Part shown: piece by piece, positions 1 to 64,000 of the stretch
Position numbering within the stretch: the first letter of the stretch is position 1
Layout of the letters: each line of letters starts with the position of its first letter
From: Methanosarcinales archaeon
Lineage (GTDB): Archaea; Halobacteriota; Methanosarcinia; Methanosarcinales; Methanocomedenaceae
Reading direction: 5' to 3'
Length of the DNA stretch: 64,000 nt
Assembly (NCBI GenBank): GCA_030627385.1
Contig: DAOUSF010000001.1
Location: 12,077 to 76,076, forward strand
Translations under genes and position numbers: made by a program
Notes under the pieces: generated by a model
The model's input: the letters and a program-made list of their open reading frames with translations, nothing else
What the model was told of the DNA's origin: nothing
The model's database searches: none

Positions 1-59
1 CCTGAAGATAGACTGGACACAAAATTGTCAAGTTCCTCTTCCAGATCATCTATGGCCAT
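1..59 (-). CDS. hypothetical protein, N-terminal fragment (continues past window start)
   Basis: Minus-strand ATG at 59-57 opens MAIDDLEEELDNFVSSLSS with no stop before the window edge. It lies directly downstream of the 84..242 minus-strand ORF. Confidence 0.25.
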   Translation of the reverse strand, partial: MAIDDLEEELDNFVSSLSS

Positions 60-83
60 TGCTTTGAACTCTTTAATTTTCCA

Positions 84-242
84 TTAAAAAATCACTAACT
101 GTTCGTCTTCAACACCTATGATTATATCCTGATTAATATCCATCACTCCAGCACTGATATCAATGCAATCTATTTCAGGATCTTGTACGTCATTGTTTTC
201 CAATACTTCATCAACCATTATTTTAAATTCTGACCATTTCAT
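84..242 (-). CDS. hypothetical small acidic protein (52 aa)
   Basis: Minus-strand ORF MKWSEFKIMVDEVLENNDVQDPEIDCIDISAGVMDINQDIIIGVEDEQLVIF with GGAGA about 5 nt upstream of the ATG. Too short to appear in the ORF track. Confidence 0.4.
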   Translation of the reverse strand: MKWSEFKIMVDEVLENNDVQDPEIDCIDISAGVMDINQDIIIGVEDEQLVIF

Positions 243-273
243 ATTATCTCCAGTTATCTTCGGTTATCTTCTT

Positions 274-855
274 TTACGCCTTTGTATGGCTCATTATCAT
301 CTGGTAAATAGAGTGATCTTCCATTTCAAGTGCATCCTCTATCATAAGCTCGGTAACAAAATCAGATAATCCTTTACCTGTATCGTGATCCCAATCATTA
401 AGGCTCCTGTATACAAAACGTGTTACCATTTCCTTTATGGTATCCTCTTTGACAGGCAGTCCTTCTTCAATCAAGCTCACTACCTGTTCGGGATCTGATT
501 TAAGAGGTGTTCTGTATAGTATCCATATAGCAATGATATTCTTCTTTATGGTCAAAGATGTTACAATGCCTCTTGGTAGACGGACTGATATTTTGATATG
601 TTGGGAAGTGGGCAAGGACTTAACAAGAGTGCTTTGAACAGTGGAGCCGGTGGAGCCCGTGGAGCCCTGAAGGTCTGGTGGTGCGGAGTCTTGATTGTAT
701 TGCTCCTTGAAACCCTTTTTATAGTCCGACTGTTCTGGGACAGGTGAAGTGGCAATGGTCTTAACAATGGTCTTAACAACCTTCTTACGGTTGTTTGCAC
801 GGCTGACTGGGTTTTGGAATTCAAACTTGTTTTGGAGATTGTTGATACTGTTCAT
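274..855 (-). CDS. hypothetical protein; possible ribbon-helix-helix-like DNA binder
   Basis: 193-aa minus-strand ORF with AAGGAAGG upstream. It contains a GSTGSTGST repeat, and the ISVRLPRGIVTSL segment resembles an RHH beta-strand. It abuts the large non-coding region. Confidence 0.55.
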   Translation of the reverse strand: MNSINNLQNKFEFQNPVSRANNRKKVVKTIVKTIATSPVPEQSDYKKGFKEQYNQDSAPPDLQGSTGSTGSTVQSTLVKSLPTSQHIKISVRLPRGIVTSLTIKKNIIAIWILYRTPLKSDPEQVVSLIEEGLPVKEDTIKEMVTRFVYRSLNDWDHDTGKGLSDFVTELMIEDALEMEDHSIYQMIMSHTKA

Positions 856-961
856 AGGTGCCCTTCCTTGTTAGTTGTGTCTGGTCATACAATACATAAG
901 ATAGACGGCTTTAATTGGTTTGTCAAGAACTTTTTTATAATCATACTACGCAGGGGTCCAA

Positions 962-1050
962 TTCAGTATAGCGAAATAGGCGCGGTACAGAGGTCGGGAT
1001 ACAGCTTTCAGTATTCAGTGGTTCAGTGTGGAGTGGTTGCGGGGTTCAGT
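962..1050. repeat. cluster of five TTCAGT motifs
   Basis: TTCAGT occurs at 962, 1007, 1014, 1022 and 1045, all in the same orientation. Confidence 0.5.
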
Positions 1051-1189
1051 ACTACATGGGACGGGATCTTATGATACTACTTAGGGGTTGGTAAATATTT
1101 ATGATGTGAGAAAGGGCCCCCGGCCATTTTCAGAAAAGGGGTTCCCGCCGCCTTTGGTGATATCATTGTTATCCTCAGTGAACAACCGT

Positions 1190-1451
1190 GGCAGGATGTA
1201 TATATCGTTGGCAGGATGTATACATTGTTTGCCTAATAATAACAATGTTCTGCCCATGATAACAATGTTTATTCTCCTATAACGTTGTTCTGCCTATGAT
1301 GCATGTGTTTATCCTATGATAACATTGTTTAGCCTATAGTTACATTGTTTAACCTATGATAACATTGTTCATCCTATGAGGCATACGTGTAGCCTACGCC
1401 ACTCATGTATAGCCTATGAGGCATACGTGTAGCCCATGATAACATTGTTAT
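1190..1451. repeat. tandem array of about 13 x 20-bp iterons (candidate replication origin)
   Basis: The units read GGCAGGATGTATAYAYYGTT x2, then (G/T)CCYATGATAACAWTGTTYA and GCCTATGAGGCATACGTGTA variants. The 20-bp period is strict and there are no spacers. Confidence 0.85.
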
Positions 1452-1699
1452 TGTATAGTGAACGCCGTTCGGTAGGTGATAGTGTTGTTATTACGATATA
1501 AACAAGGATCTACGATATGAATGGCATACCATCCTGTGTGGGCGTCTATGCAAGTACCGTGCTAAGGCGTATATTTCCTGCCCTTGATATAAGACGCTTT
1601 ATGGGTGATATAAGAGCGGTATATGAGGGACAGGACCACTCACCCAGGCAAAGTCTGAATCTCAATATTCGGTTTTTATCCTATGATATCGGTACTTTA

Positions 1700-1910
1700 T
1701 ATAGGCAGGTTTAGTATAGGCTTATATATCGGTAGGTTACAGTGATTTAGGCAAAGTCAAGGAAATAATGCGGTTTCTATCATATGGCTGAATATTTGTG
1801 GCCGGACTTATATCAAGGCAGACTTATATTGTTAGGCAGGCATAACTATAAGGCGAGGACGGATGTGGCAGATATCGAGGCACGGACTGAGGCAGATATG
1901 ATCCGGCATA
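1700..1910. repeat. dispersed GGCAG/TAGGC short-repeat cluster
   Basis: Examples are aaGGCAGactta, taGGCAGgcata, gtGGCAGatatc, gaGGCACggact and gaGGCAGatatg, spaced about 10-14 bp apart. TAGGCA and TAGGCT copies occur at 1706-1750. Confidence 0.5.
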
Positions 1911-1958
1911 TTTGAGTCAATCAAACGACAATAAAACGCCGTACAAGACAAATCCTTG

Positions 1959-2040
1959 CTGTTTTTACGCTGTTTTAGTGTATTGCGTATATAATCGCCG
2001 GCATTTGATATAAACAGCGTTTAAATAGCACTAAAAACGA
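1959..2040. repeat. copy of the intergenic inverted-repeat / ATAGCACTAAAAACG element
   Basis: ACGCTGTTTTA (1967) pairs with TAAACAGCGT (2011) and is followed by ATAGCACTAAAAACG (2025). The same core occurs at about 5574 and 29336. Confidence 0.5.
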
Positions 2041-2230
2041 TTATTAATGAATATGGCGCGGATATTGCTTAAAATAACAATGTTATCGGTAAAAAAACAA
2101 TGTTAATTAGGCAAAACAGCGTTATTTGCACTCCAATAGCGGTATTTCAACATTTATTTTGCCCTGTAAATAGCCGTATTCATTACATTATTTGAGAAAA
2201 CGCCGCAAATCGCCGCATATGTATGCTAAT

Positions 2231-2260
2231 ATTATGTATTATTATGTATTATTATGTATA
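2231..2260. repeat. 3 x 10-bp tandem repeat ATTATGTATT
   Basis: attatgtatt attatgtatt attatgtata, read directly from the sequence. Confidence 0.8.
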
Positions 2261-2271
2261 AAGCAATTGAC

Positions 2272-2365
2272 AGTGCCTATTCATGGCACTCTTGACTGAT
2301 AATTTATTTTCATTTATCTTTCAGGGTGGGCACTAATTGCCTATCATGGGCACTTAATTGCCTAT
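2272..2365 (+). promoter_or_regulatory. candidate promoter with GGCACT operator sites
   Basis: The palindrome AGTGCC-N7-GGCACT (2272-2290) abuts TTGACT (2292-2297), followed by a 17-nt spacer and TATCTT (2315-2320). Two direct repeats GGGCACT(T)AATTGCCTAT lie at 2328 and 2348. Confidence 0.35.
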
Positions 2366-2629
2366 AACGGAGTTTTACTGCTATCCGGTTCTATTATAGA
2401 TTGAAATCGAACAACAAACGGGACGGCGCATCTGGCGCAACAGGCAACAAAGTAAACGCCGACGCAGGCAACAACATGCACCGCATATGAGGCAGCGGGT
2501 TATGATCTTTGAAAATTTGTAAAATCGGACGTAAAGGCGGGACGCCATTTGGGATGCTCGGAAGAGTTCTTAAAAATCAAGGAAAGTGGTTGATCCAGGA
2601 AAACAAGCCAGTCCGTAGGTGCTATATAG

Positions 2630-3060
2630 AATCGAAGGAAGGTAGGCGCCTTGAAGGAACATAAAAAAAGATTAATTACAAAAACGTAGGTTTTAAGGAA
2701 AAGGTTAAAATAGGACTTAAAGCGTAGGTTTTTGTGCTTAATAACTGATAAAAAAGGAGATTTAAAATGAATTTATGCAAATTGATAGGATACGGACTTG
2801 TTTGGGGAACGGCAGTAAACGTGGCAATTATTTTGATTCTGGCTGGGATGTAATACAAGAAATTCAGGAGAACATGAGAAAAAATGGCTATTTTTAGCCC
2901 AATCCATGTCGACCAAAGGCAGAGTAAGCGATCCAGCAGAGTATAGCCTAATAGGAAATATTGTAGGATAGGCTTATCTTATATAATCTTATAGCTTTTT
3001 TTTAATGAAGGTATAATGAAGGTAGGTTGTATATACAAGGTAGGATGGTAAAGATAATGA
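2630..3060. repeat. dispersed (A/C)GTAGG(T) motif cluster
   Basis: Copies include gaaGGTAGGcg 2640, acGTAGGtttt 2686, gcGTAGGtttt 2733, tGTAGGatagg 2962, gaaGGTAGGttg 3027 and caaGGTAGGatgg 3046. Confidence 0.45.
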
Positions 3061-3115
3061 GGATAAGGCGGTCTTGTTCTTAATAGTCATATAATCGAAT
3101 GAAAAGGAGTAAATC

Positions 3116-3625
3116 ATGGGAAATCTTAAGGATGTTGTAACTGTTGATTGTAAGTCATTTGGCAAAAAAAGTGCTAATTTTAAAAAATGTTTGACCTGTG
3201 AGGATGAGGTGAAGAAGGCCTGCCAGGATGCTTTTATTGCATTAAGTGCCGAAAAAACTGAAGTAAAAGGAACTGAAGTAAAAGAAATTACCAATAATCA
3301 GGAGAATCAAAAGAATCAGGAGATTAAAACAATGAAAAACTTGAAAAATTCCACAAATTCAACAACTGCCGCAACAAATGCAAAAATTGGAAAAGCCCAG
3401 ATGGTTAAGGATATGATCTTTAGCCTCGCAAGAAAAGCCGAATATACTCGGAAAGAATTGGGACAGGCTATTCAAGCTTCCTTTCCTGAGTATAAAAATT
3501 CTACTTTGTCCACTTATATCTCTGATTCGTTTAATGTGAAATATGCAGGAGTTACAGGATGTGGCGCCCATCGGATGTTGTCATATGTCCAGACTGGCAA
3601 GAAAAAAATCATAGTAGTAAGATAA
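3116..3625 (+). CDS. hypothetical protein; C-terminal domain paralogous to the 32379..32948 protein (putative DNA-binding)
   Basis: RBS AAAGGAG. The C-terminus ...YTRKELGQAIQASFPEYKNSTLSTYISDSFNVKY aligns with ...HTKKEIVDEVAPKFPDVTVSTISTFVQDCMNVKY of the 32379 ORF. Confidence 0.7.
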   Translation: MGNLKDVVTVDCKSFGKKSANFKKCLTCEDEVKKACQDAFIALSAEKTEVKGTEVKEITNNQENQKNQEIKTMKNLKNSTNSTTAATNAKIGKAQMVKDMIFSLARKAEYTRKELGQAIQASFPEYKNSTLSTYISDSFNVKYAGVTGCGAHRMLSYVQTGKKKIIVVR

Positions 3626-3637
3626 AATGAACAGGTG

Positions 3638-3680
3638 GGAAGGGCGTCGGTTGTGATGGCGTCCTTCCTCTTAGGTTTCA
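3638..3680 (+). terminator. stem-loop terminator candidate
   Basis: GGAAGGGCGTC (3638-3648) pairs with GGCGTCCTTCC (3658-3668). A T-rich stretch follows, 13 nt after the stop codon at 3625. Confidence 0.5.
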
Positions 3681-3756
3681 TTGTTTTAAGTGTTTATATG
3701 GGTTCTGAAATATTCAGGACGGATATAAGTATTTAAACAATAAAAGGAGATATAAA

Positions 3757-3948
3757 ATGGAAAAAATAACTATTAAGAAGATCGGTCCCTTTACGGATAC
3801 GGAATGTCCTAATGGGCAAAAAGAGTACAATATTTCCGGAGCTGAAAAAATTGTAATGGCTGGATCAGGAACCTGCAGGCGCTGTAAATATTATACTTTT
3901 TTACCTCTGGCAGGAGCGGATACTTTCGGTTGTACTTTCAAATCCTAA
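3757..3948 (+). CDS. hypothetical protein (63 aa, Cys-containing)
   Basis: RBS AAAGGAGA; co-oriented ORF. Confidence 0.5.
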   Translation: MEKITIKKIGPFTDTECPNGQKEYNISGAEKIVMAGSGTCRRCKYYTFLPLAGADTFGCTFKS

Positions 3949-4143
3949 AACGGATCGTAATATCAAGAAAAGGGGGTTGGTTTGAGGACATTTTTGGCAA
4001 TAATTGTGGTGCCTTTCTTGAAAGTATCTGGCTGGAGATTCGGCAAGGATTTCAGGAATGCGGATAGTGGTTGGAAGTTGGTTGTTTATTCGTGTATCAA
4101 TACAGTCCAGGCGAATATCTGGGCAAATTAAAAGGAGATAGAT

Positions 4144-4401
4144 ATGGACCCGAGAATGGAAGAAATTTACGGAAATCCGGATATCGGAATGGAGTGGATT
4201 GGTGAGGCTATTTGTGTGGAACCTGAGATTGAAGTGGAAGAGGATGATTCGGAAAAGGATCTTGTTTGTCTGTTTAAAGGGTGTACGCCAATTAATTCCT
4301 TGCTTGCAAAAATGCAAGAGGATGCGGAGGCTATGACGGCAGAGGAAAGGGAAGTTTATTTTGACGATCTTGACCAGGCCATTGTCCGTCTATGTGATTA
4401 A
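4144..4401 (+). CDS. hypothetical acidic protein
   Basis: RBS AAAGGAGA; 85 aa, rich in E and D. Confidence 0.55.
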   Translation: MDPRMEEIYGNPDIGMEWIGEAICVEPEIEVEEDDSEKDLVCLFKGCTPINSLLAKMQEDAEAMTAEEREVYFDDLDQAIVRLCD

Positions 4402-4461
4402 TTTGATTAAAATCGAAAATGGGTTTAGGAATCCTATTATAAGAAAAGGGGGTTAATTTTT

Positions 4462-4761
4462 ATGAGGAATGGAACAAAGTTTTATCGGACTTCTGGCGGC
4501 AAAAATATCAGGATGAAGGAGCTGGTTTTCCGTGGGGAGAATCTTGCAATTTGTCCGGCCTGTGGAAGTGGGAATGCCATGTTGTCTGGGAGCCGAAAAA
4601 CCAGTGCCACAACGGTTTGCGATTCCTATAAATGCAGGGATTGTGGATTCAAGGTGGATGATCAGGATGCTGTCAAGATTTATACCGAATTGGATAAGCC
4701 CGGAATGGGCAATAATAGCACCTATTCGGAAGTGAGGCGGGCCATTGGTCTTGGAAATTAA
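4462..4761 (+). CDS. hypothetical zinc-ribbon protein
   Basis: RBS AAGGGGG; CPACG...CRDCG Cys pairs. Confidence 0.55.
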   Translation: MRNGTKFYRTSGGKNIRMKELVFRGENLAICPACGSGNAMLSGSRKTSATTVCDSYKCRDCGFKVDDQDAVKIYTELDKPGMGNNSTYSEVRRAIGLGN

Positions 4762-4765
4762 TTCA

Positions 4766-4812
4766 TTATCAGGTGATATAATTCGAGGATTGTGTCGCCG
4801 AATAAGGTGTTA
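4766..4812 (+). ncRNA. conserved intergenic hairpin element, copy 1
   Basis: ttatcaGGTGATAtaattcgaggattgTGTCGCCgaataaggtgttaa. The stem GGUGAUA/UGUCGCC includes G-U pairs. It shares loop and flanks with copies at 6066 and 7052. Confidence 0.55.
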
Positions 4813-4863
4813 ATTTGTTAATTTATAAAGGAAATATAAATTGTTTATAACAGGAGGAAGCCA

Positions 4864-5019
4864 ATGAAATGGTTTTCAATTATTTGTTGGGCAATAGGTA
4901 TTGGTACGTATATCCATATCTATTCAATTCATACGAAAAATACAGATTATCCGACCTTCTTGGAGTTCTGTGGAATGACAATCAAGGCTGTATTTGAAAA
5001 ATGGTTTATGTTCTCATAA
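4864..5019 (+). CDS. hypothetical small membrane protein (51 aa)
   Basis: RBS AGGAGGAA. The hydrophobic N-terminus reads MKWFSIICWAIGIGTYIHIY. Below the ORF-track length cutoff. Confidence 0.45.
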   Translation: MKWFSIICWAIGIGTYIHIYSIHTKNTDYPTFLEFCGMTIKAVFEKWFMFS

Positions 5020-5040
5020 TGAAAAAAAGGGGGTTATTAA

Positions 5041-5238
5041 ATGGGCAAGAAAATTGACCATCGTCCTTACCGGACAAACTCTCCTGGGATATTTATTATC
5101 CAGGATGTGGAGTTAATTGAAACCACTGGTTGTGATAGTGATTATGTGATAAGGTTGAAATGTGGTGATGATCATTATTACCGTTGTTCCTGTGCTATCA
5201 CATTTGAAAAGTCAGGTAAATTTCTAACTATAAAATAA
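5041..5238 (+). CDS. hypothetical protein
   Basis: RBS AAGGGGG; 65 aa. Confidence 0.5.
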   Translation: MGKKIDHRPYRTNSPGIFIIQDVELIETTGCDSDYVIRLKCGDDHYYRCSCAITFEKSGKFLTIK

Positions 5239-5251
5239 GGGGGGGTCAAAA

Positions 5252-5524
5252 ATGTATGAGGATTGTCAATTACCAGAAGATTATAAACCATTGCCTGAGT
5301 GGGTTTCGGGGTGGGGATGGTCTGACCAAAGGAATCATGAAACGTGGTATCTGTTTGATACAATGCCTACCGACTGGATAGAAATTGGGGATTACCATAT
5401 CTGGGTCGATTTCCACATGTCCGCCAGACTCGTTCTTTTCCACGAAAAAAAGATGAGGAAGGAAATGAAGGCTTTTGAGGAATACCGAGACCTGATGGGT
5501 GAACTCCACGGAAGGAATTATTAG
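5252..5524 (+). CDS. hypothetical protein
   Basis: RBS AAGGGGGGG; 90 aa. Confidence 0.55.
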   Translation: MYEDCQLPEDYKPLPEWVSGWGWSDQRNHETWYLFDTMPTDWIEIGDYHIWVDFHMSARLVLFHEKKMRKEMKAFEEYRDLMGELHGRNY

Positions 5525-5540
5525 GAAGATCGTTTTAATT

Positions 5541-5610
5541 GCTGTTTTAAGCGGCTTTTTTAATACTGATATCATAGTACTAAAAAACTTTAAAAAGCCG
5601 TTAAAACAGC
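5541..5610. repeat. long inverted repeat with ATCATAGTACTAAAAA core
   Basis: GCTGTTTTAAGCGGCTTTTT (5541-5560) pairs with AAAAAGCCGTTAAAACAGC (5592-5610). The loop carries tatcatagtactaaaaa. Confidence 0.6.
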
Positions 5611-5681
5611 AAGGTTTTGACTCACAATTGATGGGTTTAATTAATATTGATCTATAAAGCAGAACAAAGGGAGATTTAAAA

Positions 5682-6014
5682 ATGGCAGAAGGAATTATCA
5701 TGGGCAGAATGGACAAGGATTTGATTGATCATGGAATCCTGGCTGAAGGAGAGGTTGACAATGCCTCTCATGGAATAATCTTATTGAACCAATGGGCAAT
5801 TCCACACTTTGATTGGGCCATAATAGTCAGAATAGGAGCGGTAAAAGTAAGTAAGACTACCTCAGAATACCTAATTGGAAGATTGAAGGAACTTTTGCCT
5901 GATCAAACTCGGGAAGTAATGATGCTCTGGCTAAACTATGGGTGGTCAATCAAAGAGGACATGCCTGATTGGCAGTGCTGGATTGACTTTTCCAAAATTG
6001 ATTATAAATCGTAA
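5682..6014 (+). CDS. hypothetical protein
   Basis: RBS AAGGGAGA; 110 aa. Confidence 0.55.
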   Translation: MAEGIIMGRMDKDLIDHGILAEGEVDNASHGIILLNQWAIPHFDWAIIVRIGAVKVSKTTSEYLIGRLKELLPDQTREVMMLWLNYGWSIKEDMPDWQCWIDFSKIDYKS

Positions 6015-6065
6015 ACCTAAATTAAGGGGGTATACCAAAAGGAAAACTATATAAGTTAAGGATTC

Positions 6066-6112
6066 TTATCAGGTAGCATAAATTGAGGTTTGTGCTACCG
6101 AATAAGGTGTTA
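6066..6112 (+). ncRNA. conserved intergenic hairpin element, copy 2
   Basis: ttatcaGGTAGCAtaaattgaggtttgTGCTACCgaataaggtgttaa. The 7-bp stem is perfect and its sequence covaries relative to copies 1 and 3. Confidence 0.55.
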
Positions 6113-6132
6113 ACTTTAAAAAGGAGGATGTT

Positions 6133-6357
6133 ATGGTTTCATTTCCAGGAATGAAAGGAATGATAAAGAGGAAGACTTCTTTTTACGACAGGGAGTTGCA
6201 AGGACTGGTACCAAAAAAGGGTATTAAACCTGAGATCAAGATCAAACTGGCAAATGAGGATAATAAATCCACTAAATGGATGAACCTTAATCTTGATAGT
6301 ATTGAGAGCCTCCAGGCTTTCATTGACATAATCAAGGAAGACTTAGAAGGAGAGTAA
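6133..6357 (+). CDS. hypothetical protein
   Basis: RBS AAAGGAGGA; 74 aa. Confidence 0.55.
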   Translation: MVSFPGMKGMIKRKTSFYDRELQGLVPKKGIKPEIKIKLANEDNKSTKWMNLNLDSIESLQAFIDIIKEDLEGE

Positions 6358-6545
6358 TGGCAGACGTATTCAAGGAATTAGAGGAGACTCATTCCCAAGG
6401 AGTTATCAGTATTGAAACCGTTCCTGATATTGGTGTTATGAATGGTGATCTGGGAATCCAAATTGCACCCGATGGCCGTGTTTGGGTGTGCATTAATGGT
6501 ATAGCATTCCTTAGGTTTAATCCAAATGTCAAATTGAAGGAGTAA
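6357..6545 (+). CDS. hypothetical protein
   Basis: RBS GAAGGAGAG. The start overlaps the previous stop (TAATG). Confidence 0.5.
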   Translation: MADVFKELEETHSQGVISIETVPDIGVMNGDLGIQIAPDGRVWVCINGIAFLRFNPNVKLKE

Positions 6546-6723
6546 AAATTGCATATCTTCAAATTATTGAGGTGGTTATATTCTTATAGGTACCCCGTGG
6601 TGCCCCCAATTAAGGTTATGAATATCAAACCTAAAACAGGCATCTTGAATCGTAAACCAAATACCAATATCAAACAACCCACAAGTAGGGCAGGGTTTAA
6701 AAGAGGAAACAGGAGAAATTAAG

Positions 6724-7047
6724 ATGGAAAAACTGTTCGGAATGCAGAAGATGGAAAACATGACTGACCTTGAGTTTGCAAAATATCTCAAGGCTAAGGA
6801 TCCAAATTGGACTTGGGATTCAATTAATGACTTTAACAGGTTCATGGCACATGGGAAGGTGGTTGCTGTTGTCAAGTACCATAACAGCTATCCCGTTGGA
6901 AGAGTGATCTGGGTTGAAATTGAAAAGAAAGTCAAGAAGGAACGAGAAAAGACAAATACGGACGGGTGTCCTGAATGTGGAAGACCTTTAAAGATGGTGG
7001 CAAGTGGAGTCAGGTGTGATGGTTGTGGGTATGCATTCTGTTTTTAA
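6724..7047 (+). CDS. hypothetical protein with C-terminal zinc ribbon
   Basis: RBS ACAGGAGA; CPECG...CDGCG. Confidence 0.55.
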   Translation: MEKLFGMQKMENMTDLEFAKYLKAKDPNWTWDSINDFNRFMAHGKVVAVVKYHNSYPVGRVIWVEIEKKVKKEREKTNTDGCPECGRPLKMVASGVRCDGCGYAFCF

Positions 7048-7051
7048 TTAA

Positions 7052-7098
7052 TTATAAGGTGATATGATTTAAGGATCGTATCGCCGAATAAGGAATTA
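7052..7098 (+). ncRNA. conserved intergenic hairpin element, copy 3
   Basis: ttataaGGTGATAtgatttaaggatcgTATCGCCgaataaggaattaa. Confidence 0.55.
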
Positions 7099-7119
7099 AA
7101 TTATATTTTTTAAAGGATA

Positions 7120-7148
7120 TTGACTATTACGTTTTTTTATGTAATAAT
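7120..7148 (+). promoter_or_regulatory. class-1 phage promoter, copy a
   Basis: TTGACT-17 nt-(TGT)AATAAT followed by GTGTATG. It belongs to a five-member near-identical family, consensus TTGACTTTTAYGT...TTATGTAATAATGTGTATA. Confidence 0.7.
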
Positions 7149-7197
7149 GTGTATGTAGGATGAAGTTTGAGTAACCGCTCATAAAAAGGAGGCAAAT

Positions 7198-8361
7198 ATG
7201 CCCACCTATGAAGCAAAGGTAAGTGATTACAAGTGGACCAAATTCAAAAAAAAGTTCAAGGATTACAAAAAGAGGGCTGAAAAACTTGGCTTTCCTGAAC
7301 CTACTTACAAGATCATCAAAGATTTTGGAGAGCCTGCAAAGGGTTGTACTCCTCTTTCCCATGTTTATCGTTTCAGGATTCTTGAAATTACCTATGAAAT
7401 GCCGATCATTGATGGCTGGGAAGTAGTAGGAAACAGAGAGAGAATTGACGGGAAAATCTTTACCAACGTAGTAACGGGTGATGATTGCACTAACTTTCAT
7501 AAATCAGATCTAATAGGGTGCGGTCATTGCCATACAAATCGGTATAGGAACAAGTCAATCTTGCTGAAAAACAAAGTAGATACCATTATGGAAGTTGGAT
7601 CTACATGTGTAATTGACTTTTTTGGACACAAAGTAACCAACCTTGATTGGTTCGTGGAAAGGCTCTTTGAAGGTAATGAGTGGAGCAACGTCGGCGGTGG
7701 AACATATAGTTTCAATCTTGAGCAGGTTCTTGAATATGCATCATTCTATATACGAAAATTCGGCTATCAAAAGGCCAGCGGAGAAGGTGAAGGAACATAC
7801 AATACCAAAGAAAGAGTTTGGGATTGTCACCTTGAACCTCATTTCAGGAGTACACAATTTATCAAACCTGATGTGTCCGTGGAAGATGAAAAAATGGCTC
7901 TTGATACGATATGTCACTGGAAGGGGATGAATGCTGAGGAGAATTACTCCAATTCATATATTACCAATCTGATAAAAATTTCCCAGGAAGAAACAATGAA
8001 TCCCAAATTACTTGGGTATGCAGTATCAATGGCATCCTCTTATCAAATGTATCTGGAAAAAAGGGCCGCAATGAATGCTCGTATTCAGCTTTCCAAATAT
8101 CAAGGACAGATCAAAGACAGAATAAAGGGTGTTCCTGTCAAGCTGACATTCAAGAAGGGATGGGAAACAATGTTCGGATGGACTGACCTGATGTCATTCA
8201 CTGACCTTGATGGAAACGTGTATGTCACATTCTATAAAGGAACAAAGTCAACTCCCGAACAAGGACAGAACATTGTACTTGATGGCACCATTGTTGATCA
8301 TACGGAATATAAAAACGTGGAACAAACAATCGTTAACAGAATAGCCTGGAGGAAAGTTTAA
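7198..8361 (+). CDS. hypothetical protein (387 aa) with Cys/His cluster and OB-fold-like C-terminus
   Basis: RBS AAAGGAGG. It has a GCGHCHTNRYRN...GSTCVIDFFG segment. The OB-like reading of the C-terminus GVPVKLTFKKGW...NIVLDGTIVDH is only an impression. Confidence 0.7.
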   Translation: MPTYEAKVSDYKWTKFKKKFKDYKKRAEKLGFPEPTYKIIKDFGEPAKGCTPLSHVYRFRILEITYEMPIIDGWEVVGNRERIDGKIFTNVVTGDDCTNFHKSDLIGCGHCHTNRYRNKSILLKNKVDTIMEVGSTCVIDFFGHKVTNLDWFVERLFEGNEWSNVGGGTYSFNLEQVLEYASFYIRKFGYQKASGEGEGTYNTKERVWDCHLEPHFRSTQFIKPDVSVEDEKMALDTICHWKGMNAEENYSNSYITNLIKISQEETMNPKLLGYAVSMASSYQMYLEKRAAMNARIQLSKYQGQIKDRIKGVPVKLTFKKGWETMFGWTDLMSFTDLDGNVYVTFYKGTKSTPEQGQNIVLDGTIVDHTEYKNVEQTIVNRIAWRKV

Positions 8362-8789
8362 TGCCTGTATCCAAACGCCAAACAACCTTATATAATAAGG
8401 CAGATAGAGTGGAACAAGCCATACGTGATTGCTTCCAAAGAACAATAACTTACCATGCATCATTCGATCAGTATCTGGAGTGGAGTAAAAAGACATATGA
8501 ACATCCTGACAGGAAAGGATTGACTTCTTACTATGTGGGATATTTACATGGTGTCTCCTCAACCCTCTTTGACCATATTCAAAGGGATTGTGTGGAATGG
8601 ATGATGTATTACACCAACAGAAGGGGCAGGGTCGTTTATGTCCGAAGATGGGAAAGGTTGCCGGCGTATATCAAAGACTCTGGAAACTTTAACGGGAATC
8701 ACTTCTGGAAAAACAAAAGAGGACATAAACGAACTGGGAATCCTAAACCTTTCGGGAATAGTCCTTCTAAAGGAGTTGGAAGAAAATGA
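8361..8789 (+). CDS. hypothetical protein
   Basis: RBS GGAGGAAA; start overlaps the previous stop; 142 aa. Confidence 0.6.
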   Translation: MPVSKRQTTLYNKADRVEQAIRDCFQRTITYHASFDQYLEWSKKTYEHPDRKGLTSYYVGYLHGVSSTLFDHIQRDCVEWMMYYTNRRGRVVYVRRWERLPAYIKDSGNFNGNHFWKNKRGHKRTGNPKPFGNSPSKGVGRK

Positions 8790-9235
8790 AATCCAATATC
8801 ATCTACTTTGGGAAAGAGGTAGTTTTGAGTTGTGATGGTGAATGTTCCAAAGCATGGGGCAGGAACTGGCATGGTAAGAAATGTGGGGAAGCTCCTTCAG
8901 ACCCCGGCATATACGAAGGGAGTAATGCGAAACCTACCGATAAAACACACAATAAATGGTGTGCAAGATCGTGTGAAAGGTCACACTTGATTGGTACGAA
9001 ACCCCTGGACAGTGTAGCAGGAGTGAAGGAATGTATCAACACTATTTATGGTGATACATTCCTAACTCCTGATATTGTAATGCCTGATCCTTGGGTATCC
9101 TGTGTTTGGATAGCAATTGACACCAAGAAAGAAAAGGCAATCGTTGTGTATCTTAAAGAAGAGGGTGCCGAAGAAGTGCCTTATAAAGGTGCTGATTACC
9201 AAAACTATTTATCAATAAGAGGGAATAATGAATAG
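8786..9235 (+). CDS. hypothetical Cys-rich protein
   Basis: RBS AAAGGAG; overlapping stop and start; 149 aa. Confidence 0.6.
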   Translation: MKSNIIYFGKEVVLSCDGECSKAWGRNWHGKKCGEAPSDPGIYEGSNAKPTDKTHNKWCARSCERSHLIGTKPLDSVAGVKECINTIYGDTFLTPDIVMPDPWVSCVWIAIDTKKEKAIVVYLKEEGAEEVPYKGADYQNYLSIRGNNE

Positions 9236-9662
9236 ATACCTTGATCTAAAAAAACAACAGGAAACGGAATTTAATGCATTCCCAATGTTCTTTGCCTTTA
9301 ACAAGGAACAGTTTGCAGATGGAATGAAAAAACTGGGACTGCTTCCTGATCAGCTTGACATGATCTATAAATTTAATGGTGGTGGATATTACAGAAGGTC
9401 CGATGCTAAGGACTTTCATGCTCTCCTCGGGAGACACACAGAGGAAGTGGAGGACGCCATCGTTGCTGATATTAAGGGTGATGGTTATATCTATGAAATG
9501 TTCAGGTATGAACTTGCCAATCATGAATATGGGTATACCTGTGACGATTCTGATACCCTTAATGCGCTGGGGTTGTCCCTGGAAGAGATTGAGGCAAATC
9601 CCGCTCTTAAAGAAGGATTGAAGAATGCCAAAATAACCTGTCATTCTGAATTTATAGGATAA
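9228..9662 (+). CDS. hypothetical protein
   Basis: 144-aa ORF, co-oriented, immediately upstream of the ArdC-like unit. The antisense ORF 9246..9644 is judged a shadow. Confidence 0.6.
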   Translation: MNRYLDLKKQQETEFNAFPMFFAFNKEQFADGMKKLGLLPDQLDMIYKFNGGGYYRRSDAKDFHALLGRHTEEVEDAIVADIKGDGYIYEMFRYELANHEYGYTCDDSDTLNALGLSLEEIEANPALKEGLKNAKITCHSEFIG

Positions 9663-9674
9663 GGGGGTTCTACA

Positions 9675-10049
9675 ATGAAGGATTTTAATGGAAACGTATT
9701 GAAACGGGATGATACTGTGGTGTTTGCTGATAGCAAAGGGAAGTTATTATTAGGAAAAATAGATTGCCTACGTAAAGATAACATTGGCATAATCAGTGAA
9801 CAATCCGCTGGAAACATCACTTACTGGAGAAAGGAAAAAGAGATAGTAAAAATCATTGAGATTCCCCAGGTGGAGAAAATATACATAAAAGCTGACATGT
9901 ATCCCACTGGTTGTGAGCCTGAATGTTTGATCCACGAAGATGAAAAGGGAACTTATTACCTCAGGGATGATGTAAATAAATGGAGAAAGAAAAAATACAA
10001 TCCTCTAAGGGTATCAAAGAAATTGCGGGAGGAAAAATTAAGTGACTAA
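9675..10049 (+). CDS. hypothetical protein
   Basis: RBS AAGGGGG; 124 aa. Confidence 0.6.
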   Translation: MKDFNGNVLKRDDTVVFADSKGKLLLGKIDCLRKDNIGIISEQSAGNITYWRKEKEIVKIIEIPQVEKIYIKADMYPTGCEPECLIHEDEKGTYYLRDDVNKWRKKKYNPLRVSKKLREEKLSD

Positions 10050-10224
10050 AACAGAAAAGGTAATCATGTGTGTTATCATAGTTCTGGTAATGCTTTCTAT
10101 TACCATGATAAGTTATTCCATTATTACAATCAAAAGGCACGGAGGCGTTAATCGGGTCATTATTGAAACGGGAAAAGAAATCATAACCATCAAAAAGCCA
10201 TAGAAAAAAGTTGAAAAAAAACTC

Positions 10225-10254
10225 TTGACAGGTTACGTATTTTTATGTAATAAT
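10225..10254 (+). promoter_or_regulatory. class-1 phage promoter, copy b
   Basis: TTGACA-18 nt-(TGT)AATAAT followed by GTGTATAG. Confidence 0.7.
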
Positions 10255-10300
10255 GTGTATAGTTGAGTATGGAACAAATCATAAGAAAAGGAGATCGAAA

Positions 10301-11155
10301 ATGTCCGATAAAGTTTATACAATTTTACAGGAAAAGATTTTGCAGAAACTTGCCGAGGGAGTTATTCCTTGGAAGAAAAATTGGAACGAATGCGGTGGGT
10401 TTCCCAAGAACATCATTTCCAATAAAGCTTACAAAGGTTTCAACCACATCATGCTTATCTGCCAGGGATTTGCATCCCCTTACTGGATGACCTTTAATCA
10501 GATCAAACAGCTTAAAGGTAAGTTGAAAGAGGGTGAAGGTAAGAACTATGCCATTATCACTTACTGGAAGTTGCTCAAGAGTGAAGACAAGGAAACGGGT
10601 AAAGAAAAGAGTTTCCCAATGATCAGATATTACCGAGTTTACAACTTGGATCAAACTGAGGGGATCACTCCTAAATGGAAAGTTGAAATTCCAAAGTATA
10701 ATAATGACCCAATTGAAAATTGTGAACGGATGCTGGCCGAAATGAGGGAACCCGCCGAAATCATATGGGGAATGAAACCCTGTTATATCTCTGCCAAAGA
10801 TAAAATCGGAATGCCTGAAATGGATCAATTCAAAACTGCCAGTGATTTCTATGATGCCTTGTTTCATGAAACCGCACATAGCACCAAATCAATGCAAAGG
10901 ATGAATCGTGACAAACATTCCTATGCCAAAGAGGAATTGATTGCTGAAATGACATCTTGCTTCCTGTGCGGAATGGCTGGAATTAATCAAGCTGTTATAG
11001 ACAACCAGGCCGCTTACTTAAAAGGATGGGTGGAAAAGATTAAAGGCGAAAACGTAAAGATGATCGTCCAGGCGGCCAGTGAGGCTCAGAAAATTAGTGA
11101 CTGGATACTTAATATAAACGAATTTACCGAAATGAAAAAGGGGGCAGCGGCTTGA
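10301..11155 (+). CDS. ardC: ArdC-like antirestriction protein (ssDNA-binding N-domain plus zincin metallopeptidase domain)
   Basis: The N-terminus ILQKLAEGVIPWKKNW...GFNHIML...WMTFNQIKQLKGKLKEGEGK matches the ArdC N-domain pattern. The C-domain carries HETAHS (HExxH). ATG at 10301 follows AAAGGAGA. Confidence 0.8.
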   Translation: MSDKVYTILQEKILQKLAEGVIPWKKNWNECGGFPKNIISNKAYKGFNHIMLICQGFASPYWMTFNQIKQLKGKLKEGEGKNYAIITYWKLLKSEDKETGKEKSFPMIRYYRVYNLDQTEGITPKWKVEIPKYNNDPIENCERMLAEMREPAEIIWGMKPCYISAKDKIGMPEMDQFKTASDFYDALFHETAHSTKSMQRMNRDKHSYAKEELIAEMTSCFLCGMAGINQAVIDNQAAYLKGWVEKIKGENVKMIVQAASEAQKISDWILNINEFTEMKKGAAA

Positions 11156-11271
11156 GTCCTATTTTAGTTATCCTGGGGATTGTTGGGGCACTTGTTGCCT
11201 CAGCATTCATCCTCATTTACGTAGTTGCCACCGCCAATGACGATATAGACTTTATCCTATAAGGAGTAGCT

Positions 11272-11655
11272 TTGAAGGAATTTAATAACATTCAAATCAC
11301 TGTCCTAAGAAAGGACATGGAGACGGCCTTAAAAGAGGTAGCCAATAAACATGACATCATTATCAACTTGGGAAGGATTACGTATTCCTCCTTTGAATGT
11401 CGCGGAAGTTTTACCAGTGTATGCCAGAAGGATGAGAAAGAGAATATTATCTCTCCAATGGAAAAGGCATACATTGATAGACAGAAATCATCATCAGGAA
11501 TGTTAAATCTGGGTGATACTTTTGAGAGCCGGCGGAGTACTTATACCATCGCTGGATGGAAACCGAAGAATACAAAGTATCCTTTGATTGCAAATAATGA
11601 AGTTGGTCAATCCTATAAATTCGCTGGGAGGTTTGCAATTAAAGATGGCTACTAA
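11272..11655 (+). CDS. hypothetical protein
   Basis: 127-aa ORF with a non-ATG (TTG) start in the track, so the start is uncertain. Confidence 0.5.
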   Translation: MKEFNNIQITVLRKDMETALKEVANKHDIIINLGRITYSSFECRGSFTSVCQKDEKENIISPMEKAYIDRQKSSSGMLNLGDTFESRRSTYTIAGWKPKNTKYPLIANNEVGQSYKFAGRFAIKDGY

Positions 11656-11830
11656 GGTAAAAAGTAAATGTTGGTTTTGCAAGACTTCCGTTGTGTTGGT
11701 ACTGAAAACTCCTGAAAAATACAAAGGAAACGATACGGAATACTATATATGTACTTCTTGCAATGCCGCAAATTCAACTGGTAGAGTAGATGGTGAAATC
11801 AAATCAGGTAAATCAAAAAGGGTGATCTAA
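11645..11830 (+). CDS. hypothetical zinc-ribbon protein
   Basis: MATKVKSKCWFCK...CTSCN; ATG at 11645 within the track ORF 11588..11830. Confidence 0.5.
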   Translation: MATKVKSKCWFCKTSVVLVLKTPEKYKGNDTEYYICTSCNAANSTGRVDGEIKSGKSKRVI

Positions 11831-12051
11831 TGGATCTCAAAACTGCTAAGGGACTAAAACAGGGGCAGGAAATCTGGCACAAGACTTTAAAGAACGCGGA
11901 TGGTACGGCCAGAAAGGCAAAAGTCACATCTGTTAAAACCTGGAAAACAAGACCAGATGAAGTTCTCGTAAATACCAAACGAGGCCTTTATGAATATGGT
12001 GCTGTTGATGAAAAGGAAATACATCTTATTACCAACGTGAAGCCCAAGTAA
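11830..12051 (+). CDS. hypothetical protein
   Basis: 73 aa; start overlaps the previous stop (TAATG). Confidence 0.55.
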   Translation: MDLKTAKGLKQGQEIWHKTLKNADGTARKAKVTSVKTWKTRPDEVLVNTKRGLYEYGAVDEKEIHLITNVKPK

Positions 12052-12077
12052 GGTTCGCTGTATTTTGTCTATTTTAG

Positions 12078-12126
12078 ATCGTTTTGAATTGTTTGATAGT
12101 ATGACATTCAAATAATTCAAAACGAT
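12078..12126. repeat. perfect 13-bp inverted repeat with GATAGTATGACA loop
   Basis: ATCGTTTTGAATT (12078-12090) pairs with AATTCAAAACGAT (12114-12126). It is related to the 5541, 14703 and 29330 elements. Confidence 0.6.
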
Positions 12127-12172
12127 GTAAAAGTGACAAGGTTTCAACTCAAAATCGAAAGGATATAACATT

Positions 12173-12325
12173 ATGAAAAGACTTTTTGAACGGTTTAGAA
12201 AACAATGTGAGGTGTGCTGTTGTTATTCAGGAAATGCAGAAGGGGAAGAAATTGATCCTGATAATGAATGTTCTTTGGGCCATAATATCACAGGTAACAC
12301 AGAATGTGAGGATTTTTCAGAATGA
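12173..12325 (+). CDS. hypothetical small Cys-rich protein (50 aa)
   Basis: MKRLFERFRKQCEVCCCYSG...; the stop overlaps the next start (ATGA). Confidence 0.4.
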   Translation: MKRLFERFRKQCEVCCCYSGNAEGEEIDPDNECSLGHNITGNTECEDFSE

Positions 12326-12549
12326 GTGATAGTACCGAAAAAGTAGAAAAGGCTATTGACCTAATTGAGCAAGCAAGGGAATTGATGAATGATGTGGTAT
12401 CGGGACCATTAGCAGATTACCGAATATGTTCTGAATACTACGCCTATGGTGAGTTTGGTATCCGACAAGCTGGGTGGGGGGGGAAAGGAAATCCCAATGA
12501 TGGTAAGTTACAGGACATCATAGACAAACTGGAAGAGGAGGGACTTTGA
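12322..12549 (+). CDS. hypothetical protein
   Basis: 75 aa, co-oriented, coupled starts and stops. Confidence 0.55.
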   Translation: MSDSTEKVEKAIDLIEQARELMNDVVSGPLADYRICSEYYAYGEFGIRQAGWGGKGNPNDGKLQDIIDKLEEEGL

Positions 12550-12761
12550 AGGATTATAAAAAGAAGTATTACAGGGTGCTTACTACCTTGTGGGTAGTTA
12601 TGATAATTGGTGGTATCTTCCTTTGGAACATTCACAGCACTCTGGATGAAATTGATCAGGAGATTGTTAAAATGGAACAAAGGAAGGAACAAGAACTCAT
12701 CCAGGCATATCATGATGCCGGATGGTTACCTTACGAAAAAACAAAAAGGAATAAAAAATGA
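12546..12761 (+). CDS. hypothetical membrane protein
   Basis: Non-ATG start in the track. One hydrophobic helix, LTTLWVVMIIGGIFLW. Confidence 0.45.
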   Translation: MKDYKKKYYRVLTTLWVVMIIGGIFLWNIHSTLDEIDQEIVKMEQRKEQELIQAYHDAGWLPYEKTKRNKK

Positions 12762-13021
12762 AATTCGATTTTTATGCAGATCCGGGACATGGATGGGTAA
12801 AGGTCCCAAAAAAACTACTAAAAACACTGGTAATTGAAAAGGATATTAGTACCTTTTCTTACATGAAGGGAGTTAATGCTTACCTTGAAGAAGACGGGGA
12901 TCTTAAAAAATTCCTTGATGCAATGAAGATAGCCGGAAAGATTGTTGAGTTCAGAGAACACCACACCGATAAGTCATCTAAAATCAGAAATTATAGAACC
13001 TATAATAAAAATGAAGAATAA
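12758..13021 (+). CDS. hypothetical protein (FYADPGHGW motif)
   Basis: 87 aa, MKFDFYADPGHGWVKVPKKLL. The motif is recalled from other uncharacterised phage proteins. Confidence 0.6.
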   Translation: MKFDFYADPGHGWVKVPKKLLKTLVIEKDISTFSYMKGVNAYLEEDGDLKKFLDAMKIAGKIVEFREHHTDKSSKIRNYRTYNKNEE

Positions 13022-13197
13022 AATTTAGGATTAATAGTGCCAGGAAAATTGATCCCAAATATAACATATTTACATCTGGCATAGAATTGCCTGGATAATT
13101 AACGAACACGTAAAGGAGGAGTGAATGAATTGGACGATCAGAAGAATAAACCCTAATTGGGGGAGGGGGTGTTTCGCTCCCTCTCCCGGAGATTCCT

Positions 13198-13773
13198 ATG
13201 GATAACGAAGGACACAAAGATTCTATAATAAATAAGGGCACTATATCCTGTAGAAGTGATTCAACCAAATGCAATATATCCCAAATAAGCAAAAACGAAG
13301 GATACAAAAAAGGACAGATGGTTATGATAGTGGGGTCAGGTCGTGGTACAAGTGATATCCATGAAAGAGTCAAGGAACATGTTAAACAAATGCAGAAAGA
13401 CATGGATAAAATGAAAGTTACCCTGATTAATCTCGGTGAAGCGGGCAGAGCGGGAGCATCCGCTGGACTTGCATTATCAGAAGCCTTAAAAAAGATGCAC
13501 CTTATTTGTCCTGATGATATGATCCACGTTATGGACAATATGGATTTCAGCAAAGTGGAGCAAACCGTTCTTGACTCATTTGGAGGGTATGGGGGTCCTA
13601 AATTTCCTGGACGATGCTATGATGAATCAGGTCCTATTTCAAAGAAGGCATATAAAAAATTAAAACAACTGGCAAAGAAGAGGGACAGGGCTAACGCAAG
13701 AAGCCACAAACAAGATCAAACAGACCGTTGGTGTAATAAATGGGATAAAAAAATAAAAAGGAAACTGAAATGA
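13198..13773 (+). CDS. hypothetical protein
   Basis: 191 aa with GGAGA upstream. A 26-aa RBS-bearing ORF (13135..13215) overlaps its start. The antisense 12984..13553 is judged a shadow ORF. Confidence 0.55.
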   Translation: MDNEGHKDSIINKGTISCRSDSTKCNISQISKNEGYKKGQMVMIVGSGRGTSDIHERVKEHVKQMQKDMDKMKVTLINLGEAGRAGASAGLALSEALKKMHLICPDDMIHVMDNMDFSKVEQTVLDSFGGYGGPKFPGRCYDESGPISKKAYKKLKQLAKKRDRANARSHKQDQTDRWCNKWDKKIKRKLK

Positions 13774-14333
13774 AATTAATGCAGGATTTTATTATCATAT
13801 ACGCGGTTGGGTGTTTGTTTTCATGGGGGTGCCTTTATTTCTGTATAATGATTGGAGGACAGGAAAAGTTAAAATCACCTGTGATACGTTTGGGTGCAAG
13901 TCTTTCCTGGTTGGTAGTCATTTACTTTTTCATTCTCCTAATCAGGGGATATTTTATAAAAAAGGCAGAAAATAATAAAATAAAAGAGTTTGAAGGTGGA
14001 GGGATTGTACCAAAATTATCTAATGCGGAAATGATAAAAGAGACCATTGATAATTACTGGGTGTATGCTGTTGGGGATGATTTGTTTGATCAAAATGCAT
14101 CCTTGCCTATCAAAGATTCTCCTCTTTGTGTCGTTTACTATTATACTGAAAGGAGAAGTACCTGTGAATCGTGTCCTATTCATAAATTAGGATTTGGATG
14201 CACATTACAGGGATCACTGTGGAGCAAATATGCCGCTATGTGTGGCACAGGCACTCCAAGACAGGATATGGCTATTAAAATGGCAAGACTGTTTGAAAGT
14301 ATATATAAGGAAGAACTTTTAGGTAGAAAATAG
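13770..14333 (+). CDS. hypothetical membrane protein with Cys-rich C-domain
   Basis: Two N-terminal hydrophobic segments; C-terminus CESCPIHKLGFGC. Confidence 0.6.
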   Translation: MKLMQDFIIIYAVGCLFSWGCLYFCIMIGGQEKLKSPVIRLGASLSWLVVIYFFILLIRGYFIKKAENNKIKEFEGGGIVPKLSNAEMIKETIDNYWVYAVGDDLFDQNASLPIKDSPLCVVYYYTERRSTCESCPIHKLGFGCTLQGSLWSKYAAMCGTGTPRQDMAIKMARLFESIYKEELLGRK

Positions 14334-14336
14334 TTA

Positions 14337-14365
14337 TTGACTTTTACGTTTTTTTATGTAATAAT
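14337..14365 (+). promoter_or_regulatory. class-1 phage promoter, copy c
   Basis: TTGACT-17 nt-(TGT)AATAAT followed by GTGTATAC. Confidence 0.7.
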
Positions 14366-14397
14366 GTGTATACATAATAAAACAAAGGAGTCACACA

Positions 14398-14601
14398 ATG
14401 AACAAGATCACGGGCAAGTTTACGGGCACCGCATATTTTAACAGCAAGTCACAAGCCATAGCCTACTACGCCAAGCAAGATACCGACAAACAATCTGTGG
14501 AAACATACATAAAGGAGGATCTGATTCACATCGGTCCTCCTAAAGGTGTTTCTGAGCTTGATCTGGAAATTGACGTTGACGGCAGATATTGGAGGAAATA
14601 A
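14398..14601 (+). CDS. hypothetical protein
   Basis: RBS AAAGGAG; 67 aa. Confidence 0.55.
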   Translation: MNKITGKFTGTAYFNSKSQAIAYYAKQDTDKQSVETYIKEDLIHIGPPKGVSELDLEIDVDGRYWRK

Positions 14602-14702
14602 TGGATCTTTTCGGAATGTTCGATAAATACAAAAACCGGATAGTTGTCATTGTTCTATTGCTTGTCCCGTACTATTTTCGTGAAGGTTTTTATCATTTTT
14701 TA

Positions 14703-14759
14703 ACGTTTTAAAGATTTTGTATAGTAGACATTGCTTTTTACTTAAAACACGCTTAAAAG
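14703..14759. repeat. intergenic element related to 5541, 12078 and 29330
   Basis: CGTTTTAAAG...TGTATAGTAGACA...CTTAAAACACGCTTAAAAG. Confidence 0.4.
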
Positions 14760-14771
14760 ATAGATTTTGAA

Positions 14772-15059
14772 ATGCCAAAAATTAATAAAAACACGGACCT
14801 AAAGCCTTTAGAGGAGTTCTTCTTGGGCAAGGGAACAATTGAAATATTTCCTTTACCTGGAAAAAAATTAAATGTATCTGATTTAGGCGAATATTATCAT
14901 TGGATTAAATTAGATCAAGCTCCTCCATTTCATATTGAATGTAAGGATGTGAAATGTCCAATCTGTGAAATGCTGAAACCTAAAACAAGATGGCAGAAAT
15001 TTAAAATAAGGATATCAAAATTATGGAAACACTTGAATCCCTTCACGCAAACACCTTAA
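14772..15059 (+). CDS. hypothetical protein
   Basis: 95 aa, co-oriented. Confidence 0.5.
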   Translation: MPKINKNTDLKPLEEFFLGKGTIEIFPLPGKKLNVSDLGEYYHWIKLDQAPPFHIECKDVKCPICEMLKPKTRWQKFKIRISKLWKHLNPFTQTP

Positions 15060-15493
15060 ACTATAACCATATTAAAAAGTATGGGATAAGTGAAAAAGAC
15101 CTTGAAGACGTTAACTGGACAATTGCTATAATTGAAACATCCAGACGAAAAAATACCCCCTGGACTGGTGATATTATTGAATGTTCCTCTCCTCAAGATG
15201 GTATGATCAGATATCCTAATGGGCATCTTGACCAACAAATTCATACAGAATTTGCCTCAATATGTGTTCAAGGGGCCACTCCTTTTGTATTTCATAATGG
15301 TAGAGAAATTACATCTTTTTCATGCTCAGGCGGTTATTGGACAAGGGAACAGGAATTAGAAATGTATACGTATCAAGGTCAAAAAGAAAAGATGTTTTGT
15401 CAGTGGGGATCATGCGGGATGGCCCATAGCGGCGCAATCTATTTCCGGGCTATCGTAAATGTCTGGAGACTTATAAAGGAGGGCATTTACTAA
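15023..15493 (+). CDS. hypothetical protein
   Basis: 156 aa. It overlaps the previous ORF by 37 nt, so the start is uncertain. Confidence 0.55.
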   Translation: METLESLHANTLNYNHIKKYGISEKDLEDVNWTIAIIETSRRKNTPWTGDIIECSSPQDGMIRYPNGHLDQQIHTEFASICVQGATPFVFHNGREITSFSCSGGYWTREQELEMYTYQGQKEKMFCQWGSCGMAHSGAIYFRAIVNVWRLIKEGIY

Positions 15494-15756
15494 TGGCGGA
15501 AAGAATAGGAAAAGGACCTCCTGCTATTGTTAGAAACATTGAATTTAGTGTGGACGTTCCGACTCTGTTGAATTTGATGGCTACGGGGGAGGAACATGTT
15601 AAACACGTCCAAGCTATTCAGATTTTTTCTGCCCTTCTTGATGCTGTAGCTAAAAAGGCAATAGATATAAATAATCCTGAATTAACTGAATTGATGTTTA
15701 AAATGAAACTTTTAAAGGTCATGAATAATGAAGGGGATAATTTCAGTGACATATAA
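15493..15756 (+). CDS. hypothetical protein
   Basis: 87 aa; TAATG coupling. Confidence 0.55.
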   Translation: MAERIGKGPPAIVRNIEFSVDVPTLLNLMATGEEHVKHVQAIQIFSALLDAVAKKAIDINNPELTELMFKMKLLKVMNNEGDNFSDI

Positions 15757-15890
15757 AAAGGAATACTTAACTTTGTTAGCTTTAAAGTATAGACCTTGGC
15801 AATTTAAATGGTGTAGCCAAGAATCAGGTTCTGTTGATGTCAGTTGGGTGGAAATTGATGAATGGCTATATAAATACAAGGAGATTTAAA

Positions 15891-16250
15891 ATGCCCACTT
15901 TTTGTAATTGCGAAACTTGTAGGAAATTAAAAAAAGAAATGGAAAAAAGAACGAAAAATCCTTTTTGTTTATACTGTAAGGAAATTCTGGAAGAAACTTC
16001 AAACTACTTTCTGGATGTGGCAGATAATAAATATTCTGTATACCAGAATAAAGATGGATCATTACACGCCTTAAGGCACGGAGTATATTGGCAAGATCTG
16101 ACAGGGAATAATTTAGTGTTCAACCTAATGATTGAGTTACTTGAAGCCAAAGAAAAAATTCAAAAAGTTTTAAATGAATTTCCTGATATTGATTGTGATG
16201 CAAATGATAAAAATTATCTTACTCTAATCTTAAAAGGAGAAATAAAATGA
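15891..16250 (+). CDS. hypothetical Cys-rich protein
   Basis: ATG at 15891 after AAGGAGA; MPTFCNCETCRK...CLYCK. Confidence 0.55.
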   Translation: MPTFCNCETCRKLKKEMEKRTKNPFCLYCKEILEETSNYFLDVADNKYSVYQNKDGSLHALRHGVYWQDLTGNNLVFNLMIELLEAKEKIQKVLNEFPDIDCDANDKNYLTLILKGEIK

Positions 16251-16489
16251 ATCTTGCATCCTGTAAAAATTGCGGCAATGTAATAGATCTGGATAAGGTT
16301 AAATTCATCAATATGGATAATCCTGATGATCCTGGAGATGAAAAATTCAGGGACAAAGATGGTTACTTTGATATGGAAATAGATTGCCATTATAATTCTG
16401 ACTGTGTATGGAACGGCGTTGGCTGCTATCCTCTTGATACGTGGCAATGTACGATCTGTAAAGAGTTTAATGGAAAGGAGGAAGAATAA
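16247..16489 (+). CDS. hypothetical zinc-ribbon protein
   Basis: CKNCG...CTICK; ATGA coupling. Confidence 0.55.
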   Translation: MNLASCKNCGNVIDLDKVKFINMDNPDDPGDEKFRDKDGYFDMEIDCHYNSDCVWNGVGCYPLDTWQCTICKEFNGKEEE

Positions 16490-16568
16490 TATGAGGGCTT
16501 TAAAAGCTGACCAGATTAGGGGTGTTGCCTCAGAACTCCAAACACTGGGCTATTAAAAGGTGATAAAA

Positions 16569-16922
16569 ATGACCAAAAAAGATGCACAGGAAGGAGTTTT
16601 ATACCTTCTCTCATTGATGGAAGATAAAGGATGGGAATCCAGGGTTTGGGAAAATTTAGGGTGGCATTATAGTATCAACAAGGCTGGAATGACTATTTAC
16701 ACCGCACACACTACTCCGGGTGAAGTTCAAAAATACCATTCACTTTTTACCCGGAGCCAAACACATAAAGGTTATGGGGATGTATTTTGGGAAGATATTA
16801 ATTCCAACATAAATCCAAATAAACTGGTAAAAGAGCAGGTGAGAGTGGTTAAAGAGTACATTGAACAATTCAATAAGGAATGTGAGATTGCGTTAAAAGG
16901 GTTAACAAATGAAAATCCTTAA
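16569..16922 (+). CDS. hypothetical protein
   Basis: ATG at 16569 after AAGGTG, within the track ORF 16560..16922. Confidence 0.55.
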   Translation: MTKKDAQEGVLYLLSLMEDKGWESRVWENLGWHYSINKAGMTIYTAHTTPGEVQKYHSLFTRSQTHKGYGDVFWEDINSNINPNKLVKEQVRVVKEYIEQFNKECEIALKGLTNENP

Positions 16923-17289
16923 AAGTAAATTCAAAAAGATTATAATCAAAAGGACACAGGAAGGGATTGTAATTAAACCCCAAAATAATACACACAAGAC
17001 ACCTTTGAAGCCGATCAAGATTAAAAAGAAACTCGGTCGTTGGTGTGAGTATTATGAAGGTAGACTACCCTATCCCATTGAATGTAGTAACAACAAGTCA
17101 ATGCCAACCTCATATATGTTTAAAGGTGAAGAGAAAACTAAGGTAAGGGACAATTCTAACTGTCCTAACTGTAAAAGGGCCCCCTCATTCATTGCATGGA
17201 AACGTGGAGTGTGGGATAAGATAAAAAATGCTATTACAAATGGTGAAGATCTGACTGACATGGATTCTCCTCAAGATGTGAGAATGTGA
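16909..17289 (+). CDS. hypothetical protein
   Basis: 126 aa, basic, with CPNC. Confidence 0.55.
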   Translation: MKILKSKFKKIIIKRTQEGIVIKPQNNTHKTPLKPIKIKKKLGRWCEYYEGRLPYPIECSNNKSMPTSYMFKGEEKTKVRDNSNCPNCKRAPSFIAWKRGVWDKIKNAITNGEDLTDMDSPQDVRM

Positions 17290-17427
17290 TGGACGTTAAA
17301 CCTTTGTTTATAAAGATTGTAAAAGGCAATACAAGTTCAGAAGTCCTTGAACGTATTCAGGAAATGAAACATGGGCATGTTTCCGATGGCTGGACACTAT
17401 GAATTGAATATGGATTAAAAATAGTTG

Positions 17428-17456
17428 TTGACTTTTATGTAAAATTATGTAATAAT
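17428..17456 (+). promoter_or_regulatory. class-1 phage promoter, copy d
   Basis: TTGACT-17 nt-(TGT)AATAAT followed by GTGTATAT. Confidence 0.7.
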
Positions 17457-17487
17457 GTGTATATAATAAATTAGACAAGGAGATTAA

Positions 17488-17637
17488 ATGAGAAAGGTAA
17501 GAGTTAGTTTTTCGTTTCCACAAGAAATGAAAAAAACCTTAGAAAAATTAGCCAAAAAGTCAGGATTCAAGCTTATGGGGTATATTAAGCTGATAATGAA
17601 TCAGGAAGTAAAAAGGCTAAAAGGGGAGGGCAAATGA
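17488..17637 (+). CDS. ribbon-helix-helix (CopG/Arc-like) protein, 49 aa
   Basis: RBS AAGGAGA. MRKVRVSFSFPQEMKKTLEKLAKKSGFKLMGYIKLIM fits the beta-strand, helix, helix pattern. Below the ORF-track cutoff. Confidence 0.55.
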   Translation: MRKVRVSFSFPQEMKKTLEKLAKKSGFKLMGYIKLIMNQEVKRLKGEGK

Positions 17638-17798
17638 GTTCCGCAAGAATTACAATACCCTATCCCGAAGAGGGTGCCGAACTACTGGTAAAAGAATCCA
17701 AAGCCCAGAATAGAACGTTTTCTGGGTATATGCAAAATGTCATAACCAATTACATCAAAGAGAAGAAGGAGGAAAAAGATGGGTCTGATGTCGAATAG
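17634..17798 (+). CDS. second ribbon-helix-helix-like protein, 54 aa
   Basis: ATGA-coupled to the previous ORF. ARITIPYPEEGAELLVKESKAQNRTFSGYMQNVI fits the RHH pattern. Confidence 0.5.
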   Translation: MSSARITIPYPEEGAELLVKESKAQNRTFSGYMQNVITNYIKEKKEEKDGSDVE

Positions 17799-18252
17799 AA
17801 AAAGGGTTTTAATAAAGGAAGAAACAAAGAAGACTACCAAAAAACTGCCGATCAAAAAGATTCCGCAGAAAAAAGAAGTATCCGCAGATGACGGCAGGTC
17901 CATCCTTCTTGAAGGTGATCGGGCTTTATTACTGGCTGAGGCCTGCAAGCTAAACAAGACAAAAAAGGCGGCAGAGAAAAGGCTTAAGGCAATCAAAAAG
18001 GAGATGGATCTTACAGTTGCCTCTGATTATGAGAACAAAGCGGGTGATACTCTTGCTCTAACCTTCTCTGACAAGTTCACCGATGTTGAGCCTGAAAAGC
18101 TGTTTAACCTGTTTGTTAAGAACAGGAAAAAAGCAAAGTTCTGGGGTATTGTAAAAGTGCAGTTAGGTGAACTGGTAAAAATAGTTCCGGAATCATCTAT
18201 CAAAAAGATGAGGGAAAAACTTGATCCCACAGCAAAATGGACATTTAAATAA
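17779..18252 (+). CDS. hypothetical coiled-coil protein (possibly Gp157-like)
   Basis: 157 aa, Lys-rich N-terminus, upstream of the helicase. The family assignment comes from position and size only. Confidence 0.6.
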   Translation: MGLMSNRKRVLIKEETKKTTKKLPIKKIPQKKEVSADDGRSILLEGDRALLLAEACKLNKTKKAAEKRLKAIKKEMDLTVASDYENKAGDTLALTFSDKFTDVEPEKLFNLFVKNRKKAKFWGIVKVQLGELVKIVPESSIKKMREKLDPTAKWTFK

Positions 18253-18452
18253 TGGATTTTATTATAACGGGACTTATTTATTGGATATTCAATATCTTTT
18301 GTCCCAAAAATCCTGTGCAGAAAAATGTCCAGTCACATAAACCAGTAAACGAATGGGGTTATTTCATCTTTAGTGAGGAACGGGGTTGTAATCAATCAGA
18401 TAATGATCCGTTCCTCAATGAAGATTACAACGAAGGGGGGCCTGATTGGTAA
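18252..18452 (+). CDS. hypothetical protein
   Basis: 66 aa; TAATG coupling. Confidence 0.45.
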   Translation: MDFIITGLIYWIFNIFCPKNPVQKNVQSHKPVNEWGYFIFSEERGCNQSDNDPFLNEDYNEGGPDW

Positions 18453-18454
18453 AT

Positions 18455-19819
18455 ATGAAACCTATAATTACCATAGGGAAGGGAGTCGTGGGTGAAAACT
18501 TGCCCACGGCTCTGATTAAAAAGATCAAGAAGGATCTTACCTTCAAAAATCCTGACTATGAAAATGCCATGAAATTCGGGAAATTTATTTCTGCGGATAT
18601 GCCCTCCCATCTTCATTTATTTGATATTGAGGATGACAATGCATGGGTGCCAAGGGGTTATATTCACTGGTTAATGAAGTGGATGCATAACAAAAAAGTT
18701 AAATTCACTTTGAGGGATAAAACCCTGCTCTTGAAACCACTGAATCTGAAATTTATAGGAAAACTCAGAGACTATCAAGATGTAGCCATGACGCCTCTAT
18801 CAAGGTATCCTTGTGGAGTTTTGGAAGCCGCAACAGGATCAGGAAAAACGGTTATAGGCATAAATATGATCGTAAAAAGACAGCAACCTACACTTGTAAT
18901 TGTTCATAGCAAAGAATTAATGTACCAATGGAAGGATCAAATAAAATCTTTTATAGGATTGGAGGCAGGGTTAGTAGGGGACGGTAAATTCAATATACAA
19001 CCTGTGACTATAGGAATAATTAACACAGTCAGAAACAAGGTAGAGCAATTAGAACCTCATTTTGGTCATATAATCTGTGACGAGGTACATAGGATAACCT
19101 CAGAGTCATGGGCAGGAACTATGCAAGGGTTCAGAGCGAGGTACACACTTGGACTTACTGCTACTCCCTTCAGGGCTGATGGACTCGGAAACGCTATCTT
19201 TGCATCTATTGGTCCGCTAAGATGCACAATAAATAAAAAAGAATTACAAAAAAGAGGAACAGTTCTTACTCCTGATATTTACAGAATAAAATCAAAGTTT
19301 AATTATATGTTCCTAAATGATTATTCAACTATGATCTCAAGTCTTATTGAAGATACACAAAGAAACAATCTTATAGTCAGAGGAATTGCCGCAGATTTCA
19401 ATAAGCACAATGAACATATACTGATAGTATCAGACAGACAGAAACATCTTAAAATCATGCAGGAAATGCTTCATAAAAAATATAATATTTTCGGACATAT
19501 ATTAACAGGAAGTGTTGCGGATAAAAAAAGAAAAACAATAATTGAGGAAGTAAAATCGGGTAAATGTAAAATACTATTTGCAACTACTTCTTTAATTGGT
19601 GAAGGGTTTGATCTTGACAAATTAAATTGTTTGTGTTTAGCTACTCCTATAAAGTACAGTGGCAGATTAATTCAAGCAATTGGGAGGATACTTCGTCCCG
19701 ATAAAGATAATAAACGAAAAACTCCAAGAGTTTATGATATTAGGGATGAAAATGTAAGTGTCTTACAATATTCTGGGTATAATCGTGATAGGATTTATAA
19801 AAAGGAGTGGAATAGGTGA
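18455..19819 (+). CDS. SF2 DEAD/DEAH-box DNA helicase
   Basis: Motif I AATGSGKT, motif II DEVH, motif III GLTATP, motif V TTSLIGEGFD, motif VI QAIGRILR. The start may be ATG 18455 or TTG 18446. Confidence 0.85.
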   Translation: MKPIITIGKGVVGENLPTALIKKIKKDLTFKNPDYENAMKFGKFISADMPSHLHLFDIEDDNAWVPRGYIHWLMKWMHNKKVKFTLRDKTLLLKPLNLKFIGKLRDYQDVAMTPLSRYPCGVLEAATGSGKTVIGINMIVKRQQPTLVIVHSKELMYQWKDQIKSFIGLEAGLVGDGKFNIQPVTIGIINTVRNKVEQLEPHFGHIICDEVHRITSESWAGTMQGFRARYTLGLTATPFRADGLGNAIFASIGPLRCTINKKELQKRGTVLTPDIYRIKSKFNYMFLNDYSTMISSLIEDTQRNNLIVRGIAADFNKHNEHILIVSDRQKHLKIMQEMLHKKYNIFGHILTGSVADKKRKTIIEEVKSGKCKILFATTSLIGEGFDLDKLNCLCLATPIKYSGRLIQAIGRILRPDKDNKRKTPRVYDIRDENVSVLQYSGYNRDRIYKKEWNR

Positions 19820-20470
19820 AAAGATTAAATCTAAAAGGAATAAAAAGAGGGAAATTAACTTTTATTGAATTTTCACATATTGAAAATAAAAGTACATATT
19901 GGAAATGTCGATGTGATTGTGGTAATTTTATAACGGTAAAAGGAGCAGGAAAAACAAAATCATGTGGGTGTTTGGCATTAAAAGCAAGAAGTATTAATGG
20001 GAAAAATAATGAAAATAAACAGTCTCCTATTGATTTCATAAAAACAAGGATAAAAACAAATGATAAAACAGGTTGCTGGGAGTGGGCGGCTTCTCTTTTA
20101 GAAGGATATGCACGAATATCAGACAAAAGGGGGTCGTAAATCAGAAATAGCATCCAGGTATGTTTATGAACATATAAAAGGGATTGATCCGGGAAATAAA
20201 TGTGTTTGTCATACTTGTGATAATCCCAAATGTGTTAATCCCAATCATTTGTTTTTAGGAACATATCTTGATAATTTTGAAGATATGAAAAATAAAAAAA
20301 GATCAGCATGTGGGATAAAAAATTTCAAAGCCAAATTAACTGAAAAAGAAGTGCTTCAAATTAGAAGATTACATAGGAAATTAAATATAAAAGAATTAAT
20401 AGACATTTATGAGGTGGATGAGTCAACTATCCGGAGAGTAATTAAAAGAGAAACATGGAAACATATATGA
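19816..20470 (+). pseudogene. HNH homing endonuclease gene interrupted by a frameshift
   Basis: ORF 19816..20139 (...CWEWAASLLEGYARISDKRGS*) continues in another frame as GGRKSEIASRYVYEH...CHTCDNPKCVNPNHLFLGT (20108..20470). The break is at the A4G5 run, 20125-20133. Confidence 0.75.
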
Positions 20471-20549
20471 TCCACGGGATGATCGTGTTTCCGTTCTTCA
20501 ATATTCAGGGTATAACAGGGACAGAATCTATAGGAAAAAAGGATGGTAA
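20469..20549 (+). other. relic duplicate of the SF2 helicase 3' end
   Basis: It encodes DPRDDRVSVLQYSGYNRDRIYRKKGW*, compared with the helicase C-terminus YDIRDENVSVLQYSGYNRDRIYKKEWNR*. There is no start codon, and the nucleotides differ at many synonymous positions. Confidence 0.8.
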
Positions 20550-20726
20550 ATGAGCCTAAATGAAGAGTATCACCTGGAGACGGGATTGCATTCCCATTAT
20601 TTGGCAAAGGGAGGATCACACAAATACGGAACAAAAGGGTTAATATACACCCGTAAATATGTTTGGTGGTTGGAACTAAAAATTAAAAAACTCAGAAAAG
20701 AAAAACAGGATAAAAACAATTCTTGA
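20550..20726 (+). CDS. hypothetical protein (58 aa)
   Basis: ATG coupled (TAAATG) to the stop of the relic helicase end. Confidence 0.4.
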   Translation: MSLNEEYHLETGLHSHYLAKGGSHKYGTKGLIYTRKYVWWLELKIKKLRKEKQDKNNS

Positions 20727-20751
20727 CTTTTATGTAAAATTATGTAAGAAT
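20723..20751 (+). promoter_or_regulatory. class-1 phage promoter, copy e
   Basis: TTGACT-17 nt-(TGT)AAGAAT followed by ATGTATAG. Confidence 0.65.
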
Positions 20752-20793
20752 ATGTATAGTTAAAAACGCTCACAAATAAACAGGAGGAAGACA

Positions 20794-22317
20794 ATGAGTT
20801 TTAAAGAGAGAATGCAGGCCAGAAAGCAGAAACCAGTAGAAGTGCCTACGGAGTTTAAAGGGCACAAAATGACTGAGGAACAACTATTTGCCATTGAGTG
20901 CATTATCAGTGGGTATGATACAAAGGCACAGGCTCCTGCTGGTAGCGGAAAGACTTTCACTCTGGAGGCGGCTGCAAGCCAAAAGAATAGAGAACTGGGC
21001 CTTTACCTCGCATTCAACAAAGCCATTGCTGATGAAGCTGGCAGAAAATTTGGTAACAATACTGATTGCAGGACGGGTCATAGTCTTGCTTTTCGTGGTG
21101 TTGGGTACAAATACAAAGATCGTCTGGGAAAAATCACAGGGATGATGATAGCCAATAGCGGTAATATGGGTGATCTATCTTCATATCCCACAAAGTCAAA
21201 TAAAGGATATGTCGTCCTGGATACAATTCGGAGATTCTGTTATTCAGATGATCCCGAATTTAAATTTCACCATGCTCCCGTCATCAAAGGACCATACTCT
21301 GATCTCCAGGTCAAACAGATGCGGGAAGAAGTCTACCCTATTGCCGCAAAAGTCTGGGAAAAGATCCGTGATGAGAAAGGAAGTCTTCCTATAACTCATG
21401 ATCACTATTTGAAAATGTGGGCCCTGTCAAATCCTCAGATAAGCAAAGGATACATCTTGTTTGATGAGGCGCAGGATGCCAATGCGGTTATTCTTGGAGT
21501 TGTTAAACGCCAGAAGAACTGCCAGAAAATCTACGTTGGTGATAAATATCAACAAATCTATTCGTGGAGAGGTGCTGTCAATGCAATGGACTCCATTGAA
21601 ACCAAACATCATGCCTTTATCACCCAGTCTTTCAGATTCGGGCAAGGTGTTGCTGATATGGCAAATAAGATTCTGGGATGTTACATGCATCCTTCTGAGG
21701 CTCCGCCTGCTATCATTGGTTTCCAGGAAAAAGAAAGTATTGTTTCACGGAAAGCGATTGATGATCCAGATGTTCTTATCTGCCGGACCAATACAGGCGT
21801 GATTACCAATGTATTCAAGTACCTTGAGGAGGGCAAGGCAGTCTATGTCCAAGGGGGTGTGACTACAATGATGAACATGCTCCGTGGTGCTGATGACTTG
21901 ATGAACGGGAAAAGAACATATGTTCCTGACCTTACACTATTCAGCAATTGGGCAGAGGTTGTGGAATGCTCTGAAACAGAATCAGGTGCTGATCTCAGAA
22001 CACTGGTAAGCATGATAAAGGATCATGGAATACCCAAACTCCTGGAAGCTTTGAACTGCACTCACAAATCGCACTTTGGTGCTGATATAACCATTACTAC
22101 TGCTCACAAAGCAAAAGGTCTTGAATGGAGTAGGGTTAAACTGTACAATGATTTCCTGAGTCCATCCACAAATGATGCCGGTGAGGTGGTACCCATGCAA
22201 CAAGGTGAAATCAATGTCCTATATGTGGCTGCGACGAGAGCGTTGGATGTTCTTGATATTTCAGCTTGTTCCGCTTGCCGTGACGAGGTTCTTTTCAGTT
22301 CAAAAAACTCTTTCTAA
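20794..22317 (+). CDS. UvrD/Rep/PcrA-like SF1 DNA helicase
   Basis: APAGSGKT (I), ILFDEAQD (II), GDKYQQIYSWRGA (III), SFRFG (IV), TAHKAKGLEW (V), LYVAATRA (VI). Confidence 0.85.
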   Translation: MSFKERMQARKQKPVEVPTEFKGHKMTEEQLFAIECIISGYDTKAQAPAGSGKTFTLEAAASQKNRELGLYLAFNKAIADEAGRKFGNNTDCRTGHSLAFRGVGYKYKDRLGKITGMMIANSGNMGDLSSYPTKSNKGYVVLDTIRRFCYSDDPEFKFHHAPVIKGPYSDLQVKQMREEVYPIAAKVWEKIRDEKGSLPITHDHYLKMWALSNPQISKGYILFDEAQDANAVILGVVKRQKNCQKIYVGDKYQQIYSWRGAVNAMDSIETKHHAFITQSFRFGQGVADMANKILGCYMHPSEAPPAIIGFQEKESIVSRKAIDDPDVLICRTNTGVITNVFKYLEEGKAVYVQGGVTTMMNMLRGADDLMNGKRTYVPDLTLFSNWAEVVECSETESGADLRTLVSMIKDHGIPKLLEALNCTHKSHFGADITITTAHKAKGLEWSRVKLYNDFLSPSTNDAGEVVPMQQGEINVLYVAATRALDVLDISACSACRDEVLFSSKNSF

Positions 22318-22519
22318 GGAGTATTAAATTGGATTATAAATTTGCCATAGTCAATCATACCACGTTACACATTTCCAAGTTCATGTCACGGGATGAATTA
22401 TCGGATGCAGTTATTTCCTTTAAACACAAGGATATTGAATTTACTGCATTAAGGTATTATGAAAATATTAAAAGATGGGTTGCCTTTGACAAATGGGAAT
22501 AACTGTAACAAACAGCACT

Positions 22520-22666
22520 ATGCCGGGAGGGTACACTCCTATTTGTGAAAAATGTGGAGTGTGCCTTTGCTGGGATATCTCAGAAGAGGAATACCAAGAA
22601 CGCCCATTATTTTGGGATAACTGGACTTGCAAAGAATGTAGGGAGTATCATGAAAATAACAATTAA
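22520..22666 (+). CDS. hypothetical small zinc-binding protein (48 aa)
   Basis: MPGGYTPICEKCGVCLCWD...WTCKECREYH has two CxxC pairs. Below the track cutoff. Confidence 0.4.
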   Translation: MPGGYTPICEKCGVCLCWDISEEEYQERPLFWDNWTCKECREYHENNN

Positions 22667-23075
22667 TGGACATGTATACACCGAGGCGGAGATTATGACG
22701 GTAAAATCAGCTTTAACTAATTTTACCAGTGATTTAAATCATGGTGCAATGGGAGAAGATGAACGTGGAGAAGCGATAACCAAAGGGTATATAAGTAATA
22801 TCAAGAGTTTACTCCAAAAACTCCAAACCAAATGTGACAAGGTAGATAGAATCAAGTCACATAAAAATATCACACAATTTCCTGGAGTATTGTTAAAAGA
22901 GGATGGGGATCCTAATGTAATTATTTCTGGAGTATACGATGAGGTGGATTCAGTAATAATTATGGGAGATGGAAAAGATGGGGAGCCCTACTTTGCTTCA
23001 TCTATTGCTGACGGTGCTGAAATCTTGTGGTTATTGAAAAAACTGGAACTCAAATTGTTGACAGATTTCACATGA
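22650..23075 (+). CDS. hypothetical protein
   Basis: ATG at 22650 after GGGAG, within the track ORF 22545..23075. Confidence 0.55.
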   Translation: MKITINGHVYTEAEIMTVKSALTNFTSDLNHGAMGEDERGEAITKGYISNIKSLLQKLQTKCDKVDRIKSHKNITQFPGVLLKEDGDPNVIISGVYDEVDSVIIMGDGKDGEPYFASSIADGAEILWLLKKLELKLLTDFT

Positions 23076-24040
23076 AGATGAAAAGACAAGTCCAACTCCG
23101 CAAAGAGAATAAAGGCAAGGGAAAAGTTCAACTAAATTTCGATGCCATTGATATGCGGGAAGTCCTTTCTCATTGTGGAATAGAGTACGATGAAACAGGA
23201 AAAAACGTATCTAATGGATGGCTGGGCACACAATGTCCTTTTCCTGGATGTGACGATCATTCAAACCATATGGGTATTTGTCTGACAAGTCCAGTTGTGA
23301 CTTGTTATAAGTGTGGTGGAAAAGGAAACTATCTCACCTATCTGGGTGTACAACTTGGTAATTTTGGACAAGCTATTGATATCCTTCAAAAATTCACTCC
23401 CAGAGAATTACGCCTGTACAAGAAAGAGGAAAATGAGTTCAATGTGGTTCACGTTGATCTGCCTGAGGAAGCTGTAAAAGAAATCCCAAGGGCTCATTAT
23501 GACTATATCAGAGGACGCGGATTTGATCCTAAAGAGTTAACCTTAATGTACGACCTATACTTTTGTGAATATGGTGATTGGGCAGATAGAATTATTGCTC
23601 CCATTTACAATAGGAACAGATTGATCACTTTCACCAGTATTGATATCAATGAGGAGTCTGATTTAAGGTACAAACATCTTAGAAAAGAGGATTCAATAAC
23701 TCATTGCAAGAATTACCTATATGGGCTTGAGCAATGTACTGGCAGGACTATTGTGGTAGTTGAGGGGTATTTTGATAAACTCAGAATAGGCCCTGGGTGT
23801 GTTTGTACATTCGGGACCAAAGTGACTGCTCATCAAAAGAGGTTATTAGTTAAGTTTAGTAAATCCATTATTCTATTCGATGGGGATGAGGCTGGGTGGG
23901 TAAATGGCAAGAAGCTTGCTCATGATATGAGTTCCCATCAAGAGGTGGAACTGATAACACTTGAAGAAGGGATGGATCCCGATAAGTTACCAAAAGAAGA
24001 TGTTAAGTATTTAAAACAGTTACTTAGAACGAGGTGGTAG
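23072..24040 (+). CDS. DNA primase (zinc finger plus TOPRIM)
   Basis: CPFPGC...CYKCGG zinc motif. TOPRIM residues are VVVEGYFD and LFDGDEAG. ATGA-coupled start at 23072. Confidence 0.8.
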   Translation: MKMKRQVQLRKENKGKGKVQLNFDAIDMREVLSHCGIEYDETGKNVSNGWLGTQCPFPGCDDHSNHMGICLTSPVVTCYKCGGKGNYLTYLGVQLGNFGQAIDILQKFTPRELRLYKKEENEFNVVHVDLPEEAVKEIPRAHYDYIRGRGFDPKELTLMYDLYFCEYGDWADRIIAPIYNRNRLITFTSIDINEESDLRYKHLRKEDSITHCKNYLYGLEQCTGRTIVVVEGYFDKLRIGPGCVCTFGTKVTAHQKRLLVKFSKSIILFDGDEAGWVNGKKLAHDMSSHQEVELITLEEGMDPDKLPKEDVKYLKQLLRTRW

Positions 24041-24127
24041 TATTCGGTATTTGCGAATAGCGAATACAGAGTGCCTTGTAATAAATTCGGTGTGTTAAGT
24101 ACTCAAAACACATAAAAGGAGAAAAAA

Positions 24128-24361
24128 ATGTCAACAAAAAGATTAAGGAGAAAGATAAAAAAATCCGCGGTTTCTCAAGCATATACGGAAATGAGTGCCA
24201 CTAAAAAAGTTATGAGGCAACAAGCTCATGGATTCGTGTGTCACGGGTTTATTTCCGAACCTGAGTATAAAAAGGTTATCAAGAGAATCAGTGAATATTA
24301 TGATCCATTATTAAATGCATTCAGGAAAAAAATGGAAAAGGAGAAAGATGGCAGTTCCTAA
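24128..24361 (+). CDS. hypothetical basic protein
   Basis: RBS AAAGGAGA; 77 aa. Confidence 0.55.
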   Translation: MSTKRLRRKIKKSAVSQAYTEMSATKKVMRQQAHGFVCHGFISEPEYKKVIKRISEYYDPLLNAFRKKMEKEKDGSS

Positions 24362-24572
24362 AAGTATCATAGAAAAGTATCTTCCACAGGATAAGGAATC
24401 TCTTATGTACGGAGTCCCTGTCCCAGAACTGACAAGAGAGGAGCTTGAATCACTGTTGGTGTTTTCAGAAATAAAAGGCAGTAAACAAAGTGAAACCCGA
24501 AGATCAAGGAGAAATTACAATGAAATGTCCCGCATGTGGTGGAAAGGGCTATCTTATTCCGGACGATCCTGA
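24348..24572 (+). CDS. hypothetical protein
   Basis: ATG after AAGGAGAAAG. It overlaps the next ORF by about 50 nt, so its end is uncertain. Confidence 0.35.
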   Translation: MAVPKSIIEKYLPQDKESLMYGVPVPELTREELESLLVFSEIKGSKQSETRRSRRNYNEMSRMWWKGLSYSGRS

Positions 24573-24939
24573 TATAGATATCTATAATATCTATATTTGC
24601 CCTGTTTGTAGAGGTGATGAAAAAGAAAAAGTAAAACCTTATGCAAACAGGAGCCGAGACGGCGAAAGAGTAACACATTACAGGAGAAAATATCCAGATT
24701 CAGCCTACCATAATATAGTGACAAAGAAGGCAAAATTCTTTGGACATTTGATGTACTGCATTTTGATTGCGGGGGGTGCTCCAAGTTGTTTCACTTATAT
24801 GAGGCTGAGAGATAGAACAATGGAAGAGATTCTGGACTCACTTCTGCCAAATGGTGTAAATTTTACTGTAACATACGATGGACCAAAAGAAAGTTTATCC
24901 AAGTACAGAAAAAGTGTTGACAATGACATAAGCCCGTAG
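24520..24939 (+). CDS. hypothetical protein with DnaJ-type zinc-finger-like repeats
   Basis: RBS AAGGAGA; MKCPACGGKGY...CPVCRGDE. Confidence 0.55.
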   Translation: MKCPACGGKGYLIPDDPDIDIYNIYICPVCRGDEKEKVKPYANRSRDGERVTHYRRKYPDSAYHNIVTKKAKFFGHLMYCILIAGGAPSCFTYMRLRDRTMEEILDSLLPNGVNFTVTYDGPKESLSKYRKSVDNDISP

Positions 24940-25128
24940 TATAGTTGAATTTCATTGATTATAAATGCTGTTCAGCGTGGTTGCTTTACAGAGCTATTAA
25001 TGAATCGGGTAAAGATTGAAAGGGAGTAAAAAGACTCTTTTTAAAAAAAAATGGTCTTGATTGCCCATTGAATGTTACCAGCATTCGCCCTTTCAAGATC
25101 GGGATCATTTTTTTTAAAAGGAGTTTTT

Positions 25129-25827
25129 ATGTTTATTGACATTAATAATCTTTCTATATTGGATTTAACTGGCCTACGGGAAATTAAAACCAATATAGAA
25201 AGAGAAATTAAACTAAGGGAAAAAACATTAAAAGAAAAAAGAAAAAAGATTCAAGAAGAAAAAGATAAAATAACCATAAAAAAAGAAAATAAAACAGAAA
25301 AAAAACGGCAAGACTGTAAAAAACACAAACTGTATCTTCCCCTCCCCATAAATGGACATTATTGTAGATGTCTGTCATACCTTCCTTACCTACTTAGTCA
25401 AGATTGGACACATCTGTATAAAGATGCCTGGTTAGATGATGAAAAAAAATACTATGTATATGCCCACACAAATCCTTTAAAACAAAATACACACATAACA
25501 AGTAGGTTAATAATACCTGGTATTCCTTTTTATATAGGAAAAGGTACAGGAGATAGAGCATGGGATTTAAAAAGAAATCAAGGGCATGGTAAAGAAATAA
25601 AAAAAATATCACTATTTGTACCTGAAAACGATATTGTTTTTATAGTTAAAGATAATCTTACAGAGGAACAGGCATTTATATTAGAATCAAAACTTATATA
25701 TTTCTTTGGTACTATATATGGATTAAGAAAAAAAGGTATATTATATAATTTAAATGAAGAAAGAACTCCTTTGTTTAGTGAACAAAAATTTGTGTTACGA
25801 AAAAAACAAAATAGGGGTGTGGTATGA
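25129..25827 (+). mobile_element. GIY-YIG family (homing) endonuclease-like gene
   Basis: YYVYAHTNP...IPFYIGKGTGDRAWD resembles the YVY...PFYVGKGxGxR GIY-YIG core. The N-terminus is Lys-rich. RBS AAAGGAG. Confidence 0.55.
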
Positions 25828-27194
25828 AACATGGTGAAGAATTTAATCCTAGAATAAAGTTCTACGGACTTTTTGTTCCTAATTGCATAGCTATGAATGA
25901 TAAAATACTTGATGCTCCTAAGTTACTGTTAGGAAGATTAATGCAGTTTGCAGGAAAAGATGGAAAAGCTTATCCTACTGTGGGCAGATTAGCTATGGAG
26001 CTTGGATGGAGCAAAAAGAAAAGTCAAAGAAATATAAAGGTCCTGAAAGACATGGGCTTAATAAATGTAAGTAAATTAGAGCCTGACAACCCTATCTCTC
26101 CGAATATATACGCATTCCCATATAGCCCACTATACGACTTTGAACCGGGTGACAATGTTGACACCGGGTGTGATGGAGAAGACGATGGAACCTCTATACC
26201 GGGTGACACGGATGTCACCGGGCCGGTGTCACGGATGTCACCACATATAATAGAATCAGAAATAATAGAATCACCTATTTGTAATTCTTCTAAAGAAGAA
26301 TATGCTCCTGCGGAGCCTACCTCTGCGAGTGATAGTCCTCTTGATTACAATGGCTTACTTTGTTCAATGTGTAATGAACCTCAATTCTCTTGTAAATCAG
26401 GAGATACCTGCAAGAATGGGCATGGAGGAGTTGAAGGCATTGAAAAAGAAGAAATTGCTCCTATATCAATATTTCCTACTAAGTTAAAAAGGATTATTAA
26501 AACTCCGAATCCTTTCAAATATTCCCCTAAGACATTGAAAATCATTGTTCATTGGGAAAAACGTGGAGGTAAAGTTCATTATAAAACAACATCAGGCAAT
26601 GGGCTTGATAAAATCAAAAATATGATTGATTATGAATTATTAACTCCTGGATTAAACTCTTGCTATTCCCGACATACGAAAAATGATGACCTTAAAAAGA
26701 AACAGTGGACTGTAAATGAAATTTTGCAGTCAATTGATTTTTATACCCAAACTTTGAACAAAGATGTTTCCAAAATGTATTTCAGTCAGTTTGTGTGGAT
26801 AGAGTATTTTGGACCCGCATCCCGTCATCTTAGAAACCACTCACCTTTGCTTGACAGCTTTAGAAATCTTCCCGATGAAGCTACAGAAAAATGGCAAGCA
26901 TTGCTCAGGAAGAAATTCAATAAACTGTTTCCTTCAGTTGATATCAACTCCACAGTTCTTCTCAATACTGCCGCCTATCTTGTTCAACAAGATATAGAGT
27001 TTAAGGTTGTTGATAGTGGAGTACTTGGCAATCATATGGTGAATCTATATGTTGCCTATATGAGAAGGATAGTAACTGCTAAAGGTGATTATGAATCCTT
27101 AAAATATATGTCGGGACAAAAGAATCTGGATGATTTCGTCACATACTTCCTAACTAAATCAGTAAAGCTGAGAAAGAGGTCAAAACTTGCTTGA
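25824..27194 (+). CDS. putative replication initiator / helicase loader (N-terminal winged HTH)
   Basis: AYPTVGRLAMELGWSKKKSQRNIKVLKDMGLINV reads as a DnaD/replisome-organizer-like HTH. It lies directly upstream of the DnaB-like helicase and overlaps it. Confidence 0.5.
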   Translation: MKHGEEFNPRIKFYGLFVPNCIAMNDKILDAPKLLLGRLMQFAGKDGKAYPTVGRLAMELGWSKKKSQRNIKVLKDMGLINVSKLEPDNPISPNIYAFPYSPLYDFEPGDNVDTGCDGEDDGTSIPGDTDVTGPVSRMSPHIIESEIIESPICNSSKEEYAPAEPTSASDSPLDYNGLLCSMCNEPQFSCKSGDTCKNGHGGVEGIEKEEIAPISIFPTKLKRIIKTPNPFKYSPKTLKIIVHWEKRGGKVHYKTTSGNGLDKIKNMIDYELLTPGLNSCYSRHTKNDDLKKKQWTVNEILQSIDFYTQTLNKDVSKMYFSQFVWIEYFGPASRHLRNHSPLLDSFRNLPDEATEKWQALLRKKFNKLFPSVDINSTVLLNTAAYLVQQDIEFKVVDSGVLGNHMVNLYVAYMRRIVTAKGDYESLKYMSGQKNLDDFVTYFLTKSVKLRKRSKLA

Positions 27195-28701
27195 TACTAA
27201 AACCATTTCTTCCACAGAAGAAAAGCGGATTGTGACGGGTATGATTGTCTCCACTGAATTTATGCAGGCCATCAAGCCCATCTATTCTCTGGACTACTTC
27301 AAAAATTCTTATTTAAAAACAGTCGCCGAATGGGTGGATATATTCTTTGAGGAATACGGTAAAAGCCCTTTCCTGCATATAAAAGATATATTCGAGGCAG
27401 AGTCACATTATCTGGATGAAAATGATGTGGAAATGATTGAAATGCTTCTCGGTGATCTGGATGATAAATTCGATGAAGGAGAGATAAATCTAAAGTATTG
27501 GACAGACAGTGCAAATGATTATTTCCGTTCCCGGGAACTTGAGATAACGGTCAACAATATTTCCGTATTAAATGAGAAAGGAGATCTTGAAGGTGCTGAA
27601 AAGGAAATAGAGAACTTCAAGAAAGTTACCCTTGAGATTGATCAGGGGGCACTTATTAATCCTGGTGACTTAAATCAACAGGAGAGAATCTATGAAAAGA
27701 GGGAAAAGGATGATAAAAACTTTTTTCAACTTCCAGGGGATCTGGGAAAATATCTTGGTAATCAGAAACGTGGTGATGTTGTTGCTTATTACGGACCCGC
27801 CAAACGTGGTAAAACTTTCACCCTAATCAATCAATTCAAACATGGTGTCCTGAATAGACGTAAAACCTTATTCTGGTCCATAGAAATGACGGATACAGAA
27901 TGTCTCCCAAGAGTAAACAAATCCTTCTATCCTATGATAGACAAAGAACCCGGAATATATAAATTTCCTGTATTTGATTGTGTTCACAACCAGACTGGGG
28001 ATTGTGGGGATGGCTTGTCCCCTGCTATTCTTTATCAAGATGGAGATTTCGTAGACGACCCTACTCATATTCCTTGTACAAAGTGCCGAAAACATCCTGA
28101 TAATGCTGAATCAGTAAGGTATGAAATGGCAGTATATCAGGACTCTATTTATAGGGAACATGATGATATTTTTGCTATTCGTGAAGTCCATAAAAAATAT
28201 AAGAGGATGTTTGATAAATATGGCAGATTATCAATTCATCCCAAGTACACACTTACCTATGAAAAGATGATGCGTGATCTGGATGTTTTTTGGAGAACTC
28301 AGAAATGGTTTCCTGATATCCTGATCATTGATTATATTGACATTCTTGGAATTAATTCAAGCTTTGATGATTACAGGCTTGAAGATGAAAGATGGAAGTT
28401 ACTCGCTAAGATTGCAGGTGAAACAAACACACTGGTAATCACAGCGACACAGGCAAATAAAGCGGGCCATACTACTGATGTCTTGGACGCAACTCACCAG
28501 GGTGGATTTTATGGCAAGAACAGGCACGTTAACTTAATGGTTGGCTTAAATCAGCCAGCAGAAGACAAGGCACGGGGAATAATGAATTTTGGTATAACCG
28601 AAGCAAGGGACAAGGAATATATCCCAGGTCAAACATGTGCTGTATTACAGGACTTTAAGACCGGCCAAGCTTACTTAGATTCATATTACGCCTACGTGTA
28701 A
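27187..28701 (+). CDS. DnaB-like replicative DNA helicase
   Basis: Walker A YYGPAKRGKT, Walker B ILIIDYIDIL, and ITATQANKAG. TTG start in the track, so the start is uncertain. Confidence 0.75.
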   Translation: MLDTKTISSTEEKRIVTGMIVSTEFMQAIKPIYSLDYFKNSYLKTVAEWVDIFFEEYGKSPFLHIKDIFEAESHYLDENDVEMIEMLLGDLDDKFDEGEINLKYWTDSANDYFRSRELEITVNNISVLNEKGDLEGAEKEIENFKKVTLEIDQGALINPGDLNQQERIYEKREKDDKNFFQLPGDLGKYLGNQKRGDVVAYYGPAKRGKTFTLINQFKHGVLNRRKTLFWSIEMTDTECLPRVNKSFYPMIDKEPGIYKFPVFDCVHNQTGDCGDGLSPAILYQDGDFVDDPTHIPCTKCRKHPDNAESVRYEMAVYQDSIYREHDDIFAIREVHKKYKRMFDKYGRLSIHPKYTLTYEKMMRDLDVFWRTQKWFPDILIIDYIDILGINSSFDDYRLEDERWKLLAKIAGETNTLVITATQANKAGHTTDVLDATHQGGFYGKNRHVNLMVGLNQPAEDKARGIMNFGITEARDKEYIPGQTCAVLQDFKTGQAYLDSYYAYV

Positions 28702-28715
28702 AAGGAGGCATTACT

Positions 28716-29312
28716 ATGCCAGAAAAAATGTGGGAACCTGTAGAAGGTGTGAAAAGAGAAAAAGAGTGGATTGGTGTTAATCTTGATGGAACTCTTTCCG
28801 TTTACCATAATGAAGAATTTTATGGTAAATACGGTCCAGAAACAATTGGCGAACCTATCCCTGAAATGGTTGAAAGAGTAAAGTGGGGGGTCATGAACGG
28901 AAAGAGAGTAAAAATCTTTACTGCTCGGGCCTCTTTTAAAACAGCCAAGCATCTGGGAACTCAATCCTGGAAAATGAAAAAAGCTGTTCATCAATGGTTG
29001 CTTGACAATCTTGGATTTGATCTTGAGGTAACAAATGAAAAAGACTTTGCAATGGTTGAACTCTGGGATGATATCAGTCTTGTCTGTGTAGAACGTAATA
29101 CAGGAAAAGTATGTAATACTAATTTGGTAGAAAACCACACGGTTGTTAAAAAGGGAACTTTCATCTTGCGTTGTGAGCCTTCCGTTCCTATTGAGTTACG
29201 CCACCAAATGGGAGAATTGATCGGACAGCATGGATTTGATGTGCATGGATCTGGTGAAAGGCTTAACGGTAAATCATGTGATATCTCCTTTTCAAAAAAA
29301 CAGTTGATTTAA
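28716..29312 (+). CDS. HAD-superfamily phosphatase-like protein (motif I NLDGT)
   Basis: IGVNLDGTL (DxDxT-like), KIFTARA, ELWDDIS. RBS AAAGGAGG. Confidence 0.45.
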   Translation: MPEKMWEPVEGVKREKEWIGVNLDGTLSVYHNEEFYGKYGPETIGEPIPEMVERVKWGVMNGKRVKIFTARASFKTAKHLGTQSWKMKKAVHQWLLDNLGFDLEVTNEKDFAMVELWDDISLVCVERNTGKVCNTNLVENHTVVKKGTFILRCEPSVPIELRHQMGELIGQHGFDVHGSGERLNGKSCDISFSKKQLI

Positions 29313-29329
29313 GCTCTTTTAAACACAAA

Positions 29330-29371
29330 GCAGTATCATAGCACTAAAAACGCTTAAAACGCTTAAAAAGC
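29330..29371. repeat. intergenic ATCATAGCACTAAAAACG / (CGCTTAAAA)x2 element
   Basis: gcagtatcatagcactaaaaacgcttaaaacgcttaaaaagc. It shares its core with 5574 and 2025. Confidence 0.5.
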
Positions 29372-29409
29372 ATCAAATCCTTGTACACGGTTTGAAAGGA
29401 TTAAAAACA

Positions 29410-29619
29410 ATGATCATACGAATGAATCAAACAGAAGTAAAAATGGCGGAAACTTTTTTAGAAAAAGTAAAAACGGGTGAAGTGACTCACGGAGTTGTTT
29501 GCTACAGAGATAAAAAAGGAACAGTTTCTTATCAATTGTTTAGTCCTGAACATGTGACATATATAATAGGCATGATGGAAAGATGCAAGCATAAAATCAT
29601 GAATGATTTCGGAGAATAA
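29410..29619 (+). CDS. hypothetical protein
   Basis: ATG at 29410 within the track ORF 29392..29619. Confidence 0.5.
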   Translation: MIIRMNQTEVKMAETFLEKVKTGEVTHGVVCYRDKKGTVSYQLFSPEHVTYIIGMMERCKHKIMNDFGE

Positions 29620-29623
29620 ATTT

Positions 29624-29803
29624 ATGAAGGCATTTAAAAAAGATGAAAATTTTGGGGAAGCAGGTGAATGGCAAATTTGTGCTAAAGATAGAAGGGAAGT
29701 TGAATTAGCCTTTCAAGAATATTCTGATTTCTATATACAGGATGAAGCAATTGATGATATGATAGTGGTTCTTGAAAAATTAGGATATGTGAAAATTGAA
29801 TAA
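29624..29803 (+). CDS. hypothetical acidic protein
   Basis: ATG at 29624 after GGAGAA. Confidence 0.5.
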   Translation: MKAFKKDENFGEAGEWQICAKDRREVELAFQEYSDFYIQDEAIDDMIVVLEKLGYVKIE

Positions 29804-29914
29804 ACAAAAGGAATTTTTTAATACACCGACAATCGCAAGTAGCATTTACCAGGAGGAAGAGGATCAGGCAAGAAGGCTCACCCTTTGTTCATGAAACCAT
29901 TAAAGGAGACTAAA

Positions 29915-30409
29915 ATGAAGTATTTTCAAATTGAAGATCATTGGGATGAATTACTTCCCATTTATACTTGTAATCAGGCAACTGAAATTTGGTATAATGA
30001 AATGGAAGCCTATGGTAGAGGGAAAGATGAAGATTATGGATTAACAAACTGCCGTACAAACCCATTAACACCCGAATTAACACCTATGGATTATGATAGC
30101 TGTGATTGGAGACTTAATATAAACGAGGATGGTAGTTGTGGTCCTGTCATAGTAAGACCCGAATTTTGGAAATATGTTTGCCATAGTGCTTGTCATTGGC
30201 TGGTAAATTTAAGTTTATTTGTAGCACAACAATATACCCCTGAGAAACAATGGAGAATTGTTTCGGGTAAAGAACATTCTACTGTTTGGGATGGAGAAGA
30301 CACTTTATGGGATGCTAATTTTTTAGCTTTAGGTATTGATGCTGATGAAGCATGGAAGTTAGCTAATGATGTGCATTATCAACCAAATGAGTACATGCAA
30401 CACCTTTAA
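29915..30409 (+). CDS. hypothetical protein
   Basis: ATG at 29915 after AAAGGAGA; Trp- and Cys-rich; directly upstream of the que cluster. Confidence 0.6.
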   Translation: MKYFQIEDHWDELLPIYTCNQATEIWYNEMEAYGRGKDEDYGLTNCRTNPLTPELTPMDYDSCDWRLNINEDGSCGPVIVRPEFWKYVCHSACHWLVNLSLFVAQQYTPEKQWRIVSGKEHSTVWDGEDTLWDANFLALGIDADEAWKLANDVHYQPNEYMQHL

Positions 30410-30443
30410 GAAGTTTTTAAAATCGGTTAAAAGGAGGTAAATT

Positions 30444-31556
30444 ATGAAAGCATCCATAACTAATGTAATAAAATTTGAGACCGCTCACCAGTTGACTGAC
30501 TCTTACTCTGAGGAAGATAATACCTATACTTGCCCTGTGTGTAATAAGGAAGGAATAAAAAGCATATTTTCTCATTGCAGTAATACAGGTGATAGTGTTC
30601 ATTTAAACTGGATACAAAAATTAAACGATGAAATAAATGAAGAAATTGACAATCTTTTTCCTGATTATATGCAAATGGAAATAAATTTGAAATTGCAGGA
30701 GATTTTACCCACCCTGTCTCCTAATATTATTGCAAATAAGATCAGAAGCAGAGCAAAGGAAACAGGTATAAATACCAGAAAAGTATTAGGGAAATGTAGA
30801 ACTGGGTTAAATAATCCTGTACATACGAAAGGAACAAAGGATAAAATATCTAAATCAGTCAAGAAGAAGTGGGAAGAAGGTTCTTATTCAGATAGAATAA
30901 ATGGAATGCAAGGGAAATTAGGGCCTTTATCAGGAAGATACGATCCATCAATTCATACCATAGAACATAAAGGTCTATATTATTTTAATTCTTTTTTATC
31001 TGAATTTCAAGATATTTCAGTGTGTTCAAGATGTAAGGGTGTTGAAAATAAAATTAATGTACACCACATTGACGAGGACCATAAAAACTTTCTACCGTCA
31101 AATCTTGAGCCCTTGTGTGTGCTCTGTCATATGTCCAATCACTACAAACAAGTTAAGAAGCCATTCGTTACTATAGGAAAAGAATTTACATTTGCGGCGG
31201 CACATCAATTACCAAACCACCAAGGGATGTGTCAATATCTCCATGGACATGAATGGAAGCTTAGAATTGAGTTGAAAAAGAGGGTAGATTTTAAAACAGG
31301 AATGGTAATGGACTTTTCTGATTTGAAAAAAATAGTGAAGGAGCATGTAATATCTATACTTGATCATAACACCTTAAATGAGATAATATATAATCCGACA
31401 GCCGAGAATATCCTAATATGGATCTGGGAAAAACTAATGTTTGAAGGCCTGCTCAAGGGAATTTATAAAATTCATTTATGGGAATCATCCGATAGTGTAG
31501 CAGTACTTGACCAGAAAGGGATGTTATCCGTTTTTACTGAAAAAGGAGTAAAATAA
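30444..31556 (+). CDS. queD: HNH/NUMOD endonuclease module fused in frame to 6-carboxytetrahydropterin synthase QueD
   Basis: Residues about 240-370 form a full QueD (EFTFAAAHQLPNHQGMCQYLHGHEW, LDHNTLNE, PTAENI). Residues 18-239 carry NUMOD3-like GLNNPVHTKGTKDKISKS and HNH NVHHIDEDHKN...CVLCH. Residues 1-17 repeat the QueD start (VIKFETAHQL). Confidence 0.8.
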   Translation: MKASITNVIKFETAHQLTDSYSEEDNTYTCPVCNKEGIKSIFSHCSNTGDSVHLNWIQKLNDEINEEIDNLFPDYMQMEINLKLQEILPTLSPNIIANKIRSRAKETGINTRKVLGKCRTGLNNPVHTKGTKDKISKSVKKKWEEGSYSDRINGMQGKLGPLSGRYDPSIHTIEHKGLYYFNSFLSEFQDISVCSRCKGVENKINVHHIDEDHKNFLPSNLEPLCVLCHMSNHYKQVKKPFVTIGKEFTFAAAHQLPNHQGMCQYLHGHEWKLRIELKKRVDFKTGMVMDFSDLKKIVKEHVISILDHNTLNEIIYNPTAENILIWIWEKLMFEGLLKGIYKIHLWESSDSVAVLDQKGMLSVFTEKGVK

Positions 31557-32215
31557 TGTTTGTAGCTGATATATTTGAATCATTCCACGGAGAAGTGAAT
31601 GGACATCACCAAGGACGAATTGTCACATTCATACGCCTCTCTGGATGTAATCTTAGATGTTCCTATTGTGATACCAAAGAAACATGGGATAAACTTTATG
31701 GGGAAAATCTTAGCCCTCTTCTAATCCTTAACAGAGTTAAAGAATTAGGACATAAACACGTTTGTATTACAGGTGGCGAGCCTTTACTGGATAAGGCGGC
31801 AGTACTGGATTTAATGCATATATTATCAGAGGAAGGGTATCGCATATCCGTTGAAACAAATGGCACTATCAGTATCACTCCTTTTGTTAGATTTGTGGAT
31901 AGCTTTATTATTGATTGGAAAATACCCCCCAGACCGTTTAAAGGAAAGAATCTATTCCTTGAATCTAATTTGGTAAATTTAAGGAATACAGATATTATCA
32001 AGTTTGTGGTTATGGATGAAGATGATGTTATACTGGGAATAAAACTAACGGAAATAATTATCAGAGACAAATATAAATCAAATACTCTGGTTGCTTTTTC
32101 TCCTATTATTTCAGAAGATTTTTTACCAAAGCACTTAGCAAACGCATTGCTTTACCATAAAGCTAAAAACTGTATTTTATCTGTCCAGATTCATAAACTT
32201 ATTGATTTCAAATAA
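31556..32215 (+). CDS. queE: 7-carboxy-7-deazaguanine synthase QueE (radical SAM)
   Basis: FIRLSGCNLRCSYCDT radical-SAM cluster motif and ITGGEPLL. The start is coupled to the queD stop. Confidence 0.85.
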   Translation: MFVADIFESFHGEVNGHHQGRIVTFIRLSGCNLRCSYCDTKETWDKLYGENLSPLLILNRVKELGHKHVCITGGEPLLDKAAVLDLMHILSEEGYRISVETNGTISITPFVRFVDSFIIDWKIPPRPFKGKNLFLESNLVNLRNTDIIKFVVMDEDDVILGIKLTEIIIRDKYKSNTLVAFSPIISEDFLPKHLANALLYHKAKNCILSVQIHKLIDFK

Positions 32216-32279
32216 TGGTCCTGTGCAACATGCCGATATTACACGGATTTAATCTTAATGATTTTTTATTAAAAAGTGC

Positions 32280-32308
32280 TTGACTTCTCATTCATTTTTC
32301 ATTAAGAT
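32280..32308 (+). promoter_or_regulatory. class-2 promoter, copy f
   Basis: TTGACT-17 nt-TAAGAT, preceded by the A/T tract attttttattaaaaagtgc. Confidence 0.55.
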
Positions 32309-32378
32309 GTATTTAAATTGTTCAAGAGTGAAAAAGCAGTTCAAGAGTAAATTTAATTAATTTTTAAGGAGAAAGAAA

Positions 32379-32948
32379 ATGGCAAAACTGACAGACGCCC
32401 AGAAAGCAGAAATGGCAAAATTAAAAGCGATTCCCAATGATTTGATGAAATTATCCATTGCATCCCTCAATACCTTCTTGACCAGCAAGGAAAAAGACAA
32501 AATGCCCAAAGCAAAATCCAAGGGCGAAGCCGTAAAACTTTTTACCGATGCAATTGCAGGCCTGCTTGAAGCTGACCTGGGTGAAGAAATTCCGGAAGAT
32601 GTTGCAACTTTTTATAACGACCATGTTGTGGGTGACGATGCAGAGGCTGGTGATACAGGTGCTGATGATGGAAAAGCCGCCCCCAAGCCCAAAGCTGACA
32701 AGACCAAAACAACCAAACCCCGGAAAACCAAAGCGGAAATACAAGCCCGGTATGATGCAATCTCTGCCATGATCGTCACAGGTAAACATACCAAAAAGGA
32801 AATCGTGGATGAAGTTGCTCCCAAGTTTCCGGATGTCACGGTCAGCACCATCTCCACATTTGTGCAGGACTGTATGAATGTTAAATACAACAAATTGCCC
32901 AAGTTGACGGTTAAGGCCGAAGACGGAAAACTCTCCTTCGCCAAATAG
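32379..32948 (+). CDS. Lys/Ala-rich putative DNA-binding protein (paralog of the 3116..3625 C-domain)
   Basis: RBS AAGGAGAAAG. Central AAPKPKADKTKTTKPRKTK tract. The C-domain is shared with the 3116 ORF. The gene has its own promoter and terminator. Confidence 0.75.
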   Translation: MAKLTDAQKAEMAKLKAIPNDLMKLSIASLNTFLTSKEKDKMPKAKSKGEAVKLFTDAIAGLLEADLGEEIPEDVATFYNDHVVGDDAEAGDTGADDGKAAPKPKADKTKTTKPRKTKAEIQARYDAISAMIVTGKHTKKEIVDEVAPKFPDVTVSTISTFVQDCMNVKYNKLPKLTVKAEDGKLSFAK

Positions 32949-32985
32949 TCCTGCCCCTATGACATTTAATGAGTAACCCCGAAAA

Positions 32986-33028
32986 GGCGGAGCGTCCCTC
33001 AATTCCAACAGCTCCGCCTTTTTTATTT
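32986..33028 (+). terminator. rho-independent terminator
   Basis: GGCGGAGC (32986-32993) pairs with GCTCCGCC (33011-33018) and is followed by TTTTTTATTT. Confidence 0.8.
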
Positions 33029-33043
33029 CAAAAGGAAAACGAT

Positions 33044-33718
33044 ATGAATGGAGCCGTTGTATTGTTAAGTGGAGGACAAGATTCTACCACGTCATTATTT
33101 TGGGCTTTGTCCAAATATGATGACGTTTTTGCCTTGATTCTTGACTATGGACAGAGGCACAGGATAGAAATAGAATCAGCAAAGAAAATTGCTGAATTGG
33201 CTGGTGTCGAGTATATGGTAATTGACCTTAACTTCTTTAAAGAAATAGGCAACTCTGCCTTGATTGGGGATGTATCAGAAGTAAATGAACCGCATTCCTG
33301 TGATTCAAATCTGCCCGCATCATTTGTCCCTGGAAGAAATCTGATTTTTATCACTATCGCCTCTATGGTAGCATATAAGAGAGGACTGAACGCTGTTGTT
33401 ACTGGTGTTTGCCAAACAGATTATTCGGGATATCCTGATTGCAGGAACGCCACAATGAGGGCATTAAATGAGGCAATCGTGAAGGGCTTGGATAAAGCTA
33501 TCTTGATCAGTACACCTTTGATGTGGTTGACAAAAGAGGAAACTGTCAGACTGGCTCAGTCATTTGAAGGCTGTATGGAAGCTCTGGCATATTCTCATAC
33601 TTGTTATAATGGAGAGTATCCTCCCTGTATGCATTGTCCCTCATGCTGTTTAAGGACAAGAGGATTCAAAGAAGCAGGTGTAAGGGATCCACTGATTGTG
33701 AGGTACTATGATAAGTAG
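33044..33718 (+). CDS. queC: 7-cyano-7-deazaguanine synthase QueC
   Basis: MNGAVVLLSGGQDSTT (SGGxDS PP-loop). C-terminal Cys cluster CYNG..PPCMHCPSCCLRTRGF. The ATG at 33044 lies downstream of the terminator. Confidence 0.9.
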   Translation: MNGAVVLLSGGQDSTTSLFWALSKYDDVFALILDYGQRHRIEIESAKKIAELAGVEYMVIDLNFFKEIGNSALIGDVSEVNEPHSCDSNLPASFVPGRNLIFITIASMVAYKRGLNAVVTGVCQTDYSGYPDCRNATMRALNEAIVKGLDKAILISTPLMWLTKEETVRLAQSFEGCMEALAYSHTCYNGEYPPCMHCPSCCLRTRGFKEAGVRDPLIVRYYDK

Positions 33719-34319
33719 AAAATATCCAGGTGCCATTCTTGCCAATGCATCAAAGCATGACCGAATCAAAGCATTGGTACATGATCTTTTGGTGGAAATC
33801 AATGAAAATCCAAATAGAACGGGATTGAAAGATACCCCTGAACGTGTTGCCAAAATGTACTCTGAAATATTCAGAGGATACGATGATTCACAGAAACCGA
33901 ACCTTACTGTTTTTCCAAATGACGATGATGGGCTTTCCTTCAAAGGTATGATAATTGATCAAGGATACTTTTTCAGTCATTGTGAGCATCATATGGTTCC
34001 CTTCTTTGGTCATTATTACTTCGGATATATTCCCGATAAAACACTGATTGGCGCCTCAAAGATTGGTAGATTGATCAATTTCCATTCAGCCAAATTGCAG
34101 ATAGCGGAGCGCCTGTGTCGTGTTGTGATAGATGACATTGAGGAGGCTGTGAAACCTCAGGGTTGTATTCTCATAATGACTGCCCGCCATTTGTGTAAAG
34201 AAATGAGAGGAGTCAAGATGTTTAACAGCCCGTTTGAGGCGGACGATGCACGTGGTTGCTTCCTTGAAAATCATGCAGGATGTAAAGATGAATTTATTAG
34301 CAGAATAGGAATTAAATAA
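33708..34319 (+). CDS. folE: GTP cyclohydrolase I FolE
   Basis: TGLKDTPERVAKMY, CEHHMVPFFG, KLQIAERL. Confidence 0.9.
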   Translation: MISRKYPGAILANASKHDRIKALVHDLLVEINENPNRTGLKDTPERVAKMYSEIFRGYDDSQKPNLTVFPNDDDGLSFKGMIIDQGYFFSHCEHHMVPFFGHYYFGYIPDKTLIGASKIGRLINFHSAKLQIAERLCRVVIDDIEEAVKPQGCILIMTARHLCKEMRGVKMFNSPFEADDARGCFLENHAGCKDEFISRIGIK

Positions 34320-34784
34320 ATGAAACATAAACATCTTGGATCAAACAAAACGGACTATCAGTTCTCCGAGCCCTCGGCTGATCTTCTGGACACATTCAAA
34401 AACAAACACCCTAATATCTATCTGGTACCATTTGTTATGCCCCGGGATGAGTTCACAAGTCTTTGTCCCGTCACGAATCAGCCTGACCAGGCAAAGATTG
34501 AAATAATCTATGTGCCTTTCGATGATATGGTTGAAAGTAAGTCCTTGAAACTGTATCTTTTCTCCTTTAGAAATAACGGAGAGTTTCATGAGGATGTTAT
34601 TAACAGAATAGCCAAGGATCTGTATTCAGCAATGAAGCCCTTGTATATTCGTGTTTATGGTGACTTTGCTCCACGTGGGGGTATTGCAATCAAACCCATG
34701 GTTGAATTGTGGAATTCCAATGACCCTCATGATACAAAGCTGATTGAAAATTATGTGAAAATGTGGGACAGGAAAAGGAATTAA
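34320..34784 (+). CDS. queF: NADPH-dependent 7-cyano-7-deazaguanine reductase QueF (unimodular YkvM type)
   Basis: [14 protein letters not shown] (catalytic Cys), QueF motif [17 protein letters not shown], and FAPRGGIAI. Confidence 0.9.
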
Positions 34785-34785
34785 T

Positions 34786-36699
34786 ATGAAAACTCCAGGC
34801 AGAGAAGATGTTTCTCTAATGCTTGATTCCGGTGCTTTCTCTGCCTGGATGAAACAAGAGGAGATATCAGTCGAGGACTACGGTAAGTTCCTTCAGCAAC
34901 ATGGAAATGATTTTGATCTGATTGTTAACCTTGATGTAATTCCGGGCAAATTCGGGCAGAAGGAAATACCCGAAGCTGAAATGATCAAGTCCATTGAACA
35001 AGGCTGGAGAAATTATTACAGACTAATTGAAATGGGAGTCCCTAAGAATAAGCTCCTTCATGTATTTCACCAAGGAGAGCCCTTTCACTATCTTGAAAAA
35101 ATGGTAAAGGAGATGGAATATATAGGAATCTCTCCTGCAAATGATAGAACCACAAAAGAAAAGAAAAAGTGGCTGGACGAGTGCATGAAATATATTGTGG
35201 ATAGTAAGGGAAAAGCCCAAATCAAATTCCACGGGTTCGGTATGACTTCTTTGCACTTGATCTGGCGTTATCCTTGGTTCTGTATGACAGAAGAGGATCA
35301 TGAGGTATTAACAAAAACTGGATGGAAATTTAGAGAAGATTTATCCATAGGGGAGGAGGTATTAACATTCGATAAAGGAGCATCTAAGTGGGAACGTATT
35401 TTAGATATTCCTACATTTCCAGTAAAAGATATTGATATCAATGTAATGGAAAATAGAAACTTTTGTGCCAAAGTTACAGATAATCATAATTGGATTACTT
35501 GTCCTCAATATAATAGAGGAAATAATTGGAAGTGGAAAACAACACACACACTGAACTCCAATGATTGTATACCTAGAATAGGAAAATACACTTTCCCTGA
35601 AACTAAAATATATATGGACAGTTTCATTGAATTATTGGCTTGGTTTTGGACTGATGGAACAATCAACAAAAGGGAAAAATATAATCAGGATAGTATTTCT
35701 ATTTATCAATCTGAAAGTGCTAATTCCGATAAATGTAAGATGATCCAGGATTTGTTAAATTACAGTGGAGAACCGCATTGTAAAAGTGTGTCAAAAGAGG
35801 ACAATTTAGCAAATTTTGAAATGTATGGAGACATTACTAAGGCTATATTAGAATTTGCTCCATTTAAAAAACTACCTTTAGATTTTATATTTGATCTTAC
35901 TAAGGAACAGTTACAGAAATTTGTAGATATTTGTGTCCTGGCTGATGGCACAGACACAAAACTGGTAAGACGTGATTCATTTAATATTACAGTTTCAAGA
36001 CAGGTGAAAAAAGACAATCTTGAGGTTCTCCGTATAGCTTGTTTATTGTTGGGTATACCTACTTCTATTTCTTATGGAAACCAAGGGTATAAGACTTTAC
36101 AATCATCCTCAGTTGATTATGTGTATAATCATTCACTTAAAAAACACAAGGAAAAATATACAGGAAATATATGGTGTTTACAGGTGCCAAGTAAAGCTTT
36201 TTTTACAAGATGTGACAATAAGATATATGTCACAGGAAACTCAATTGACAGTACTACATGGGTTTTGGTTGGTGCTATGGGGGGTGTTATGATGCCTAAA
36301 ATTAAGTATGGCAGATACACTTACAGGCAATCACCAATCATACTTCCCATCACCACAAAGAACGACATAAAAAAACCTTTCCATTATCAAAATCTATCAG
36401 AAATAGAACAAAGCAAGGTGCAACGATACTTTAATGATCGTGGCTTTGATGTCAAAACCCTGGAAACGGAAGGAATGGAGAGAGACAGAGCCAACATGAG
36501 GTTCTTTCTTGATCTTGAACAAACCTTGACTGATACAAAGGTGTACTTTGCTGGTAACTTTCCCATGCTTCATAAGATGGAGAGAGAGTTCAAGACAATG
36601 GATTTGGCTTTAAAAATAACTGATAAGTGGAGAAGGCTGGGCTCTTATTATCACCAGAACTATCTCCTTAAATTACTTGATCTAAAACGGAGGAAATAA
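34786..36699 (+). CDS. dpdA: DpdA-like DNA-guanine transglycosylase candidate interrupted by an intein
   Basis: The extein (about 317 aa) has LMLDSGAFSAW, GISPAN, FHGFG and YPWF|SIDSTTW. It lies immediately downstream of folE-queF. The assignment rests on context plus recalled TGT/DpdA-like motifs. Confidence 0.65.
   Translation: MKTPGREDVSLMLDSGAFSAWMKQEEISVEDYGKFLQQHGNDFDLIVNLDVIPGKFGQKEIPEAEMIKSIEQGWRNYYRLIEMGVPKNKLLHVFHQGEPFHYLEKMVKEMEYIGISPANDRTTKEKKKWLDECMKYIVDSKGKAQIKFHGFGMTSLHLIWRYPWFCMTEEDHEVLTKTGWKFREDLSIGEEVLTFDKGASKWERILDIPTFPVKDIDINVMENRNFCAKVTDNHNWITCPQYNRGNNWKWKTTHTLNSNDCIPRIGKYTFPETKIYMDSFIELLAWFWTDGTINKREKYNQDSISIYQSESANSDKCKMIQDLLNYSGEPHCKSVSKEDNLANFEMYGDITKAILEFAPFKKLPLDFIFDLTKEQLQKFVDICVLADGTDTKLVRRDSFNITVSRQVKKDNLEVLRIACLLLGIPTSISYGNQGYKTLQSSSVDYVYNHSLKKHKEKYTGNIWCLQVPSKAFFTRCDNKIYVTGNSIDSTTWVLVGAMGGVMMPKIKYGRYTYRQSPIILPITTKNDIKKPFHYQNLSEIEQSKVQRYFNDRGFDVKTLETEGMERDRANMRFFLDLEQTLTDTKVYFAGNFPMLHKMEREFKTMDLALKITDKWRRLGSYYHQNYLLKLLDLKRRK
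35281..36240 (+). mobile_element. intein (320 aa) with LAGLIDADG homing-endonuclease domain in the DpdA-like gene
   Basis: It starts with Cys (CMTEEDHEVLTKTGW). Block B is TDNH. LAGLIDADG motifs are LLAWFWTDGT and CVLADGT. Block F/G is IWCLQVP...KIYVTGN, followed by Ser as the +1 residue. Confidence 0.8.
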
Positions 36700-36881
36700 T
36701 GACTGAGGAAGAATTTAAACTTTGGGCTACATTAAAAATCCTAAAACTCAGGGAAATGTTAGATTTTGATAATTCATTATTCACCACAACTGAATTAGAT
36801 ATGTTGTTCGCAATAAAGGAGCAACACAAAAATGAAGATAGGAAAAAAGAAAAAGGAAAAATCGTACAATTATTCCAATAA
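36699..36881 (+). CDS. hypothetical protein
   Basis: 60 aa; TAATG coupling to dpdA. Confidence 0.45.
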   Translation: MTEEEFKLWATLKILKLREMLDFDNSLFTTTELDMLFAIKEQHKNEDRKKEKGKIVQLFQ

Positions 36882-36893
36882 AGGAGCAGAATA

Positions 36894-37910
36894 ATGGATA
36901 GGAAAAAGTTACTGGATGTCTTAAAGAAAGTTAAACCCGGAATAGCAGAAAAGGACATAGTTGAGTCAATGACCTATTTCTATTTTTCTGGGAAAGAAGT
37001 TGTAACCTATAATGACAAGATATCAATCTTGCATCCTCTTGAAACTGACTTCAATCTGTTTGTGAAGGCGGCTGATCTATACAAGATTGTCTCCTTGTCA
37101 AAAGCGGATGTTCTTAAAATTGAGGAAAAAGGGAATAATCTCAATATCAGATCACCCAAAATGAATGTCAATCTCACTACTATTATTGATGAGGAGATAG
37201 TTGATAGGATTGGACTGATTGATAAATCCCTTAAAGATGTTAAGTGGAAAAAACTCCCTGCAAACTTCATGGAAAATGCTGTTCTTTGTGCATTTGCGGC
37301 GGCCAAGGTAGAGGCTGAATCAACTCTTTCCTGTGTATATTTCAACGGAGAGAACAGCATGGCGTTTGATAATGACCAGTTTGCTTCTGCCAAGCTTGCT
37401 GGCAAGGTAGATGAAATGTTCATCAAAGCTTCCCAGCTTTCAAACCTTTCGTCAATCAATCCTACGATGTATGTCCGAACAAAAGCTTGGATCCATTTCA
37501 AGAGTACAGATGGATGCATCTTTTCTATAAGAAGAATTGATGGAGACTTTCCCCAAAAAGACATGGAAGATGCTCTTGACTTTGAGGGAAGGACTGTTGA
37601 TCTATCAGAGGATATACTTGAAGGAACTGATATTGCTTCCATCTTTGTTGATACAATGGAACCCGTGGTTACTATCAAGATCACAAAAGGCAGATGTATT
37701 GTATCGGTAAAATCTGAAGGAGGGGGATCACAACATAGATCCAAGATCGAATATGAAGGTGCGGATATAGAGTTCAACTTAAACCCTGATTTTCTAAGGG
37801 AAATGCTAAATCATTCCACGACCATCACCATTGATGATGAGTCCACAAAGGCAAAGTTGTCCACTGAAAACTTCACTATGATGACCAGTTTGAAATCAAT
37901 ACAGGAGTAA
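36894..37910 (+). CDS. putative sliding clamp (DnaN-like)
   Basis: 338 aa with RBS AAAGGAG, sitting between the modification genes and the polymerase. Size and alternating beta-pattern fit a clamp. No diagnostic motif was seen. Confidence 0.45.
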   Translation: MDRKKLLDVLKKVKPGIAEKDIVESMTYFYFSGKEVVTYNDKISILHPLETDFNLFVKAADLYKIVSLSKADVLKIEEKGNNLNIRSPKMNVNLTTIIDEEIVDRIGLIDKSLKDVKWKKLPANFMENAVLCAFAAAKVEAESTLSCVYFNGENSMAFDNDQFASAKLAGKVDEMFIKASQLSNLSSINPTMYVRTKAWIHFKSTDGCIFSIRRIDGDFPQKDMEDALDFEGRTVDLSEDILEGTDIASIFVDTMEPVVTIKITKGRCIVSVKSEGGGSQHRSKIEYEGADIEFNLNPDFLREMLNHSTTITIDDESTKAKLSTENFTMMTSLKSIQE

Positions 37911-37914
37911 TTCT

Positions 37915-40900
37915 ATGGGATTTTTCACTAAATCCCAGTTATCTAAGCGGTCCGAGGTCAAGGTTGATGTCAATGACTTGGAATCGGATTGCTTGGCTTG
38001 TGGGTTATTCAAAGACACAATCCATCCAAAGATGGAATACTCAGGACAAGGTCAAAAGAAGATTCTCATTATAGGTGAATTTTCAAGTGACGAAGATGAC
38101 CAATATGGTCAACATTTCTATGGAGAACGAGGCGATCCATTAAGACAGCAATTAAGGTTCAATAATGTCAATATGAACAAGGATTGCTGGAAAGTTAACG
38201 CTGTTCGATGCAATCCTGATGGACTTAATTTACCCAGTCCTGGCCAGGTTCAAAACTGCTTCCCGTATATCAAAAAAATGATCAAACAGTTAAAACCTAA
38301 ATTGATACTTCTTCTGGGTGATTTGGCTATTTCTTCATTGTACGGAAAGGATTTTTCAAACAGAAGCATACACAGATGGAGAAAGTATGTTATACCCGAT
38401 CAAGAGTTCAGTTGTAATGTTATTCCTCTATATCATCCCTATCATCTTTTCCGTCAATCCAAGAAAAAGAAGAAGAAAGACAAAAACCTCGAAAGTGTAT
38501 TCAATCGGGATCTAAAATTTGCTCTCAGACAGTTGGAACGCCCGGTTTTAACGACAAAGAACTATGAAAGCAATGTCACACTGTTAACAGACTTCAACCG
38601 CGTTAAAAAGCTGTTAAATCGAATCCTCAAGCGTAAATCAAAAATCTATTTTGATTATGAGTCCACAGGACTAAAGCCTTTCAGAAAAGGCCATAAGATT
38701 GTGACCATTGGTGTTGCTGTATCTGCCTCAAAAGCGTTTGCGTTTCCTTATCAGTGGAAAAGTTTCTGGACTCCCTCTGAATTAAAGGTTATAAAGAAAC
38801 TCTGGAAAAAGATTCTCAGGGATGATGAAATCCTAAAGATGGCGCACAATTGCTTTTCAGGTGATACAAAATATATAACTAAAGAAGGATTGAAGTCCTT
38901 TATTGATACAGAGAACACTACCCAAACAGTGTGGACAAAGGAAGGATGGAAGGATGCTAAAGTTAAATGTTATGGAAAAGATCATCTTTCTAAAATAGTA
39001 GTAGGCCCTGAACTTAGAAGTAGATCCAAGATTAAAAGAACTATTCACAGCACTGAAAATCACCGTTGGATTGTAAAAAGAAAATTCAATCATTGTTACC
39101 CTAATCCCTCTACCTTTAAAACTATAGAGGTTACCACAGACCAATTGAAATTAAGGGATAATATAATTTCGGAAATGCCCGAATTCACAATTGATCAAAA
39201 TACAGAGGCTTTTAGACATGGATTAATCCTTGCGGATGGAGGTCGTTCCAGTAAACATTCCCTTCATTTTCAAATCAGACTATGTGGTAAAAAAGAAAAG
39301 TATAAAGACATTTTTCCTAAATATACGTACCCCCTTTCTGCTAATGGTGATCCGGTTGTGAATTACTATAAAGCCTCTTGTGATATGAAGAAAGTTCCTG
39401 AGAATCCTACGGCAGAGTATGTAGCAAACTTTATAGCAGGATGGGATGCTGGTGACGGCACAGATTCAGCAACTGGAAGATCAAGAGTCATAACTACCTT
39501 TAATAAAGAACACGCTACATGGTTAAAGGACAATGCAGAACTTGGTGGATGGAAATGTACTGGATTTTCAGAACATATTAATTCGAAAGACTTTGATGGG
39601 AATTATATAGACCCGCACCCTTACTGGATGATAATATTAACAAAGGAGAAAGTAAACTGGACAGTAAAAGAAATAAAACACAAGGATAGATACGAGAAAG
39701 TGTACTGTGTTTCTTTACCAAAAGAGGAATTTACTCTCCAATATGGTATTTACACAAGGAATTGCAAATTTGAGCAAGTGTGGTCAAAGGTTATGTTCAA
39801 TGTAATGCCTAAGATTCACTTTGATACTATGATGGCAGAACATATCTTGGACAATAGATCAGCCTCAACAGGTTTGAAATTTCAGACGTTCATAAGGTTC
39901 GGTGTTAAGCCCTATGATAAAGATATTGCTCCCTTCCTAAAAGCAAAGAATGGAGAATTTAATACCATAGAAAAAGCACCATTCAAAGAGTTATTAACAT
40001 ACAATGGACTTGACTGCATTTATGGATGGATGGTATACGATAGACAGATCCTTGAAATAACCAAAAGACGGGACGTAAAGGATGCAATGAAAAGCGTTCT
40101 CGGTGAGGTTGATGCTCCCGAAAAAAGCCTACTTGGTGCTTACAATTTCTTCATGCGTGGTAACGAACAGATGGCTATTATCCAGCTTAACGGGATCAAT
40201 ATGGATTCCATTTATTATCAAAAAGCTGAAAAGAATCTGGAAAAGAAAGTCAAGGAGTTAAAGCACGGATTGGAGAATGGTCGTGAAGCGGAAATGTTTC
40301 ATAAAATGTTCGGACGACCAATCAGGATCACATCCAATCAAGATCTCGGAAAACTATTCTATGAAGTTCTGGGAAAAGATCCCGTCTATACTGCTAAAGG
40401 GGGGTATAAGACAGATAAAATGACTCTGGAGAGTTTGAATCTACCTTATGTAAAAAACCTCCTTAAAATGAAAAAGTACGAGAAAGCCAAGGGAACTTAT
40501 CTTGGTCAGTTTGCAAGAGAGATATTTAGGACAAAGATGTATCCATTCTGGGATCTTAATATTCCTGTCAGTTATAGGAGTTCATCATCAAAACCAAACT
40601 TTCAGAATATTCCTAAACGTGATGCAGAGATAAAGGCAATCATTAGAATGGGAATTGTTCCGAAAAAGGGATGTGTGTTAAGTGAAATTGATTTTTCAGG
40701 TGCGGAGGTTATAACTTCCGCCACTTACCACAAGGATCCAACATTTATTGCCTACTTGACAGAAAAAGATGCATCAGGTGAGTTGATAAATGATATGCAT
40801 AGAGATAATGCAACTGACCTTTTGATGTTACCTCCTGATATGCTTGAGAATCCTAAGTATTCAAGGGACCAGAAAAAGTTAATTAAAAAGATTCGATTCT

Positions 40901-41592
40901 TTGCCAAGAACAATTGGACTTTTGCTCAGTTCTACGGTGATTGGTTTGGTTCGTGTGCTCCTATGTTCTGGGAGAATGTTATTGAGGTGGACTTAGAACT
41001 TCCTAATGGCATGACTTGCCGAGAATGGCTTGAAGAAAAAGGCATCTATGAACTCGGAGAAGTAAAAGATGGAACTCCCACAGAGGGAAGCTTCATGGAG
41101 CATTGTGCCCATGTCCAAGAAAAGATGTGGAATGAACGATTTCCTGTATATACTCAGTGGAAGAAGGATATAGTTGAGAAATATAGAGAACATGGTTTTA
41201 TTCCCAATCATTTCGGTTTCAGATTCACAGGATATATGTCCGATAATCAGTGTACAAACTATCCCATCCAGTCAGCAAGTTTCCATCTGTTGGTTCATAC
41301 TCTGATTGAGGTACAGAAGTTCATTGATAAAAATAACCTGAAAACAAAGATAGTTGGGCAAATTCATGATAGTATTATCAGCAATGTTCCTGAAAATGAG
41401 ATCAAATTCTACCATGCAGGTGTTAACAAGATTGTAAAAGGCCTGATGAATGAATTTAAGTGGTTGATAATTCCAATGGAAATCGAAGCTGAAATAACCA
41501 AGTTAAGAGAAGATGGAGGAAACTTTTCTGACCTTAGAGAAGGTGACCCTGATAATATGGATTATGAAACAATCTGGAAGGAGGCAGCATGA
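37915..41592 (+). CDS. family A DNA polymerase with N-terminal UDG-family-4-like domain, 3'-5' exonuclease domain and an intein
   Basis: UDG-like IIGEFSSDEDD..FYGERGDPL, PLYHPYH. Exo I FDYESTGL and Exo II AHN|CKFEQVW. Pol motifs A (IDFSGAEV), B (RFFAKNNWTFAQFYG) and C (QIHDSI). Confidence 0.9.
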   Translation: MGFFTKSQLSKRSEVKVDVNDLESDCLACGLFKDTIHPKMEYSGQGQKKILIIGEFSSDEDDQYGQHFYGERGDPLRQQLRFNNVNMNKDCWKVNAVRCNPDGLNLPSPGQVQNCFPYIKKMIKQLKPKLILLLGDLAISSLYGKDFSNRSIHRWRKYVIPDQEFSCNVIPLYHPYHLFRQSKKKKKKDKNLESVFNRDLKFALRQLERPVLTTKNYESNVTLLTDFNRVKKLLNRILKRKSKIYFDYESTGLKPFRKGHKIVTIGVAVSASKAFAFPYQWKSFWTPSELKVIKKLWKKILRDDEILKMAHNCFSGDTKYITKEGLKSFIDTENTTQTVWTKEGWKDAKVKCYGKDHLSKIVVGPELRSRSKIKRTIHSTENHRWIVKRKFNHCYPNPSTFKTIEVTTDQLKLRDNIISEMPEFTIDQNTEAFRHGLILADGGRSSKHSLHFQIRLCGKKEKYKDIFPKYTYPLSANGDPVVNYYKASCDMKKVPENPTAEYVANFIAGWDAGDGTDSATGRSRVITTFNKEHATWLKDNAELGGWKCTGFSEHINSKDFDGNYIDPHPYWMIILTKEKVNWTVKEIKHKDRYEKVYCVSLPKEEFTLQYGIYTRNCKFEQVWSKVMFNVMPKIHFDTMMAEHILDNRSASTGLKFQTFIRFGVKPYDKDIAPFLKAKNGEFNTIEKAPFKELLTYNGLDCIYGWMVYDRQILEITKRRDVKDAMKSVLGEVDAPEKSLLGAYNFFMRGNEQMAIIQLNGINMDSIYYQKAEKNLEKKVKELKHGLENGREAEMFHKMFGRPIRITSNQDLGKLFYEVLGKDPVYTAKGGYKTDKMTLESLNLPYVKNLLKMKKYEKAKGTYLGQFAREIFRTKMYPFWDLNIPVSYRSSSSKPNFQNIPKRDAEIKAIIRMGIVPKKGCVLSEIDFSGAEVITSATYHKDPTFIAYLTEKDASGELINDMHRDNATDLLMLPPDMLENPKYSRDQKKLIKKIRFFAKNNWTFAQFYGDWFGSCAPMFWENVIEVDLELPNGMTCREWLEEKGIYELGEVKDGTPTEGSFMEHCAHVQEKMWNERFPVYTQWKKDIVEKYREHGFIPNHFGFRFTGYMSDNQCTNYPIQSASFHLLVHTLIEVQKFIDKNNLKTKIVGQIHDSIISNVPENEIKFYHAGVNKIVKGLMNEFKWLIIPMEIEAEITKLREDGGNFSDLREGDPDNMDYETIWKEAA
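38851..39762 (+). mobile_element. intein (304 aa) with LAGLIDADG domain inside the Exo II motif of the polymerase
   Basis: It starts CFSGDTKYITKEG. Block B is TENH. LAGLIDADG motifs are GLILADGG and FIAGWDAGDGT. It ends VYCVSLP...GIYTRN, followed by Cys as the +1 residue. Confidence 0.85.
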
Positions 41593-41617
41593 AAATAATA
41601 ACCGCAGAATCGGCAAT

Positions 41618-41672
41618 GTTAATGATTTATCATTAAAAAATACTTGACTTTTCATTGAAATTAGAATACTGT
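41618..41672 (+). promoter_or_regulatory. class-2 promoter with upstream palindromic box, copy g
   Basis: GTTAATGATTTATCATTAAAAAA (palindrome AATGAT-TT-ATCATT), then TTGACT (41644)-17 nt-TACTGT. Confidence 0.6.
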
Positions 41673-41714
41673 ATAAAAATAAATGAAAATCAATACGTAT
41701 ATAGAGGAAACATT

Positions 41715-42029
41715 ATGGGCAAAACAATCAGCGTTACAATTCCTGAGCCTTTGGAAGCCTTATTGCAAAATAAGGCTGATATAGCAGGGATGTCAAGATC
41801 AAGGTTTATATGTAACATTCTATTAAAGTGGGAAGAAAAGATGAAACAACCAAGAAGGCCCACTGAAATACCGGATAATATGGACATGGACACTGTTCCG
41901 AATGATTGTCCGAATCGGGATTCTGATGGGTTTTGTGTAGTGTTTGATCTTGTATGTAATGCTCCGCAACCTGAAGCAAATACATGTGTGGGTTGTCCGC
42001 GTGATGGTGACAAAGGGGGTGGCTCTTGA
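41715..42029 (+). CDS. ribbon-helix-helix protein with Cys-rich C-terminus
   Basis: MGKTISVTIPEPLEALLQNKADIAGMSRSRFICNILLKW fits the RHH pattern. ATG at 41715. Confidence 0.55.
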   Translation: MGKTISVTIPEPLEALLQNKADIAGMSRSRFICNILLKWEEKMKQPRRPTEIPDNMDMDTVPNDCPNRDSDGFCVVFDLVCNAPQPEANTCVGCPRDGDKGGGS

Positions 42030-43006
42030 GTTTGCAAACTGTTTATAGACCATCAACATTGAAAATGCTGGCAGGAAACCCTGATATCAAAAACAACCTC
42101 GAGACTATGTTAAAGAGAGACCAGCCTCCGGCTGCATTCTTAATTGTTGGACCTTCTGGATGCGGTAAAACTACTTTGGGAAGAATTATAGCCAGAGGGC
42201 TTGGGTGCTCCAAATCATCATTTAAGGAAATGAATACTGCAAATGACAGAGGACTTCCTGCAATACGAAAAGTTCTTGAAAAATTACATTATCTTCCTTT
42301 AAAAGGAAAGAAAAAGGTCGTATTGTTTGATGAAGCTCACCAAATAACACATGCATCACAGGAAGCATTATTGAAAGCATTGGAAGAGCCTCCCAAGCAT
42401 GTTCATTTCATAATCTGCACCACAAATCCCGAAGCTCTTAAAGACACATTTAAACGGCGTTGTCACATTTATGAAGTTGCACTATTGACAAGCAATGAAC
42501 TCTTAAAAATGATGCGGCGGATCTTATCTAATGAGTTCAAAAAGACTCCCGACAAAGCAAAGAACTTTCCGATTGACATTCTTGACAGGATAATTGAACT
42601 ATCAGGTGGATCCGCAGGAATTGCTCTGAAAAATTTAGATATGGTAATTGATATGAGTGATGACATTAAGGGAGCTTTGAAAACCCTAAAATCATCAGGC
42701 ACTACTGAGGCAGAAGTTCTGGACATTTGCCGTGCCATTCTCAATTTCGGTATCTCAGATAAAGCAAGATGGACCAGAGTTCGTAAACTCCTCACCTCTC
42801 TAAAAACAGATGGAGAATCAGCAAGACGGCCTATCATGGGTTATCTTTCCAAAGTACTCATCAATAATTCTATGGACAACAATAATGACCTCATTGCAGA
42901 GATCATGATGGAGTTCCGTAAAAACTTCTATGACAGCGGAAAGGACGAACTAAGGTTAGCTTGCTATGCCGCCTGCTCTGCAGGAGAAGAGGAGGAGGAG
43001 GAGTAA
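42026..43006 (+). CDS. clamp loader AAA+ ATPase (RFC / Pol III gamma-like)
   Basis: YRPSTL, Walker A GPSGCGKTT, Walker B LFDEAH, sensor 1 TTN, and an SRC-like FKRRC. TTG start in the track. Confidence 0.8.
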   Translation: MSLQTVYRPSTLKMLAGNPDIKNNLETMLKRDQPPAAFLIVGPSGCGKTTLGRIIARGLGCSKSSFKEMNTANDRGLPAIRKVLEKLHYLPLKGKKKVVLFDEAHQITHASQEALLKALEEPPKHVHFIICTTNPEALKDTFKRRCHIYEVALLTSNELLKMMRRILSNEFKKTPDKAKNFPIDILDRIIELSGGSAGIALKNLDMVIDMSDDIKGALKTLKSSGTTEAEVLDICRAILNFGISDKARWTRVRKLLTSLKTDGESARRPIMGYLSKVLINNSMDNNNDLIAEIMMEFRKNFYDSGKDELRLACYAACSAGEEEEEE

Positions 43007-43010
43007 TAAA

Positions 43011-43535
43011 ATGCCTGAACTTAGGAATTATAATATTGATATTGAGGTTGATGAGAATGACCTTGAGGGTGAATGGATAACTCATGCCTCCCTTTACATG
43101 CATTACGCAAAGATCCTTGCAGATTCCATTGCCAACCGTGATGAAGCAAAATTGAAGATGGACTGGGTTGCTGCTAATATTGACCTTGATGTTAGAAAAC
43201 ATTGGCAATCAAAATACGGTCTGGAGAAGTTAACTGAAGGTGCCGTAAAAAACATTACTATGATCAATAAAAAATATCTTAAGGCATATAGAAAATTCAA
43301 TAAATGTGTTAAGATAGTTAATTCCATGACCGGAGTTAGAACGGCTTTTGAGCATAAGAAACATGCTCTCGGAAACCTTGTCTCAATGCAGATATCGGGT
43401 TTCAATTCGGAGCCGAGAAACAAGGTCAGGGACTTACAGAAAAATATCAGTTCTGGCGATAATTTTAGACACAAAAAGGATCTGAATACGAGGATGAAAA
43501 ACAGGAGTAAAAAAAAGGAGGAGACAAGTGAATGA
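43011..43535 (+). CDS. hypothetical protein, possibly a UvsY-like recombination mediator
   Basis: Helical; IDENDLEGEWITHASLYMHYAKILA loosely resembles the T4 UvsY N-terminus. It lies upstream of the SSB and recombinase genes. Confidence 0.3.
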   Translation: MPELRNYNIDIEVDENDLEGEWITHASLYMHYAKILADSIANRDEAKLKMDWVAANIDLDVRKHWQSKYGLEKLTEGAVKNITMINKKYLKAYRKFNKCVKIVNSMTGVRTAFEHKKHALGNLVSMQISGFNSEPRNKVRDLQKNISSGDNFRHKKDLNTRMKNRSKKKEETSE

Positions 43536-43713
43536 AACACAGGCACAAATTTTATTAGATTTTGTTGATGAAAATTGGGCAAATTTTGAATTAAGATGTT
43601 CTGAGAAAAATGAGGACCCAGAACACATACGGAGTGAACTTGAAAAAATTGCTATAGGATAGGATTAAAGGGCTTAGACCCGTATTTCATTAAAACAGTA
43701 AGGAGAAAGTATT

Positions 43714-44634
43714 ATGAGTTTCAGGGACAGAATGAAACAACGCAAAGGTGGATTGAAAAAGAGGCACAATACGGCACCCAAGAAAAGTGGAGGCAGGTAT
43801 CCAACAGTATTTAATAAGAAGAACATTCCCGAAGGAGTGAACTTCTTTTCCTGTAAAGAAGGACAGCACATTGTTGATATCCTCCCCTGGGAAGCCGGGC
43901 CTGATATGCCTCTTGATGATCAGGGCCAGCCTGTCGTGGAAGAAGGCGGATTTGACTATGTTCTGGATTTGTATGTCCATCAGAATGTGGGTAAGATGCA
44001 GAAGCCCTACGTTTGTCCTTTTGAAAACTTTGGTGAATCATGTCCCATTTGTGAGTACATTAAAGCGAACAGATTGCCCAAAAAAGAATGGAGCAAGATT
44101 CGGGCAAAAAGGCGTTCCATATATCTGTTATGGGACAGAACTACTCCAGAATCGGAGAAAAAAGGTGTCCAGATTTTTGATGCCGCTCATTTCTTCATGG
44201 AAGAAAAAATCCTCGAAATCGCAAAGCTTCCCAGAGGTGGAGGATATGAAGTCTTTTCCGATCCTGATACAGGGAAAAGTGTATGCTGGACTCGTAAGGG
44301 TTCGGGGCAGGAAAATACACAGTACTTGGGCCACAGATTCATTGACAGGGAAGCACCAATCCCTGAAAGGATCCTTGACCAGGGCTTTGCTCTTGACCAG
44401 TGTATCAATATGCACCCTACTTATGAAGAAATCGCAGAAGAAGCGAAGGAATTACTTAGTAAGGGAAATCAAGCAACAGAAACGGATGACGATGTACCAT
44501 TTAAGGGTGATGAAGATATTCCGGATGATCATGTTCGGACGAATCGAAACCAAAAACAGGACAAAAAGGCGGGGGCAAAAAGTCCCAAAGCTGGCTTGAA
44601 TAAACGTGTGGTCCGCAGAGTTGTGAAAAAATAA
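43714..44634 (+). CDS. gp32-like ssDNA-binding protein
   Basis: YVCPFENFGESCPICEYIKANRL...KRRSIYLLW parallels the T4 gp32 region [24 protein letters not shown]...KRKTSYWAN. It has an acidic TDDDVPFKGDEDIPDD tail. 306 aa. Confidence 0.7.
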   Translation: MSFRDRMKQRKGGLKKRHNTAPKKSGGRYPTVFNKKNIPEGVNFFSCKEGQHIVDILPWEAGPDMPLDDQGQPVVEEGGFDYVLDLYVHQNVGKMQKPYVCPFENFGESCPICEYIKANRLPKKEWSKIRAKRRSIYLLWDRTTPESEKKGVQIFDAAHFFMEEKILEIAKLPRGGGYEVFSDPDTGKSVCWTRKGSGQENTQYLGHRFIDREAPIPERILDQGFALDQCINMHPTYEEIAEEAKELLSKGNQATETDDDVPFKGDEDIPDDHVRTNRNQKQDKKAGAKSPKAGLNKRVVRRVVKK

Positions 44635-44648
44635 AGGAGCATTGAAGA

Positions 44649-45830
44649 ATGAAAAAGAAGATCATCCTCAAAAAAAAGACTCCCATAAAGTTGCCCGTGA
44701 AGCTACCTGTTAAAAAGCTACCCGTCAAAAGTGAGTCGGAAGCAGTGGCAGAACAGTTTGACGAGCAACGGGAGGCAGAAGATTTCTATGATTATGAAAA
44801 GGAATCGTTTGTGGATCCTCTTACTCTAATTCCGACGGGCTCAACAACTTTCAATCTTGAATGCTCCGGACGTATCGAAGGGGCATTCAGGACTGGAAAA
44901 ATGGTCAATCTAATAGGAGATTCTCATGCTGGCAAAACTCTTTTTGCCTTTACAGTATTTGCGGAATGCGCCCTGCTGGAACGATTTGATAACTATAGGT
45001 TTATCTATGATGATGTTGAGGCCGCCAATGAGTTTAACCTTGCTTTATTATTCGGTAAGAAATGTGCCGACAGGATAGAGTTGGTCCGTTCCAAAACAAT
45101 TGAGGACTATAATGACAATATTGCCCGATACTTGGATGAGGGTCGTCCTTTCATTCATGTGCTGGATTCCTTTGATGCCTTGACTTCTGAGGCCGCCATG
45201 GAAAAAGATGCAGAGAACCGAAAAGCAAGAGAGAAGGGGAACAAAACCAAAGGAGATTATGGTGATGGTAAACCTAAGACATTCTCCCGTTTCTGTTCTC
45301 AAAGAATACAGGACCTAAGTGACAATGGATCCGCTTTAATCATTATCTCACAAACAAGGGATAACATAGGCTTTGGTGCTATGTTTACTCCCAAAACCAG
45401 ATCAGGAGGGAGGGCTCTAAAATTCTACGCCTTTCATGAAATTTGGCTTGCATGTCAGAAGAAGGAAAAAGAAGGGAAACGCACCATCGTTACAAATGTC
45501 CAGGCAAAAATCACCAAGAACAAATTGACTGGAAATCATGGTGAAGTTTATTTCCCTATACTACGTGATTATGGCGTTGATAACCTAAAGTCCTGTATAC
45601 ACTTCTTACAAGATGAAGGAGACTGGACGGGTACTGACGGAGCAATCAATACAAAAGGGTTTCTGGCACCCGATTTAACTTCTACCAATAAAAAGAAACA
45701 CCCATCCATTAAAATGATCATTGATGATATTGAACAAAATGACCGAGAATTGGAAATGTTCCGTCTCTGTCAAAGAACATTTGATCAAATTATGGAAAAT
45801 CTTAAACCTAAACGTAAACGAAAGTACTAA
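44649..45830 (+). CDS. RecA-superfamily recombinase (UvsX/RadA/Sak4-like)
   Basis: Walker A GDSHAGKT, Walker B HVLDSFDAL, IISQTRDNIG...RSGGRALKFYA. Confidence 0.7.
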   Translation: MKKKIILKKKTPIKLPVKLPVKKLPVKSESEAVAEQFDEQREAEDFYDYEKESFVDPLTLIPTGSTTFNLECSGRIEGAFRTGKMVNLIGDSHAGKTLFAFTVFAECALLERFDNYRFIYDDVEAANEFNLALLFGKKCADRIELVRSKTIEDYNDNIARYLDEGRPFIHVLDSFDALTSEAAMEKDAENRKAREKGNKTKGDYGDGKPKTFSRFCSQRIQDLSDNGSALIIISQTRDNIGFGAMFTPKTRSGGRALKFYAFHEIWLACQKKEKEGKRTIVTNVQAKITKNKLTGNHGEVYFPILRDYGVDNLKSCIHFLQDEGDWTGTDGAINTKGFLAPDLTSTNKKKHPSIKMIIDDIEQNDRELEMFRLCQRTFDQIMENLKPKRKRKY

Positions 45831-45847
45831 AGCCCTTGGAGAGAAAC

Positions 45848-46438
45848 ATGACTGGAAAGAAAACTGTAGTAAAAGACAATGGCGCCTTGAGCAGAATAAT
45901 CAGGGTAATGGTATCAAGACAAATTGATTATGCAAAGGTCAAAATTGAGTTTGAAGTGACTGAAAGCCTGTCGGAAGATCAGGAATGTGTAGAGGCGTTG
46001 ACAGGACTCTGTGAAGAATTGGAAACCCTTGCTGATAAGCGTATTGCCACTTATGATGAAGATTATGATCCCGATTCTGAACCCGATGCGGGAACAGACA
46101 AACCCGATTCTGAACCCGATTCTGAACCCGATGACACAGGTGACGACACGGGTGATGACACAGGAGCCGAGGAAATTGAACTTTCTGAGGATCTGATCAA
46201 TTCAATGAAAAAGGATGAGTTGATTGAACTCTGTGAAACTACAGAAGGCCTGGAAAATGTCGATACTTCCAAAAAAGTTACCCTTCTTAAAATGCTCATT
46301 ATTGATGCCCTTTTTGATGAAGAAGGGGGAGATGATACAGGCGGAGAAGATGACAACGGCACCGAAGAAGGTGATAGTGATGCCGGTGACAAAAGCGGTG
46401 ACGATGAGTGGCAGGATGATGACTGGCAAGATGATTAA
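45848..46438 (+). CDS. highly acidic repeat protein
   Basis: PDSEPD x3, DDTG x3 and a DDEWQDDDWQDD tail. ATG at 45848. Confidence 0.6.
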   Translation: MTGKKTVVKDNGALSRIIRVMVSRQIDYAKVKIEFEVTESLSEDQECVEALTGLCEELETLADKRIATYDEDYDPDSEPDAGTDKPDSEPDSEPDDTGDDTGDDTGAEEIELSEDLINSMKKDELIELCETTEGLENVDTSKKVTLLKMLIIDALFDEEGGDDTGGEDDNGTEEGDSDAGDKSGDDEWQDDDWQDD

Positions 46439-46471
46439 TGCATGATCAAAGTAATTTGACCACATAAATAA

Positions 46472-46502
46472 GAGATTCCCTGAGTTCTGCTTAGGGAGTC
46501 TC
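46472..46502 (+). terminator. 13-bp stem-loop (terminator or RNA-processing site candidate)
   Basis: GAGATTCCCTGAG-ttctg-CTTAGGGAGTCTC. There is no clear U-tract, and it sits just upstream of the FEN RBS. Confidence 0.35.
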
Positions 46503-46521
46503 CTTCACTTAAGGAGATCAG

Positions 46522-47403
46522 ATGGCACGGAAAAGGATTCTGTTAATGGACACCTCAAGTGTCCTACACATTGTAAAACACGCAGGAGGTAAACACCTCA
46601 AAGAAAAGGATAAGTCCACTTATATCATTCTTGGCTTTCTTTTTAAACTTCAATTATTAATGCAAAAAACCAAGCCTAATGTTTGTGCTTTTGCAACTGA
46701 CAGTCTTCCGGAAGATTCTGTCAGGAGAAAAATGTATCCAGGCTATAAGTTCAAAAGAAATACCCGAGAAAAGTCGGAGGCTGATCTTGCATTGGATGCA
46801 ATAGCATGGCCACAATTTGATGCTATGGAACAAGAAGTGTTGCCTATGATGGGATACTCTAATATATTCCTCACAAAGGGTCTTGAAGCTGATGACATAA
46901 TCGGAAAAATCTGTAAGTCCTACAAAAACTGTGAAATCATCATAGTAACCTCAGATCAAGATATGTATCAATTATTAACTCCCACCACATGCATCTTGAA
47001 ACCCAAAACCTCCACGTATTATACAAAGGCAATGTTTTTGAAGGAATATGGAATTGAGCCTTATATGTGGAAAAGAGTAAAAGCAATCGGGGGTTGCTCA
47101 ACTGATGAGGTTAAGGGCGTTCAAGGAGTTGCTGAAAATACTGCTTTGAAATATATTAAAGGTGAATTACCCGAGCATTGGAAATCATACAAAGCCATAA
47201 TCAGTAAGGAAGGAAAGAGAGTAATCAATCGAAACAAGTCCCTTGTGATACTTCCGTTTAGAAGAACACCTGAATACGATGTTCAACCTGATAGGGTAAG
47301 CAAGATCAGAGTTCAAGGAATGGCCAAACAATATGGATTCAAAGCAATATTGTCTGACCTGGAAAACTGGACAAGAATATTAAAAGGATGGGGATCGGTA
47401 TGA
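46522..47403 (+). CDS. 5'-3' exonuclease / flap endonuclease (T4 RNase H-like)
   Basis: ILLMDTSS, YPGYKFKR, GLEADDIIG, VTSDQDMYQLL and GGCSTDEVKGVQGVAENTA (H3TH). Confidence 0.85.
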   Translation: MARKRILLMDTSSVLHIVKHAGGKHLKEKDKSTYIILGFLFKLQLLMQKTKPNVCAFATDSLPEDSVRRKMYPGYKFKRNTREKSEADLALDAIAWPQFDAMEQEVLPMMGYSNIFLTKGLEADDIIGKICKSYKNCEIIIVTSDQDMYQLLTPTTCILKPKTSTYYTKAMFLKEYGIEPYMWKRVKAIGGCSTDEVKGVQGVAENTALKYIKGELPEHWKSYKAIISKEGKRVINRNKSLVILPFRRTPEYDVQPDRVSKIRVQGMAKQYGFKAILSDLENWTRILKGWGSV

Positions 47404-47930
47404 TAAAATTAACCCATAAAGAGTTATTAAGACAATTAATGTACAATCCTTGGAATGGTTTGTTTTATTGGAAAGTATCTAATTATTGGTCTGTAAAAGT
47501 TGGAAGTATTGCGGGAAGTTCAGATAAAGATGGGTATATCATAATAGGCATTAATGGAAAATCATATAAAGCACACAGGCTTGCTTGGTTTTATGTTTAT
47601 AATTGCTGGCCTGGAAAAAACTGTCATCATCGGGATGAGATAACATATCACAATTGGATTAGTAATTTAGGTGATGTATCACGTTCTGTCAATAACAGAA
47701 TCTCAGGAAATAATAAAAATAATACGAGTGGAGTAAAAGGTGTAAAATGGGATAAACAATCAAACAGATGGGAAACAGAAATTCATATAGATAGCAAATG
47801 TGTATATCTTGGTCGCCACAAAGATTTTGATGAGGCTGTTTGTCATAGATTAGCCTGTGAACAATGTATAGGTGATGAAAATTCTGAATCAACCAGTCCT
47901 GCTTATTTATACGTACAAGGAATGCTATGA
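47388..47930 (+). mobile_element. free-standing HNH homing endonuclease with AP2-type DNA-binding domain
   Basis: FYWKV...DGYIIIGINGKSYKAHRLAWFY...HHRD...N (HNH_3 type); NTSGVKGVKWDKQSNRWETEI...LGRHKDFDEAV (AP2). Confidence 0.8.
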
Positions 47931-48529
47931 AGAAAATATCAATAAGACAACCAAGACAACCAAGACAACCAAGACAAATTAAGCAGGAAGAATTAATCAA
48001 AATAAGGAAATTTTTTCATAAGAAACAAAATGGAATTTGTCCTATACTTAAATTACGTTTTAATGTATCTAAAATGTGTGTGGATCATGCTCATACTGCA
48101 AATTCAAATAATCTGGGTAGACCAGAGGAGGCGGGATTGATTCGTGGAGTTATACACAGACAAGCAAATACAATGGAAGGTAAGATAACAAATTCCTTCA
48201 TTCGTTGCGGTCTGCATAAGTTTGATATCACTATGCCTGACTTCCTTAGGCATCTGGCTGACTTCATTGAAAAACCTACTATGACTCATTTGGGATACAT
48301 TCATCCGAATGAAGTGCCCAAAGGTAAATATCTCGGAAAAACTTGTATGAATAGATTGGTAAAAGCATACAATCACAAATATCCTGGAAGAAATATTCCT
48401 GACGTTATGATATACAAAAAATGGAAAAAAGGAAAGAAAAAAGGAAAAGAAAAAGGCAAGAAGTTAACAGCAGGACTGGAGCGATTGTTCGAGGAGTTCA
48501 GTATAGAACCCAGTTTTTTAAAAGGATAA
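47927..48529 (+). CDS. endonuclease VII (T4 gp49)-like junction resolvase homolog
   Basis: QNGICPILKLRFN..CVDHAHT...AGLIRGVIHRQANTMEGKI...IHPNEV is collinear with T4 gp49 QNGKCLICQREL..HLDHDHE...GKVRGLLCNLCNAAEGQM...IHPNFV. The N-terminus carries an RQP x3 repeat. Confidence 0.65.
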   Translation: MKKISIRQPRQPRQPRQIKQEELIKIRKFFHKKQNGICPILKLRFNVSKMCVDHAHTANSNNLGRPEEAGLIRGVIHRQANTMEGKITNSFIRCGLHKFDITMPDFLRHLADFIEKPTMTHLGYIHPNEVPKGKYLGKTCMNRLVKAYNHKYPGRNIPDVMIYKKWKKGKKKGKEKGKKLTAGLERLFEEFSIEPSFLKG

Positions 48530-48530
48530 T

Positions 48531-48905
48531 ATGATAAACACGGATGAAATAACCAAACGAATCAATCAGCATCATTGCAAAATGTTTGGAGTTGATACCT
48601 TCAGTTCAGAAATGAGGCTTGATTATAAGCCCACAACTAAGAAAGAAATAAATTATTTTAAGGTATTCTTCTTCTTTGAGTTTTGTTCCGAACATGTGAA
48701 GTCTTTTTATCCATGGCTATTTAAATGGACAGTGGATGGCAAAAGTTGGGAAGGGCTTATTGATCCTATAATTAAAATTACACAAGATGGTAAAAATATC
48801 TCTTATGATTTGGATGAACATGCAATGAGAGAATCGGTATATAAGTTAATCCAAGCAAAAAAAGCAAATAATAACTATGGAGAATTACACAATGAATTAC
48901 ACTGA
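48531..48905 (+). CDS. hypothetical protein
   Basis: 124 aa, co-oriented. Confidence 0.55.
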   Translation: MINTDEITKRINQHHCKMFGVDTFSSEMRLDYKPTTKKEINYFKVFFFFEFCSEHVKSFYPWLFKWTVDGKSWEGLIDPIIKITQDGKNISYDLDEHAMRESVYKLIQAKKANNNYGELHNELH

Positions 48906-49467
48906 GGCTATAATAGTACTGGCACAACACCACATGACTCCCGAAGGATTTGATTTGTTGATGAAAATAGAAGGAAGAATGCCTGATATCTGGAACAAGC
49001 CCTCATCAAGCACAGGGAAATATCACAAGAAAGAGGATGGATCAGTTCCCACAATTGCTCATCATACCTATGAAATGCTTTATGCAGGAGCAAAGATCAT
49101 CCGCATGTTTGGCGGCAAAGTTGTTTCCATTCAAAATGATGCGTATATTATGGCGATTATTCTCCATGATATTCAGAAGTATGGCCCCAAAGGTAATATG
49201 CCTCACACAAATAATTATCATGATCGTTCAATGGCAGATCTGCTTGAGAAAAACAAGAGTGCCCTTAAAACACATTTCACAACCACTCAGGCAGATCTTG
49301 TTATTGCAGGAGTAAGATACCACAGTGGTAGATGGAGCAAGAGTGTCCCGAACATGAACGATTTCACCTTTGAACAATACCCTTCCGTTGTTATGTTTCT
49401 GCATATGCTGGACATGATGAGTACTGCGGACGTTTTGAAATTTCCTGATGTAAATAATGGGAGATAA
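48877..49467 (+). CDS. HD-domain phosphohydrolase
   Basis: KYHKKEDGSVPTIAHHT, IILHDIQKYG (HD) and RYHSGRW. The start is either 48877 or 48892. Confidence 0.6.
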   Translation: MENYTMNYTEAIIVLAQHHMTPEGFDLLMKIEGRMPDIWNKPSSSTGKYHKKEDGSVPTIAHHTYEMLYAGAKIIRMFGGKVVSIQNDAYIMAIILHDIQKYGPKGNMPHTNNYHDRSMADLLEKNKSALKTHFTTTQADLVIAGVRYHSGRWSKSVPNMNDFTFEQYPSVVMFLHMLDMMSTADVLKFPDVNNGR

Positions 49468-49512
49468 TGTCTTTAAGGATAAAAAATTATACCACTATAG
49501 GAGAATGCAGTT

Positions 49513-49806
49513 ATGTTAAAAAAGATCCTTGTTAAAAAATACAAATATAAAAATGGCTGGGATGGTACAATTAAGAAGGTTGAAATAATAAGAGAAACAG
49601 ACCGTAGTGTTTTCTTTTTGGGGGGAGGTAGATCTCCTAAAAATTCCAATAGTACAGTTTTCAGAGATACCCCCAATGAGGTTTTCCTTTGGCTTAAAGA
49701 ACGTCTTGAAAATGAAATGGATAGAGCGCAAAAGGAGTATATACGCAGAAAAGGAAAATATGATACACTGATAAACATGGGAACAGGATGGGAACAGGGG
49801 GCATAA
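49513..49806 (+). CDS. hypothetical protein
   Basis: 97 aa, basic. Confidence 0.5.
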   Translation: MLKKILVKKYKYKNGWDGTIKKVEIIRETDRSVFFLGGGRSPKNSNSTVFRDTPNEVFLWLKERLENEMDRAQKEYIRRKGKYDTLINMGTGWEQGA

Positions 49807-50100
49807 ATGATACCGTTCATAAATCTAAAGTGGAACAAAGAGAACGTATGGGTCGGTGATGCAGTTATCAAGTTCTATCATGGACAGAAATGTCCTTATT
49901 GCAGTTTTGCAGGAAAAGGCTACAATGATCTTGATAGTGAAGGCCCTTGGGATTTTGAATGCTATAACTGTAAACGGGAATGGTCAGTTGTTATGGATGA
50001 AGATGCTAAGGAAAAGAGAAAGTATCTTCTTGACACCCTCCATGAAATTGATTTTCTAATTGGAAGTGCCAAAGCGGTAAGGGGGTTTAAAAAAAGATGA
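49807..50100 (+). CDS. hypothetical zinc-ribbon protein
   Basis: CPYC...CYNC. Confidence 0.5.
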   Translation: MIPFINLKWNKENVWVGDAVIKFYHGQKCPYCSFAGKGYNDLDSEGPWDFECYNCKREWSVVMDEDAKEKRKYLLDTLHEIDFLIGSAKAVRGFKKR

Positions 50101-50402
50101 TTGAATTTTCCTGTAAAGATTGTGGAAGACTTCTGACAATTGATAGCTCATTAACTATTACCAGCCACACTATGATCAAAATCGGACCCTGTGAAAACTG
50201 TGATAATAACAGGTGTATAAAAGATACCTGTGATAAATTTACTGAATTAAAAGACGAACTCCAAGAAACAATTACCCAGCAACAAATTGATATTGAGGGT
50301 AATGATGAAATGCTCCAAGGAGTACAAAAATTGTCAGAAAGATGGGGCGGTTTAATAAAAAGGGAAATAAATGAAATCCTTGAAGGAGATAAAAATAAAT
50401 GA
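50097..50402 (+). CDS. hypothetical zinc-ribbon protein
   Basis: CKDCG...CENC; ATGA coupling. Confidence 0.5.
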   Translation: MIEFSCKDCGRLLTIDSSLTITSHTMIKIGPCENCDNNRCIKDTCDKFTELKDELQETITQQQIDIEGNDEMLQGVQKLSERWGGLIKREINEILEGDKNK

Positions 50403-51772
50403 GTCTTAAAATCGTACATCAAAACATGATCAAAATTAAAGATACAAAGTCTACGAATGCAAAGATATCAATGCTTGCTGAAATGCTCAAAAATGATACA
50501 TTCCGCTCAGTTATCACACTAATGTATGATGATGCGAAGCATTTTAAAGTGAACAAGCTTCCAAATAAAATGAAAGTGTCAGGAGGCCTTCTGGCTCCAT
50601 CAAGTTCTAACCATAATCAAGAGTTGTTTGCCTATCTGGAAAAATTAGCCCTACAAAAGGGTACGTCCAATTTGGATAAACAGAAATTGTGCAAACTCGC
50701 CTCAGTGGATACAGAAACATTTGAGGTGGTTACTCGGATTATAAACAAGGACGCTAAGTGTGGAATCGGTGGGAAGTCTATCAACAAGGCAATGTCTGAT
50801 CTTCTTTTCCTTATGCCCTATTGTCGATGCAGTACAGAAAAGGCGAAGATGGGGAATATTGATTATGAAAGAGGCGCCATTGGCCAAGAGAAAGCGGACG
50901 GAATGTTTGATAATATCATTATCGACCGCAATGGAGGTGTGTTATTCAGAACCAGAAATGGCAACATTATCCACCAGTTAGACCACCTTAAGGAGTTCTT
51001 ACAGAAAGCTCCTGAAAAATACAGGGATACTGTTTACATGGGGGAACTCCTTGTTAGTGTTGGAGGAAAGATTCTCCCCCGAAAAACAGGAAACGGGATT
51101 CTATCTTCATGTTTACAGAATACAGCGGATCCAAAAATGGCAAGGCAAGTCATCATAAAATTGTGGGATGCTGTTCCTCAAAAAGACTTCTGGGCGGGAT
51201 CATCTGAAATAGCCTACACGTATAGACTCAGTAGAGTGTCCACGTTCGTAAGGGAAATGGCAACTATTCAGCTATTTGAACAATCTCCTATAGAAACATT
51301 CTGGGTGCATAAAATAGAGTCCGTAATGTTACATTCCTTAGAAGAGGCACAAGCGTTTTACAAAAGATTGAGAGGTGAGGGAAAAGAAGGCGCCATTATA
51401 AAGAACATCCTTGCTAAATGGAAGGATAACACTTCTCCCGATCAAGTCAAAATGAAAGCTTGCAAGGATGTTGAACTTAGGATAGTAGGCTGGAAGTATG
51501 GCAAAGCTGATACAAGGTTCCATGATTGTATGGGTTCTGTTCAGTTGAAATCCGATGATGATCTTATCTTTGTTTCCGTAAGCGGATTCACCGACGATGA
51601 GAGACTCCTTGATTGGGATGCAAGAATAGGAAAGATAGCTACCCTTGAGTGTGACGGAATCATTTCTGACAAAGGCAAACCAGGCGTATACTCTCTTTAT
51701 CTTCCCAGAAATCTTGAAATGCGCCCTGATAGATCCAATACAGATAACTTAAAAAGCTTAAAAAAGAGGTAA
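50399..51772 (+). CDS. ATP-dependent DNA ligase
   Basis: Motif I EKADGMF (adenylation Lys), EGAIIKN, DQVKMK. Confidence 0.8.
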   Translation: MSLKIVHQNMIKIKDTKSTNAKISMLAEMLKNDTFRSVITLMYDDAKHFKVNKLPNKMKVSGGLLAPSSSNHNQELFAYLEKLALQKGTSNLDKQKLCKLASVDTETFEVVTRIINKDAKCGIGGKSINKAMSDLLFLMPYCRCSTEKAKMGNIDYERGAIGQEKADGMFDNIIIDRNGGVLFRTRNGNIIHQLDHLKEFLQKAPEKYRDTVYMGELLVSVGGKILPRKTGNGILSSCLQNTADPKMARQVIIKLWDAVPQKDFWAGSSEIAYTYRLSRVSTFVREMATIQLFEQSPIETFWVHKIESVMLHSLEEAQAFYKRLRGEGKEGAIIKNILAKWKDNTSPDQVKMKACKDVELRIVGWKYGKADTRFHDCMGSVQLKSDDDLIFVSVSGFTDDERLLDWDARIGKIATLECDGIISDKGKPGVYSLYLPRNLEMRPDRSNTDNLKSLKKR

Positions 51773-51775
51773 AAA

Positions 51776-52162
51776 ATGAAAGAGGGTTATTACCATTTAT
51801 ACAGTCCTGATGAAAAAGAACCTACATTGGTTCATGGATACTATTGTACTGACGAAGGAGGACAATTCGTCTTTGGGTTTAATACACATGACGGCGGAGG
51901 ATTGGTACGTCTTGACGATTTACGCAAAGAGTCAACTGTAATTCCTGTAACATTGAAGGAGCCCAGACTTGACTCTGTAAAAGATGAAAACAAAGAAAAA
52001 GGAATGAAGTATCTTTGTGAAGAAAATGATAATACCATTGAATACAGGCCTCTGGACAGTGAATTTTATATTGGACATGAATCAGGAGTTGGTGGTTACT
52101 GGGTTATCGGGGAACAGGACTTGAAACTTGCCCTGATGGAATTCGGCATTACCATTGAATAG
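51776..52162 (+). CDS. hypothetical protein
   Basis: RBS AAGAGG; 128 aa. Confidence 0.55.
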   Translation: MKEGYYHLYSPDEKEPTLVHGYYCTDEGGQFVFGFNTHDGGGLVRLDDLRKESTVIPVTLKEPRLDSVKDENKEKGMKYLCEENDNTIEYRPLDSEFYIGHESGVGGYWVIGEQDLKLALMEFGITIE

Positions 52163-52174
52163 GGAAGTATAAAA

Positions 52175-52229
52175 GTTAATGATTTATCATTAAAAAACGC
52201 TTGACTTTATTTGTCGTGTGTAGTACGAT
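52175..52229 (+). promoter_or_regulatory. class-2 promoter with upstream palindromic box, copy h
   Basis: Its 23-nt box GTTAATGATTTATCATTAAAAAA is identical to the one at 41618. It is followed by TTGACT (52201)-17 nt-TACGAT. The next ATG (52236) lies 7 nt after the -10. Confidence 0.6.
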
Positions 52230-52235
52230 CATAAA

Positions 52236-52445
52236 ATGAAAAATTACAAAAAAAGACGGCTTTACAATAAGAATGAATTTTGCAAATCAGTTTCCTGTTC
52301 TTGGCTTCACCCGATTACAAAAACGTGTGGAGACAAGGACGGGAATTGTTGTTTTACGGCAAAGGAATTTCACCATTGGTTAATTAAAAATAACTTTAGG
52401 ATTGTAAAAGATGAAAAAGATAGTAACCAAGACGTCAATTCGTAG
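52236..52445 (+). CDS. hypothetical Cys-rich protein
   Basis: 69 aa with no SD. Its position suggests a leaderless or near-leaderless mRNA. Confidence 0.45.
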   Translation: MKNYKKRRLYNKNEFCKSVSCSWLHPITKTCGDKDGNCCFTAKEFHHWLIKNNFRIVKDEKDSNQDVNS

Positions 52446-52677
52446 GAAATTAGAACAGAAGGCAAAAGTATTGATGATCTGTAATGCCAAGAAAAAGTTT
52501 GATCATTGCCTTACTTATTGCACTCATGGGATTTATCATGAAAAAGAAGTAGGAAGAGATGCCTGCCATAATAATACCGAAATCTGTAAAATACAACCCA
52601 GGATAGTTAGAGTCACTTGTCGGCATCTTACCGCTCAGGAAAAGCGAGATTGGATTGAAAAGGAAATAAACAAATGA
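52411..52677 (+). CDS. hypothetical Cys/His-rich protein
   Basis: 88 aa. It overlaps the previous ORF, so the start is uncertain. Confidence 0.45.
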   Translation: MKKIVTKTSIRRKLEQKAKVLMICNAKKKFDHCLTYCTHGIYHEKEVGRDACHNNTEICKIQPRIVRVTCRHLTAQEKRDWIEKEINK

Positions 52678-53123
52678 AAGCTGACCACAATATGTTAATG
52701 AAGCTGGCTGAATTGGGAATTTTAAGAAGTATGCCTGATTTTCTTGGGGAACCTCTGAAACCAGGAAGACTCAGAGCAAGATTCATGGAAATTGAGTTCA
52801 TTGTGGATAATGAACTCAAACGTGTATTTGCCAATGATCCTAATATTTACAAGGACAATCTATCCGAGATTACTGCATATCTTGAAAAATTCGGTAAAAT
52901 AATGAATGTGGATAATCTTGAAAAGGCGGATATCCATGTTGCTTCTGTGGTTTGCTTCTGTATGAGCTTCCTTGAGACAACCAAAACAAAGTATCCCAAA
53001 AAGCTGTATGAATACCTCAAGGACATCATTGATTATTATGAGCGGGCCGATAACATAAAACATAGTGATTTTATGAGTGGCAGAACCTTTCATAAAGAAT
53101 GGGAGAGAATTAACAATGGATGA
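52674..53123 (+). CDS. hypothetical protein
   Basis: 149 aa, helical; ATGA coupling. Confidence 0.55.
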   Translation: MKADHNMLMKLAELGILRSMPDFLGEPLKPGRLRARFMEIEFIVDNELKRVFANDPNIYKDNLSEITAYLEKFGKIMNVDNLEKADIHVASVVCFCMSFLETTKTKYPKKLYEYLKDIIDYYERADNIKHSDFMSGRTFHKEWERINNG

Positions 53124-53307
53124 AAAAATGCTGGAGTTCACTGGCGAAGTTAAACAGATTGGAAAAAATGCAGTTCTTATCAATGTTGATGGTATAACTG
53201 GATGGGTTCCAAATTCTGAAGCTGACTACATTGATGAACCAACACGAAGAGGTGAAATTACATTTCTTATTCCAAAATGGTTGGCAATCAAAAAAAGGAT
53301 TTATTAA
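53116..53307 (+). CDS. hypothetical protein
   Basis: ATG at 53116 within the track ORF 53077..53307. Confidence 0.5.
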   Translation: MDEKMLEFTGEVKQIGKNAVLINVDGITGWVPNSEADYIDEPTRRGEITFLIPKWLAIKKRIY

Positions 53308-53525
53308 TGAATAAAAAAATACTCAGAAGATTGGCCAATGATGTTATAAATGATCACATAACGGATATTGAGATAATAGGACAAGCAGTCAACGAACTAC
53401 TTCCAAAAGAGACAAGTAGATTGCTGTTCAAAGCCGTCAATATGTGCATATCAAATAAAGGCATCAGACACAGAGCATTCAATGCGTACCAAATACGTAA
53501 TAATGGATATTCAAGAATAAATTAA
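53307..53525 (+). CDS. hypothetical protein
   Basis: ATG at 53307 (TAATG coupling). Confidence 0.5.
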   Translation: MNKKILRRLANDVINDHITDIEIIGQAVNELLPKETSRLLFKAVNMCISNKGIRHRAFNAYQIRNNGYSRIN

Positions 53526-53535
53526 AGAGGGATAT

Positions 53536-53835
53536 ATGTTATTTTTCGTATTTGGCGGAGAACAATTTTATGCGAACGGTGGATCAAGAGATTTTATATT
53601 CAGAACCTGTGATAAACAACTTGCTGAATCCACTGCACGAAGTCTCGTAGGTCAGAAAGTTCCAATGGTTGAATCTTGGATGGAAGAAGATGACTGGTTA
53701 GATATGACTATTGAATGGACACAAGTCATGGATGAAACTGGCAAGACTGTTTTTGAATTTGGAAAACCATACGGAAAGGTTGGTTACTTTGAGTTCAAAG
53801 GCTTAAATCGTATTAAATATATTAAGGAAGAGTAA
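53536..53835 (+). CDS. hypothetical protein
   Basis: RBS AAGAGGGA; 99 aa. Confidence 0.55.
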   Translation: MLFFVFGGEQFYANGGSRDFIFRTCDKQLAESTARSLVGQKVPMVESWMEEDDWLDMTIEWTQVMDETGKTVFEFGKPYGKVGYFEFKGLNRIKYIKEE

Positions 53836-53836
53836 A

Positions 53837-54229
53837 ATGGCAGATGATACTTTGAAAATTTATCTTTGGCCTGATGGAAGCTGGGAGAGTGAAGATGAAA
53901 TTGATGACATGGACTGGTATCTTTCCGGCTCTGGTAAAAGTGATGATTACGCTATTTACAATGTTCCCCTTGATCTTGAATCTGAGGATATTGAGGAGCT
54001 TATAGGATTAAACGCCTTACCCGGAATGTTGTCGGATCCCATCTCTTTTGAAGGAGTAATAGACTCCAACACAATAGCGTCGGCAGGGGAAATCAAAATA
54101 GGAGAGGATGATATTATTATCGTATCGCATTCTAAGGACGTGAATTATAATGCGGTAACTATACTCGATGATAGGGTGATAATAAATGCCCCTGGTATGA
54201 TTCTGAAAGTGGTAAAAGGTAAAAAATGA
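53837..54229 (+). CDS. hypothetical acidic protein
   Basis: RBS AAGGAAGAG; 130 aa. Confidence 0.55.
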   Translation: MADDTLKIYLWPDGSWESEDEIDDMDWYLSGSGKSDDYAIYNVPLDLESEDIEELIGLNALPGMLSDPISFEGVIDSNTIASAGEIKIGEDDIIIVSHSKDVNYNAVTILDDRVIINAPGMILKVVKGKK

Positions 54230-54720
54230 AAAAACTTAAAAGACCTACTTGGCAAGAGTACTTCTTTAACATAATGGCAGTAATTGCAACTCGTAGTTCT
54301 TGCATGAGAAGGCAAATAGCAGCCATAGCTGTTAAGGACAAGAGGATACTGGCAACAGGGTACAATGGAGCTCCAACTGGAATCAAACACTGTGTTGATC
54401 GTGGTGGTTGTATGCGGGAACAATTGAATATTCCTTCTGGAGAAAAACAAGAGAAGTGCCTTGCCGTTCATGCTGAAGAAAATCTTATTGTTCAGGCTGC
54501 TATTCATGGCATTAGTTTGAGAGGATGTGATATTTACTGCACTCACCAACCTTGTATTATGTGTGCCAGAAAAATAATAAGCATTCAACCTAAAAACCTT
54601 TTCTACACCAATCATTATCCCGATCAAGATGCCTTTGATTTATTTAATGAAGTAGGCAGATACGGTGAAAGTGTTAATAAAATAAACGACAAAACGGTAT
54701 CACATTGGGGATTTAAGTAA
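54226..54720 (+). CDS. dCMP deaminase
   Basis: WQEYFFNIMAVIATRSSC, GYNGAPTG, CLAVHAEENLI and THQPCIMCARKII (the zinc-binding HAE...PCxxC signature). Confidence 0.9.
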   Translation: MKKLKRPTWQEYFFNIMAVIATRSSCMRRQIAAIAVKDKRILATGYNGAPTGIKHCVDRGGCMREQLNIPSGEKQEKCLAVHAEENLIVQAAIHGISLRGCDIYCTHQPCIMCARKIISIQPKNLFYTNHYPDQDAFDLFNEVGRYGESVNKINDKTVSHWGFK

Positions 54721-54926
54721 TGACAATCCCAATTGATATGGATGGAAATAAACTTACACTTGGTACAAGAGTTGCGGCGGCTGATAATATTTGCGGAATT
54801 AAAATAAAAATTGGTAAGGTTGTGGGGTATACTCCAACAAGAGTCAAGATTGATTTTGAAGGAGAAGTGAAAACATCCACAAAGGCACCCCGCACAATTG
54901 CGAAGATTTTTAATCAGGAGGAATAA
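54720..54926 (+). CDS. hypothetical protein
   Basis: 68 aa. Its C-terminus IAKIFNQEE is shared with the next ORF. Confidence 0.5.
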   Translation: MTIPIDMDGNKLTLGTRVAAADNICGIKIKIGKVVGYTPTRVKIDFEGEVKTSTKAPRTIAKIFNQEE

Positions 54927-55126
54927 TGGAACTTTTATTTCATGTAGCATTTCCCGTATCAATAACTATACTTATTGGTTGTGGTATGTTATTAGGTGTT
55001 TTGTGGAAAGGATTTAAAAATTATGAATTGTATAAAGATGACAGTGAATATTTTGCATCCAGTATGGCAGATGTCAACAAAGGCGCGGCACATGTCATTG
55101 TGAAGATTTTTAACCAGGAGAAATAA
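54926..55126 (+). CDS. hypothetical membrane protein
   Basis: 66 aa with a hydrophobic N-terminus. Its C-terminus IVKIFNQEK is shared with the previous ORF. Confidence 0.5.
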   Translation: MELLFHVAFPVSITILIGCGMLLGVLWKGFKNYELYKDDSEYFASSMADVNKGAAHVIVKIFNQEK

Positions 55127-55127
55127 A

Positions 55128-55307
55128 ATGGAAATCCTTGAAAATGTTAAACTAAAGGGAGCCAAACATCCTGATGTAATTTTGATGATCACGTATAAAG
55201 AGGCAAGAGTTTTTAATGATGCTATGGAAGCTTATGTGCAAGCCAACAAAAGGAAAAAGATAGCCAAAGCATTATACAAACAAATGTATGATGATTTACC
55301 TTATTAG
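55128..55307 (+). CDS. hypothetical protein (59 aa)
   Basis: ATG after AGGAGAAATAAA. Below the track cutoff. Confidence 0.45.
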   Translation: MEILENVKLKGAKHPDVILMITYKEARVFNDAMEAYVQANKRKKIAKALYKQMYDDLPY

Positions 55308-55318
55308 GAGTAAATAAA

Positions 55319-55501
55319 ATGGGAGATGGTGCAGATCAAGCATTGGAAAGGGCCGCAGAAAAATGTGAACATTTTAACGGGTTCAGGGATTCATTTGCTA
55401 CTCAGTATGAAGAAGGCTTAATTGATGAATCAGGATCAATCATAGGAAATCCAGGATCAATTCCCGGAAATACTATTCCTTCTTTTCTGGGTGACTTCTA
55501 A
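55319..55501 (+). CDS. hypothetical protein
   Basis: RBS TAGGAG; 60 aa. Confidence 0.5.
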   Translation: MGDGADQALERAAEKCEHFNGFRDSFATQYEEGLIDESGSIIGNPGSIPGNTIPSFLGDF

Positions 55502-55725
55502 TGGATATTACAATAGAAAATTTGCAAAAGGTAGAACTCAAGAAAGGTGAAATTCTCATTATTACTTTTGATGACGAAAAAATGACAGAGGATGATATGA
55601 AAGACGCACATATAGCCTGTAAAGCTGTATTCACCAACAATAAAGTCATATTTGTCCCTAAACATATGAAATTATCTGTGATTCGAGATCCCGACACTAT
55701 TCCAATAGGCGGGAATGATGATTAA
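55501..55725 (+). CDS. hypothetical protein
   Basis: 74 aa; TAATG coupling. Confidence 0.5.
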   Translation: MDITIENLQKVELKKGEILIITFDDEKMTEDDMKDAHIACKAVFTNNKVIFVPKHMKLSVIRDPDTIPIGGNDD

Positions 55726-56815
55726 TTCCCTTACAGGTAAATTCTTTGAAACACACATTGATACCCATATTGAATTTGGACCTGGTGTCAATGTCATTAT
55801 TGGTGAATCTGATGAAGGTAAATCGGGCATTATCAGACAGTTAAAGTGGAATGCCGAGAATAGACCCCAAGGTGACTATTACAGAAATGACCAACTTGAT
55901 CCTAAGAAAAAAGAGGACAAGTTAAAACTCACTGAGGTTTCCGTTGATTACAAAGATTCAGGTATTATTACAAGGGCAAGGGACGGATTCTCAGGAGGAG
56001 TCAATCATTATCAGATAGATGATGGGGAGCCTTTACGTGCCCTAAGGACGGATGTTCCTGATGAGGTAAAAGACGTTTCAAAAATGAAAGCTGTCAACAT
56101 CCAGACACAACATCCCACTGAACAGTATTTCCTTCTTGCTGATAAACCAGGACAGGTTGCAAAAGAGTTCAATAAGGTTGCGGGTTTAACTATCATGGAC
56201 AAAGCAATCAAGGACATAAACTCACAAGTAAGAACCTGTAACACTGAAATAAAAGTGGCAAAGGAAGAAATAGAGACCAAACAAAAGGAGATAGAAGAAA
56301 CTACATGGGTTGATGACGCGGAGAAACTTGCAAACAAGCTCAAGGCGTTCAAAGCTCAGGTAAATAAAGAGCAAGCGGAATACAATGATCTCCATGATAA
56401 GATAAACCATGTCCTGGGAATTGAAGATGTTCTGGAAACACATTATAACGGAGTGGACGATGCTTTAAATGCTCTTGAAGCACTCGGCAAAGAAAAACAG
56501 TCAATTGACGATGAAAAGCACACTGTGGAGCAGATAGAGGACTTGATCTCTGCTATGACGGACGTTGATTTACAGTTAAACGCCACTACTGACATTGACA
56601 AAGCTTTAAAAGCTCTTGAAACGCTTTATTTAGAGCGGCAGAAAATTGAAAAGCTCAAGAAGGAGCACAAGGAATTAGATTACTCCTTGTGTATGCTTGA
56701 AAAGAATAGAATGGAAAGAACTGAGGCTGATATTGAACTGATAGATGCCAAAAAGGAGTACGTGAAAATCTTTAAAGAACAAGAATGTCCTACATGCGGG
56801 AGGAAAGGAATATGA
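55715..56815 (+). CDS. Rad50/SbcC-like ATPase, N-terminal half (Walker A, coiled coil, zinc hook)
   Basis: NVIIGESDEGKSG (Walker A), a Q-loop (IQTQH), a long coiled coil, and a C-terminal CPTCG hook immediately before the stop. Confidence 0.75.
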   Translation: MMINSLTGKFFETHIDTHIEFGPGVNVIIGESDEGKSGIIRQLKWNAENRPQGDYYRNDQLDPKKKEDKLKLTEVSVDYKDSGIITRARDGFSGGVNHYQIDDGEPLRALRTDVPDEVKDVSKMKAVNIQTQHPTEQYFLLADKPGQVAKEFNKVAGLTIMDKAIKDINSQVRTCNTEIKVAKEEIETKQKEIEETTWVDDAEKLANKLKAFKAQVNKEQAEYNDLHDKINHVLGIEDVLETHYNGVDDALNALEALGKEKQSIDDEKHTVEQIEDLISAMTDVDLQLNATTDIDKALKALETLYLERQKIEKLKKEHKELDYSLCMLEKNRMERTEADIELIDAKKEYVKIFKEQECPTCGRKGI

Positions 56816-57006
56816 GTGTAAAGGCATATAACACATGTGAAACTTGCCCCTCTTGTAATTCTCACCAATCTGTAGTTTATGTGGAAATGAGAAAAATAGG
56901 AGAACATATAGATTATTCTAATATGGAGAACAGTACAGTAACATACAAAAGGATTGAAAATTTCAGGTGCAAAATCTGTAAACATGAATGGAGAAAAGGG
57001 AAATGA
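56812..57006 (+). CDS. hypothetical zinc-ribbon protein
   Basis: CETCPSC...CKIC; ATGA coupling at both ends. Confidence 0.5.
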   Translation: MSVKAYNTCETCPSCNSHQSVVYVEMRKIGEHIDYSNMENSTVTYKRIENFRCKICKHEWRKGK

Positions 57007-57401
57007 AATTAATAATTGCCGGAAGTAGGCCTATAACGGGAACTTCTTTCATTTATGAGGCATTAAAAAAGTTTAAGATTACCAAAAAAAGTGTATCTGA
57101 AATTGTAAGTGGTTGTGCAAAAGGACCTGATACCGGAGGGAAGGAAGTAGCAGAAGAACACCAAATAAAAGTAAAATCATTCCCTGCTGATTGGAATAAA
57201 TTTGGAAATGGCGCAGGATACAAGAGGAATATAGAAATGGGGAATTATGGAGATAAACTTCTTGCTATATGGGATGGCAGTTCAAGCGGCACCGAACACA
57301 TGATAAATACAATGAAAGAAAGAAAGAAAGAAACCTGTGTTTGTTTTCAATATATTCAAAGACTCCAAACTCACAATCGTAAAAACATTAATAGGGGATA
57401 A
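57003..57401 (+). CDS. SLOG-superfamily protein (DUF2493-like)
   Basis: MKLIIAGSR...SGCAKGPDTGG...FPADWNKFGNGAGYKRNIEM...LLAIWDGSSSGTEHMI matches the recalled DUF2493 pattern. Confidence 0.65.
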   Translation: MKLIIAGSRPITGTSFIYEALKKFKITKKSVSEIVSGCAKGPDTGGKEVAEEHQIKVKSFPADWNKFGNGAGYKRNIEMGNYGDKLLAIWDGSSSGTEHMINTMKERKKETCVCFQYIQRLQTHNRKNINRG

Positions 57402-57648
57402 TTTTCATATAATTAGAGATTTTCATTCTGAACCTATAGACGATGCTTATTTGTATCCTAAAGTAATTCCTTCTTCTGTAAGGAAACAATTAATTAAATA
57501 TGCAAATGATAAGAATATGCCGGAATTACTTGCAATAGTGGATATAATAATCAATAAATTCGCAGGAGGAAATAATGGTAAAAAAAGAAATGATGGATCC
57601 TTTATTTCAGAAAAGGAAAGAATTAAATGCAGAATCCCTGAAAATTGA
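57337..57648 (+). CDS. hypothetical protein
   Basis: Non-ATG start in the track, and it overlaps its neighbours. Weak call. Confidence 0.3.
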   Translation: MFVFNIFKDSKLTIVKTLIGDNFHIIRDFHSEPIDDAYLYPKVIPSSVRKQLIKYANDKNMPELLAIVDIIINKFAGGNNGKKRNDGSFISEKERIKCRIPEN

Positions 57649-57763
57649 TAATGCCATAAAGGCTCTTCAGGATATATGTGATCATGATTATGTTAGTGAT
57701 GGGCATGATTCACACAAAAGCCATTACAAATGTAAAATGTGCAGGTACACTGACTCATGGTAA
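57575..57763 (+). CDS. hypothetical protein
   Basis: 62 aa after AGGAGGAAATA; C-terminal CKMC. Confidence 0.45.
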   Translation: MVKKEMMDPLFQKRKELNAESLKIDNAIKALQDICDHDYVSDGHDSHKSHYKCKMCRYTDSW

Positions 57764-58710
57764 AAAAACAATGGGAATACATAGTGGCCGCGGCGGATCT
57801 TCACATACACTCCAAAGTGCCCGAAAATAGAAAGGGCGATTATTATGGTCAAGTTATTGAAAAATTTAGAAAACTCCTTGATATTACAGTTAAATGGTCC
57901 TCTCCCAAACTCCTTCTCATTGCTGGGGATTTCTTTGATTCTCCTAATGTTCCATATAAAGTTGCCAGGCTTGTTCTTGCAATGATAAAAGAAAGTGGAG
58001 TGAACATCCTCGTTGTACCCGGCCAGCATGATCTTAGGTACCATGTCAGTGGTCTTGATAATACCCCTCTTGGTATTCTTGAAACATCGGGACAAGTTGA
58101 GATTCTTACTCCTAAAATGTCAAAAACCACATATGGCGGAACAACTTTTGTAGGAGCAGGATGGAATGAAGAACCAGAGGATGAGGCTGATATTCTTGTA
58201 ATGCATAGAATGATTACCAAGAAAGGTGAACTCTGGCCAGGTCAAACAAACTATTCCTCCGCTCATGCGATTATGAGGAAATACCCCTGGGCTCAGTGCA
58301 TAATAAGTGGAGACAATCATGCTCCACATGCATTGAGAATAGAGGGAGAAAGAGAAGGACACAGGCTTCAAGTAAACTGCGGATCTTTGGTTCGATCAAC
58401 AAAGGATCAAATAGGATTTCAGCCCAGAGCGTACTTGATAGATGTATTCCAATGGAAAGCAAAACCGATAAAGATTCCGTGTTTGCCCGATGAGGAAGTT
58501 TTTGACTTCAATAAGATTGCCATTGAGGAAGTCAAGGAAGCTTCTAAAAAAGAAGCGGAAGCAAAGATAGCGGAATTTATAAACCTCTTGCCGCAGACTG
58601 ACAGAGAACGTCCTAATTTCAAAAAGATCCTGAATAGTGTGGTAAAACATGTGAATCCAAATAAAGGTGTAATAGATATAATCAATAAAACAATGGAGAG
58701 GGTGGCGTAA
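57757..58710 (+). CDS. Mre11/SbcD-like nuclease (calcineurin-like phosphoesterase)
   Basis: AADLHIH (DxH), IAGDFFD (GDxxD), VVPGQHD (GNHD-like), LVMHRM and ISGDNHAPH. Confidence 0.8.
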   Translation: MVKKQWEYIVAAADLHIHSKVPENRKGDYYGQVIEKFRKLLDITVKWSSPKLLLIAGDFFDSPNVPYKVARLVLAMIKESGVNILVVPGQHDLRYHVSGLDNTPLGILETSGQVEILTPKMSKTTYGGTTFVGAGWNEEPEDEADILVMHRMITKKGELWPGQTNYSSAHAIMRKYPWAQCIISGDNHAPHALRIEGEREGHRLQVNCGSLVRSTKDQIGFQPRAYLIDVFQWKAKPIKIPCLPDEEVFDFNKIAIEEVKEASKKEAEAKIAEFINLLPQTDRERPNFKKILNSVVKHVNPNKGVIDIINKTMERVA

Positions 58711-58940
58711 TGGATTTGATTCAAATGACAAAGGCAGTACAAGCTAAGGAAAAAACAAGAAATAAGCTCCTTGGACAAAAGGATATGCTGATGGAAGGAC
58801 TGAAAGATTTAGGATTTGAGAATACTGGAGAAGCAAAGAAAGCGCGGACCCAAAAGAAAAATGCACTGGTAAAGATGAATGATCACTATACAAAGGGTGA
58901 GGCGACATTCAAAACAAAATTTGAGCATTTACTCCAATGA
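58710..58940 (+). CDS. hypothetical coiled-coil protein
   Basis: 76 aa, sitting between Mre11 and the Rad50 C-terminal half. It could be a coiled-coil segment of the split ATPase. Confidence 0.45.
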   Translation: MDLIQMTKAVQAKEKTRNKLLGQKDMLMEGLKDLGFENTGEAKKARTQKKNALVKMNDHYTKGEATFKTKFEHLLQ

Positions 58941-59554
58941 AGAAATTATTGGAAAATCTTAAAGACAAAATCCAAGATAGGAAAACATCCAAAAAGATCC
59001 TTGAACTCACTGAGACAAAGATGGATAAATATCTCCTGCATCTGGAGAATCTTGAGGAAGCCCGTGCCATCTTCCAAAAGGCATCACAGGTAACCCAAAC
59101 CAGGCTATCTGAACAAATAGAAAAAATTGTATCCAGTGCATTGGCGGCAGTATTCGAGGATCCTTATAAGTTCAAAGTTGGATTTGTTCTCCGAAGGAAT
59201 ACAACCGAATGTGATCTGCAATTTGAGAAAAATGGCAAAAGAAAGTCACCACTTGCTTCTTGCGGATACGGGGCGGCTGACATAGCATCCCTTGCTTTAC
59301 GTGTGGCTTATTGGAAATTAGACGGCGAGTCAAGGAATGTGTTGGTATTGGATGAACCACTCAGGAACTTAGATAAAGAAAGGCAAGTGCTTGCTTCCAT
59401 GATGATAAAGAACCTGAGCAGAATGAAAGGTGGGTTGCAATTTATCATTGTGACACATAATACCGCACTTGCTAAATCAGCGGATAGACAATTTAGCGTT
59501 ATCAAGGAGGATGCGGTAAGTCACGTAACCATGATAGAATCAAAGGTTGCATAA
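58937..59554 (+). CDS. Rad50/SbcC-like ATPase, C-terminal half (signature, Walker B, H-loop)
   Basis: Coiled-coil N-terminus, then SCGYGAADIASLALRVA (signature-like), VLVLDEP (Walker B) and IIVTHN. Confidence 0.7.
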   Translation: MKKLLENLKDKIQDRKTSKKILELTETKMDKYLLHLENLEEARAIFQKASQVTQTRLSEQIEKIVSSALAAVFEDPYKFKVGFVLRRNTTECDLQFEKNGKRKSPLASCGYGAADIASLALRVAYWKLDGESRNVLVLDEPLRNLDKERQVLASMMIKNLSRMKGGLQFIIVTHNTALAKSADRQFSVIKEDAVSHVTMIESKVA

Positions 59555-59660
59555 AATGAAACGGCGTAATTTCTTAAAATATGATAAAACCCTCCATGCA
59601 GAAATTGGCGGATGCAATTGATAAGGATTTACTGGACAAAATATTAAAAGGAGAAATCGA

Positions 59661-59972
59661 ATGCCCTTAGACGTGATCTTAAAAGGCCTGGGAGAAGAAT
59701 TTGAAAGAATGAAGAGACTCTTTGATAAGGATGATTGGAAATTCTATAAATTCGGAAGAGGAGGCCCTTACAAAAGGACTCTCACTAAATTAATGGAAAA
59801 ATCCAAAGAATATGATCAGACTCTATTTGACCATTTTGGGGCTGGAGAAGAAACTGCATCCTATAATAAATTGATTGTGCTTTGCCTTTCAGTGGCAGAC
59901 ACGCCTAAGGAAAGATATAAAAATATAGACACCTTCAAAAGACAAATTGAAAGAATGAAGGTGATTATATGA
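59661..59972 (+). CDS. hypothetical protein
   Basis: RBS AAAGGAGA; 103 aa. Confidence 0.55.
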   Translation: MPLDVILKGLGEEFERMKRLFDKDDWKFYKFGRGGPYKRTLTKLMEKSKEYDQTLFDHFGAGEETASYNKLIVLCLSVADTPKERYKNIDTFKRQIERMKVII

Positions 59973-60244
59973 GAGAGGGAATGTCCACTGCAACCTCTTA
60001 TGGTAATGAATGCGTGATTCATTATTGTAAAGCCTGTGGAGGAGATAGAGATTTCTGTGCGTGTGGGGTAGATTTTATGTCCAGTTTGGATAGAGTCATT
60101 GCCCTAAAATTGAAACTGGAAATCTATAAGTGTCTGAAAATAAAGAAAGGCATAATTAGGATTGTCGATTTGATCCGAAGAACTCCCACAAGTATCTCAG
60201 GAATGAGAGGTCTTGCGCTTCTTAAAAGAGAGGACAAAAGATGA
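59969..60244 (+). CDS. hypothetical protein
   Basis: 91 aa; CKACGG..C.C; ATGA coupling. Confidence 0.5.
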   Translation: MREGMSTATSYGNECVIHYCKACGGDRDFCACGVDFMSSLDRVIALKLKLEIYKCLKIKKGIIRIVDLIRRTPTSISGMRGLALLKREDKR

Positions 60245-60384
60245 CAAGGAAGGAAGCAATAAAAGTCATGCAAAGGATCCAGAAACATTTCATGGACATT
60301 CATTATCCATTAAAACACGCCATGTATGACAGGACACACACTGTTGGTCAAATGTTTAACAGGGTTCTGGAGGTGTTAAAGTGA
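60241..60384 (+). CDS. hypothetical protein (47 aa)
   Basis: ATGA- and GTGA-coupled on both sides. Below the track cutoff. Confidence 0.4.
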   Translation: MTRKEAIKVMQRIQKHFMDIHYPLKHAMYDRTHTVGQMFNRVLEVLK

Positions 60385-60716
60385 GTGATTTTATAGAAAA
60401 AATGTTCTCTGAACAAGGGAAAAGTAAACCCATTATGGGCAATCCTCTTGAAATGGGTGCTTCAGGAGTTGAAGTATTTAATACTCCCAGACTAAAAATC
60501 ATATCCTTTACTTTTAAAGCTATCTGGGAAATGAATGCCAGTGGAACTGTTGAAGAATACGATGAAATCCATAAAATTGCCTTAGAGGCTCTCAAAAGAA
60601 ATGTGTATGACGAGTTTTATCAAAAATTAACCAATCTGGAACTTGCTCTTTATGACCATGATATAAAGAAGGGTAAAGAAATCATTCAGGAGATCAAAAA
60701 GGAAGTAGGGATATGA
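60381..60716 (+). CDS. hypothetical protein
   Basis: GTG start; 111 aa. Confidence 0.5.
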   Translation: MSDFIEKMFSEQGKSKPIMGNPLEMGASGVEVFNTPRLKIISFTFKAIWEMNASGTVEEYDEIHKIALEALKRNVYDEFYQKLTNLELALYDHDIKKGKEIIQEIKKEVGI

Positions 60717-60982
60717 ACAAAGTAAATACCTTAAAAGAGGTTCTGGATAAAATACTTTCAGAAATGTCCTTGCCCGACAGGAATAGACTTAAAAAAATAA
60801 AGGAAGATGATTTGATCATGCTACACCATACATTAGGTATGCAGATCAGAAACGTGTTCCTTCTTTGGGATGGCAATATTAATCTGGCAAAGGACATGGA
60901 TCTGGCAAAGGATACACATGCTGATGAGGTTTCTCAAAAAATCATAGAAGCATTATGGAGGAGATTGCAAAATGAGCCATAA
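60713..60982 (+). CDS. hypothetical protein
   Basis: 89 aa; ATGA coupling. Confidence 0.5.
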   Translation: MNKVNTLKEVLDKILSEMSLPDRNRLKKIKEDDLIMLHHTLGMQIRNVFLLWDGNINLAKDMDLAKDTHADEVSQKIIEALWRRLQNEP

Positions 60983-61313
60983 ATTCATGTTCGGTACAGA
61001 TGATGATATACCTGTTAAGTTAGCAGAGGGATTCAAATTCTCCTTATGTGATGATGAATGTCCTTATCTCTGCCCTACGGAGGCAGAACAAAATGCGGAA
61101 AAGAAGAGGAAAAAAGAATACAAGGCCAAAGTCCCCAGAGATTGGTGGAAACATGTGTGCTATAGGTATAATCAGCAAGTATATCACGGACCTATTCACC
61201 CAGAAATTATAGCAGTAAAAGGATGTAAATATTCAATTAAAGGAGACAGAAAATGTCAGAAGGAAATACCAAATGTAAATTGTATGGAAATTGCCCTGAG
61301 TTCACCACAGTAG
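60972..61313 (+). CDS. hypothetical protein
   Basis: 113 aa. Its 3' end overlaps the next, well-initiated ORF by 61 nt. Confidence 0.45.
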   Translation: MSHKFMFGTDDDIPVKLAEGFKFSLCDDECPYLCPTEAEQNAEKKRKKEYKAKVPRDWWKHVCYRYNQQVYHGPIHPEIIAVKGCKYSIKGDRKCQKEIPNVNCMEIALSSPQ

Positions 61314-61714
61314 ACAAATGCACCACAGGGTGTGACTATTACAATCCTAAAAACCCTGATGAGGAAATTGACATTCCGGAAGAAGTAATAGCAAAGGCTG
61401 AGGCAGAAGAACGCCCGGAGATTAAATTGATATTCAGTGATCTTCCCAAGTTTGACAAGATCCATGAATTTTTCGTCATGAAAAAACATGTGTTCATGAT
61501 GCAAAGCATCAGCCCGAAAAAGATTATCCTCAAATACAAGAGGAGATTGAAAGATACAGATAAATTGAATGATGGTTGTTACATCTTCAGGAATCAGAAA
61601 AATGAACTGCTTGAACCTGAAAAGGTATTCAAAAAGTTTGATCGCCAATCCAAAGAAAAATTGGCAAAGGCCGGGGCGGAAATAAAGGCAAAGAACACAG
61701 AAAAGGATAAATAA
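61253..61714 (+). CDS. hypothetical protein
   Basis: RBS AAAGGAGA; 153 aa. Confidence 0.55.
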   Translation: MSEGNTKCKLYGNCPEFTTVDKCTTGCDYYNPKNPDEEIDIPEEVIAKAEAEERPEIKLIFSDLPKFDKIHEFFVMKKHVFMMQSISPKKIILKYKRRLKDTDKLNDGCYIFRNQKNELLEPEKVFKKFDRQSKEKLAKAGAEIKAKNTEKDK

Positions 61715-61715
61715 A

Positions 61716-61916
61716 ATGAGCAACCCTGATAAGACTGTGGTAGATGTGCTGGATAAACCTTTCCCTGATTATTTGACCAGATATCAAAGAAAACCCAAAG
61801 AAATAAAAGGTTTAGATCAAAGTAGAATTGATGAAATCCTTGATAGACTGGACAGAATAGAACAAGGTGTTAGAAGTCTTACAGGGTTGCAACTCATTAA
61901 TGGAATTTGGCAATAA
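61716..61916 (+). CDS. hypothetical protein
   Basis: 66 aa. Confidence 0.5.
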   Translation: MSNPDKTVVDVLDKPFPDYLTRYQRKPKEIKGLDQSRIDEILDRLDRIEQGVRSLTGLQLINGIWQ

Positions 61917-62255
61917 ATGGAAAATCCTCTTGTACTGTGTAATAGATTTCCAAACGACAAGCTGACTTTGGAAAAACTCGCTGAGGAAGCGGCAGAAGTT
62001 ATCCAGGCTAAATCAAAGATCATTCATTTTGGTTTGCTGGACACATACAATAATACCAAAAATCATCCTGATCAGACAAATCAGGAGAAACTTGAAACTG
62101 AATTAGGCCATCTTTTTGCTGTTGTGGACATCCTTGTCGCTCGGGGAATAGTGCGATATGATAGGATATATGGAGTAAAAGAAGAAAAATGGGATAAGAT
62201 GGAACACTGGAATAAACACAAAGGATCTATAACGAAAAAAGGAGAATTATTTTGA
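61917..62255 (+). CDS. MazG-like nucleotide pyrophosphohydrolase
   Basis: LEKLAEEAAEVIQAKSK...LETELGHLFAVVDIL fits the all-alpha NTP-PPase EExxE...ExxD/H pattern. Confidence 0.5.
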   Translation: MENPLVLCNRFPNDKLTLEKLAEEAAEVIQAKSKIIHFGLLDTYNNTKNHPDQTNQEKLETELGHLFAVVDILVARGIVRYDRIYGVKEEKWDKMEHWNKHKGSITKKGELF

Positions 62256-63019
62256 TTAAAGTACTTATTATGAATGGACCCGCTGAATCTGGAAAAGGAA
62301 CAGTTGCAAAGTATCTAAAAGAATTGTTTGAATTTAAAATTGGGGAATATTCTTCAATTACTTATGTCAAAGCAGTTGCAATCGGTACGTTCGACTGGAA
62401 TGGCAAGAAGGACACGGCTGGAAGAAACCTTCTTGCAGGAATCAAACAAGCCATGATAGCTTACAATGATCTGCCTACAAAAAAAGTGATTGAGGAAATA
62501 GATCGTGCGTCTGCCTATAACGTAGATATTCTTATAGTAGATATCAGAGAACCTGATGAAATTGAAAAACTGGTAACAATTTGTAAATTCAAGAGTTTGC
62601 AATGTGTTACCTGTCGTGTCATTAATACAAAGGCAGAAATCGAGGCTGAGAAAAATGATCTTAGTATAACTGGTGATCGTTTGTATGGTAAATATGATTA
62701 CGATGTGGAAATTGACAACAATGGTACTCTGGAACAGTTGAAAAATAATGTAAAGGCCGTCTTTGGGGATGTTTATGGTAGCGTGGGTTGTGGTACATCA
62801 CCCGATCATGTGATTGATTCCATGAAGTATGCCATGAAAGCGATGTCAGGCACAGTTAATGTTGTAAAAGGAAAAAACGAGAATAACCGTCAGCTTCCTT
62901 TCATTTCCTTGGTACATGGAAGGACTTGTAGTGAATGTGATTCTGAAAATGTATTCATGAGTCAGGCACACAATGCTATAGTTTGTGATTTTTGTGGACA
63001 ACGATATAACGGGAGATAA
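62252..63019 (+). CDS. P-loop (d)NMP kinase-like protein with C-terminal zinc ribbon
   Basis: LIMNGPAESGKGT (P-loop), WNGKKDTAGRNLL, C-terminal CSEC...CDFCG. TTG start in the track. Confidence 0.45.
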   Translation: MIKVLIMNGPAESGKGTVAKYLKELFEFKIGEYSSITYVKAVAIGTFDWNGKKDTAGRNLLAGIKQAMIAYNDLPTKKVIEEIDRASAYNVDILIVDIREPDEIEKLVTICKFKSLQCVTCRVINTKAEIEAEKNDLSITGDRLYGKYDYDVEIDNNGTLEQLKNNVKAVFGDVYGSVGCGTSPDHVIDSMKYAMKAMSGTVNVVKGKNENNRQLPFISLVHGRTCSECDSENVFMSQAHNAIVCDFCGQRYNGR

Positions 63020-63020
63020 A

Positions 63021-63173
63021 ATGACACAATACGAGGAATTACACAATCAATTAATGTATAATCCTTGGACAGGTAATTTTTATTGGAAAATAGATAAAGC
63101 TAACGGCAAAGTAAAGGCAGGGGAACAGTGTGTTAATTGGGCGGGATGTGATGATAACAGTCCCGCATTTTAA
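63021..63173 (+). pseudogene. truncated relic of an HNH endonuclease gene (paralog of 47388..47930)
   Basis: ELHNQLMYNPWTGNFYWKIDKANGKVKAG aligns with ELLRQLMYNPWNGLFYWKVSNYWSVKVGS of the 47388 ORF. The ORF stops after 50 aa, before any HNH or AP2 motif. Confidence 0.6.
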
Positions 63174-63207
63174 TATGTAAAAAATAATATACAAAAAGGA
63201 ATTTAAA

Positions 63208-64000
63208 ATGGCACAAAATGTAATCTTTGTGGAAGCAACAAACTTACCTGATCTATGGTATCAAACTCTATACAAAGCGGTAGAGTTTGGAAGAGATTTT
63301 ACAGTAGATACGGGATCATATGAAGGCCAAAGACGAAAAGAGTTCGATTTTGTTGTCCTACATTCTAAATGTCCTGGGGTGGGGGCACTTCTTCCGAAAC
63401 TGAATCCCGCTTTGAATCTGGATGATCCTTGTGCCCAAGATTTTCTTGATCAATATATGCCTTACCTCATGACTGGAGAAGAACAACCTGGTGAGGCGTA
63501 CACGTACGGACAAAGAATATGTGCCGCCAAACTTAGTGTGGCTGATATGAGTGCGAGTGGAATGGCTAACACTGACATCATGATATCAGGTTTCGGTGAG
63601 TTAGTGGAACAAGGAATAATTTCTTTGTATAAAAATAATGAAAATGTAAAAGAAGGCGAAGGGTGGGACCATCTTCGTGTAAATCAATTGGAACTCATGA
63701 TTTGGACATACAAAAATAAAGGATTTCGTAACAATCAAATGATTTTACAAGTAGGAAAACCTACTGACATGCTTCTGAAAGATCCTCCTTGTCTGCGCCA
63801 CATTGGTACCAGGATTCAAGACGGTAAACTTCACTTCTATCCTTATTTCAGATCATGGGATTTATGGGGAGGTCTTCCTGCGAATCTCGCTGCCATAGAA
63901 CTCATGAAACAATATTGCGCGGAACAGATTGGTGTTGAAAATGGAGAGATCATATGCTCAAGTAAAGGGTTACATTTGTATTCATATGTGTGGGAGATTG
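63208..64000 (+). CDS. divergent thymidylate synthase (ThyA)-family enzyme, 3'-truncated by the window end
   Basis: RBS AAAGGAA. EAYTYGQRI and DPPCLRHIGTRIQDGKLHFYPYFRSWDLWGGLPANLAAIELM are collinear with ThyA LPPCH...GKL...YQRS.D...GLP.N. No stop before position 64000. Confidence 0.6.
   Translation, partial: MAQNVIFVEATNLPDLWYQTLYKAVEFGRDFTVDTGSYEGQRRKEFDFVVLHSKCPGVGALLPKLNPALNLDDPCAQDFLDQYMPYLMTGEEQPGEAYTYGQRICAAKLSVADMSASGMANTDIMISGFGELVEQGIISLYKNNENVKEGEGWDHLRVNQLELMIWTYKNKGFRNNQMILQVGKPTDMLLKDPPCLRHIGTRIQDGKLHFYPYFRSWDLWGGLPANLAAIELMKQYCAEQIGVENGEIICSSKGLHLYSYVWEI

Follow-up and report, generated by a model that had tools for sequence, protein, structure and literature searches.

How does a second copy of the end of a helicase gene come to lie, without a start codon, behind an HNH endonuclease gene? 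The window analysed here, a whole stretch of 64,000 nucleotides, contains such an arrangement, and the answer depends on which of the two copies is native to the locus and on where the other one came from. The features discussed below are the following.

18446–19819, forward strand: coding sequence of an SF2 (ResIII/Helicase_C) DNA helicase of 457 aa, from Pfam and PHROG matches
19592–19612, forward strand: left crossover zone, the universally conserved block coding for motif V (S-L-I-G-E-G-F-D), from a codon-level alignment
19613–19819, forward strand: foreign helicase 3' tract, codons 390–457 and stop, from nucleotide identity, a shared indel and best matches
19613–19639, forward strand: signature patch CTT GAC AAA TTA AAT TGT TTG TGT TTA (LDKLNCLCL), which replaces the canonical APDLTALFL
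19816–20470, forward strand: HNH (HNH_3/His-Me finger) homing endonuclease pseudogene with a GTG start and a +1 frameshift
20464–20549, forward strand: displaced resident helicase 3' end, (Y)DPRDDRVSVLQYSGYNRDRIYRKKGW and stop, without start codon, from tblastn and identity to relatives
20550–20726, forward strand: small conserved ORF of 58 aa (MSLNEEYH...), the native downstream neighbour of the helicase, with homologues in L001 and L211
20723–20760, forward strand: conserved promoter-like element before the UvrD-like helicase gene (20794–22317), from its conservation

A startless helicase tail behind the HNH gene

The helicase (ResIII at 8.7e-25 and Helicase_C at 9.8e-14 in Pfam, with a DNA helicase match in PHROG as well) ends in YDIRDENVSVLQYSGYNRDRIYKKEWNR and a stop codon. 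Behind the HNH gene, a startless frame at 20466–20549 encodes YDPRDDRVSVLQYSGYNRDRIYRKKGW up to its stop codon and then runs into TAAATG. Within this frame, bases 20469–20549 encode DPRDDRVSVLQYSGYNRDRIYRKKGW and the stop, and the codon just before them (20466–20468) is TAT (Y), so that the relic reads YDP..., while it can be aligned with relatives from about 20464 on. No ORF of at least 25 aa was found to end at 20549, showing that the relic frame lacks a usable start, and its TAA (20547–20549) directly abuts the ATG at 20550 of the 58-aa ORF. When the helicase was compared with the whole window by tblastn, the relic was matched at E=6.9e-8, and among all ORFs of at least 70 aa no other protein match within the 64 kb is as strong. 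Over the core VSVLQYSGYNRDRIY, the helicase end and the relic are identical at 15/15 amino acids and differ at 13 of 45 nucleotides, all of these differences being synonymous. The duplicate, the startless frame with its TAAATG coupling and the synonymous recoding had all been noticed in a sequence-only reading of the locus, and each of them was borne out; of the coordinates given there, the copy at 20469–20549 is real, while the in-frame peptide of the helicase starts at 19733 and not at 19735, and the relic gains the Y at 20466–20468.

Comparison with related loci points to the relic as the native copy. Megablast of 18446–20800 against a phage collection gave no match and a search of IMG/VR with the helicase protein as query gave no relatives; with an alignment as query, IMG/VR gave 37 loci. 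The helicases of L001 and L002, the closest relatives without HNH gene, end in the relic version: the relic is 85.9% (L001) and 89.7% (L002) identical in nucleotides to these functional ends, whereas the expressed tail of the window is only about 60% identical to the relic and 65–71% to L001/L002. At the protein level, P0004/L001 is identical to the relic at all ~26–27 amino acids and P0002/L002 shows one mismatch. Relic and L001 are separated by 11 nucleotide differences in 10 codons, all synonymous, and relic and L002 by 8 nucleotide differences with 7 codons synonymous, which makes 17/18 differing codons synonymous for both together. Only 21% of random single-nucleotide changes would be synonymous, giving a probability of about 2e-7 for 10/10. 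These near-exclusively synonymous differences indicate, as far as such comparisons can date it, that the relic was displaced recently. The relic is the resident allele, since it matches P0004 and P0002, which are the nearest neighbours of the window for the N-terminal part of the helicase, and since L001 shows the same TAAATG junction and the same synteny without any HNH gene. L001 indeed has an identical ggatggTAAATGagccta junction to a homologue of the small ORF that lies directly after its helicase (6456–6620), and then the same 507-aa UvrD-like helicase; another homologue of the small ORF is found in L211. No HNH gene interrupts the same helicase-to-small-ORF/UvrD locus in L001 or in L002–L004, and the element at 20723–20760 marks the end of the native synteny common to the window, L001 and L002. 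The sequence-only reading had proposed that relatives without HNH gene be examined, and they turned out to carry the 20469–20549 version and not the 19735–19819 version, with the same junction in L001.

The retained piece is not without use to its neighbours: its first bases provide the stop codon of the HNH gene (TGA, 20468–20470) and its last ~15 nt provide the Shine-Dalgarno-like AAGGA and the TAAATG junction for the next gene. About 38 resident codons were lost, so that the duplication is limited to the last 27. Altogether, the comparisons show that what persists of the resident gene end is a startless relic, predicted to be untranslated, of 27 codons with their stop and the TAAATG junction.

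A chimeric helicase gene and its two boundaries

The expressed helicase gene is itself chimeric, being of resident type until ~19591 and foreign from ~19613 on. Its N-terminal part is nearest to P0002 (76% aa, up to 95% nt), whereas the nearest relatives of its C-terminal part are HNH-linked helicases. In the codon-level alignment, codons 381–382 (ACT TCT) agree with L001/L002, while codon 390 and those after it agree with L005–L007, and nucleotide identity over aa 373–409 reaches 80–85% to L005–L007 against 65–71% to L001/L002. The alignment thus shows that the left boundary is a homologous crossover within the conserved motif V block (19592–19612). Past the patch, over aa 405–457, nucleotide similarity to the cassette alleles is not clearly above that to L001/L002; for this segment, a foreign origin is suggested by a 3-codon insertion (RPxKxNKxK) common to the P0010/11/18 group, by the KKEWNR end and by the 60% nucleotide identity to the relic. 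Apart from itself, the tail matches cassette-bearing helicases best, and even the nearest cassette alleles are only ~70–85% identical in nucleotides to the tract of the window, their HNH proteins being 59–68% identical in amino acids. The whole foreign tract extends from ~19613, just past motif V, through the HNH gene to ~20463. Inteins are hosted by the same helicase family at two other motifs, I and II.

The same cassette HNH gene lies 0–17 nt past the helicase stop in L006, L007, L168, L169, L170, L171 and L172, with 59–68% identity to that of the window (the L172 copy is cut by the contig end and the others are full-length), and L005 retains the patch and only a 24-nt HNH stub. At least four lineages of the helicase have this HNH family immediately behind the gene, in every case together with the same recoded patch past motif V. 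Relics are also seen in some of these loci: that of L006 has 65 codons, starts at D/LTALFL and is most like helicases without the cassette, among them P0015 and P0017, the neighbours of L006 by the N-terminal part, while those of L007 and L168 are short and eroded, and other lineages have none. The relics are joined to the HNH 3' end at microhomologies of 2–6 nt. In the window, HNH ...CATAT meets resident TAT GAT CC at ~20464 with 2–5 nt of microhomology, and this right boundary is a non-homologous junction. Microhomology is present in 4/4 junctions, resident DNA provides the HNH stop codon in each, and the junctions, mapped to the nucleotide, lie at three different positions across the four related phages.

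The HNH gene and the signature patch

The GTG at which the HNH gene starts shares bases with the helicase stop (GTGA), and one extra G (20129–20133) in the A4G5 run at 20125–20133 divides the gene into two frames, 19816–20139 and 20108–20470. Without one G, it encodes a protein of 217 aa that is colinear with the intact orthologues of L006 and L007 and 67–68% identical to them; the ORF is intact in L006, L007 and L168–L171 and frameshifted in the window. The second frame alone matches PF05551 at 27.8 bits (cut-off 27) and PF13392 at 24.4 bits, just under the cut-off of 24.8, while in PHROG the repaired protein hits endonuclease families at 1e-26 and 1e-23, and the orthologues have precomputed PF13392 and PF05551 matches. 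H132, N136, N141, H144 and N153 are invariant across the three sequences of alignment A2 and, by analogy, would be the catalytic residues of a beta-beta-alpha-metal motif. Sequence matches and conserved His/Asn residues thus place the protein in the HNH_3/His-Me finger group, even if the ORF of the window is not intact. A PDB sequence search with the HNH profile gave no relative, a tRNA scan found none, and scans of metagenome and viral contigs with the HNH alignment gave only distant HNHs, with at most ~35% full-length identity or with matches to the N-terminal Zn-ribbon only, which say nothing about this cassette. The frameshift is present in the Logan assembly L210 (SRR1971621), which is identical over 6363 nt including the junctions and may share source reads with the window. 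We also weighed a programmed frameshift at A4G5 and decided against it, since each orthologue is one continuous ORF, the run is not long, and the stop in the zero frame comes two codons away instead of immediately. Low-level slippage may occur there.

The presence of the HNH gene is polymorphic among related loci, 29 of which lack it, and it is tightly linked to the patch. Among 38 distinct related loci, nine have LDKLNCLCL; directly 3' of the helicase, eight of these nine have the HNH gene and the ninth its stub, while none of the 29 canonical loci has this HNH gene or its stub there. The association (9/9 against 0/29) gives a Fisher p=6e-9 for counts that are not phylogenetically independent, and 9e-5 once collapsed to an illustrative 4 lineages against 20. 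P0025/L211 was kept out of the patch class: only half of the patch is there (LDKLSCIFL), and the HNH_3 gene that follows its helicase is unrelated. For P0056 and P0043, the HNH gene was predicted from the patch alone, and both predictions came true. Nucleotide identity between cassette lineages peaks at the patch at 83%, with third positions at 76% against a background of 29–59% (mostly 38–52%), and the patch-bearing helicases form at least four groups that are scattered among canonical ones when their N-terminal parts are compared.

These observations suggest that the motif-V-adjacent position at 19613–19639 is the likely target of the endonuclease and that the patch is a putative endonuclease-resistant version of the homing site. 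A target within the duplicated 26 codons was tried and discarded on account of L006, where an intact resident tail and an intact HNH gene lie in cis; more generally, the target should not be wholly inside the relic, since relics and intact HNH genes coexist in cis in L006, L007 and L168. In its essentials the sequence-only reading holds here, with some corrections. Its proposal that a foreign helicase 3' end had arrived with the HNH gene and displaced the resident end agrees with the resemblance of the tail to other HNH-carrying lineages, but the foreign tract is larger than it had claimed, beginning ~120 nt further upstream, at ~19613. The synonymous changes in the duplicate, taken there as a possible removal of the target, are better read as lineage divergence. 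As for intronless homing, presence/absence polymorphism and co-conversion speak for it, while the locus is no clean replacement, with microhomology at its right junction and a 27-codon duplicate.

A probable recent arrival, its possible mechanism and its precedents

We consider it probable that a cassette of ~68 foreign helicase 3' codons and a free-standing HNH gene recently entered the phage lineage of the window. Alternatively, cassette and relic could be ancient and vertically inherited, L001 and L002 being revertants in which recombination between the direct tail repeats restored the relic-type end. HNH divergence between lineages (59–68%) does roughly parallel helicase divergence (50–59%), which means that much of the cassette history may be vertical with few transfers; the direct repeats around the HNH gene would permit precise excision, and L005 is an example of HNH loss. 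An old unselected relic would nonetheless be expected to have collected non-synonymous changes, indels or stops, whereas the relic of the window shows none and 17/18 of the codons in which it differs from L001 and L002 are synonymous; repeats of ~60% identity that start at YD cannot restore a canonical patch 120 nt upstream, where L001 and L002 are fully canonical; and patch-bearing helicases are interspersed with canonical ones by their N-terminal part. This makes an ancient cassette improbable, though it is the alternative that survives best.

An intragenomic tandem duplication that diverged in place, with the HNH gene landing later between the copies and no foreign helicase DNA involved, would account for two adjacent direct repeats in the same orientation. 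It is very unlikely, because the relic shares 86–90% of its nucleotides with the orthologous ends of other phages but only 60% with the expressed copy, because the patch and the 3-codon indel of the expressed copy are otherwise found in other HNH-bearing lineages, and because these would have to be recreated convergently back to motif V, which is itself not duplicated. We give equally little credence to an assembly chimera of two strains, with and without the HNH gene, in which the frameshift would be a sequencing or assembly error. The window does come from a metagenome-derived contig and homopolymer runs can be miscalled; yet the Logan contig agrees over its 6.4 kb at the junctions and the G5 run (with reads that may be shared), analogous relic junctions occur in the unrelated samples of L006, L007 and L168, and a chimera would not be expected to give an in-register microhomology junction that provides the HNH stop codon. 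Finally, a group I intron or an intein, with the downstream piece as second exon or extein, can be practically dismissed, even if HNH genes are often found in group I introns of phages and two other motifs of this helicase family are intein sites: the helicase has a complete tail and stop, which the downstream piece repeats instead of completing, Rfam gave nothing at E <=1 over 19300–20900 (group I introns included), and the HNH gene, which has a start of its own, is read in another frame and lacks Pfam matches to Hint or intein domains.

For a recent arrival of the cassette, the following mechanism may be envisaged. The enzyme would recognise the canonical DNA for GFD-APDLTALFL in alleles without HNH gene and break it near the GAT/TTA ACT GC point, where the relics of L006 and L007 start. 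The break would then be repaired from a co-infecting phage bearing the HNH gene, by left-side homology alone since downstream genes differ between lineages, and the right end would be joined via microhomology. The presence of the relic implies that the right junction was non-homologous or that the donor already bore a relic; the window could also first have had a long relic like that of L006, trimmed later by a microhomology deletion. The carrier would be shielded from self-cleavage by the recoded patch and by the splitting of the site through the insertion. Once fixed, the endonuclease would decay, and selection would persist only on the last bases of the relic, which contain the ribosome-binding site for the next gene and the context of its start.

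Several known systems share parts of this arrangement. One of them is that of integrative elements whose insertion sites are the 3' ends of tRNA or protein genes, for which they bring a replacement. In these as in the window, the DNA of the element restores an intact gene and the displaced native 3' part is left or duplicated; they rely on site-specific recombinases and on att cores that are short and identical, whereas the window has no integrase and break repair is proposed. The closest precedent is that of the mORF gene hybrids of fungal mitochondria such as Allomyces macrogynus atp6 (PMC3630166, in its account of Paquin et al. 1994), also described in Glomus sp. atp6, atp9, cox2 and nad3, Rhizopus atp9 and Mortierella cox2 (Beaudet et al. 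2013, PMC3630166). In both cases, an endonuclease ORF and a foreign C-terminal segment are fused in frame to a native core, and the native C-terminus is pushed downstream as a duplicate with nearly the same protein and recoded DNA. The order is the same in the window (18446–19612 native, 19613–19819 foreign, 19816–20470 HNH, 20464–20549 native relic), and the native C-terminus again resembles close relatives more than the inserted one does: displaced and inserted copies show 91–98% and 64–81% identity to a close relative in Glomus (PMC3630166), against 86–90% and about 60% in the window. The hybrids differ in being mitochondrial, with LAGLIDADG or GIY-YIG endonucleases in phase with the host gene, whereas the window belongs to a phage-like contig of ~101 kb and has a separate HNH_3/His-Me finger ORF (GTGA overlap); a further difference is the conserved recoded patch ~200 nt upstream, which is tightly linked to the endonuclease across lineages.

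In phages, T4 free-standing endonucleases such as SegF, SegG and others mediate intronless homing (Edgell, Gibb and Belfort 2010, PMC2988022). As in the window, a free-standing endonuclease gene lies between essential replication genes with presence/absence polymorphism, flanking markers are co-converted (here the tract 19613–19819, 9/9 against 0/29) and the cleavage site, inferred in our case, is hundreds of bp from the endonuclease gene. The Seg enzymes home by means of homology on either side, without a duplicate being left, in contrast to the non-homologous right junction and retained target relic of the window. For T4, homing that is one-sided and joins at microhomologies has been documented (PMC2988022, citing Parker et al. 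1999). What the window would share with it is homology limited to one side and, following resection, microhomology junctions by which sites with a heterologous flank can be invaded; the T4 system was an engineered one with intron donors, whereas the window and its relatives are natural products. HEG insertions also split phage genes, as for mobE in Aeh1 nrdA and mobA in the T4 gene 60 region (PMC2988022), or lie, in ICP1 phages, at the boundaries of recombination (Barth et al. 2023, PMC10448857). These too are HNH-family genes in or beside essential DNA-metabolism genes at mosaic boundaries, frameshifted HEGs being common, but there the host gene either works in two separate parts or simply has the HEG beside it, while in the window an imported replacement tail keeps the gene whole and the old tail is discarded. 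A literature search of incomplete coverage found no phage precedent for a displaced target-gene tail beside an HEG.

More speculatively, the element could be a splicing-free counterpart of an intron or intein, with a precise homing site past motif V and its own recoded tail. Because it brings this replacement tail, the helicase gene would stay functional. As parts of this same tentative proposal, and no more assured than the whole, the displaced tail might serve as a right homology arm for homing into phages with divergent downstream genes, it might act as a direct repeat permitting precise excision, and the 27-nt patch might be an immunity determinant kept linked to the HNH gene by selection against self-cleavage, in an addiction-like manner. 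If this proposal were true, the helicase family, with its inteins at motifs I and II, would be a three-way target of selfish elements.

HEG passage between phages with little flanking homology has so far been studied mostly in engineered T4 systems, of which this locus would be a natural counterpart. Together with its relatives it forms a graded natural series, which runs from an empty site through an intact gene followed by a long relic to relics that are eroded, a gene with a frameshift and, lastly, a gene that is deleted while the putatively resistant allele has been kept. The putative homing site is narrowed to a testable stretch of ~30 bp. For annotation, short startless duplicates beside HNH genes may be informative relics, and the helicase of the window should be treated as a mosaic. 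Phages and fungal mitochondria appear to have reached the same solution for insertion into an essential gene without splicing, and the relic would be a natural record of the spread of an endonuclease gene between divergent phages.

Duplicated helicase end and the HNH gene

Two overlapping genes of the window's plus strand are concerned:

18446-19819, + strand, SF2 helicase coding sequence (Pfam ResIII and Helicase_C)
19816-20470, + strand, HNH endonuclease gene, split over two frames

The helicase ends in PRVYDIRDENVSVLQYSGYNRDRIYKKEWNR and a stop codon, and directly 3' of the HNH gene the translation of 20469-20549 reads DPRDDRVSVLQYSGYNRDRIYRKKGW and a stop, preceded by a TAT (Y) codon. An ORF scan of the window found no ORF with a start codon ending at 20549, and the TAA of this relic (20547-20549) adjoins the ATG (20550) of a 58-aa ORF. 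Over a 15-residue core, the two copies are identical in protein and differ at 13 of 45 nucleotides, every change being synonymous. A tblastn search of the window with the helicase retrieved the relic (E=6.9e-8), which is the strongest protein self-match inside the 64 kb; the only others are two weak pairs (3113-3622 with 32361-32945, 36% over 45 aa, E=5e-6; 47358-47927 with 63030-63095, 64% over 22 aa, E=3e-5). The description of this region in the sequence-only reading was borne out by reading the sequence, with small coordinate corrections only. A 38-nt promoter-like element, TTGACTTTTATGTAAAATTATGTAAGAATATGTATAGT, has two copies in the window (17428-17465 and 20723-20760; 0 expected by chance) that flank the helicase module; the HNH-less contigs L001 and L002 have the element conserved at the matching position.

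With one G taken out of an A4G5 run (20125-20133), the gene encodes 217 aa that align colinearly with intact orthologues, showing that HNH is decayed in the window. An assembly artefact is unlikely, since another assembly of the phage (L210, Logan SRR1971621) agrees with the window at every position over 6363 nt, frameshift included. The gene has a GTG start that overlaps the helicase stop (AGGTGA, 19816-19819), and all orthologues start with ATG, overlapping that stop or 1-17 nt past it; the GTG may be a further mark of decay or of weak expression. Pfam and Rfam searches ruled out both a group I intron and an intein.

Native tail and imported tract

A helicase protein search gave about 2100 homologues, of which the closest, P0002 (75% identical), P0003, P0004, P0007 and P0008, have C-termini of the relic version (PRLYDPRDDRVSVLQYSGYNRD[RK]IYRKKGW), with 26/26 residues of the relic matched by P0004. 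On L001, the contig of P0004, ggatggTAAATGagccta comes immediately after the helicase, and a homologous 54-aa ORF, a UvrD-like helicase of 507 aa and a Toprim gene follow in turn, which is the gene order of the window without HNH; the P0002 contigs (L002-L004) likewise lack HNH. By the refutation test set in the sequence-only reading, which asked whether HNH-less relatives carry the 19735-19819 version, these relatives favour the earlier proposal that a mobile cassette bringing a foreign helicase 3' end and an HNH gene displaced the resident end, and we consider displacement of the native tail to be shown. The relic is 85.9% and 89.7% identical in nucleotides to the L001 and L002 ends, and only 60% to the window's expressed tail. 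All 10 codons differing from L001 and 7 of the 8 differing from L002 are synonymous. Random single-base changes in the relic would be synonymous in only 21% of cases, so that almost all of this divergence arose while it was a working gene end and the displacement is recent. The additional suggestion, that synonymous differences remove the endonuclease target, finds no support: the differences arose as lineages diverged.

Sliding identity placed aa 1-370 of the window helicase nearest P0002 (up to 95% nucleotide identity near the N-terminus), with a change at ~aa 385 to P0010, P0011 and P0018; over aa 373-409, identity is 80-85% to these three versus 65-71% to L001/L002. Codon-level alignment located the crossover between codons 382 and 390 (19592-19612), in the conserved motif V block SLIGEGFD, showing that the left boundary is a homologous crossover. 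From 19613 the window reads LDKLNCLCL (hereafter the patch) where others have APDLTALFL, and it shares a three-codon insertion (RPDKDNKRK) with the P0010/P0011/P0018 group. Crossover, patch and insertion together imply that ~860 nt were imported (19613 to ~20463); the resident helicase lost ~38 codons, its last 27 being retained. Ancient vertical inheritance of the cassette, with HNH-less relatives as reversions, is unlikely, because the relic has diverged almost wholly by synonymous changes and both L001 and L002 have canonical patches.

In L002, the closest HNH-less relative, two small Zn-ribbon ORFs in tandem (W.C.C.CG...TKSCGC) at 1906-2356 take the place of the small MSLNEEYH ORF, as they do in L003 and L004. 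They are 41-44% identical to the HNH N-terminal DNA-binding domain and may be remnants of a different endonuclease or binding domains that stand alone.

Recurrence of the cassette and its right junctions

In L006 and L007 (the P0011 and P0018 contigs), an intact HNH gene lies directly 3' of the helicase; its product has 217 aa in L006 and, in L007, 212 aa as called or 217 aa when aligned by tblastn. Both proteins share 67-68% identity with the repaired protein of the window. An HNH profile search gave more close relatives, contigs L168, L169 and L170 again having HNH directly after a helicase homologue, and every helicase preceding such an HNH carries the patch GEGF[DS]-LD[KS]L[STN][CV]LCL. 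Used as a predictor, the patch led us to expect HNH 3' of P0056 and P0043, and it was found in both; in L005 (P0010), the patch is retained and HNH is reduced to its first 24 nt. Over 38 distinct loci, HNH or its stub accompanies 9/9 patches versus 0/29 canonical sequences (Fisher p=6e-9, the loci being phylogenetically non-independent; p=9e-5 when collapsed to an illustrative 4 lineages versus 20). By their N-terminal parts, the helicases with the patch form at least four groups, all of which have canonical-patch neighbours. Nucleotide identity between these groups is highest at the patch, where it reaches 83%; for third positions alone it is 76% there, compared with a background of 29-59% (mostly 38-52%). 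Patch and HNH are thus recurrently linked.

In L006, a relic of 65 codons lies after the intact HNH, running from (D)LTALFLTTPIKFAGRLVQ to YKKEWK and a stop; it best resembles canonical helicases, among them P0015 and P0017, the N-part neighbours of L006. The L007 relic starts likewise (TYLTA) and has an internal deletion before YKKEWR and a stop; that of L168 is RIYKKEWGS and a stop only. No relic is visible after HNH in L169-L171. In all four relic-bearing genomes, HNH ends in W[TK]HI, resident sequence supplies the stop codon, and the right junction has 2-6 nt of microhomology, showing that it is illegitimate:

Right junctions (slash, junction point)
L006, L007: CATAT/TTAACTGC
Window: CATATAT/GATCC
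L168: CATATAT/AAAAAGG

The persistence of even short relics is probably explained by their final bases, which in every case hold an AAGGA-type Shine-Dalgarno sequence together with the start context of the gene that follows. Three lineages that have no relic show an HNH extending beyond the usual WKHI into a basic tail (TYTKPKRRRKIKR; L169 3655-3696, L170 2490-2531, L171 6045-6089); in relic-bearing genomes, resident helicase DNA gives a stop right after HI.

The helicase is also a target of other selfish elements. Inteins of 141-336 aa (C...HN/GN) occur in P0022, P0025, P0026, P0036, P0056, P0077, P0078, P0086 and P0088, at Walker A (ATG/SGKT) and motif II (ICDE/VH), corresponding to window aa 131 (nt ~18838) and aa 213 (nt ~19084); L171 has both intein and HNH cassette. 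With the cassette at motif V, the helicase is a three-site target. A second, unrelated HNH_3 family (LDY..TGIF...DGY.I....HRLAW..YG) occupies the same post-helicase position in L211 (4870-5439), whose helicase has a half-patch, LDKLSCIFL, and in L005 (5563-5784), where it adjoins the remnant of the first HNH. Endonuclease genes have a hotspot at this 3' junction of the helicase.

A proposed one-sided homing model

The feature is real and well supported, and we propose that HNH recognises the canonical form of the DNA that encodes GFD-APDLTALFL. In the window, the left crossover lies within about 30 nt of the L006/L007 junction (GAT/TTA ACT GC), and this proximity would pin the insertion or break point; the target site cannot be wholly within the relic, since an intact relic and an intact HNH gene can occur together. 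Splitting of the site by the insertion, and recoding of the cassette copy, would protect carriers. Repair from a divergent co-infecting donor would find homology on the left only, because downstream genes differ between lineages, so the right end would join by microhomology, as T4 experiments have demonstrated for one-sided homing (PMC2988022). The window junction at YDP may be primary or reflect later trimming of an L006-like relic.

Among phages, the nearest kinds are intronless homing accompanied by co-conversion and genes split by a HEG (both PMC2988022), together with HEGs that lie at mosaic boundaries (PMC10448857); a literature search of incomplete coverage found no phage precedent for the displaced tail. 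The closest precedent comes from fungal mitochondria, in whose mORF gene hybrids (Allomyces atp6; Glomus atp6, atp9, cox2 and nad3) the endonuclease ORF imports a foreign C-terminus and the displaced native one stays nearest to sister species (PMC3630166). The locus is the phage/HNH counterpart of this mechanism, and it offers a useful series of natural stages together with a homing site that can be tested, with moderate novelty and good explanatory value.

Follow-up and report, generated by a model that had tools for sequence, protein, structure and literature searches.

A putative DNA-binding winged-helix protein encoded ahead of queC, candidate accessory of phage 7-deazaguanine DNA modification

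Described deazaguanine systems and the que cluster around X

Phage 7-deazaguanine DNA modification, as it is now described, comprises biosynthetic enzymes and the DpdA transglycosylase, together with tailoring enzymes in some phages. In the bacterial Dpd system, DpdA has an accessory partner, DpdB, a ParB-like ATPase proposed to help with base insertion. The protein analysed here, which we call X, is likewise non-biosynthetic and encoded beside preQ0/DpdA-type genes, whereas it has no nucleotide-binding motif and no sequence relation to DpdB. It was noted that the phage DpdA proteins studied to date function without a DpdB-like partner (PMC10516641, Table 2). DpdM, in turn, is a DUF3109/YkgJ-like CxxxCxxCC protein of the preQ1-DNA methyltransferase family (PMC10516641). 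X itself possesses no CxxCxxCC domain, but a DpdM-like domain of this kind is fused to an X-type winged helix in two of the cluster representatives, namely the L066 protein and P0115, the first of which is located inside a que cluster of different gene order. No gene like X was described in the deazaguanine DNA-modification literature examined, and X matched none of the described accessory families DpdB, DpdC, DpdL, DpdM, DpdN, ArcS and Gat-QueC in Pfam, PHROG, NCBIfam or PADLOC.

The window, meaning the whole 64-kb stretch of DNA that was analysed, carries all six pathway genes around X, with FolE, QueF, QueD and a DpdA homologue filling out a que cluster whose QueE and QueC genes flank it. 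An initial annotation had placed X between queE and queC in a deazaguanine operon, and the Pfam and NCBIfam matches of the neighbours bore this out.

31556..32215, plus strand: queE (radical-SAM 7-carboxy-7-deazaguanine synthase), upstream neighbour of X (NCBIfam)
32379..32948, plus strand: coding sequence of X, a 189-aa protein (ATG start; purifying selection)
33044..33718, plus strand: queC, first gene downstream of X (Pfam, NCBIfam)

The best NCBIfam matches of QueE were all QueE models (E 1.6e-39, below the trusted cutoffs), and those of FolE were FolE models. QueC matched Pfam at E 2.4e-70 and TIGR00364 at 231.8 bits, over the cutoff; QueD and QueF also exceeded their NCBIfam cutoffs. The DpdA homologue was recognised through its uninterrupted orthologue in L003, which matched phrog_887 at E 1e-53. 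No DpdM-like protein was detected in the cluster of the window.

We assessed the constancy of this arrangement among 45 distinct loci that were retrieved by sequence motif and not by genomic context. X lies immediately 5' of queC in 37 of the 45, in loci whose DnaB and PolA proteins are 25-35% identical to those of the window. The adjacency is kept where folE has moved (L055, L061/L062) and where a 5.6-kb insertion separates queE from X (L022). Because of this recurrence, the link to modified DNA that had been proposed as a speculation gains real comparative support. In one related locus (L004; PolA 75% identical), an N6/N4 DNA methylase stands in place of queC-folE-queF-dpdA; its X retains the promoter and an N-terminal domain that is 71% identical, and carries a different C-terminal domain.

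The replication genes of the window were also considered. The possibility that X is an SSB or a replication initiator was rejected, as both are already encoded:

25824..27194: O/DnaD-like initiator
43714..44634: SSB

Genes for a DnaB-like helicase, the sliding clamp (36894..37910) and its loader are present as well. With the initiator, SSB, clamp and clamp-loader roles already filled, this inventory counts in favour of an accessory function for X.

Gene X and its expression signals

The 189-aa reading frame proposed for X was confirmed as coding by the pattern of codon-position differences. Over the last 78 codons, differences from three relatives at codon positions 1/2/3 numbered 5/4/40, 13/13/39 and 6/5/32, and X homologues share 58-87% identity. 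On this evidence X is a genuine gene under purifying selection. Long open reading frames extend over 32451-33008 in two plus frames and all three minus frames, as the initial annotation had counted. A rival antisense frame of 185 aa was ruled out as a true gene and is a shadow ORF, since the codon-position differences place coding in the X frame. The five open frames follow from the raised GC and GC3 of X: its GC is 0.45-0.47 compared to 0.29-0.40 for the neighbours, a departure in composition that had been claimed correctly, and its GC3 of 0.47 is the top value among about 40 window genes. Across 22 loci, the GC3 of X was also above the mean of its neighbours in 18 and the highest of the module in 12. 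The odd composition had raised the idea that X is a horizontally acquired moron; this was rejected, given that X is syntenic in all relatives and that the GC3 excess recurs there. The differing composition is one of codon and amino-acid bias, not of foreign origin.

The signals surrounding the gene, together with two further promoter copies, are as follows:

32257..32275, plus strand: A/T-rich, UP-element-like upstream element of the class-2 promoter, AATGATTTTTTATTAAAAA (motif copies; conservation)
32280..32308, plus strand: predicted sigma70-type core promoter, TTGACT (32280-32285), 17-nt spacer, TAAGAT (32303-32308) (promoter scan)
32320-32329 and 32339-32348, plus strand: direct repeat in the 5' leader, GTTCAAGAGT at both sites (sequence reading)
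32366..32371, plus strand: Shine-Dalgarno AAGGAG, 7 nt 5' of the ATG (invariant in five relatives)
32981..33028, plus strand: intrinsic-terminator-like hairpin with 13-bp stem and 17-nt loop, then a T-run (folding)
41621..41650, plus strand: second copy of the class-2 promoter (extended-motif match)
52178..52207, plus strand: third copy of the class-2 promoter (extended-motif match)

Both the class-2 promoter and the strong ribosome-binding site proposed for X held up. The window contains three copies of the extended motif AATGATTTNTNATTAAAAANNNCTTGACTT (32257, 41621, 52178), with none expected from shuffles, and the AAGGAG is conserved in five relatives. The block TTATTAnAAA..TTGACTT..TTCATTAAGAT is likewise unchanged in five relatives while the remaining leader diverges; the -35 TTGACTT and TTCATTAAGAT are invariant among the window, L001, L003, L004 and L005. 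In the class-2 copies at 41621 and 52178 the upstream element makes up a perfect dyad, TTAATGAT-TT-ATCATTAA, which is degenerate at the X promoter and absent from L001 and L003. In the leader, the two GTTCAAGAGT repeats are possibly an operator or an RNA element. The L004 leader has a direct repeat of its own, TTTGTTTGAGA in two copies, and a TTTGAGA box related to GTTCAAGAGT lies in a 5'-proximal hairpin in L001, L003, L004 and L005, whereas the window leader folds weakly.

Downstream of X, the hairpin has its stem at 32981-33023 and its T-run at 33019-33024, with six T after the stem. It folds at -21.7 kcal/mol (z = -5.6; none of 200 shuffles folded equally well) and was the strongest hairpin-plus-T-run found in a scan of both strands of the 64 kb. 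A stable GC-rich hairpin followed by a U-run is what defines a rho-independent terminator; the 17-nt loop exceeds the usual size and makes the efficiency uncertain. The terminator described initially as a textbook case is therefore real and non-random, but its loop is too long for that label. In at least seven other lineages (L001, L017, L024, L046, L054, L059, L061), hairpins of unrelated sequence lie 3' of the X gene; none was found at the equivalent place in L003, and in most relatives the gap between X and queC is only 0-33 nt and holds no terminator. No promoter-like sequence was found in the 95-nt spacer between X and queC. Because queC thus has no promoter of its own there, the terminator must leak, and the hairpin is probably a leaky attenuator ahead of queC. 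The promoter, ribosome-binding site, reading frame and terminator of the proposed self-contained cassette all exist, while its independence was overstated for the same reason. Expression of X is probably high, judging from these signals; the proposal that the protein is abundant is favoured indirectly, through the terminators and GC3 excess that recur in relatives. Across the whole window no Rfam family matched, and a tRNA scan found none.

The X protein and its winged-helix family

An AlphaFold2 model of X, built from a 61-sequence alignment, reached a pLDDT of 89.6 and divides the protein into three parts:

32379..32633, plus strand: N-terminal acidic four-helix domain, aa 1-85 (AlphaFold2; alignments)
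32634..32729, plus strand: disordered linker, aa 86-117 (AlphaFold2 pLDDT; alignments)
32730..32945, plus strand: C-terminal basic winged-helix domain, aa 118-189 (AlphaFold2; profile matches)

The N-terminal helices span residues 6-17, 20-36, 48-64 and 73-83 (pLDDT 87-97), and the domain carries the motifs L-N-x-x-L and IP-x-D-V-x-x-F-Y-N. Its profile (A7) returned nothing at E <= 1e-3 from 5.8 billion proteins. The linker, whose residues 88-100 fall below pLDDT 50, begins with an Asp/Gly/Ala-rich acidic part and passes into a Lys/Pro/Thr-rich basic tract. The basic tract noticed earlier is AAPKPKADKTKTTKPRKTK at residues 100-118, 19 residues of K/P/A/T that are disordered and form the least conserved part of the protein. 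Among close relatives the KPRKTK at the linker end is conserved, and across relatives the linkers vary widely in length and composition, often with long acidic runs.

The C-terminal 70 residues are conserved far above the rest of the protein. Their model consists of three helices (118-134, 139-149, 155-164) followed by a two-stranded beta hairpin (177-179 and 184-187), the arrangement of a winged helix, at pLDDT 91-98. T160, D164, N167, K169, Y170 and F187 are near-invariant, and the signature reads ST-x-x-T-x3-D-x2-N-x-K-Y. Almost all Foldseek matches were winged-helix nucleic-acid-binding proteins (ROK, Fur/PerR, F93, the CAF-1 WHD, forkhead), all at E ~1, so that the fold class alone is supported. 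The winged-helix model, the conserved basic arm and the DNA-handling fusions described below make DNA binding by X plausible. The DNA-binding-like character suggested at the outset thus stands at that strength, with structure prediction of the shared domain giving a confident winged helix after a basic arm.

The comparison of X with histone H1 made at that stage holds as an analogy of composition and architecture only, with no sequence match to linker histones, HU, Hc1/Hc2 or the PDB. Forkhead domains share the H5 fold, and forkhead was among the weak fold matches of X. As in linker histones H1/H5, a winged helix adjoins a disordered tract rich in Lys/Pro/Ala/Thr, and the protein is expected to be abundant. 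In contrast to H1/H5, the tract of X is short, N-terminal to the domain and poorly conserved, an extra acidic four-helix domain precedes it, and the gene is phage-encoded and operon-linked to que. X matched neither the Pfam model nor PDB H1/H5 chains: no match to Linker_histone came from X, its paralog or 61 family members, no histone came up when the profile was compared with every PDB sequence at E values as high as 10, and X did not match the Bac_DNA_binding, Hc1 or HC2 models. Among the 61 relatives, one HC2 match (E 0.008) and two HU-DNA_bdg matches are attributable to low-complexity linkers.

Two other known architectures resemble the family. FtsK gamma, a winged helix, forms the C-terminal, DNA-reading domain of an FtsK/HerA-type translocase, and in P0058 and P0150 the X-type domain, set off by a low-complexity linker, is the very last part of a HerA/DUF87 ATPase. 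There is, however, no Ftsk_gamma Pfam match, the signature motif is another one, and X lacks a motor domain. The large subunit of CAF-1 also has charged low-complexity regions (Lys/Glu/Arg-rich and acidic) ahead of a C-terminal winged helix; weak Pfam Cac1_C matches were found in 5 of 61 family members, with a weak Foldseek match to 5ejo. Cac1_C is below significance for X and CAF-1 is a eukaryotic histone chaperone, and the similarity is most likely one of convergent architecture.

We then considered the distribution of the family. Searches of Pfam, PHROG, NCBIfam, PADLOC and the PDB matched X to no family. Only one Pfam model, the uncharacterised DUF7669 (PF24706), of which no literature mention was found, was touched repeatedly: E values were 0.03 for X, 0.005 for the paralog, 0.001 for the HerA fusion and below 0.01 for 9 of 61 family members, and the scores of 15, 17.4 and 19.7 bits for the first three remained under the gathering cutoff of 23 bits. 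X is likely a member of a new winged-helix protein family that likely binds DNA. A profile search with this family matched 333 cluster representatives, nearly all metagenomic. Sediment and anaerobic digesters were the sources of the samples behind loci L001-L075. Scanning GTDB genomes returned two MAG contigs only, both of the same phage clade, which argues that the family is not cellular. Against 50,697 phage records, neither megablast of the 12 kb around X nor tblastn of X and the distant member P0121 gave a match, and IMG/VR yielded no relatives when scanned with P0009 or with A3, an alignment of the close family. On the tblastn result, cultured deazaguanine phages lack the X family, so the chemistry of the pathway can do without it.

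Within the window, X has one paralog:

3116..3625, plus strand: paralog with a Cys4 N-terminal motif, a low-complexity linker and a winged helix (about 3398-3622) (BLASTP; profile-profile)

This gene opens the rightward gene block. The suggestion that it has its C-terminal domain in common with X was verified by BLASTP (E 1e-8, 36% identity over 45 aa) and by profile-profile comparison (95.4% probability, E 1.8e-8, 51 columns). Besides the HerA/DUF87 and DpdM-like proteins, the domain is fused to a DrmC/NgoFVII-like PLD nuclease; in all three kinds of fusion it takes the place of, or adds to, a module that handles DNA. Away from que genes it was encountered in the paralog, in two L026 copies, in one L071 copy beside recombinases and in the defence-type fusions, which sit on short contigs.

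Possible functions of X

We tentatively favour, at somewhat under even confidence, the reading of X as an abundant two-domain DNA-binding accessory of the phage 7-deazaguanine (predicted dPreQ1) DNA-modification module, and regard it as a candidate for a missing partner of that pathway. The KPRKTK basic arm and winged helix would bind double-stranded phage DNA, and the acidic four-helix domain would contact proteins, either X itself or DpdA, Que enzymes or the replisome. X would load or organise DNA for the guanine-to-preQ1 exchange by DpdA, or hold the pathway on replicating phage DNA, in a role comparable to that of DpdB in the bacterial Dpd system, and would not be a pathway enzyme. Its promoter would drive X and, by read-through of the leaky terminator, the que enzymes as well; under this proposal X would be made in large excess over the enzymes, as these are supplied by read-through.

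It was also noted that the que-linked loci come, with few exceptions, from a single phage clade whose gene order is conserved globally, which weighs against an accessory role; the X-queC adjacency may be inherited rather than selected. The lack of the family in cultured deazaguanine phages and the copies of the domain remote from que genes count against this role as well. The domain exchange in L004 is a single case and could be one recombination event whose left end fell by chance in the linker.

The X family is unnamed and apparently phage-only, lies ahead of queC throughout a deep clade of uncultivated phages that is widespread in the environment, and shows signs of excess production together with a DNA-binding-type domain common to DpdM-like enzymes. 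If X aids the insertion, reading or protection of the modified base, the pathway would gain a new, non-enzymatic component, and a domain able to bind deazaguanine DNA would become available as a practical handle. Otherwise X would still represent a new family of winged-helix domains that has been reused both in phages and in nucleases and ATPases of the defence type.

It appears unlikely that X is instead a generic nucleoid-associated or histone-like phage protein, as the initial annotation had in mind. Such a protein would use the Lys-rich linker and winged helix to coat or compact the DNA of phage or host non-specifically, without any mechanistic connection to deazaguanine, and its position would reflect inherited synteny. 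Its strong expression signals and codon bias would suit such a coat, as would the linker-histone-like pairing of basic tract and winged helix and the acidic and basic low-complexity linkers of relatives. However, the basic tract is the part conserved least, and the near-invariant T160, D164, N167 and Y170, found where helix 3 ends, are polar and non-basic, an unusual pattern in a purely electrostatic coat. The occurrence of the domain outside que contexts and the cultured deazaguanine phages that manage without the family are consistent with a general coat, but the X-queC adjacency outlasts local rearrangements, a link with modification is indicated both by the fusion to a DpdM-like protein and by the exchanged domain in L004, and no H1, HU, IHF or Hc1 model was matched.

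We consider it distinctly improbable that X is a winged-helix transcription regulator that autoregulates or times its own operon (queC-folE-queF-dpdA) or acts on the class-2 (middle) promoters in general; its binding sites would be the repeated boxes in the X leader or the dyad that precedes the class-2 -35 elements. MarR, PadR, Fur and ROK regulators were the top fold matches (E ~1), and X stands first in the operon at nearly all loci, preceded by a promoter-like TATAAT or extended -10; the paralog, as the first early gene, has a typical regulator position too. The direct repeats of the window and L004 leaders might serve as binding sites, but the recognition helix is near-invariant while promoters and leaders differ completely, a misfit for co-evolution with an operator. 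The dyad borne by class-2 promoters is the very element that is degenerate at the promoter of X and missing in L001 and L003. Operon repressors, moreover, do not typically show such very high expression signals or carry long acidic/basic disordered linkers.

A role as reader or shield, in which the winged helix specifically recognises 7-deazaguanine DNA and X coats this DNA against nucleases that depend on modification, or flags it for packaging or transcription, is very doubtful. The conserved polar, pocket-like D-x2-N-x-K-Y after helix 3, the strict linkage with que genes and the high stoichiometry signals accord with it, as do the fusion to a DpdM-like enzyme, whose substrate must be preQ1-DNA, and those to defence-type HerA and a DrmC-like PLD nuclease, expected of a type-IV-like sensor domain. 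But plain DNA binding explains the same fusions, the case is entirely indirect, no que genes lie near the early paralog or near the copies in L026 and L071, and the defence-type fusions come from short contigs. As a broader conjecture, and one with little probability, the winged helix would be a dedicated reader or handler of 7-deazaguanine DNA that gives DpdM-like enzymes their grip and was captured by bacteria as a HerA/PLD defence sensor; X would coat or mark dPreQ1-DNA, to the benefit of DpdA or as a shield from modification-dependent nucleases. Were X such a reader, the HerA-ATPase and DrmC-like PLD-nuclease proteins would amount to type-IV-like restriction aimed at deazaguanine phages.

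The X gene and its linkage to queC

The 189-aa protein encoded between the QueE and QueC genes (hereafter X) is the product of a true gene, because eight metagenomic homologues (58-87% identity) were found and the differences seen against three of them are ordered by codon position. Over its last 78 codons, three homologues differed at positions 1/2/3 by 5/4/40, 13/13/39 and 6/5/32. These differences fit the X frame, and the long ORFs of four other frames are therefore shadows, which come from stop-poor composition. It was noted that X has a GC content of 0.45-0.47 compared to 0.29-0.40 in its surroundings, with the highest GC3 (0.47) among approximately 40 window genes, in keeping with the initial annotation of a region open in five frames and compositionally unlike its neighbours.

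Features of the X gene and protein
32379..32948, + strand: X coding sequence, 189 aa, ATG start 7 bases past AAGGAG
5' of X: core promoter TTGACT, 17 nt, TAAGAT (promoter scan)
32981-33024: hairpin, 13-bp stem, 17-nt loop, six T; -21.7 kcal/mol, z = -5.6
Residues 6-83: N-terminal domain, four helices, net acidic (AlphaFold2)
About residues 86-117: disordered linker, Asp/Gly-rich, then Lys/Pro/Thr-rich (AlphaFold2)
Residues 118-187: C-terminal domain, three helices and beta hairpin, net basic (AlphaFold2)

The promoter, ribosome-binding site, ORF and terminator proposed initially were all borne out. The wider motif of the promoter type termed class-2, AATGATTTNTNATTAAAAANNNCTTGACTT, occurs at 32257, 41621 and 52178 where 0 copies were expected by chance, so these promoters form a real family. 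The TTATTAnAAA, TTGACTT, TTCATTAAGAT block was unchanged in five relatives, while the rest of the X leader diverged. The X hairpin tops all hairpin-plus-T-run candidates on both strands of the entire window. The runner-up (33081-33133, -18.8 kcal/mol) lies approximately 60 nt past the X terminator in the 5' part of queC, and may be either a chance structure or a further point of attenuation. Another recurrent type of promoter, TTGACnnTTACGTnTTTTTATGTAATA, which differs from class-2, was observed in the early region at 7120-7146 and 14337-14363, with variants near 10225 and 20740.

The window cluster, made complete by QueD, FolE, QueF (preQ1 synthase) and a DpdA homologue, is a deazaguanine DNA-modification cluster. 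Relative loci (L numbers) were gathered from IMG/VR and JGI metagenomes by sequence motif, ignoring context, and by exact-protein look-up; Que proteins were placed by tblastn. This comparison of related clusters, a check suggested at the outset, placed queC after X in 37 of the 45 distinct loci that extend far enough downstream, at gaps of up to 153 nt (34/37) or 554-646 nt (3/37). The usual order, DnaB-QueD-QueE-X-QueC-FolE-QueF-DpdA-clamp-PolA, was kept although DnaB and PolA are just 25-35% identical to those of the window. The X-queC pair was intact both where folE was relocated ahead of X (L055, L061/L062) and where 5.6 kb lies between queE and X (L022). The departing loci were L026 (two paralog-type copies), L071 (a copy adjoining recombinases), L064, L045, L049, L074, L010 (a HerA fusion) and L065/L066 (a DpdM-like fusion).

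Several other features of these loci were observed. The X locus occurs three times (L033, L034, L035) on a single 165,133-nt JGI contig at approximately 69.6-kb spacing, which suggests an assembled concatemer of a ~70-kb phage genome. The window QueD (30444-31556) is lengthened at its N-terminus by 240 aa that include Cys/His motifs, and this extension weakly matches HNH nuclease models (YajD, E 8e-4; IscB, E 4e-4). The DpdA homologue (34786-36699, 637 aa) and PolA (37915-41592, 1225 aa) each exceed their L001/L003 orthologues by approximately 300 aa and align to them in two collinear blocks, which points to a putative intein-type insertion in each gene.

The initial view of X as a self-contained cassette did not hold. 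A ribosome-binding site precedes queC in the window, and the 95-nt spacer contains no promoter; the X terminator must therefore leak, and the cassette is not self-contained. Approximately 25 loci are terminator-free with X-queC spacings of 0-33 nt, and every spacer of at least 85 nt contained a strong hairpin. These hairpins (window, L001, L017, L024, L046, L054, L059, L061) are unrelated in sequence between lineages, and most loci have a promoter-like TATAAT or extended -10 ahead of X. In this arrangement X leads the queC operon, with the hairpin predicted to put X well above the enzymes. In 18 of 22 loci the GC3 of X lay above the average for the neighbouring genes of its module, and in 12 of the 22 it was the highest of the module; this excess is consistent with high expression.

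Fold and family of X

The AlphaFold2 model of X, built with a 61-sequence alignment, was confident (mean pLDDT 89.6), and the C-terminal domain it predicts is a winged helix, which supplies the structure prediction proposed earlier for the domain shared with a second window gene. A conserved KPRKTK arm directly precedes the first helix of this domain. Foldseek against the PDB returned no significant match (lowest E 0.76), and the list was mostly winged-helix nucleic-acid-binding domains (ROK, Fur/PerR/Nur, ROQ, STIV F93, PadR, CAF-1 WHD, forkhead). We accept the fold class and not a specific family. X had 0 matches to Pfam, PHROG, NCBIfam and PADLOC models and to PDB sequences; the sole model met repeatedly by its family was DUF7669, with scores below its cutoff every time.

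The paralogy noted initially with the gene at 3116..3625, which opens the long rightward gene block, was confirmed for the common C-terminal domain (BLASTP E 1e-8; 95.4% probability in family-to-family profile comparison); in the paralog, this domain is joined to a Cys4 N-terminal motif. Searching the shared-domain profile against 1.84 billion cluster representatives (E <= 1e-3) recovered 333 proteins. Most have 170-260 aa and are laid out like X: the N-terminal domain is helical, the linker is charged and of low complexity, and the winged helix stands at the very C-terminus. T160, D164, N167, K169, Y170 and F187 (X numbering) are near-invariant, and the signature ST-x-x-T-x3-D-x2-N-x-K-Y covers the helix 3 end and next loop. 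The family was not found among 50,697 deposited phage genomes, and in 185,579 species genomes it occurred on two MAG contigs only, both of X's phage clade.

The winged helix was also encountered in fusions. One or two copies are joined to two CxxCxxCC (YkgJ/DpdM-like) proteins, P0115 and L066 7278-8180, the latter within a que cluster of altered gene order. The DpdM family, which has a CxxxCxxCC motif, comprises the preQ1-DNA methyltransferases (PMC10516641). Further copies lie at the C-terminus of a DrmC/NgoFVII-like PLD nuclease (L076 38-847) and in HerA/DUF87 ATPases, including a defence-type HerA (L010 4330-6789) with a C-terminal winged helix, adjoining a Cas4-like nuclease, a trypsin-like protease and VapBC. 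In the HerA and PLD nuclease fusions it could be a sensor domain of defence systems. Because DNA is the substrate of all these fusion partners, the winged helix is itself likely to bind DNA. A natural domain swap was seen in the close relative L004 (1085-2820; PolA 75% identical), where an N6/N4 DNA methylase stands in place of queC-folE-queF-dpdA. The L004 version of X retains its class-2 promoter and an N-domain of 71% identity and has an exchanged C-terminal domain.

Candidate roles of X

From comparison, the reading we favour, at somewhat less than an even chance, is that X serves the modification module as an abundant DNA-binding accessory. Its basic arm and winged helix would bind DNA, the N-domain would contact proteins, and X would be made in excess over the que enzymes. 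In bacteria, DpdB is an accessory DNA-handling partner, and is the nearest functional analogy to X, with no homology to it. The likeness to histone H1 proposed initially stood in architecture alone; X did not match linker-histone, HU or Hc1/Hc2 models.

A link to the pathway is opposed by cultured deazaguanine phages that lack X, by the occurrence of the same domain in other contexts, and by the restriction of nearly all linked loci to one clade of conserved gene order. X could instead be a generic nucleoid-type protein whose position beside queC is inherited synteny, which we consider doubtful. A regulator of the operon or middle promoters is unlikely: the leader repeats at 32320-32348 and the dyad found at class-2 promoters could serve as operators, but the recognition helix is near-invariant across phages with unrelated promoters. 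That X reads or shields deazaguanine DNA is improbable. SSB, initiator, clamp and clamp loader were rejected, these roles being already filled by other window genes.

In the deazaguanine literature searched, the X gene was not described. We rate the X operon as a deazaguanine operon led by its own dedicated winged-helix protein, which belongs to an undescribed family.

Two further window features were observed. In the 2.2 kb of gene-poor DNA that separates the leftward gene 274..855 from gene 3116..3625, the first rightward one, approximately 13 iteron-like repeats of 20 bp (consensus roughly CCTATGATAACATTGTTtag) stand in tandem at 1189-1455, with inverted AACAATGTTAT copies approximately 700 bp beyond (2068-2108). 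These repeats are a candidate origin or a candidate array for protein binding, possibly by one of the winged-helix proteins. The 200-aa protein encoded at 45836-46438, adjoining the SSB and UvsX-like recombinase genes, has no PHROG match, and its C-terminal tail is acidic and contains Trp (...DDEWQDDDWQDD).

Follow-up and report, generated by a model that had tools for sequence, protein, structure and literature searches.

The locus examined here raises the question of how a DNA polymerase gene stays open throughout while a catalytic motif of its 3'-5' exonuclease domain is split by a long in-frame segment, and, if this segment is an intein, by which chemical route it might leave the precursor. 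The gene lies in the window, that is, the whole 64,000-nucleotide stretch of DNA analysed, which comes from an assembly assigned to a Methanosarcinales archaeon. Pfam and NCBIfam searches divide its product into a family 4 uracil-DNA glycosylase (Pfam UDG at residues 45-192), a 3'-5' exonuclease, an intein and a family A polymerase (Table 1). Pfam also matches DNA_pol_A, the NCBIfam matches are to PolI and UDG family 4, and PF01612 is a precomputed Pfam match on homologues of the polymerase. No other DNA polymerase was found in the scanned parts of the window, and cultured-phage polymerases are at most 22-24% identical to this one.

When the intein is removed, the exonuclease motifs follow in order, with Exo I (DxE) as FDYES, Exo II (Nx2-3[FY][DE]) as HNCKFE and Exo III (Yx3D) as YNGLD. 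The spliced extein aligns with the Klenow fragment at Exo I (FDYES with FDTET) and Exo II (AHNCKFE with GQNLKYD), and its Exo II also aligns with that of the exonuclease 7r0t (YHNAAYD); the Glu of KFE is the counterpart of the acidic metal ligand of Exo II.

Table 1. Coordinates of the two intein-bearing genes and their sequence features in the window
Feature	Position	Strand	Remarks
DpdA-like (queuine tRNA-ribosyltransferase-like) gene	34786..36699	+	637 aa; carries the second intein
Second intein	35281..36240	+	320 aa; CMTEEDHEVL...TDNHNW...IWCLQVP...YVTGN/S
Polymerase precursor ORF	37915..41592	+	1225 aa; open throughout
Exo I motif IYFDYESTGL	38644..38673	+	aligns with Klenow FDTETDSL
Exo II N-terminal half LKMAHN	38833..38850	+	Asn312 is the -1 residue of the splice junction
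Intein: HINT splicing domain with inserted, predicted LAGLIDADG homing endonuclease	38851..39762	+	304 aa; precursor residues 313-616
Block A CFSGDTKYITKEG	38851..38889	+	Cys1 at 38851-38853
Block B IHSTENHRWIV	39043..39075	+	Thr68 = B:7, His71 = B:10, Arg72 = B:11
Block B Trp73 = B:12	39067-39069	+	
First LAGLIDADG motif FRHGLILADGG	39211..39243	+	Asp129 intact; G124, D129, G130 invariant
Second LAGLIDADG motif FIAGWDAGDGT	39430..39462	+	Asp202 intact; G197, D202, G203 invariant
Block F KVYCVSLPKEEFTL	39697..39738	+	Cys286 = F:4 (39706-39708); F:13 is Glu, not His
Block G YGIYTRN	39742..39762	+	Thr302 = G:5, Arg303 = G:6 (no penultimate His), Asn304 = G:7
+1 Cys and Exo II C-terminal half CKFEQVW	39763..39783	+	
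Exo III motif LTYNGLDCIY	39994..40023	+	
Family A polymerase domain of C-extein	40237..41589	+	PF00476 from precursor residue 775

The first-pass annotation had described the segment as a 304-aa LAGLIDADG intein that splits the HNxKFE motif, and both parts of this description hold. The translation of 38851-39762 reproduces the described 304 aa exactly (CFSGDTKY...TENH...GLILADGG...AGWDAGDGT...GIYTRN, then CKFEQVW), and the insertion point lies between the Asn and the next residue of Exo II, AHN/CKFEQVW (a slash within a sequence marks the junction). The alignment with intein-free sequences that had been proposed as a check reconstructs Exo II: the segment is missing from about 60 intein-free homologues (880-920 aa), in which AHN[x]KFE[DEQ].W is uninterrupted, as exemplified by P0003 (KILRDDEILKMAHNGKFEQIWSKVMFNV). 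In intein-free homologues with up to 80% identity, the motif is an unbroken AHN[AGS]KFEQ[IV]W.

The fold of the segment agrees with its motifs. A predicted structure (mean pLDDT 89) retrieved the intein homing endonucleases TliVMA, PI-SceI and PI-PfuI as its best matches, with E-values down to 9e-12; mini-inteins and the Hedgehog autoprocessing domain came next, as expected of a HINT fold. The LAGLIDADG helices are predicted at intein residues 119-129 and 188-202, each ending in its catalytic Asp, within the alpha-beta-beta-alpha-beta-beta-alpha arrangement of such endonucleases. With both catalytic Asp residues in place, the inserted domain is a predicted homing enzyme. The residues of the splice junctions, namely Cys1, His71 (B:10), Asn304 and Cys+1, are present and conserved in relatives. 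Cys1 and TxxH (T68-E-N-H71) are marks of class 1 inteins; the typical class 1 assisting residues are absent, F:4 being Cys rather than Asp, and F:13 (Glu) and G:6 (Arg) both differing from His. Asp F:4, His F:13 and His G:6 are assisting rather than strictly defining residues, and exceptions are documented (PMC4031507, PMC5050341).

The distribution of the intein points to mobility. The identical position is occupied by an allelic intein in 6 other polymerases; all 7 alleles of the polymerase family end in YT[RKS]N/[SC], the +1 residue often being Ser. The nearest polymerase homologues (80% identity) are devoid of the intein, whereas inteins at 54-55% identity occur in more distant ones, whose exteins are 35% identical. 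A syntenic locus of a related phage, L002, is free of both inteins of the window, and its empty polymerase site reads ...GCACATAAT/GGCAAGTTTGAACAG...; the bases at the centre of the candidate homing site are AAT/TGC. In one allele (P0011) the endonuclease has decayed. From the empty closest homologues, the empty L002 site, the invariant LAGLIDADG Asp residues and the decay in P0011, we infer that the element is mobile, and we consider it very likely that it is a mobile LAGLIDADG-type intein placed in frame between Asn312 and the next Exo II residue of a phage polymerase fusion. Inteins occupy the Exo II site of many other, unrelated family A polymerases, and also that of at least one exonuclease of the DnaQ/RNase T type. 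At least 10 insertion sites make the uracil-DNA glycosylase/exonuclease/polymerase family a hot spot for inteins. No allele at the Exo II site was found in 50,697 cultured-phage records, and a literature search for inteins in the exonuclease domain of family A polymerases yielded only the general remark that inteins occur in some bacterial DNA polymerase I genes (PMC4760082).

A second intein interrupts the DpdA-like gene, the spliced extein of which matches phrog_887 (E = 3.4e-53) and the intein-free homologues of which read RYPW[YF]S[VI]DS; its neighbours are QueD, QueE, QueC, FolE and QueF. The two inteins share the signature Cys1 / T.NH.W / [YW]C / T-x-N. The earlier annotation had found them not obviously similar to each other and had seen in this a hint of independent invasions. 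Pairwise BLAST is indeed insignificant (E = 0.044), but the family profile of the polymerase intein detects the DpdA-site intein with E = 9e-8; they are separate allelic lineages, but not unrelated ones. The absence of both from L002 supports independent invasions. That they might be recent copies of each other was considered and rejected, given the pairwise E-value and the deep allelic family of each. The family profile matches only these two reading frames in the window, and Pfam scans detected no Hint domain in its other large reading frames.

The Exo II-site intein proved to be a member of a large family. A word-indexed homologue search with the Exo II-site intein alone returned only 2 proteins, and it was an exhaustive HMMER search that revealed at least 949 cluster representatives, mainly metagenomic; the family profile matches the polymerase reading frame with E = 1.7e-92. 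The family signature consists of Cys1, A-T-x-N-H-R-W in block B, V-[YF]-C in block F, T-[G/other]-N in block G, and Cys or Ser at +1. Counted over 110 complete relatives, Cys1 and Asn G:7 are universal (110/110 each), Cys F:4 occurs in 109 and Thr G:5 in 106, His B:10 in 89 and Trp B:12 in 84, and the +1 residue is Cys in 93 and Ser in 17. His at F:13 is seen in only 19/110. The first-pass annotation was right that both window inteins lack a penultimate His, ending as they do in Thr-Arg-Asn and Thr-Gly-Asn, but in calling these termini non-canonical it overstated their rarity: His at G:6 occurs in only 6/110 relatives, in 0/26 at the Exo II site and in 0/43 DpdA-site alleles, and in both intein families, as well as at most other insertion sites of the polymerase family, the penultimate residue is as a rule not His. 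Neither intein has a match in NCBIfam or PHROGs, and Pfam Intein_splicing scores the Exo II-site intein at 22.9 bits, below its cut-off of 35.8 bits. Among the 50,697 cultured-phage records, the only relatives are NrdD inteins at 25-28% identity, those of Vibrio phage V6Aob, Klebsiella phage vB_KpM_FBKp34 and Morganella phage MP1, which belong to the same family in another host gene. Metagenomic NrdD inteins (P0101, P0105, P0113) are members of this family too, with Cys1, the WCT triplet described below, and TGN/C.

The issue of splicing class hinges on three residues. Profile alignment places W73, C286 and T302 of the Exo II-site intein at B:12, F:4 and G:5, that is, as the WCT triplet of class 3 inteins. 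This placement was matched to the blocks of DnaE inteins and to the engineered WCT of 6riz, Cys286 standing opposite the Asp of VYD in DnaE. The DpdA-site intein has the same combination of WCT and Cys1, together with a penultimate Gly, and the triplet is conserved in both families. The first-pass annotation had overlooked it in both inteins. Class 3 was originally defined by the lack of an N-terminal Ser/Thr/Cys nucleophile (PMC2807308), and filing the Exo II-site intein there was rejected because Cys1 is present. It further has Cys at +1 and Thr at B:7, where class 3 calls for Ser/Thr at +1 and generally lacks Thr at B:7. A PDB sequence search with the intein alone gave nothing at E <= 10; matches appeared only with profiles of endonuclease-deleted versions, and these were to class 1 inteins (DnaE, gp41-1, Ssp DnaB); up to the same limit, no class 3 intein of solved structure was matched. 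In the structure search, class 1 mini-inteins come out ahead of the class 3 structures 6bs8 and 6riy. The intein is filed here as class-1-type with a WCT triplet and not as a proven class 3 intein.

Among known systems, the class 3 inteins Bethlehem DnaB, M. smegmatis DnaBi1 and M. chimaera DnaB1 are phage-associated and have the same WCT at B:12/F:4/G:5. The penultimate His that is absent here is functionally dispensable in the class 3 prototype (H340A; PMC2807308), and the Pro1 of Bethlehem DnaB recurs in some members of our family. In contrast to them, the Exo II-site intein keeps Cys1, Thr B:7 (TxxH) and Cys+1, sits in an exonuclease motif rather than a helicase/ATPase P-loop, and could not be linked by sequence to the solved class 3 inteins. 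The metagenomic, phage-like split class 3 intein AceL NrdHF likewise combines Cys F:4 and Thr G:5 with no His at F:13 or G:6 and splices in minutes (PMC7891396), but it has Ala1, Met at B:12 and no endonuclease. The class 1 inteins of mycobacteriophages, such as that of the Bethlehem gp51 RDF with its penultimate Gly, have Cys1, LAGLIDADG and Gly/Lys/Ser for the penultimate His, reside in replication and DNA-metabolism proteins and splice efficiently (PMC5050341); they differ in host proteins and sequence family, and WCT is not described for them. The best PDB profile matches, DnaE split inteins and gp41-1 (7qil, E = 7e-7; 6riz, E = 1e-4), provide further parallels, DnaE inteins ending in IASN or IAAN without a penultimate His and gp41-1 having Thr G:5; they are, however, mini or split, with Asp at F:4, and the WCT of 6riz was engineered and gave no splicing (PMC7664689). 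PI-SceI, VMA and PI-PfuI share the architecture of HINT plus LAGLIDADG (E = 9e-12 to 1e-7), but at only 11-16% identity, and, as canonical class 1 inteins, end in His-Asn.

On these grounds a sequence of events may be proposed. The 1225-aa precursor would be translated with its exonuclease fold split; the HINT domain would then excise the 304-aa intein and ligate ...AHN to CKFE..., restoring Exo II in a mature polymerase of 921 aa. In co-infections, the endonuclease would cut intein-less polymerase alleles, into which the intein would be copied by homing. Since Cys1 is invariant in the Exo II-site alleles and in all parsed DpdA-site alleles, we lean, if only modestly, towards Cys1 as the residue that starts splicing by an N-to-S acyl shift, the class 1 route. 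The equally invariant Cys286 may either relay the acyl group to Cys+1 or be able to start splicing itself. Pro1 is seen in only 5 relatives, all at ribonucleotide reductase sites whose other alleles begin with Cys1, and the block F cysteine is therefore probably able to start splicing in this family. Two of the Pro1 inteins, P0100 and P0247, otherwise keep NHRW...C...TGN and are each other's nearest relatives; the nearest relatives of P0198 and P0219 are Cys1 inteins, and for P0142 one Cys1 and one Pro1 intein score alike. Judging from these natural variants, at least part of the family can do without Cys1. Cyclisation of the Asn would be assisted by residues other than a penultimate His, and the variability of G:6 (R, K, S, G) makes that position an unlikely substitute. 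The penultimate His is poorly conserved in mycobacteriophage inteins (PMC5050341), its replacement by Ala in a WCT intein (H340A) had minimal effect (PMC2807308), and a class 3 intein with neither F:13 nor G:6 His splices fast (PMC7891396).

[quoted passage not shown] Class 3 was reportedly extended by Tori and Perler in 2011 to WCT inteins with Ser1 or Cys1. The triplet lies at exactly B:12, F:4 and G:5 and is nearly invariant in both window families, and the sharing of ribonucleotide reductase sites by the 5 Pro1 relatives and Cys1 alleles points the same way, as does the strong tie between WCT and the class 3 mechanism seen by Tori et al. 2010, who also list 3 WCT inteins beginning with Ser1 or Cys1 (PMC2807308). 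Yet the retention of Cys1 in all 110 relatives and all parsed DpdA-site alleles argues that it is used. Thr B:7 (TENH) is kept, whereas class 3 inteins generally lack it, as in the DxxH of Msm DnaBi1 (PMC6195587), and Cys at +1 is rare among them (PMC5222942). Other sites of the polymerase family combine Cys F:4 and Cys1 without the W and T, the family profiles retrieve solved class 1 but, up to E = 10, no solved class 3 inteins from the PDB, and a WCT grafted onto a class 1 intein gave no class 3 splicing (PMC7664689). On balance we regard class 3 chemistry as rather doubtful.

Compatible with either nucleophile order, splicing might be conditional, disulfides formed among Cys1, Cys286 and Cys+1 in an oxidising environment holding an inactive precursor as a post-translational redox switch on phage replication. 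By analogy, splicing of Msm DnaBi1 is paused under H2O2 by a disulfide that involves its catalytic F:4 Cys (PMC6195587), and here three conserved cysteines meet at the catalytic centre of an intein that splits a catalytic motif of a replicative polymerase. Conservation of the homing site, however, fully explains insertion in such a motif without any regulatory role, and the frequent Ser at +1 of allelic inteins indicates that a Cys1/Cys+1 pair is not required; such gating seems improbable. Even less credible, to the point of being very improbable, is a dead or decaying intein that leaves only an unspliced, exonuclease-defective or inactive polymerase, or an insert kept as a permanent domain. 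The absence of both the penultimate and F:13 His, the sub-threshold Pfam score and the endonuclease decay in P0011 might suggest this, but all splicing nucleophiles and His B:10 are intact and conserved across alleles with exteins down to 35% identity, both LAGLIDADG Asp residues are intact, and inteins without these histidines splice well (PMC5050341, PMC7891396). Moreover, it is in the sole DNA polymerase found in the scanned parts of the window that the insert interrupts Exo II, three residues ahead of its catalytic acidic residue. The missing penultimate His was itself rejected as a mark of decay, being absent family-wide alongside perfectly conserved nucleophiles.

Practically, the polymerase and DpdA-like genes are to be annotated as intein-containing precursors, and the curated profile libraries searched nearly miss the intein family in spite of its at least 949 cluster representatives. 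More tentatively, and with less confidence than in the Cys1-initiated route, we suggest that a very large phage family, as yet essentially undescribed, comprises both window inteins and takes a mechanistic position intermediate between classes 1 and 3. It would be marked by Cys1 together with WCT, Arg at B:11, Asn at -1 and the lack of His at F:13 and G:6; Cys1 and Cys F:4 might both be active, as a relay or as dual routes, and Cys1 might have been lost repeatedly to Pro1 at ribonucleotide reductase sites. These compact inteins, tolerating Asn at -1 and needing no His, are possible splicing tools. The Cys1/Pro1 pairs at the same sites, with WCT present and both assisting His residues absent, offer a ready test system for the evolution of class 3 and for the replacement of the penultimate His. 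Class 3 inteins have been described as monophyletic (PMC3196547). If our suggestion is true, ordinary divergence would have turned WCT-bearing class 1 inteins into class-3-type ones on more than one occasion, which would speak both against the single-origin view and against the proposed convergence from a cysteine protease.

The polymerase reading frame is unbroken, and its translation encloses a segment that starts with CFSGDTKY, contains TENH, GLILADGG and AGWDAGDGT, ends in GIYTRN and is followed by CKFEQVW. A homologue search recovered 111 relatives of the polymerase, about 60 of which lack the segment and are 880-920 aa long. In the closest homologues, the intein-free P0002, P0003 and P0005 (~80% identity), the region reads KILRDDEILKMAHN[AG]KFEQ[IV]WSKVMFNV, and across the same site the window protein reads ...KMAHN/intein/CKFEQVWSKVMFNV (slashes mark splice junctions). 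With the intein removed, the extein displays Exo I (FDYES), Exo II (HNCKFE) and Exo III (YNGLD) in that order, and its motifs align individually with those of the Klenow fragment (FDTET; QNLKYD) and the exonuclease 7r0t (YHNAAYD). Asp424 in the Exo II motif of Klenow is a metal ligand; the alignment therefore places the intein between the conserved Asn and the next residue, three positions ahead of the catalytic acidic residue. An allelic intein occupies the identical point in six other members of the polymerase family, all starting with CF[ST]G.T.Y[IL]T and ending in G[IV]YT[RKS]N/[SC].

Around the insert, Pfam and NCBIfam detect a family 4 uracil-DNA glycosylase domain (aa 45-192), a weak DNA_pol_A_exo1 match (aa 231-332 of the precursor) and a family A polymerase domain. 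The insert itself reaches 22.9 bits against Pfam Intein_splicing, below the 35.8-bit cut-off, and has no match in NCBIfam, PHROGs or a direct PDB sequence search. Its structure, predicted from an 11-sequence alignment (mean pLDDT 89, pTM 0.86), best matches the intein homing endonucleases TliVMA, PI-SceI, PhoVMA and PI-PfuI (E = 9e-12 to 1e-7); mini-inteins and the Hedgehog autoprocessing domain come next. The first-pass annotation had proposed a 304-aa LAGLIDADG intein splitting Exo II, and translation, predicted fold and the intein-free homologues, in which AHNxKFE is continuous, bear this out; the check it suggested, reconstruction of Exo II by alignment with such homologues, restored the motif upon removal of the intein.

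Features of the window discussed in the text
Feature	Position	Strand	Length	Details
7-deazaguanine (preQ0/preQ1) biosynthesis cluster with DpdA-like gene	29885-36699
ORF with QueD domain	30444-31556		370 aa	domain at residues 244-356 only
DpdA-like gene	34786-36699	+	637 aa
DpdA intein	35281-36240	+	320 aa	residues 166-485; CMTEEDHEVL...YVTGN/S
Polymerase gene	37915-41592	+	1225 aa
Upstream AATTGC junction	38845-38856
Polymerase intein	38851-39762	+	304 aa
Block B segment with NHRW (Arg at B:11)	39055-39069
Downstream AATTGC junction	39757-39768

The second intein lies in a DpdA-like gene, whose intein-free homologues (~360 aa) carry RYPW[YF]S[VI]DS across the junction. The spliced extein matches phrog_887, the phage queuine tRNA-ribosyltransferase family, at E = 3.4e-53, and homologues of QueD, QueE, QueC, FolE and QueF precede the gene, which together make the name reasonable. 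These neighbours constitute a complete biosynthesis cluster directly upstream, and its position beside the DpdA-like gene implies 7-deazaguanine modification of the phage DNA, possibly of the preQ1 type because QueF is present. The QueD (6-pyruvoyl-tetrahydropterin synthase) domain follows 240 N-terminal residues that have no Pfam match. The family profile of the inteins matches no further ORF in the window, and Pfam shows no Hint domain in its other large ORFs.

The polymerase intein is absent from the closest polymerase homologues, and distant polymerases with exteins only 33-36% identical carry inteins that are 54-55% identical; hence these inteins must have moved horizontally between polymerase genes. 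GC content differs little between the intein (0.356) and the exteins (0.38). A syntenic contig of a related phage, L002 (ENA ERZ23498442 scaffold_94, 103 kb; 8027-12763), shares the order QueD, QueE, QueC, FolE, QueF, DpdA-like, clamp-like and polymerase with the window and lacks both inteins (DpdA-like protein of 321 aa, polymerase of 920 aa). Its polymerase site reads ...GCACATAAT/GGCAAGTTTGAACAG..., and it supplies natural intein-less homing sites. An alignment of 11 inteins shows no variation at either LAGLIDADG Asp. The Exo II-site intein of the homologue P0011 has lost ~30 residues between the two LAGLIDADG motifs as well as the first catalytic Asp (GATFATRS) and keeps all splicing residues, a case of endonuclease decay as expected from the homing cycle. 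Compared pairwise, the polymerase and DpdA inteins give an insignificant E = 0.044, and each has its own deep allelic family, supporting the independent invasions proposed in the annotation; its remark that the two are not obviously similar needs amendment, for with the family profile the DpdA intein is detected at E = 9e-8, over a match that spans blocks B to F plus both LAGLIDADG motifs, and the two are distant relatives.

The 26 closest relatives outside the window polymerase family sit at HN/[CS]x[FY][DE]. A Pfam scan of ten of these gave seven family A polymerases without a glycosylase domain, one polymerase with such a domain, a DnaQ/RNase T-type exonuclease (P0124) and one protein with no Pfam domain (P0112). 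In metagenomes Exo II is a homing site in frequent use. Further relatives occur in class II, class I-like and class III ribonucleotide reductases, and among 50,697 cultured-phage records there are only six, all 25-28% identical, at least three of them in annotated NrdD genes. P0112 and P0131, proteins of ~510 aa with a HELTH metalloprotease-like motif and no Pfam domain, contain an intein 37-40% identical to that of the window at GRYHN/SKF. Here the local flank is that of Exo II although the host protein is unrelated, which is suggestive of ectopic homing into a similar-looking sequence. The window polymerase family (uracil-DNA glycosylase, exonuclease and family A polymerase; homologues P0001-P0069) is itself an intein hot spot with at least ten distinct sites. 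Two of them lie in the glycosylase domain, and the others include Exo II, a position 27 aa beyond it, RS/SS.PNFQN, motif A (EIDF/SGAEV), ITS[VA]/, DMHRD/ and PIQG/; P0011 has three inteins, and several other members have two.

An exhaustive HMMER search with the polymerase intein delineated a family of 949 cluster representatives (E <= 1e-3), for which residues were counted in the 110 complete sequences among the best 150. Asn occupies the extein position -1 in 97 of these 110, across at least eight host-protein sites (HN/, ALNN/, ALQN/, AGFN/, WEN/, LMN/ and others); at the DpdA site that position holds Phe, Tyr or His instead. The 6-bp sequence AATTGC stands at both polymerase-intein junctions, which leaves a 6-bp uncertainty in where the inserted DNA begins and ends. 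Possible causes are a chemical requirement at -1, a preference of the endonuclease for certain central bases, or ectopic insertion mediated by microhomology.

While the first-pass finding is real and its interpretation correct, its description of both inteins as non-canonical holds only in part: the penultimate His is missing from both (Arg-Asn in the polymerase intein, Gly-Asn in the DpdA intein), but such C-termini are ordinary for their families. Gly fills the penultimate position (G:6) in 77 of the 110 complete relatives from the best 150, against just six with His; no His occurs there in the 26 members at Exo II-type sites, and all 43 parsed DpdA-site alleles end in TGN. At the other intein sites of the window polymerase family G:6 is Lys or Gly, with His at only two sites. 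The block F His (F:13), replaced by Glu in the polymerase intein, is present in 19 of the same 110 and mostly absent across the family. This norm is consistent with earlier experiments: in mycobacteriophage inteins the penultimate His is poorly conserved, being replaced by Gly, Lys or Ser, and one Gly-containing intein splices better than its own Gly-to-His mutant (Kelley et al., PMC5050341); H340A, at the penultimate His of the Bethlehem DnaB intein, has minimal effect (PMC2807308); and the AceL NrdHF intein lacks both histidines, yet splices within minutes (PMC7891396).

Both inteins also carry the WCT triplet of class 3 inteins, on which the annotation had not remarked: Trp two residues past the block B His (TENH-R-W in the polymerase intein, TDNH-N-W in the DpdA intein), Cys at the "VY-x" position of block F (VYCVS, IWCLQ) and Thr as the antepenultimate residue (YT-R-N, VT-G-N). 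To verify the block assignment, a profile built after deletion of the endonuclease was aligned with solved inteins: Trp corresponds to B:12, a Phe in the DnaE intein 7qil, Cys to the Asp of VYD (F:4), and all three residues coincide exactly with the engineered triplet of gp41-1_WCT (6riz). The triplet occurs in 43 of 43 DpdA-site alleles, and Trp, Cys and Thr are found in 84, 109 and 106, respectively, of the 110 relatives among the best 150. Arg at B:11 (NHRW) is present in 90 of this set, with Gly in its place (HGW) in three Pro1 variants at ALNN/ALQN sites. In this family, which lacks both assisting histidines, Arg B:11 may be a catalytic residue that compensates or covaries.

Class 3 membership by the original definition was rejected, as Cys1 is present in the window intein. 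Cys1 occurs in 110 of the 110 relatives among the best 150 and in all DpdA-site alleles, and by sequence definition the window inteins are of class 1 type. Being strictly conserved, Cys1 is the most likely initiator, and we put the chance that splicing starts there slightly above even; the equally conserved F:4 Cys would then have the role of a relay or of a latent alternative nucleophile. Obligate class 3 chemistry is a doubtful reading, against which stands not only the retained, invariant Cys1 but also the block B Thr (TxxH), shared with class 1 and generally lacking in class 3 (PMC6195587), and the +1 Cys of the polymerase intein, rare in class 3 (PMC5222942). Furthermore, family profiles of 7 and 36 members match class 1 inteins (DnaE, gp41-1, Ssp DnaB) and no solved class 3 intein at E <= 10, class 3 structures rank below class 1 mini-inteins in the fold search, Cys F:4 accompanies Cys1 without W and T at three other intein sites of the window polymerase family, and WCT grafted onto gp41-1 yielded no class 3 intein (PMC7664689). 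Mixed or other splicing routes account for the remaining probability.

What favours class 3 chemistry is, besides three WCT inteins with Ser1 or Cys1 listed, and then under test, by Tori et al. (PMC2807308), the occurrence of Pro1 in five members of the window intein family (P0100, P0142, P0198, P0219 and P0247), found at ribonucleotide reductase sites that also harbour Cys1 alleles; in P0100 and P0247 the NHRW...C...TGN signature is complete. By BLAST, P0198 and P0219 are closest to Cys1 inteins rather than to other Pro1 inteins, a Cys1 and a Pro1 intein tie as the best match of P0142, and P0100 and P0247 pair with each other; Cys1 was thus apparently lost on more than one occasion. All five keep Trp B:12, Cys F:4, Thr or Ser G:5 and Cys +1. 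Their F:4 Cys must be able to start splicing, and by sequence definition they are class-3-type inteins with Cys+1, a combination reported earlier, to our knowledge, for one intein only, Bvi IcmO.

Bacterial DNA polymerase I inteins receive only passing mention in the literature searched (PMC4760082), and the polymerase intein is a new member and, as far as we found, a new insertion site of a known kind of element. Its sequence signature, already on record but seldom seen in 2009, is clearly widespread in phage metagenomes. The most interesting aspect is the pairing of the WCT triplet with Cys1 alongside natural Pro1 relatives, and it can be probed directly with a few mutants.
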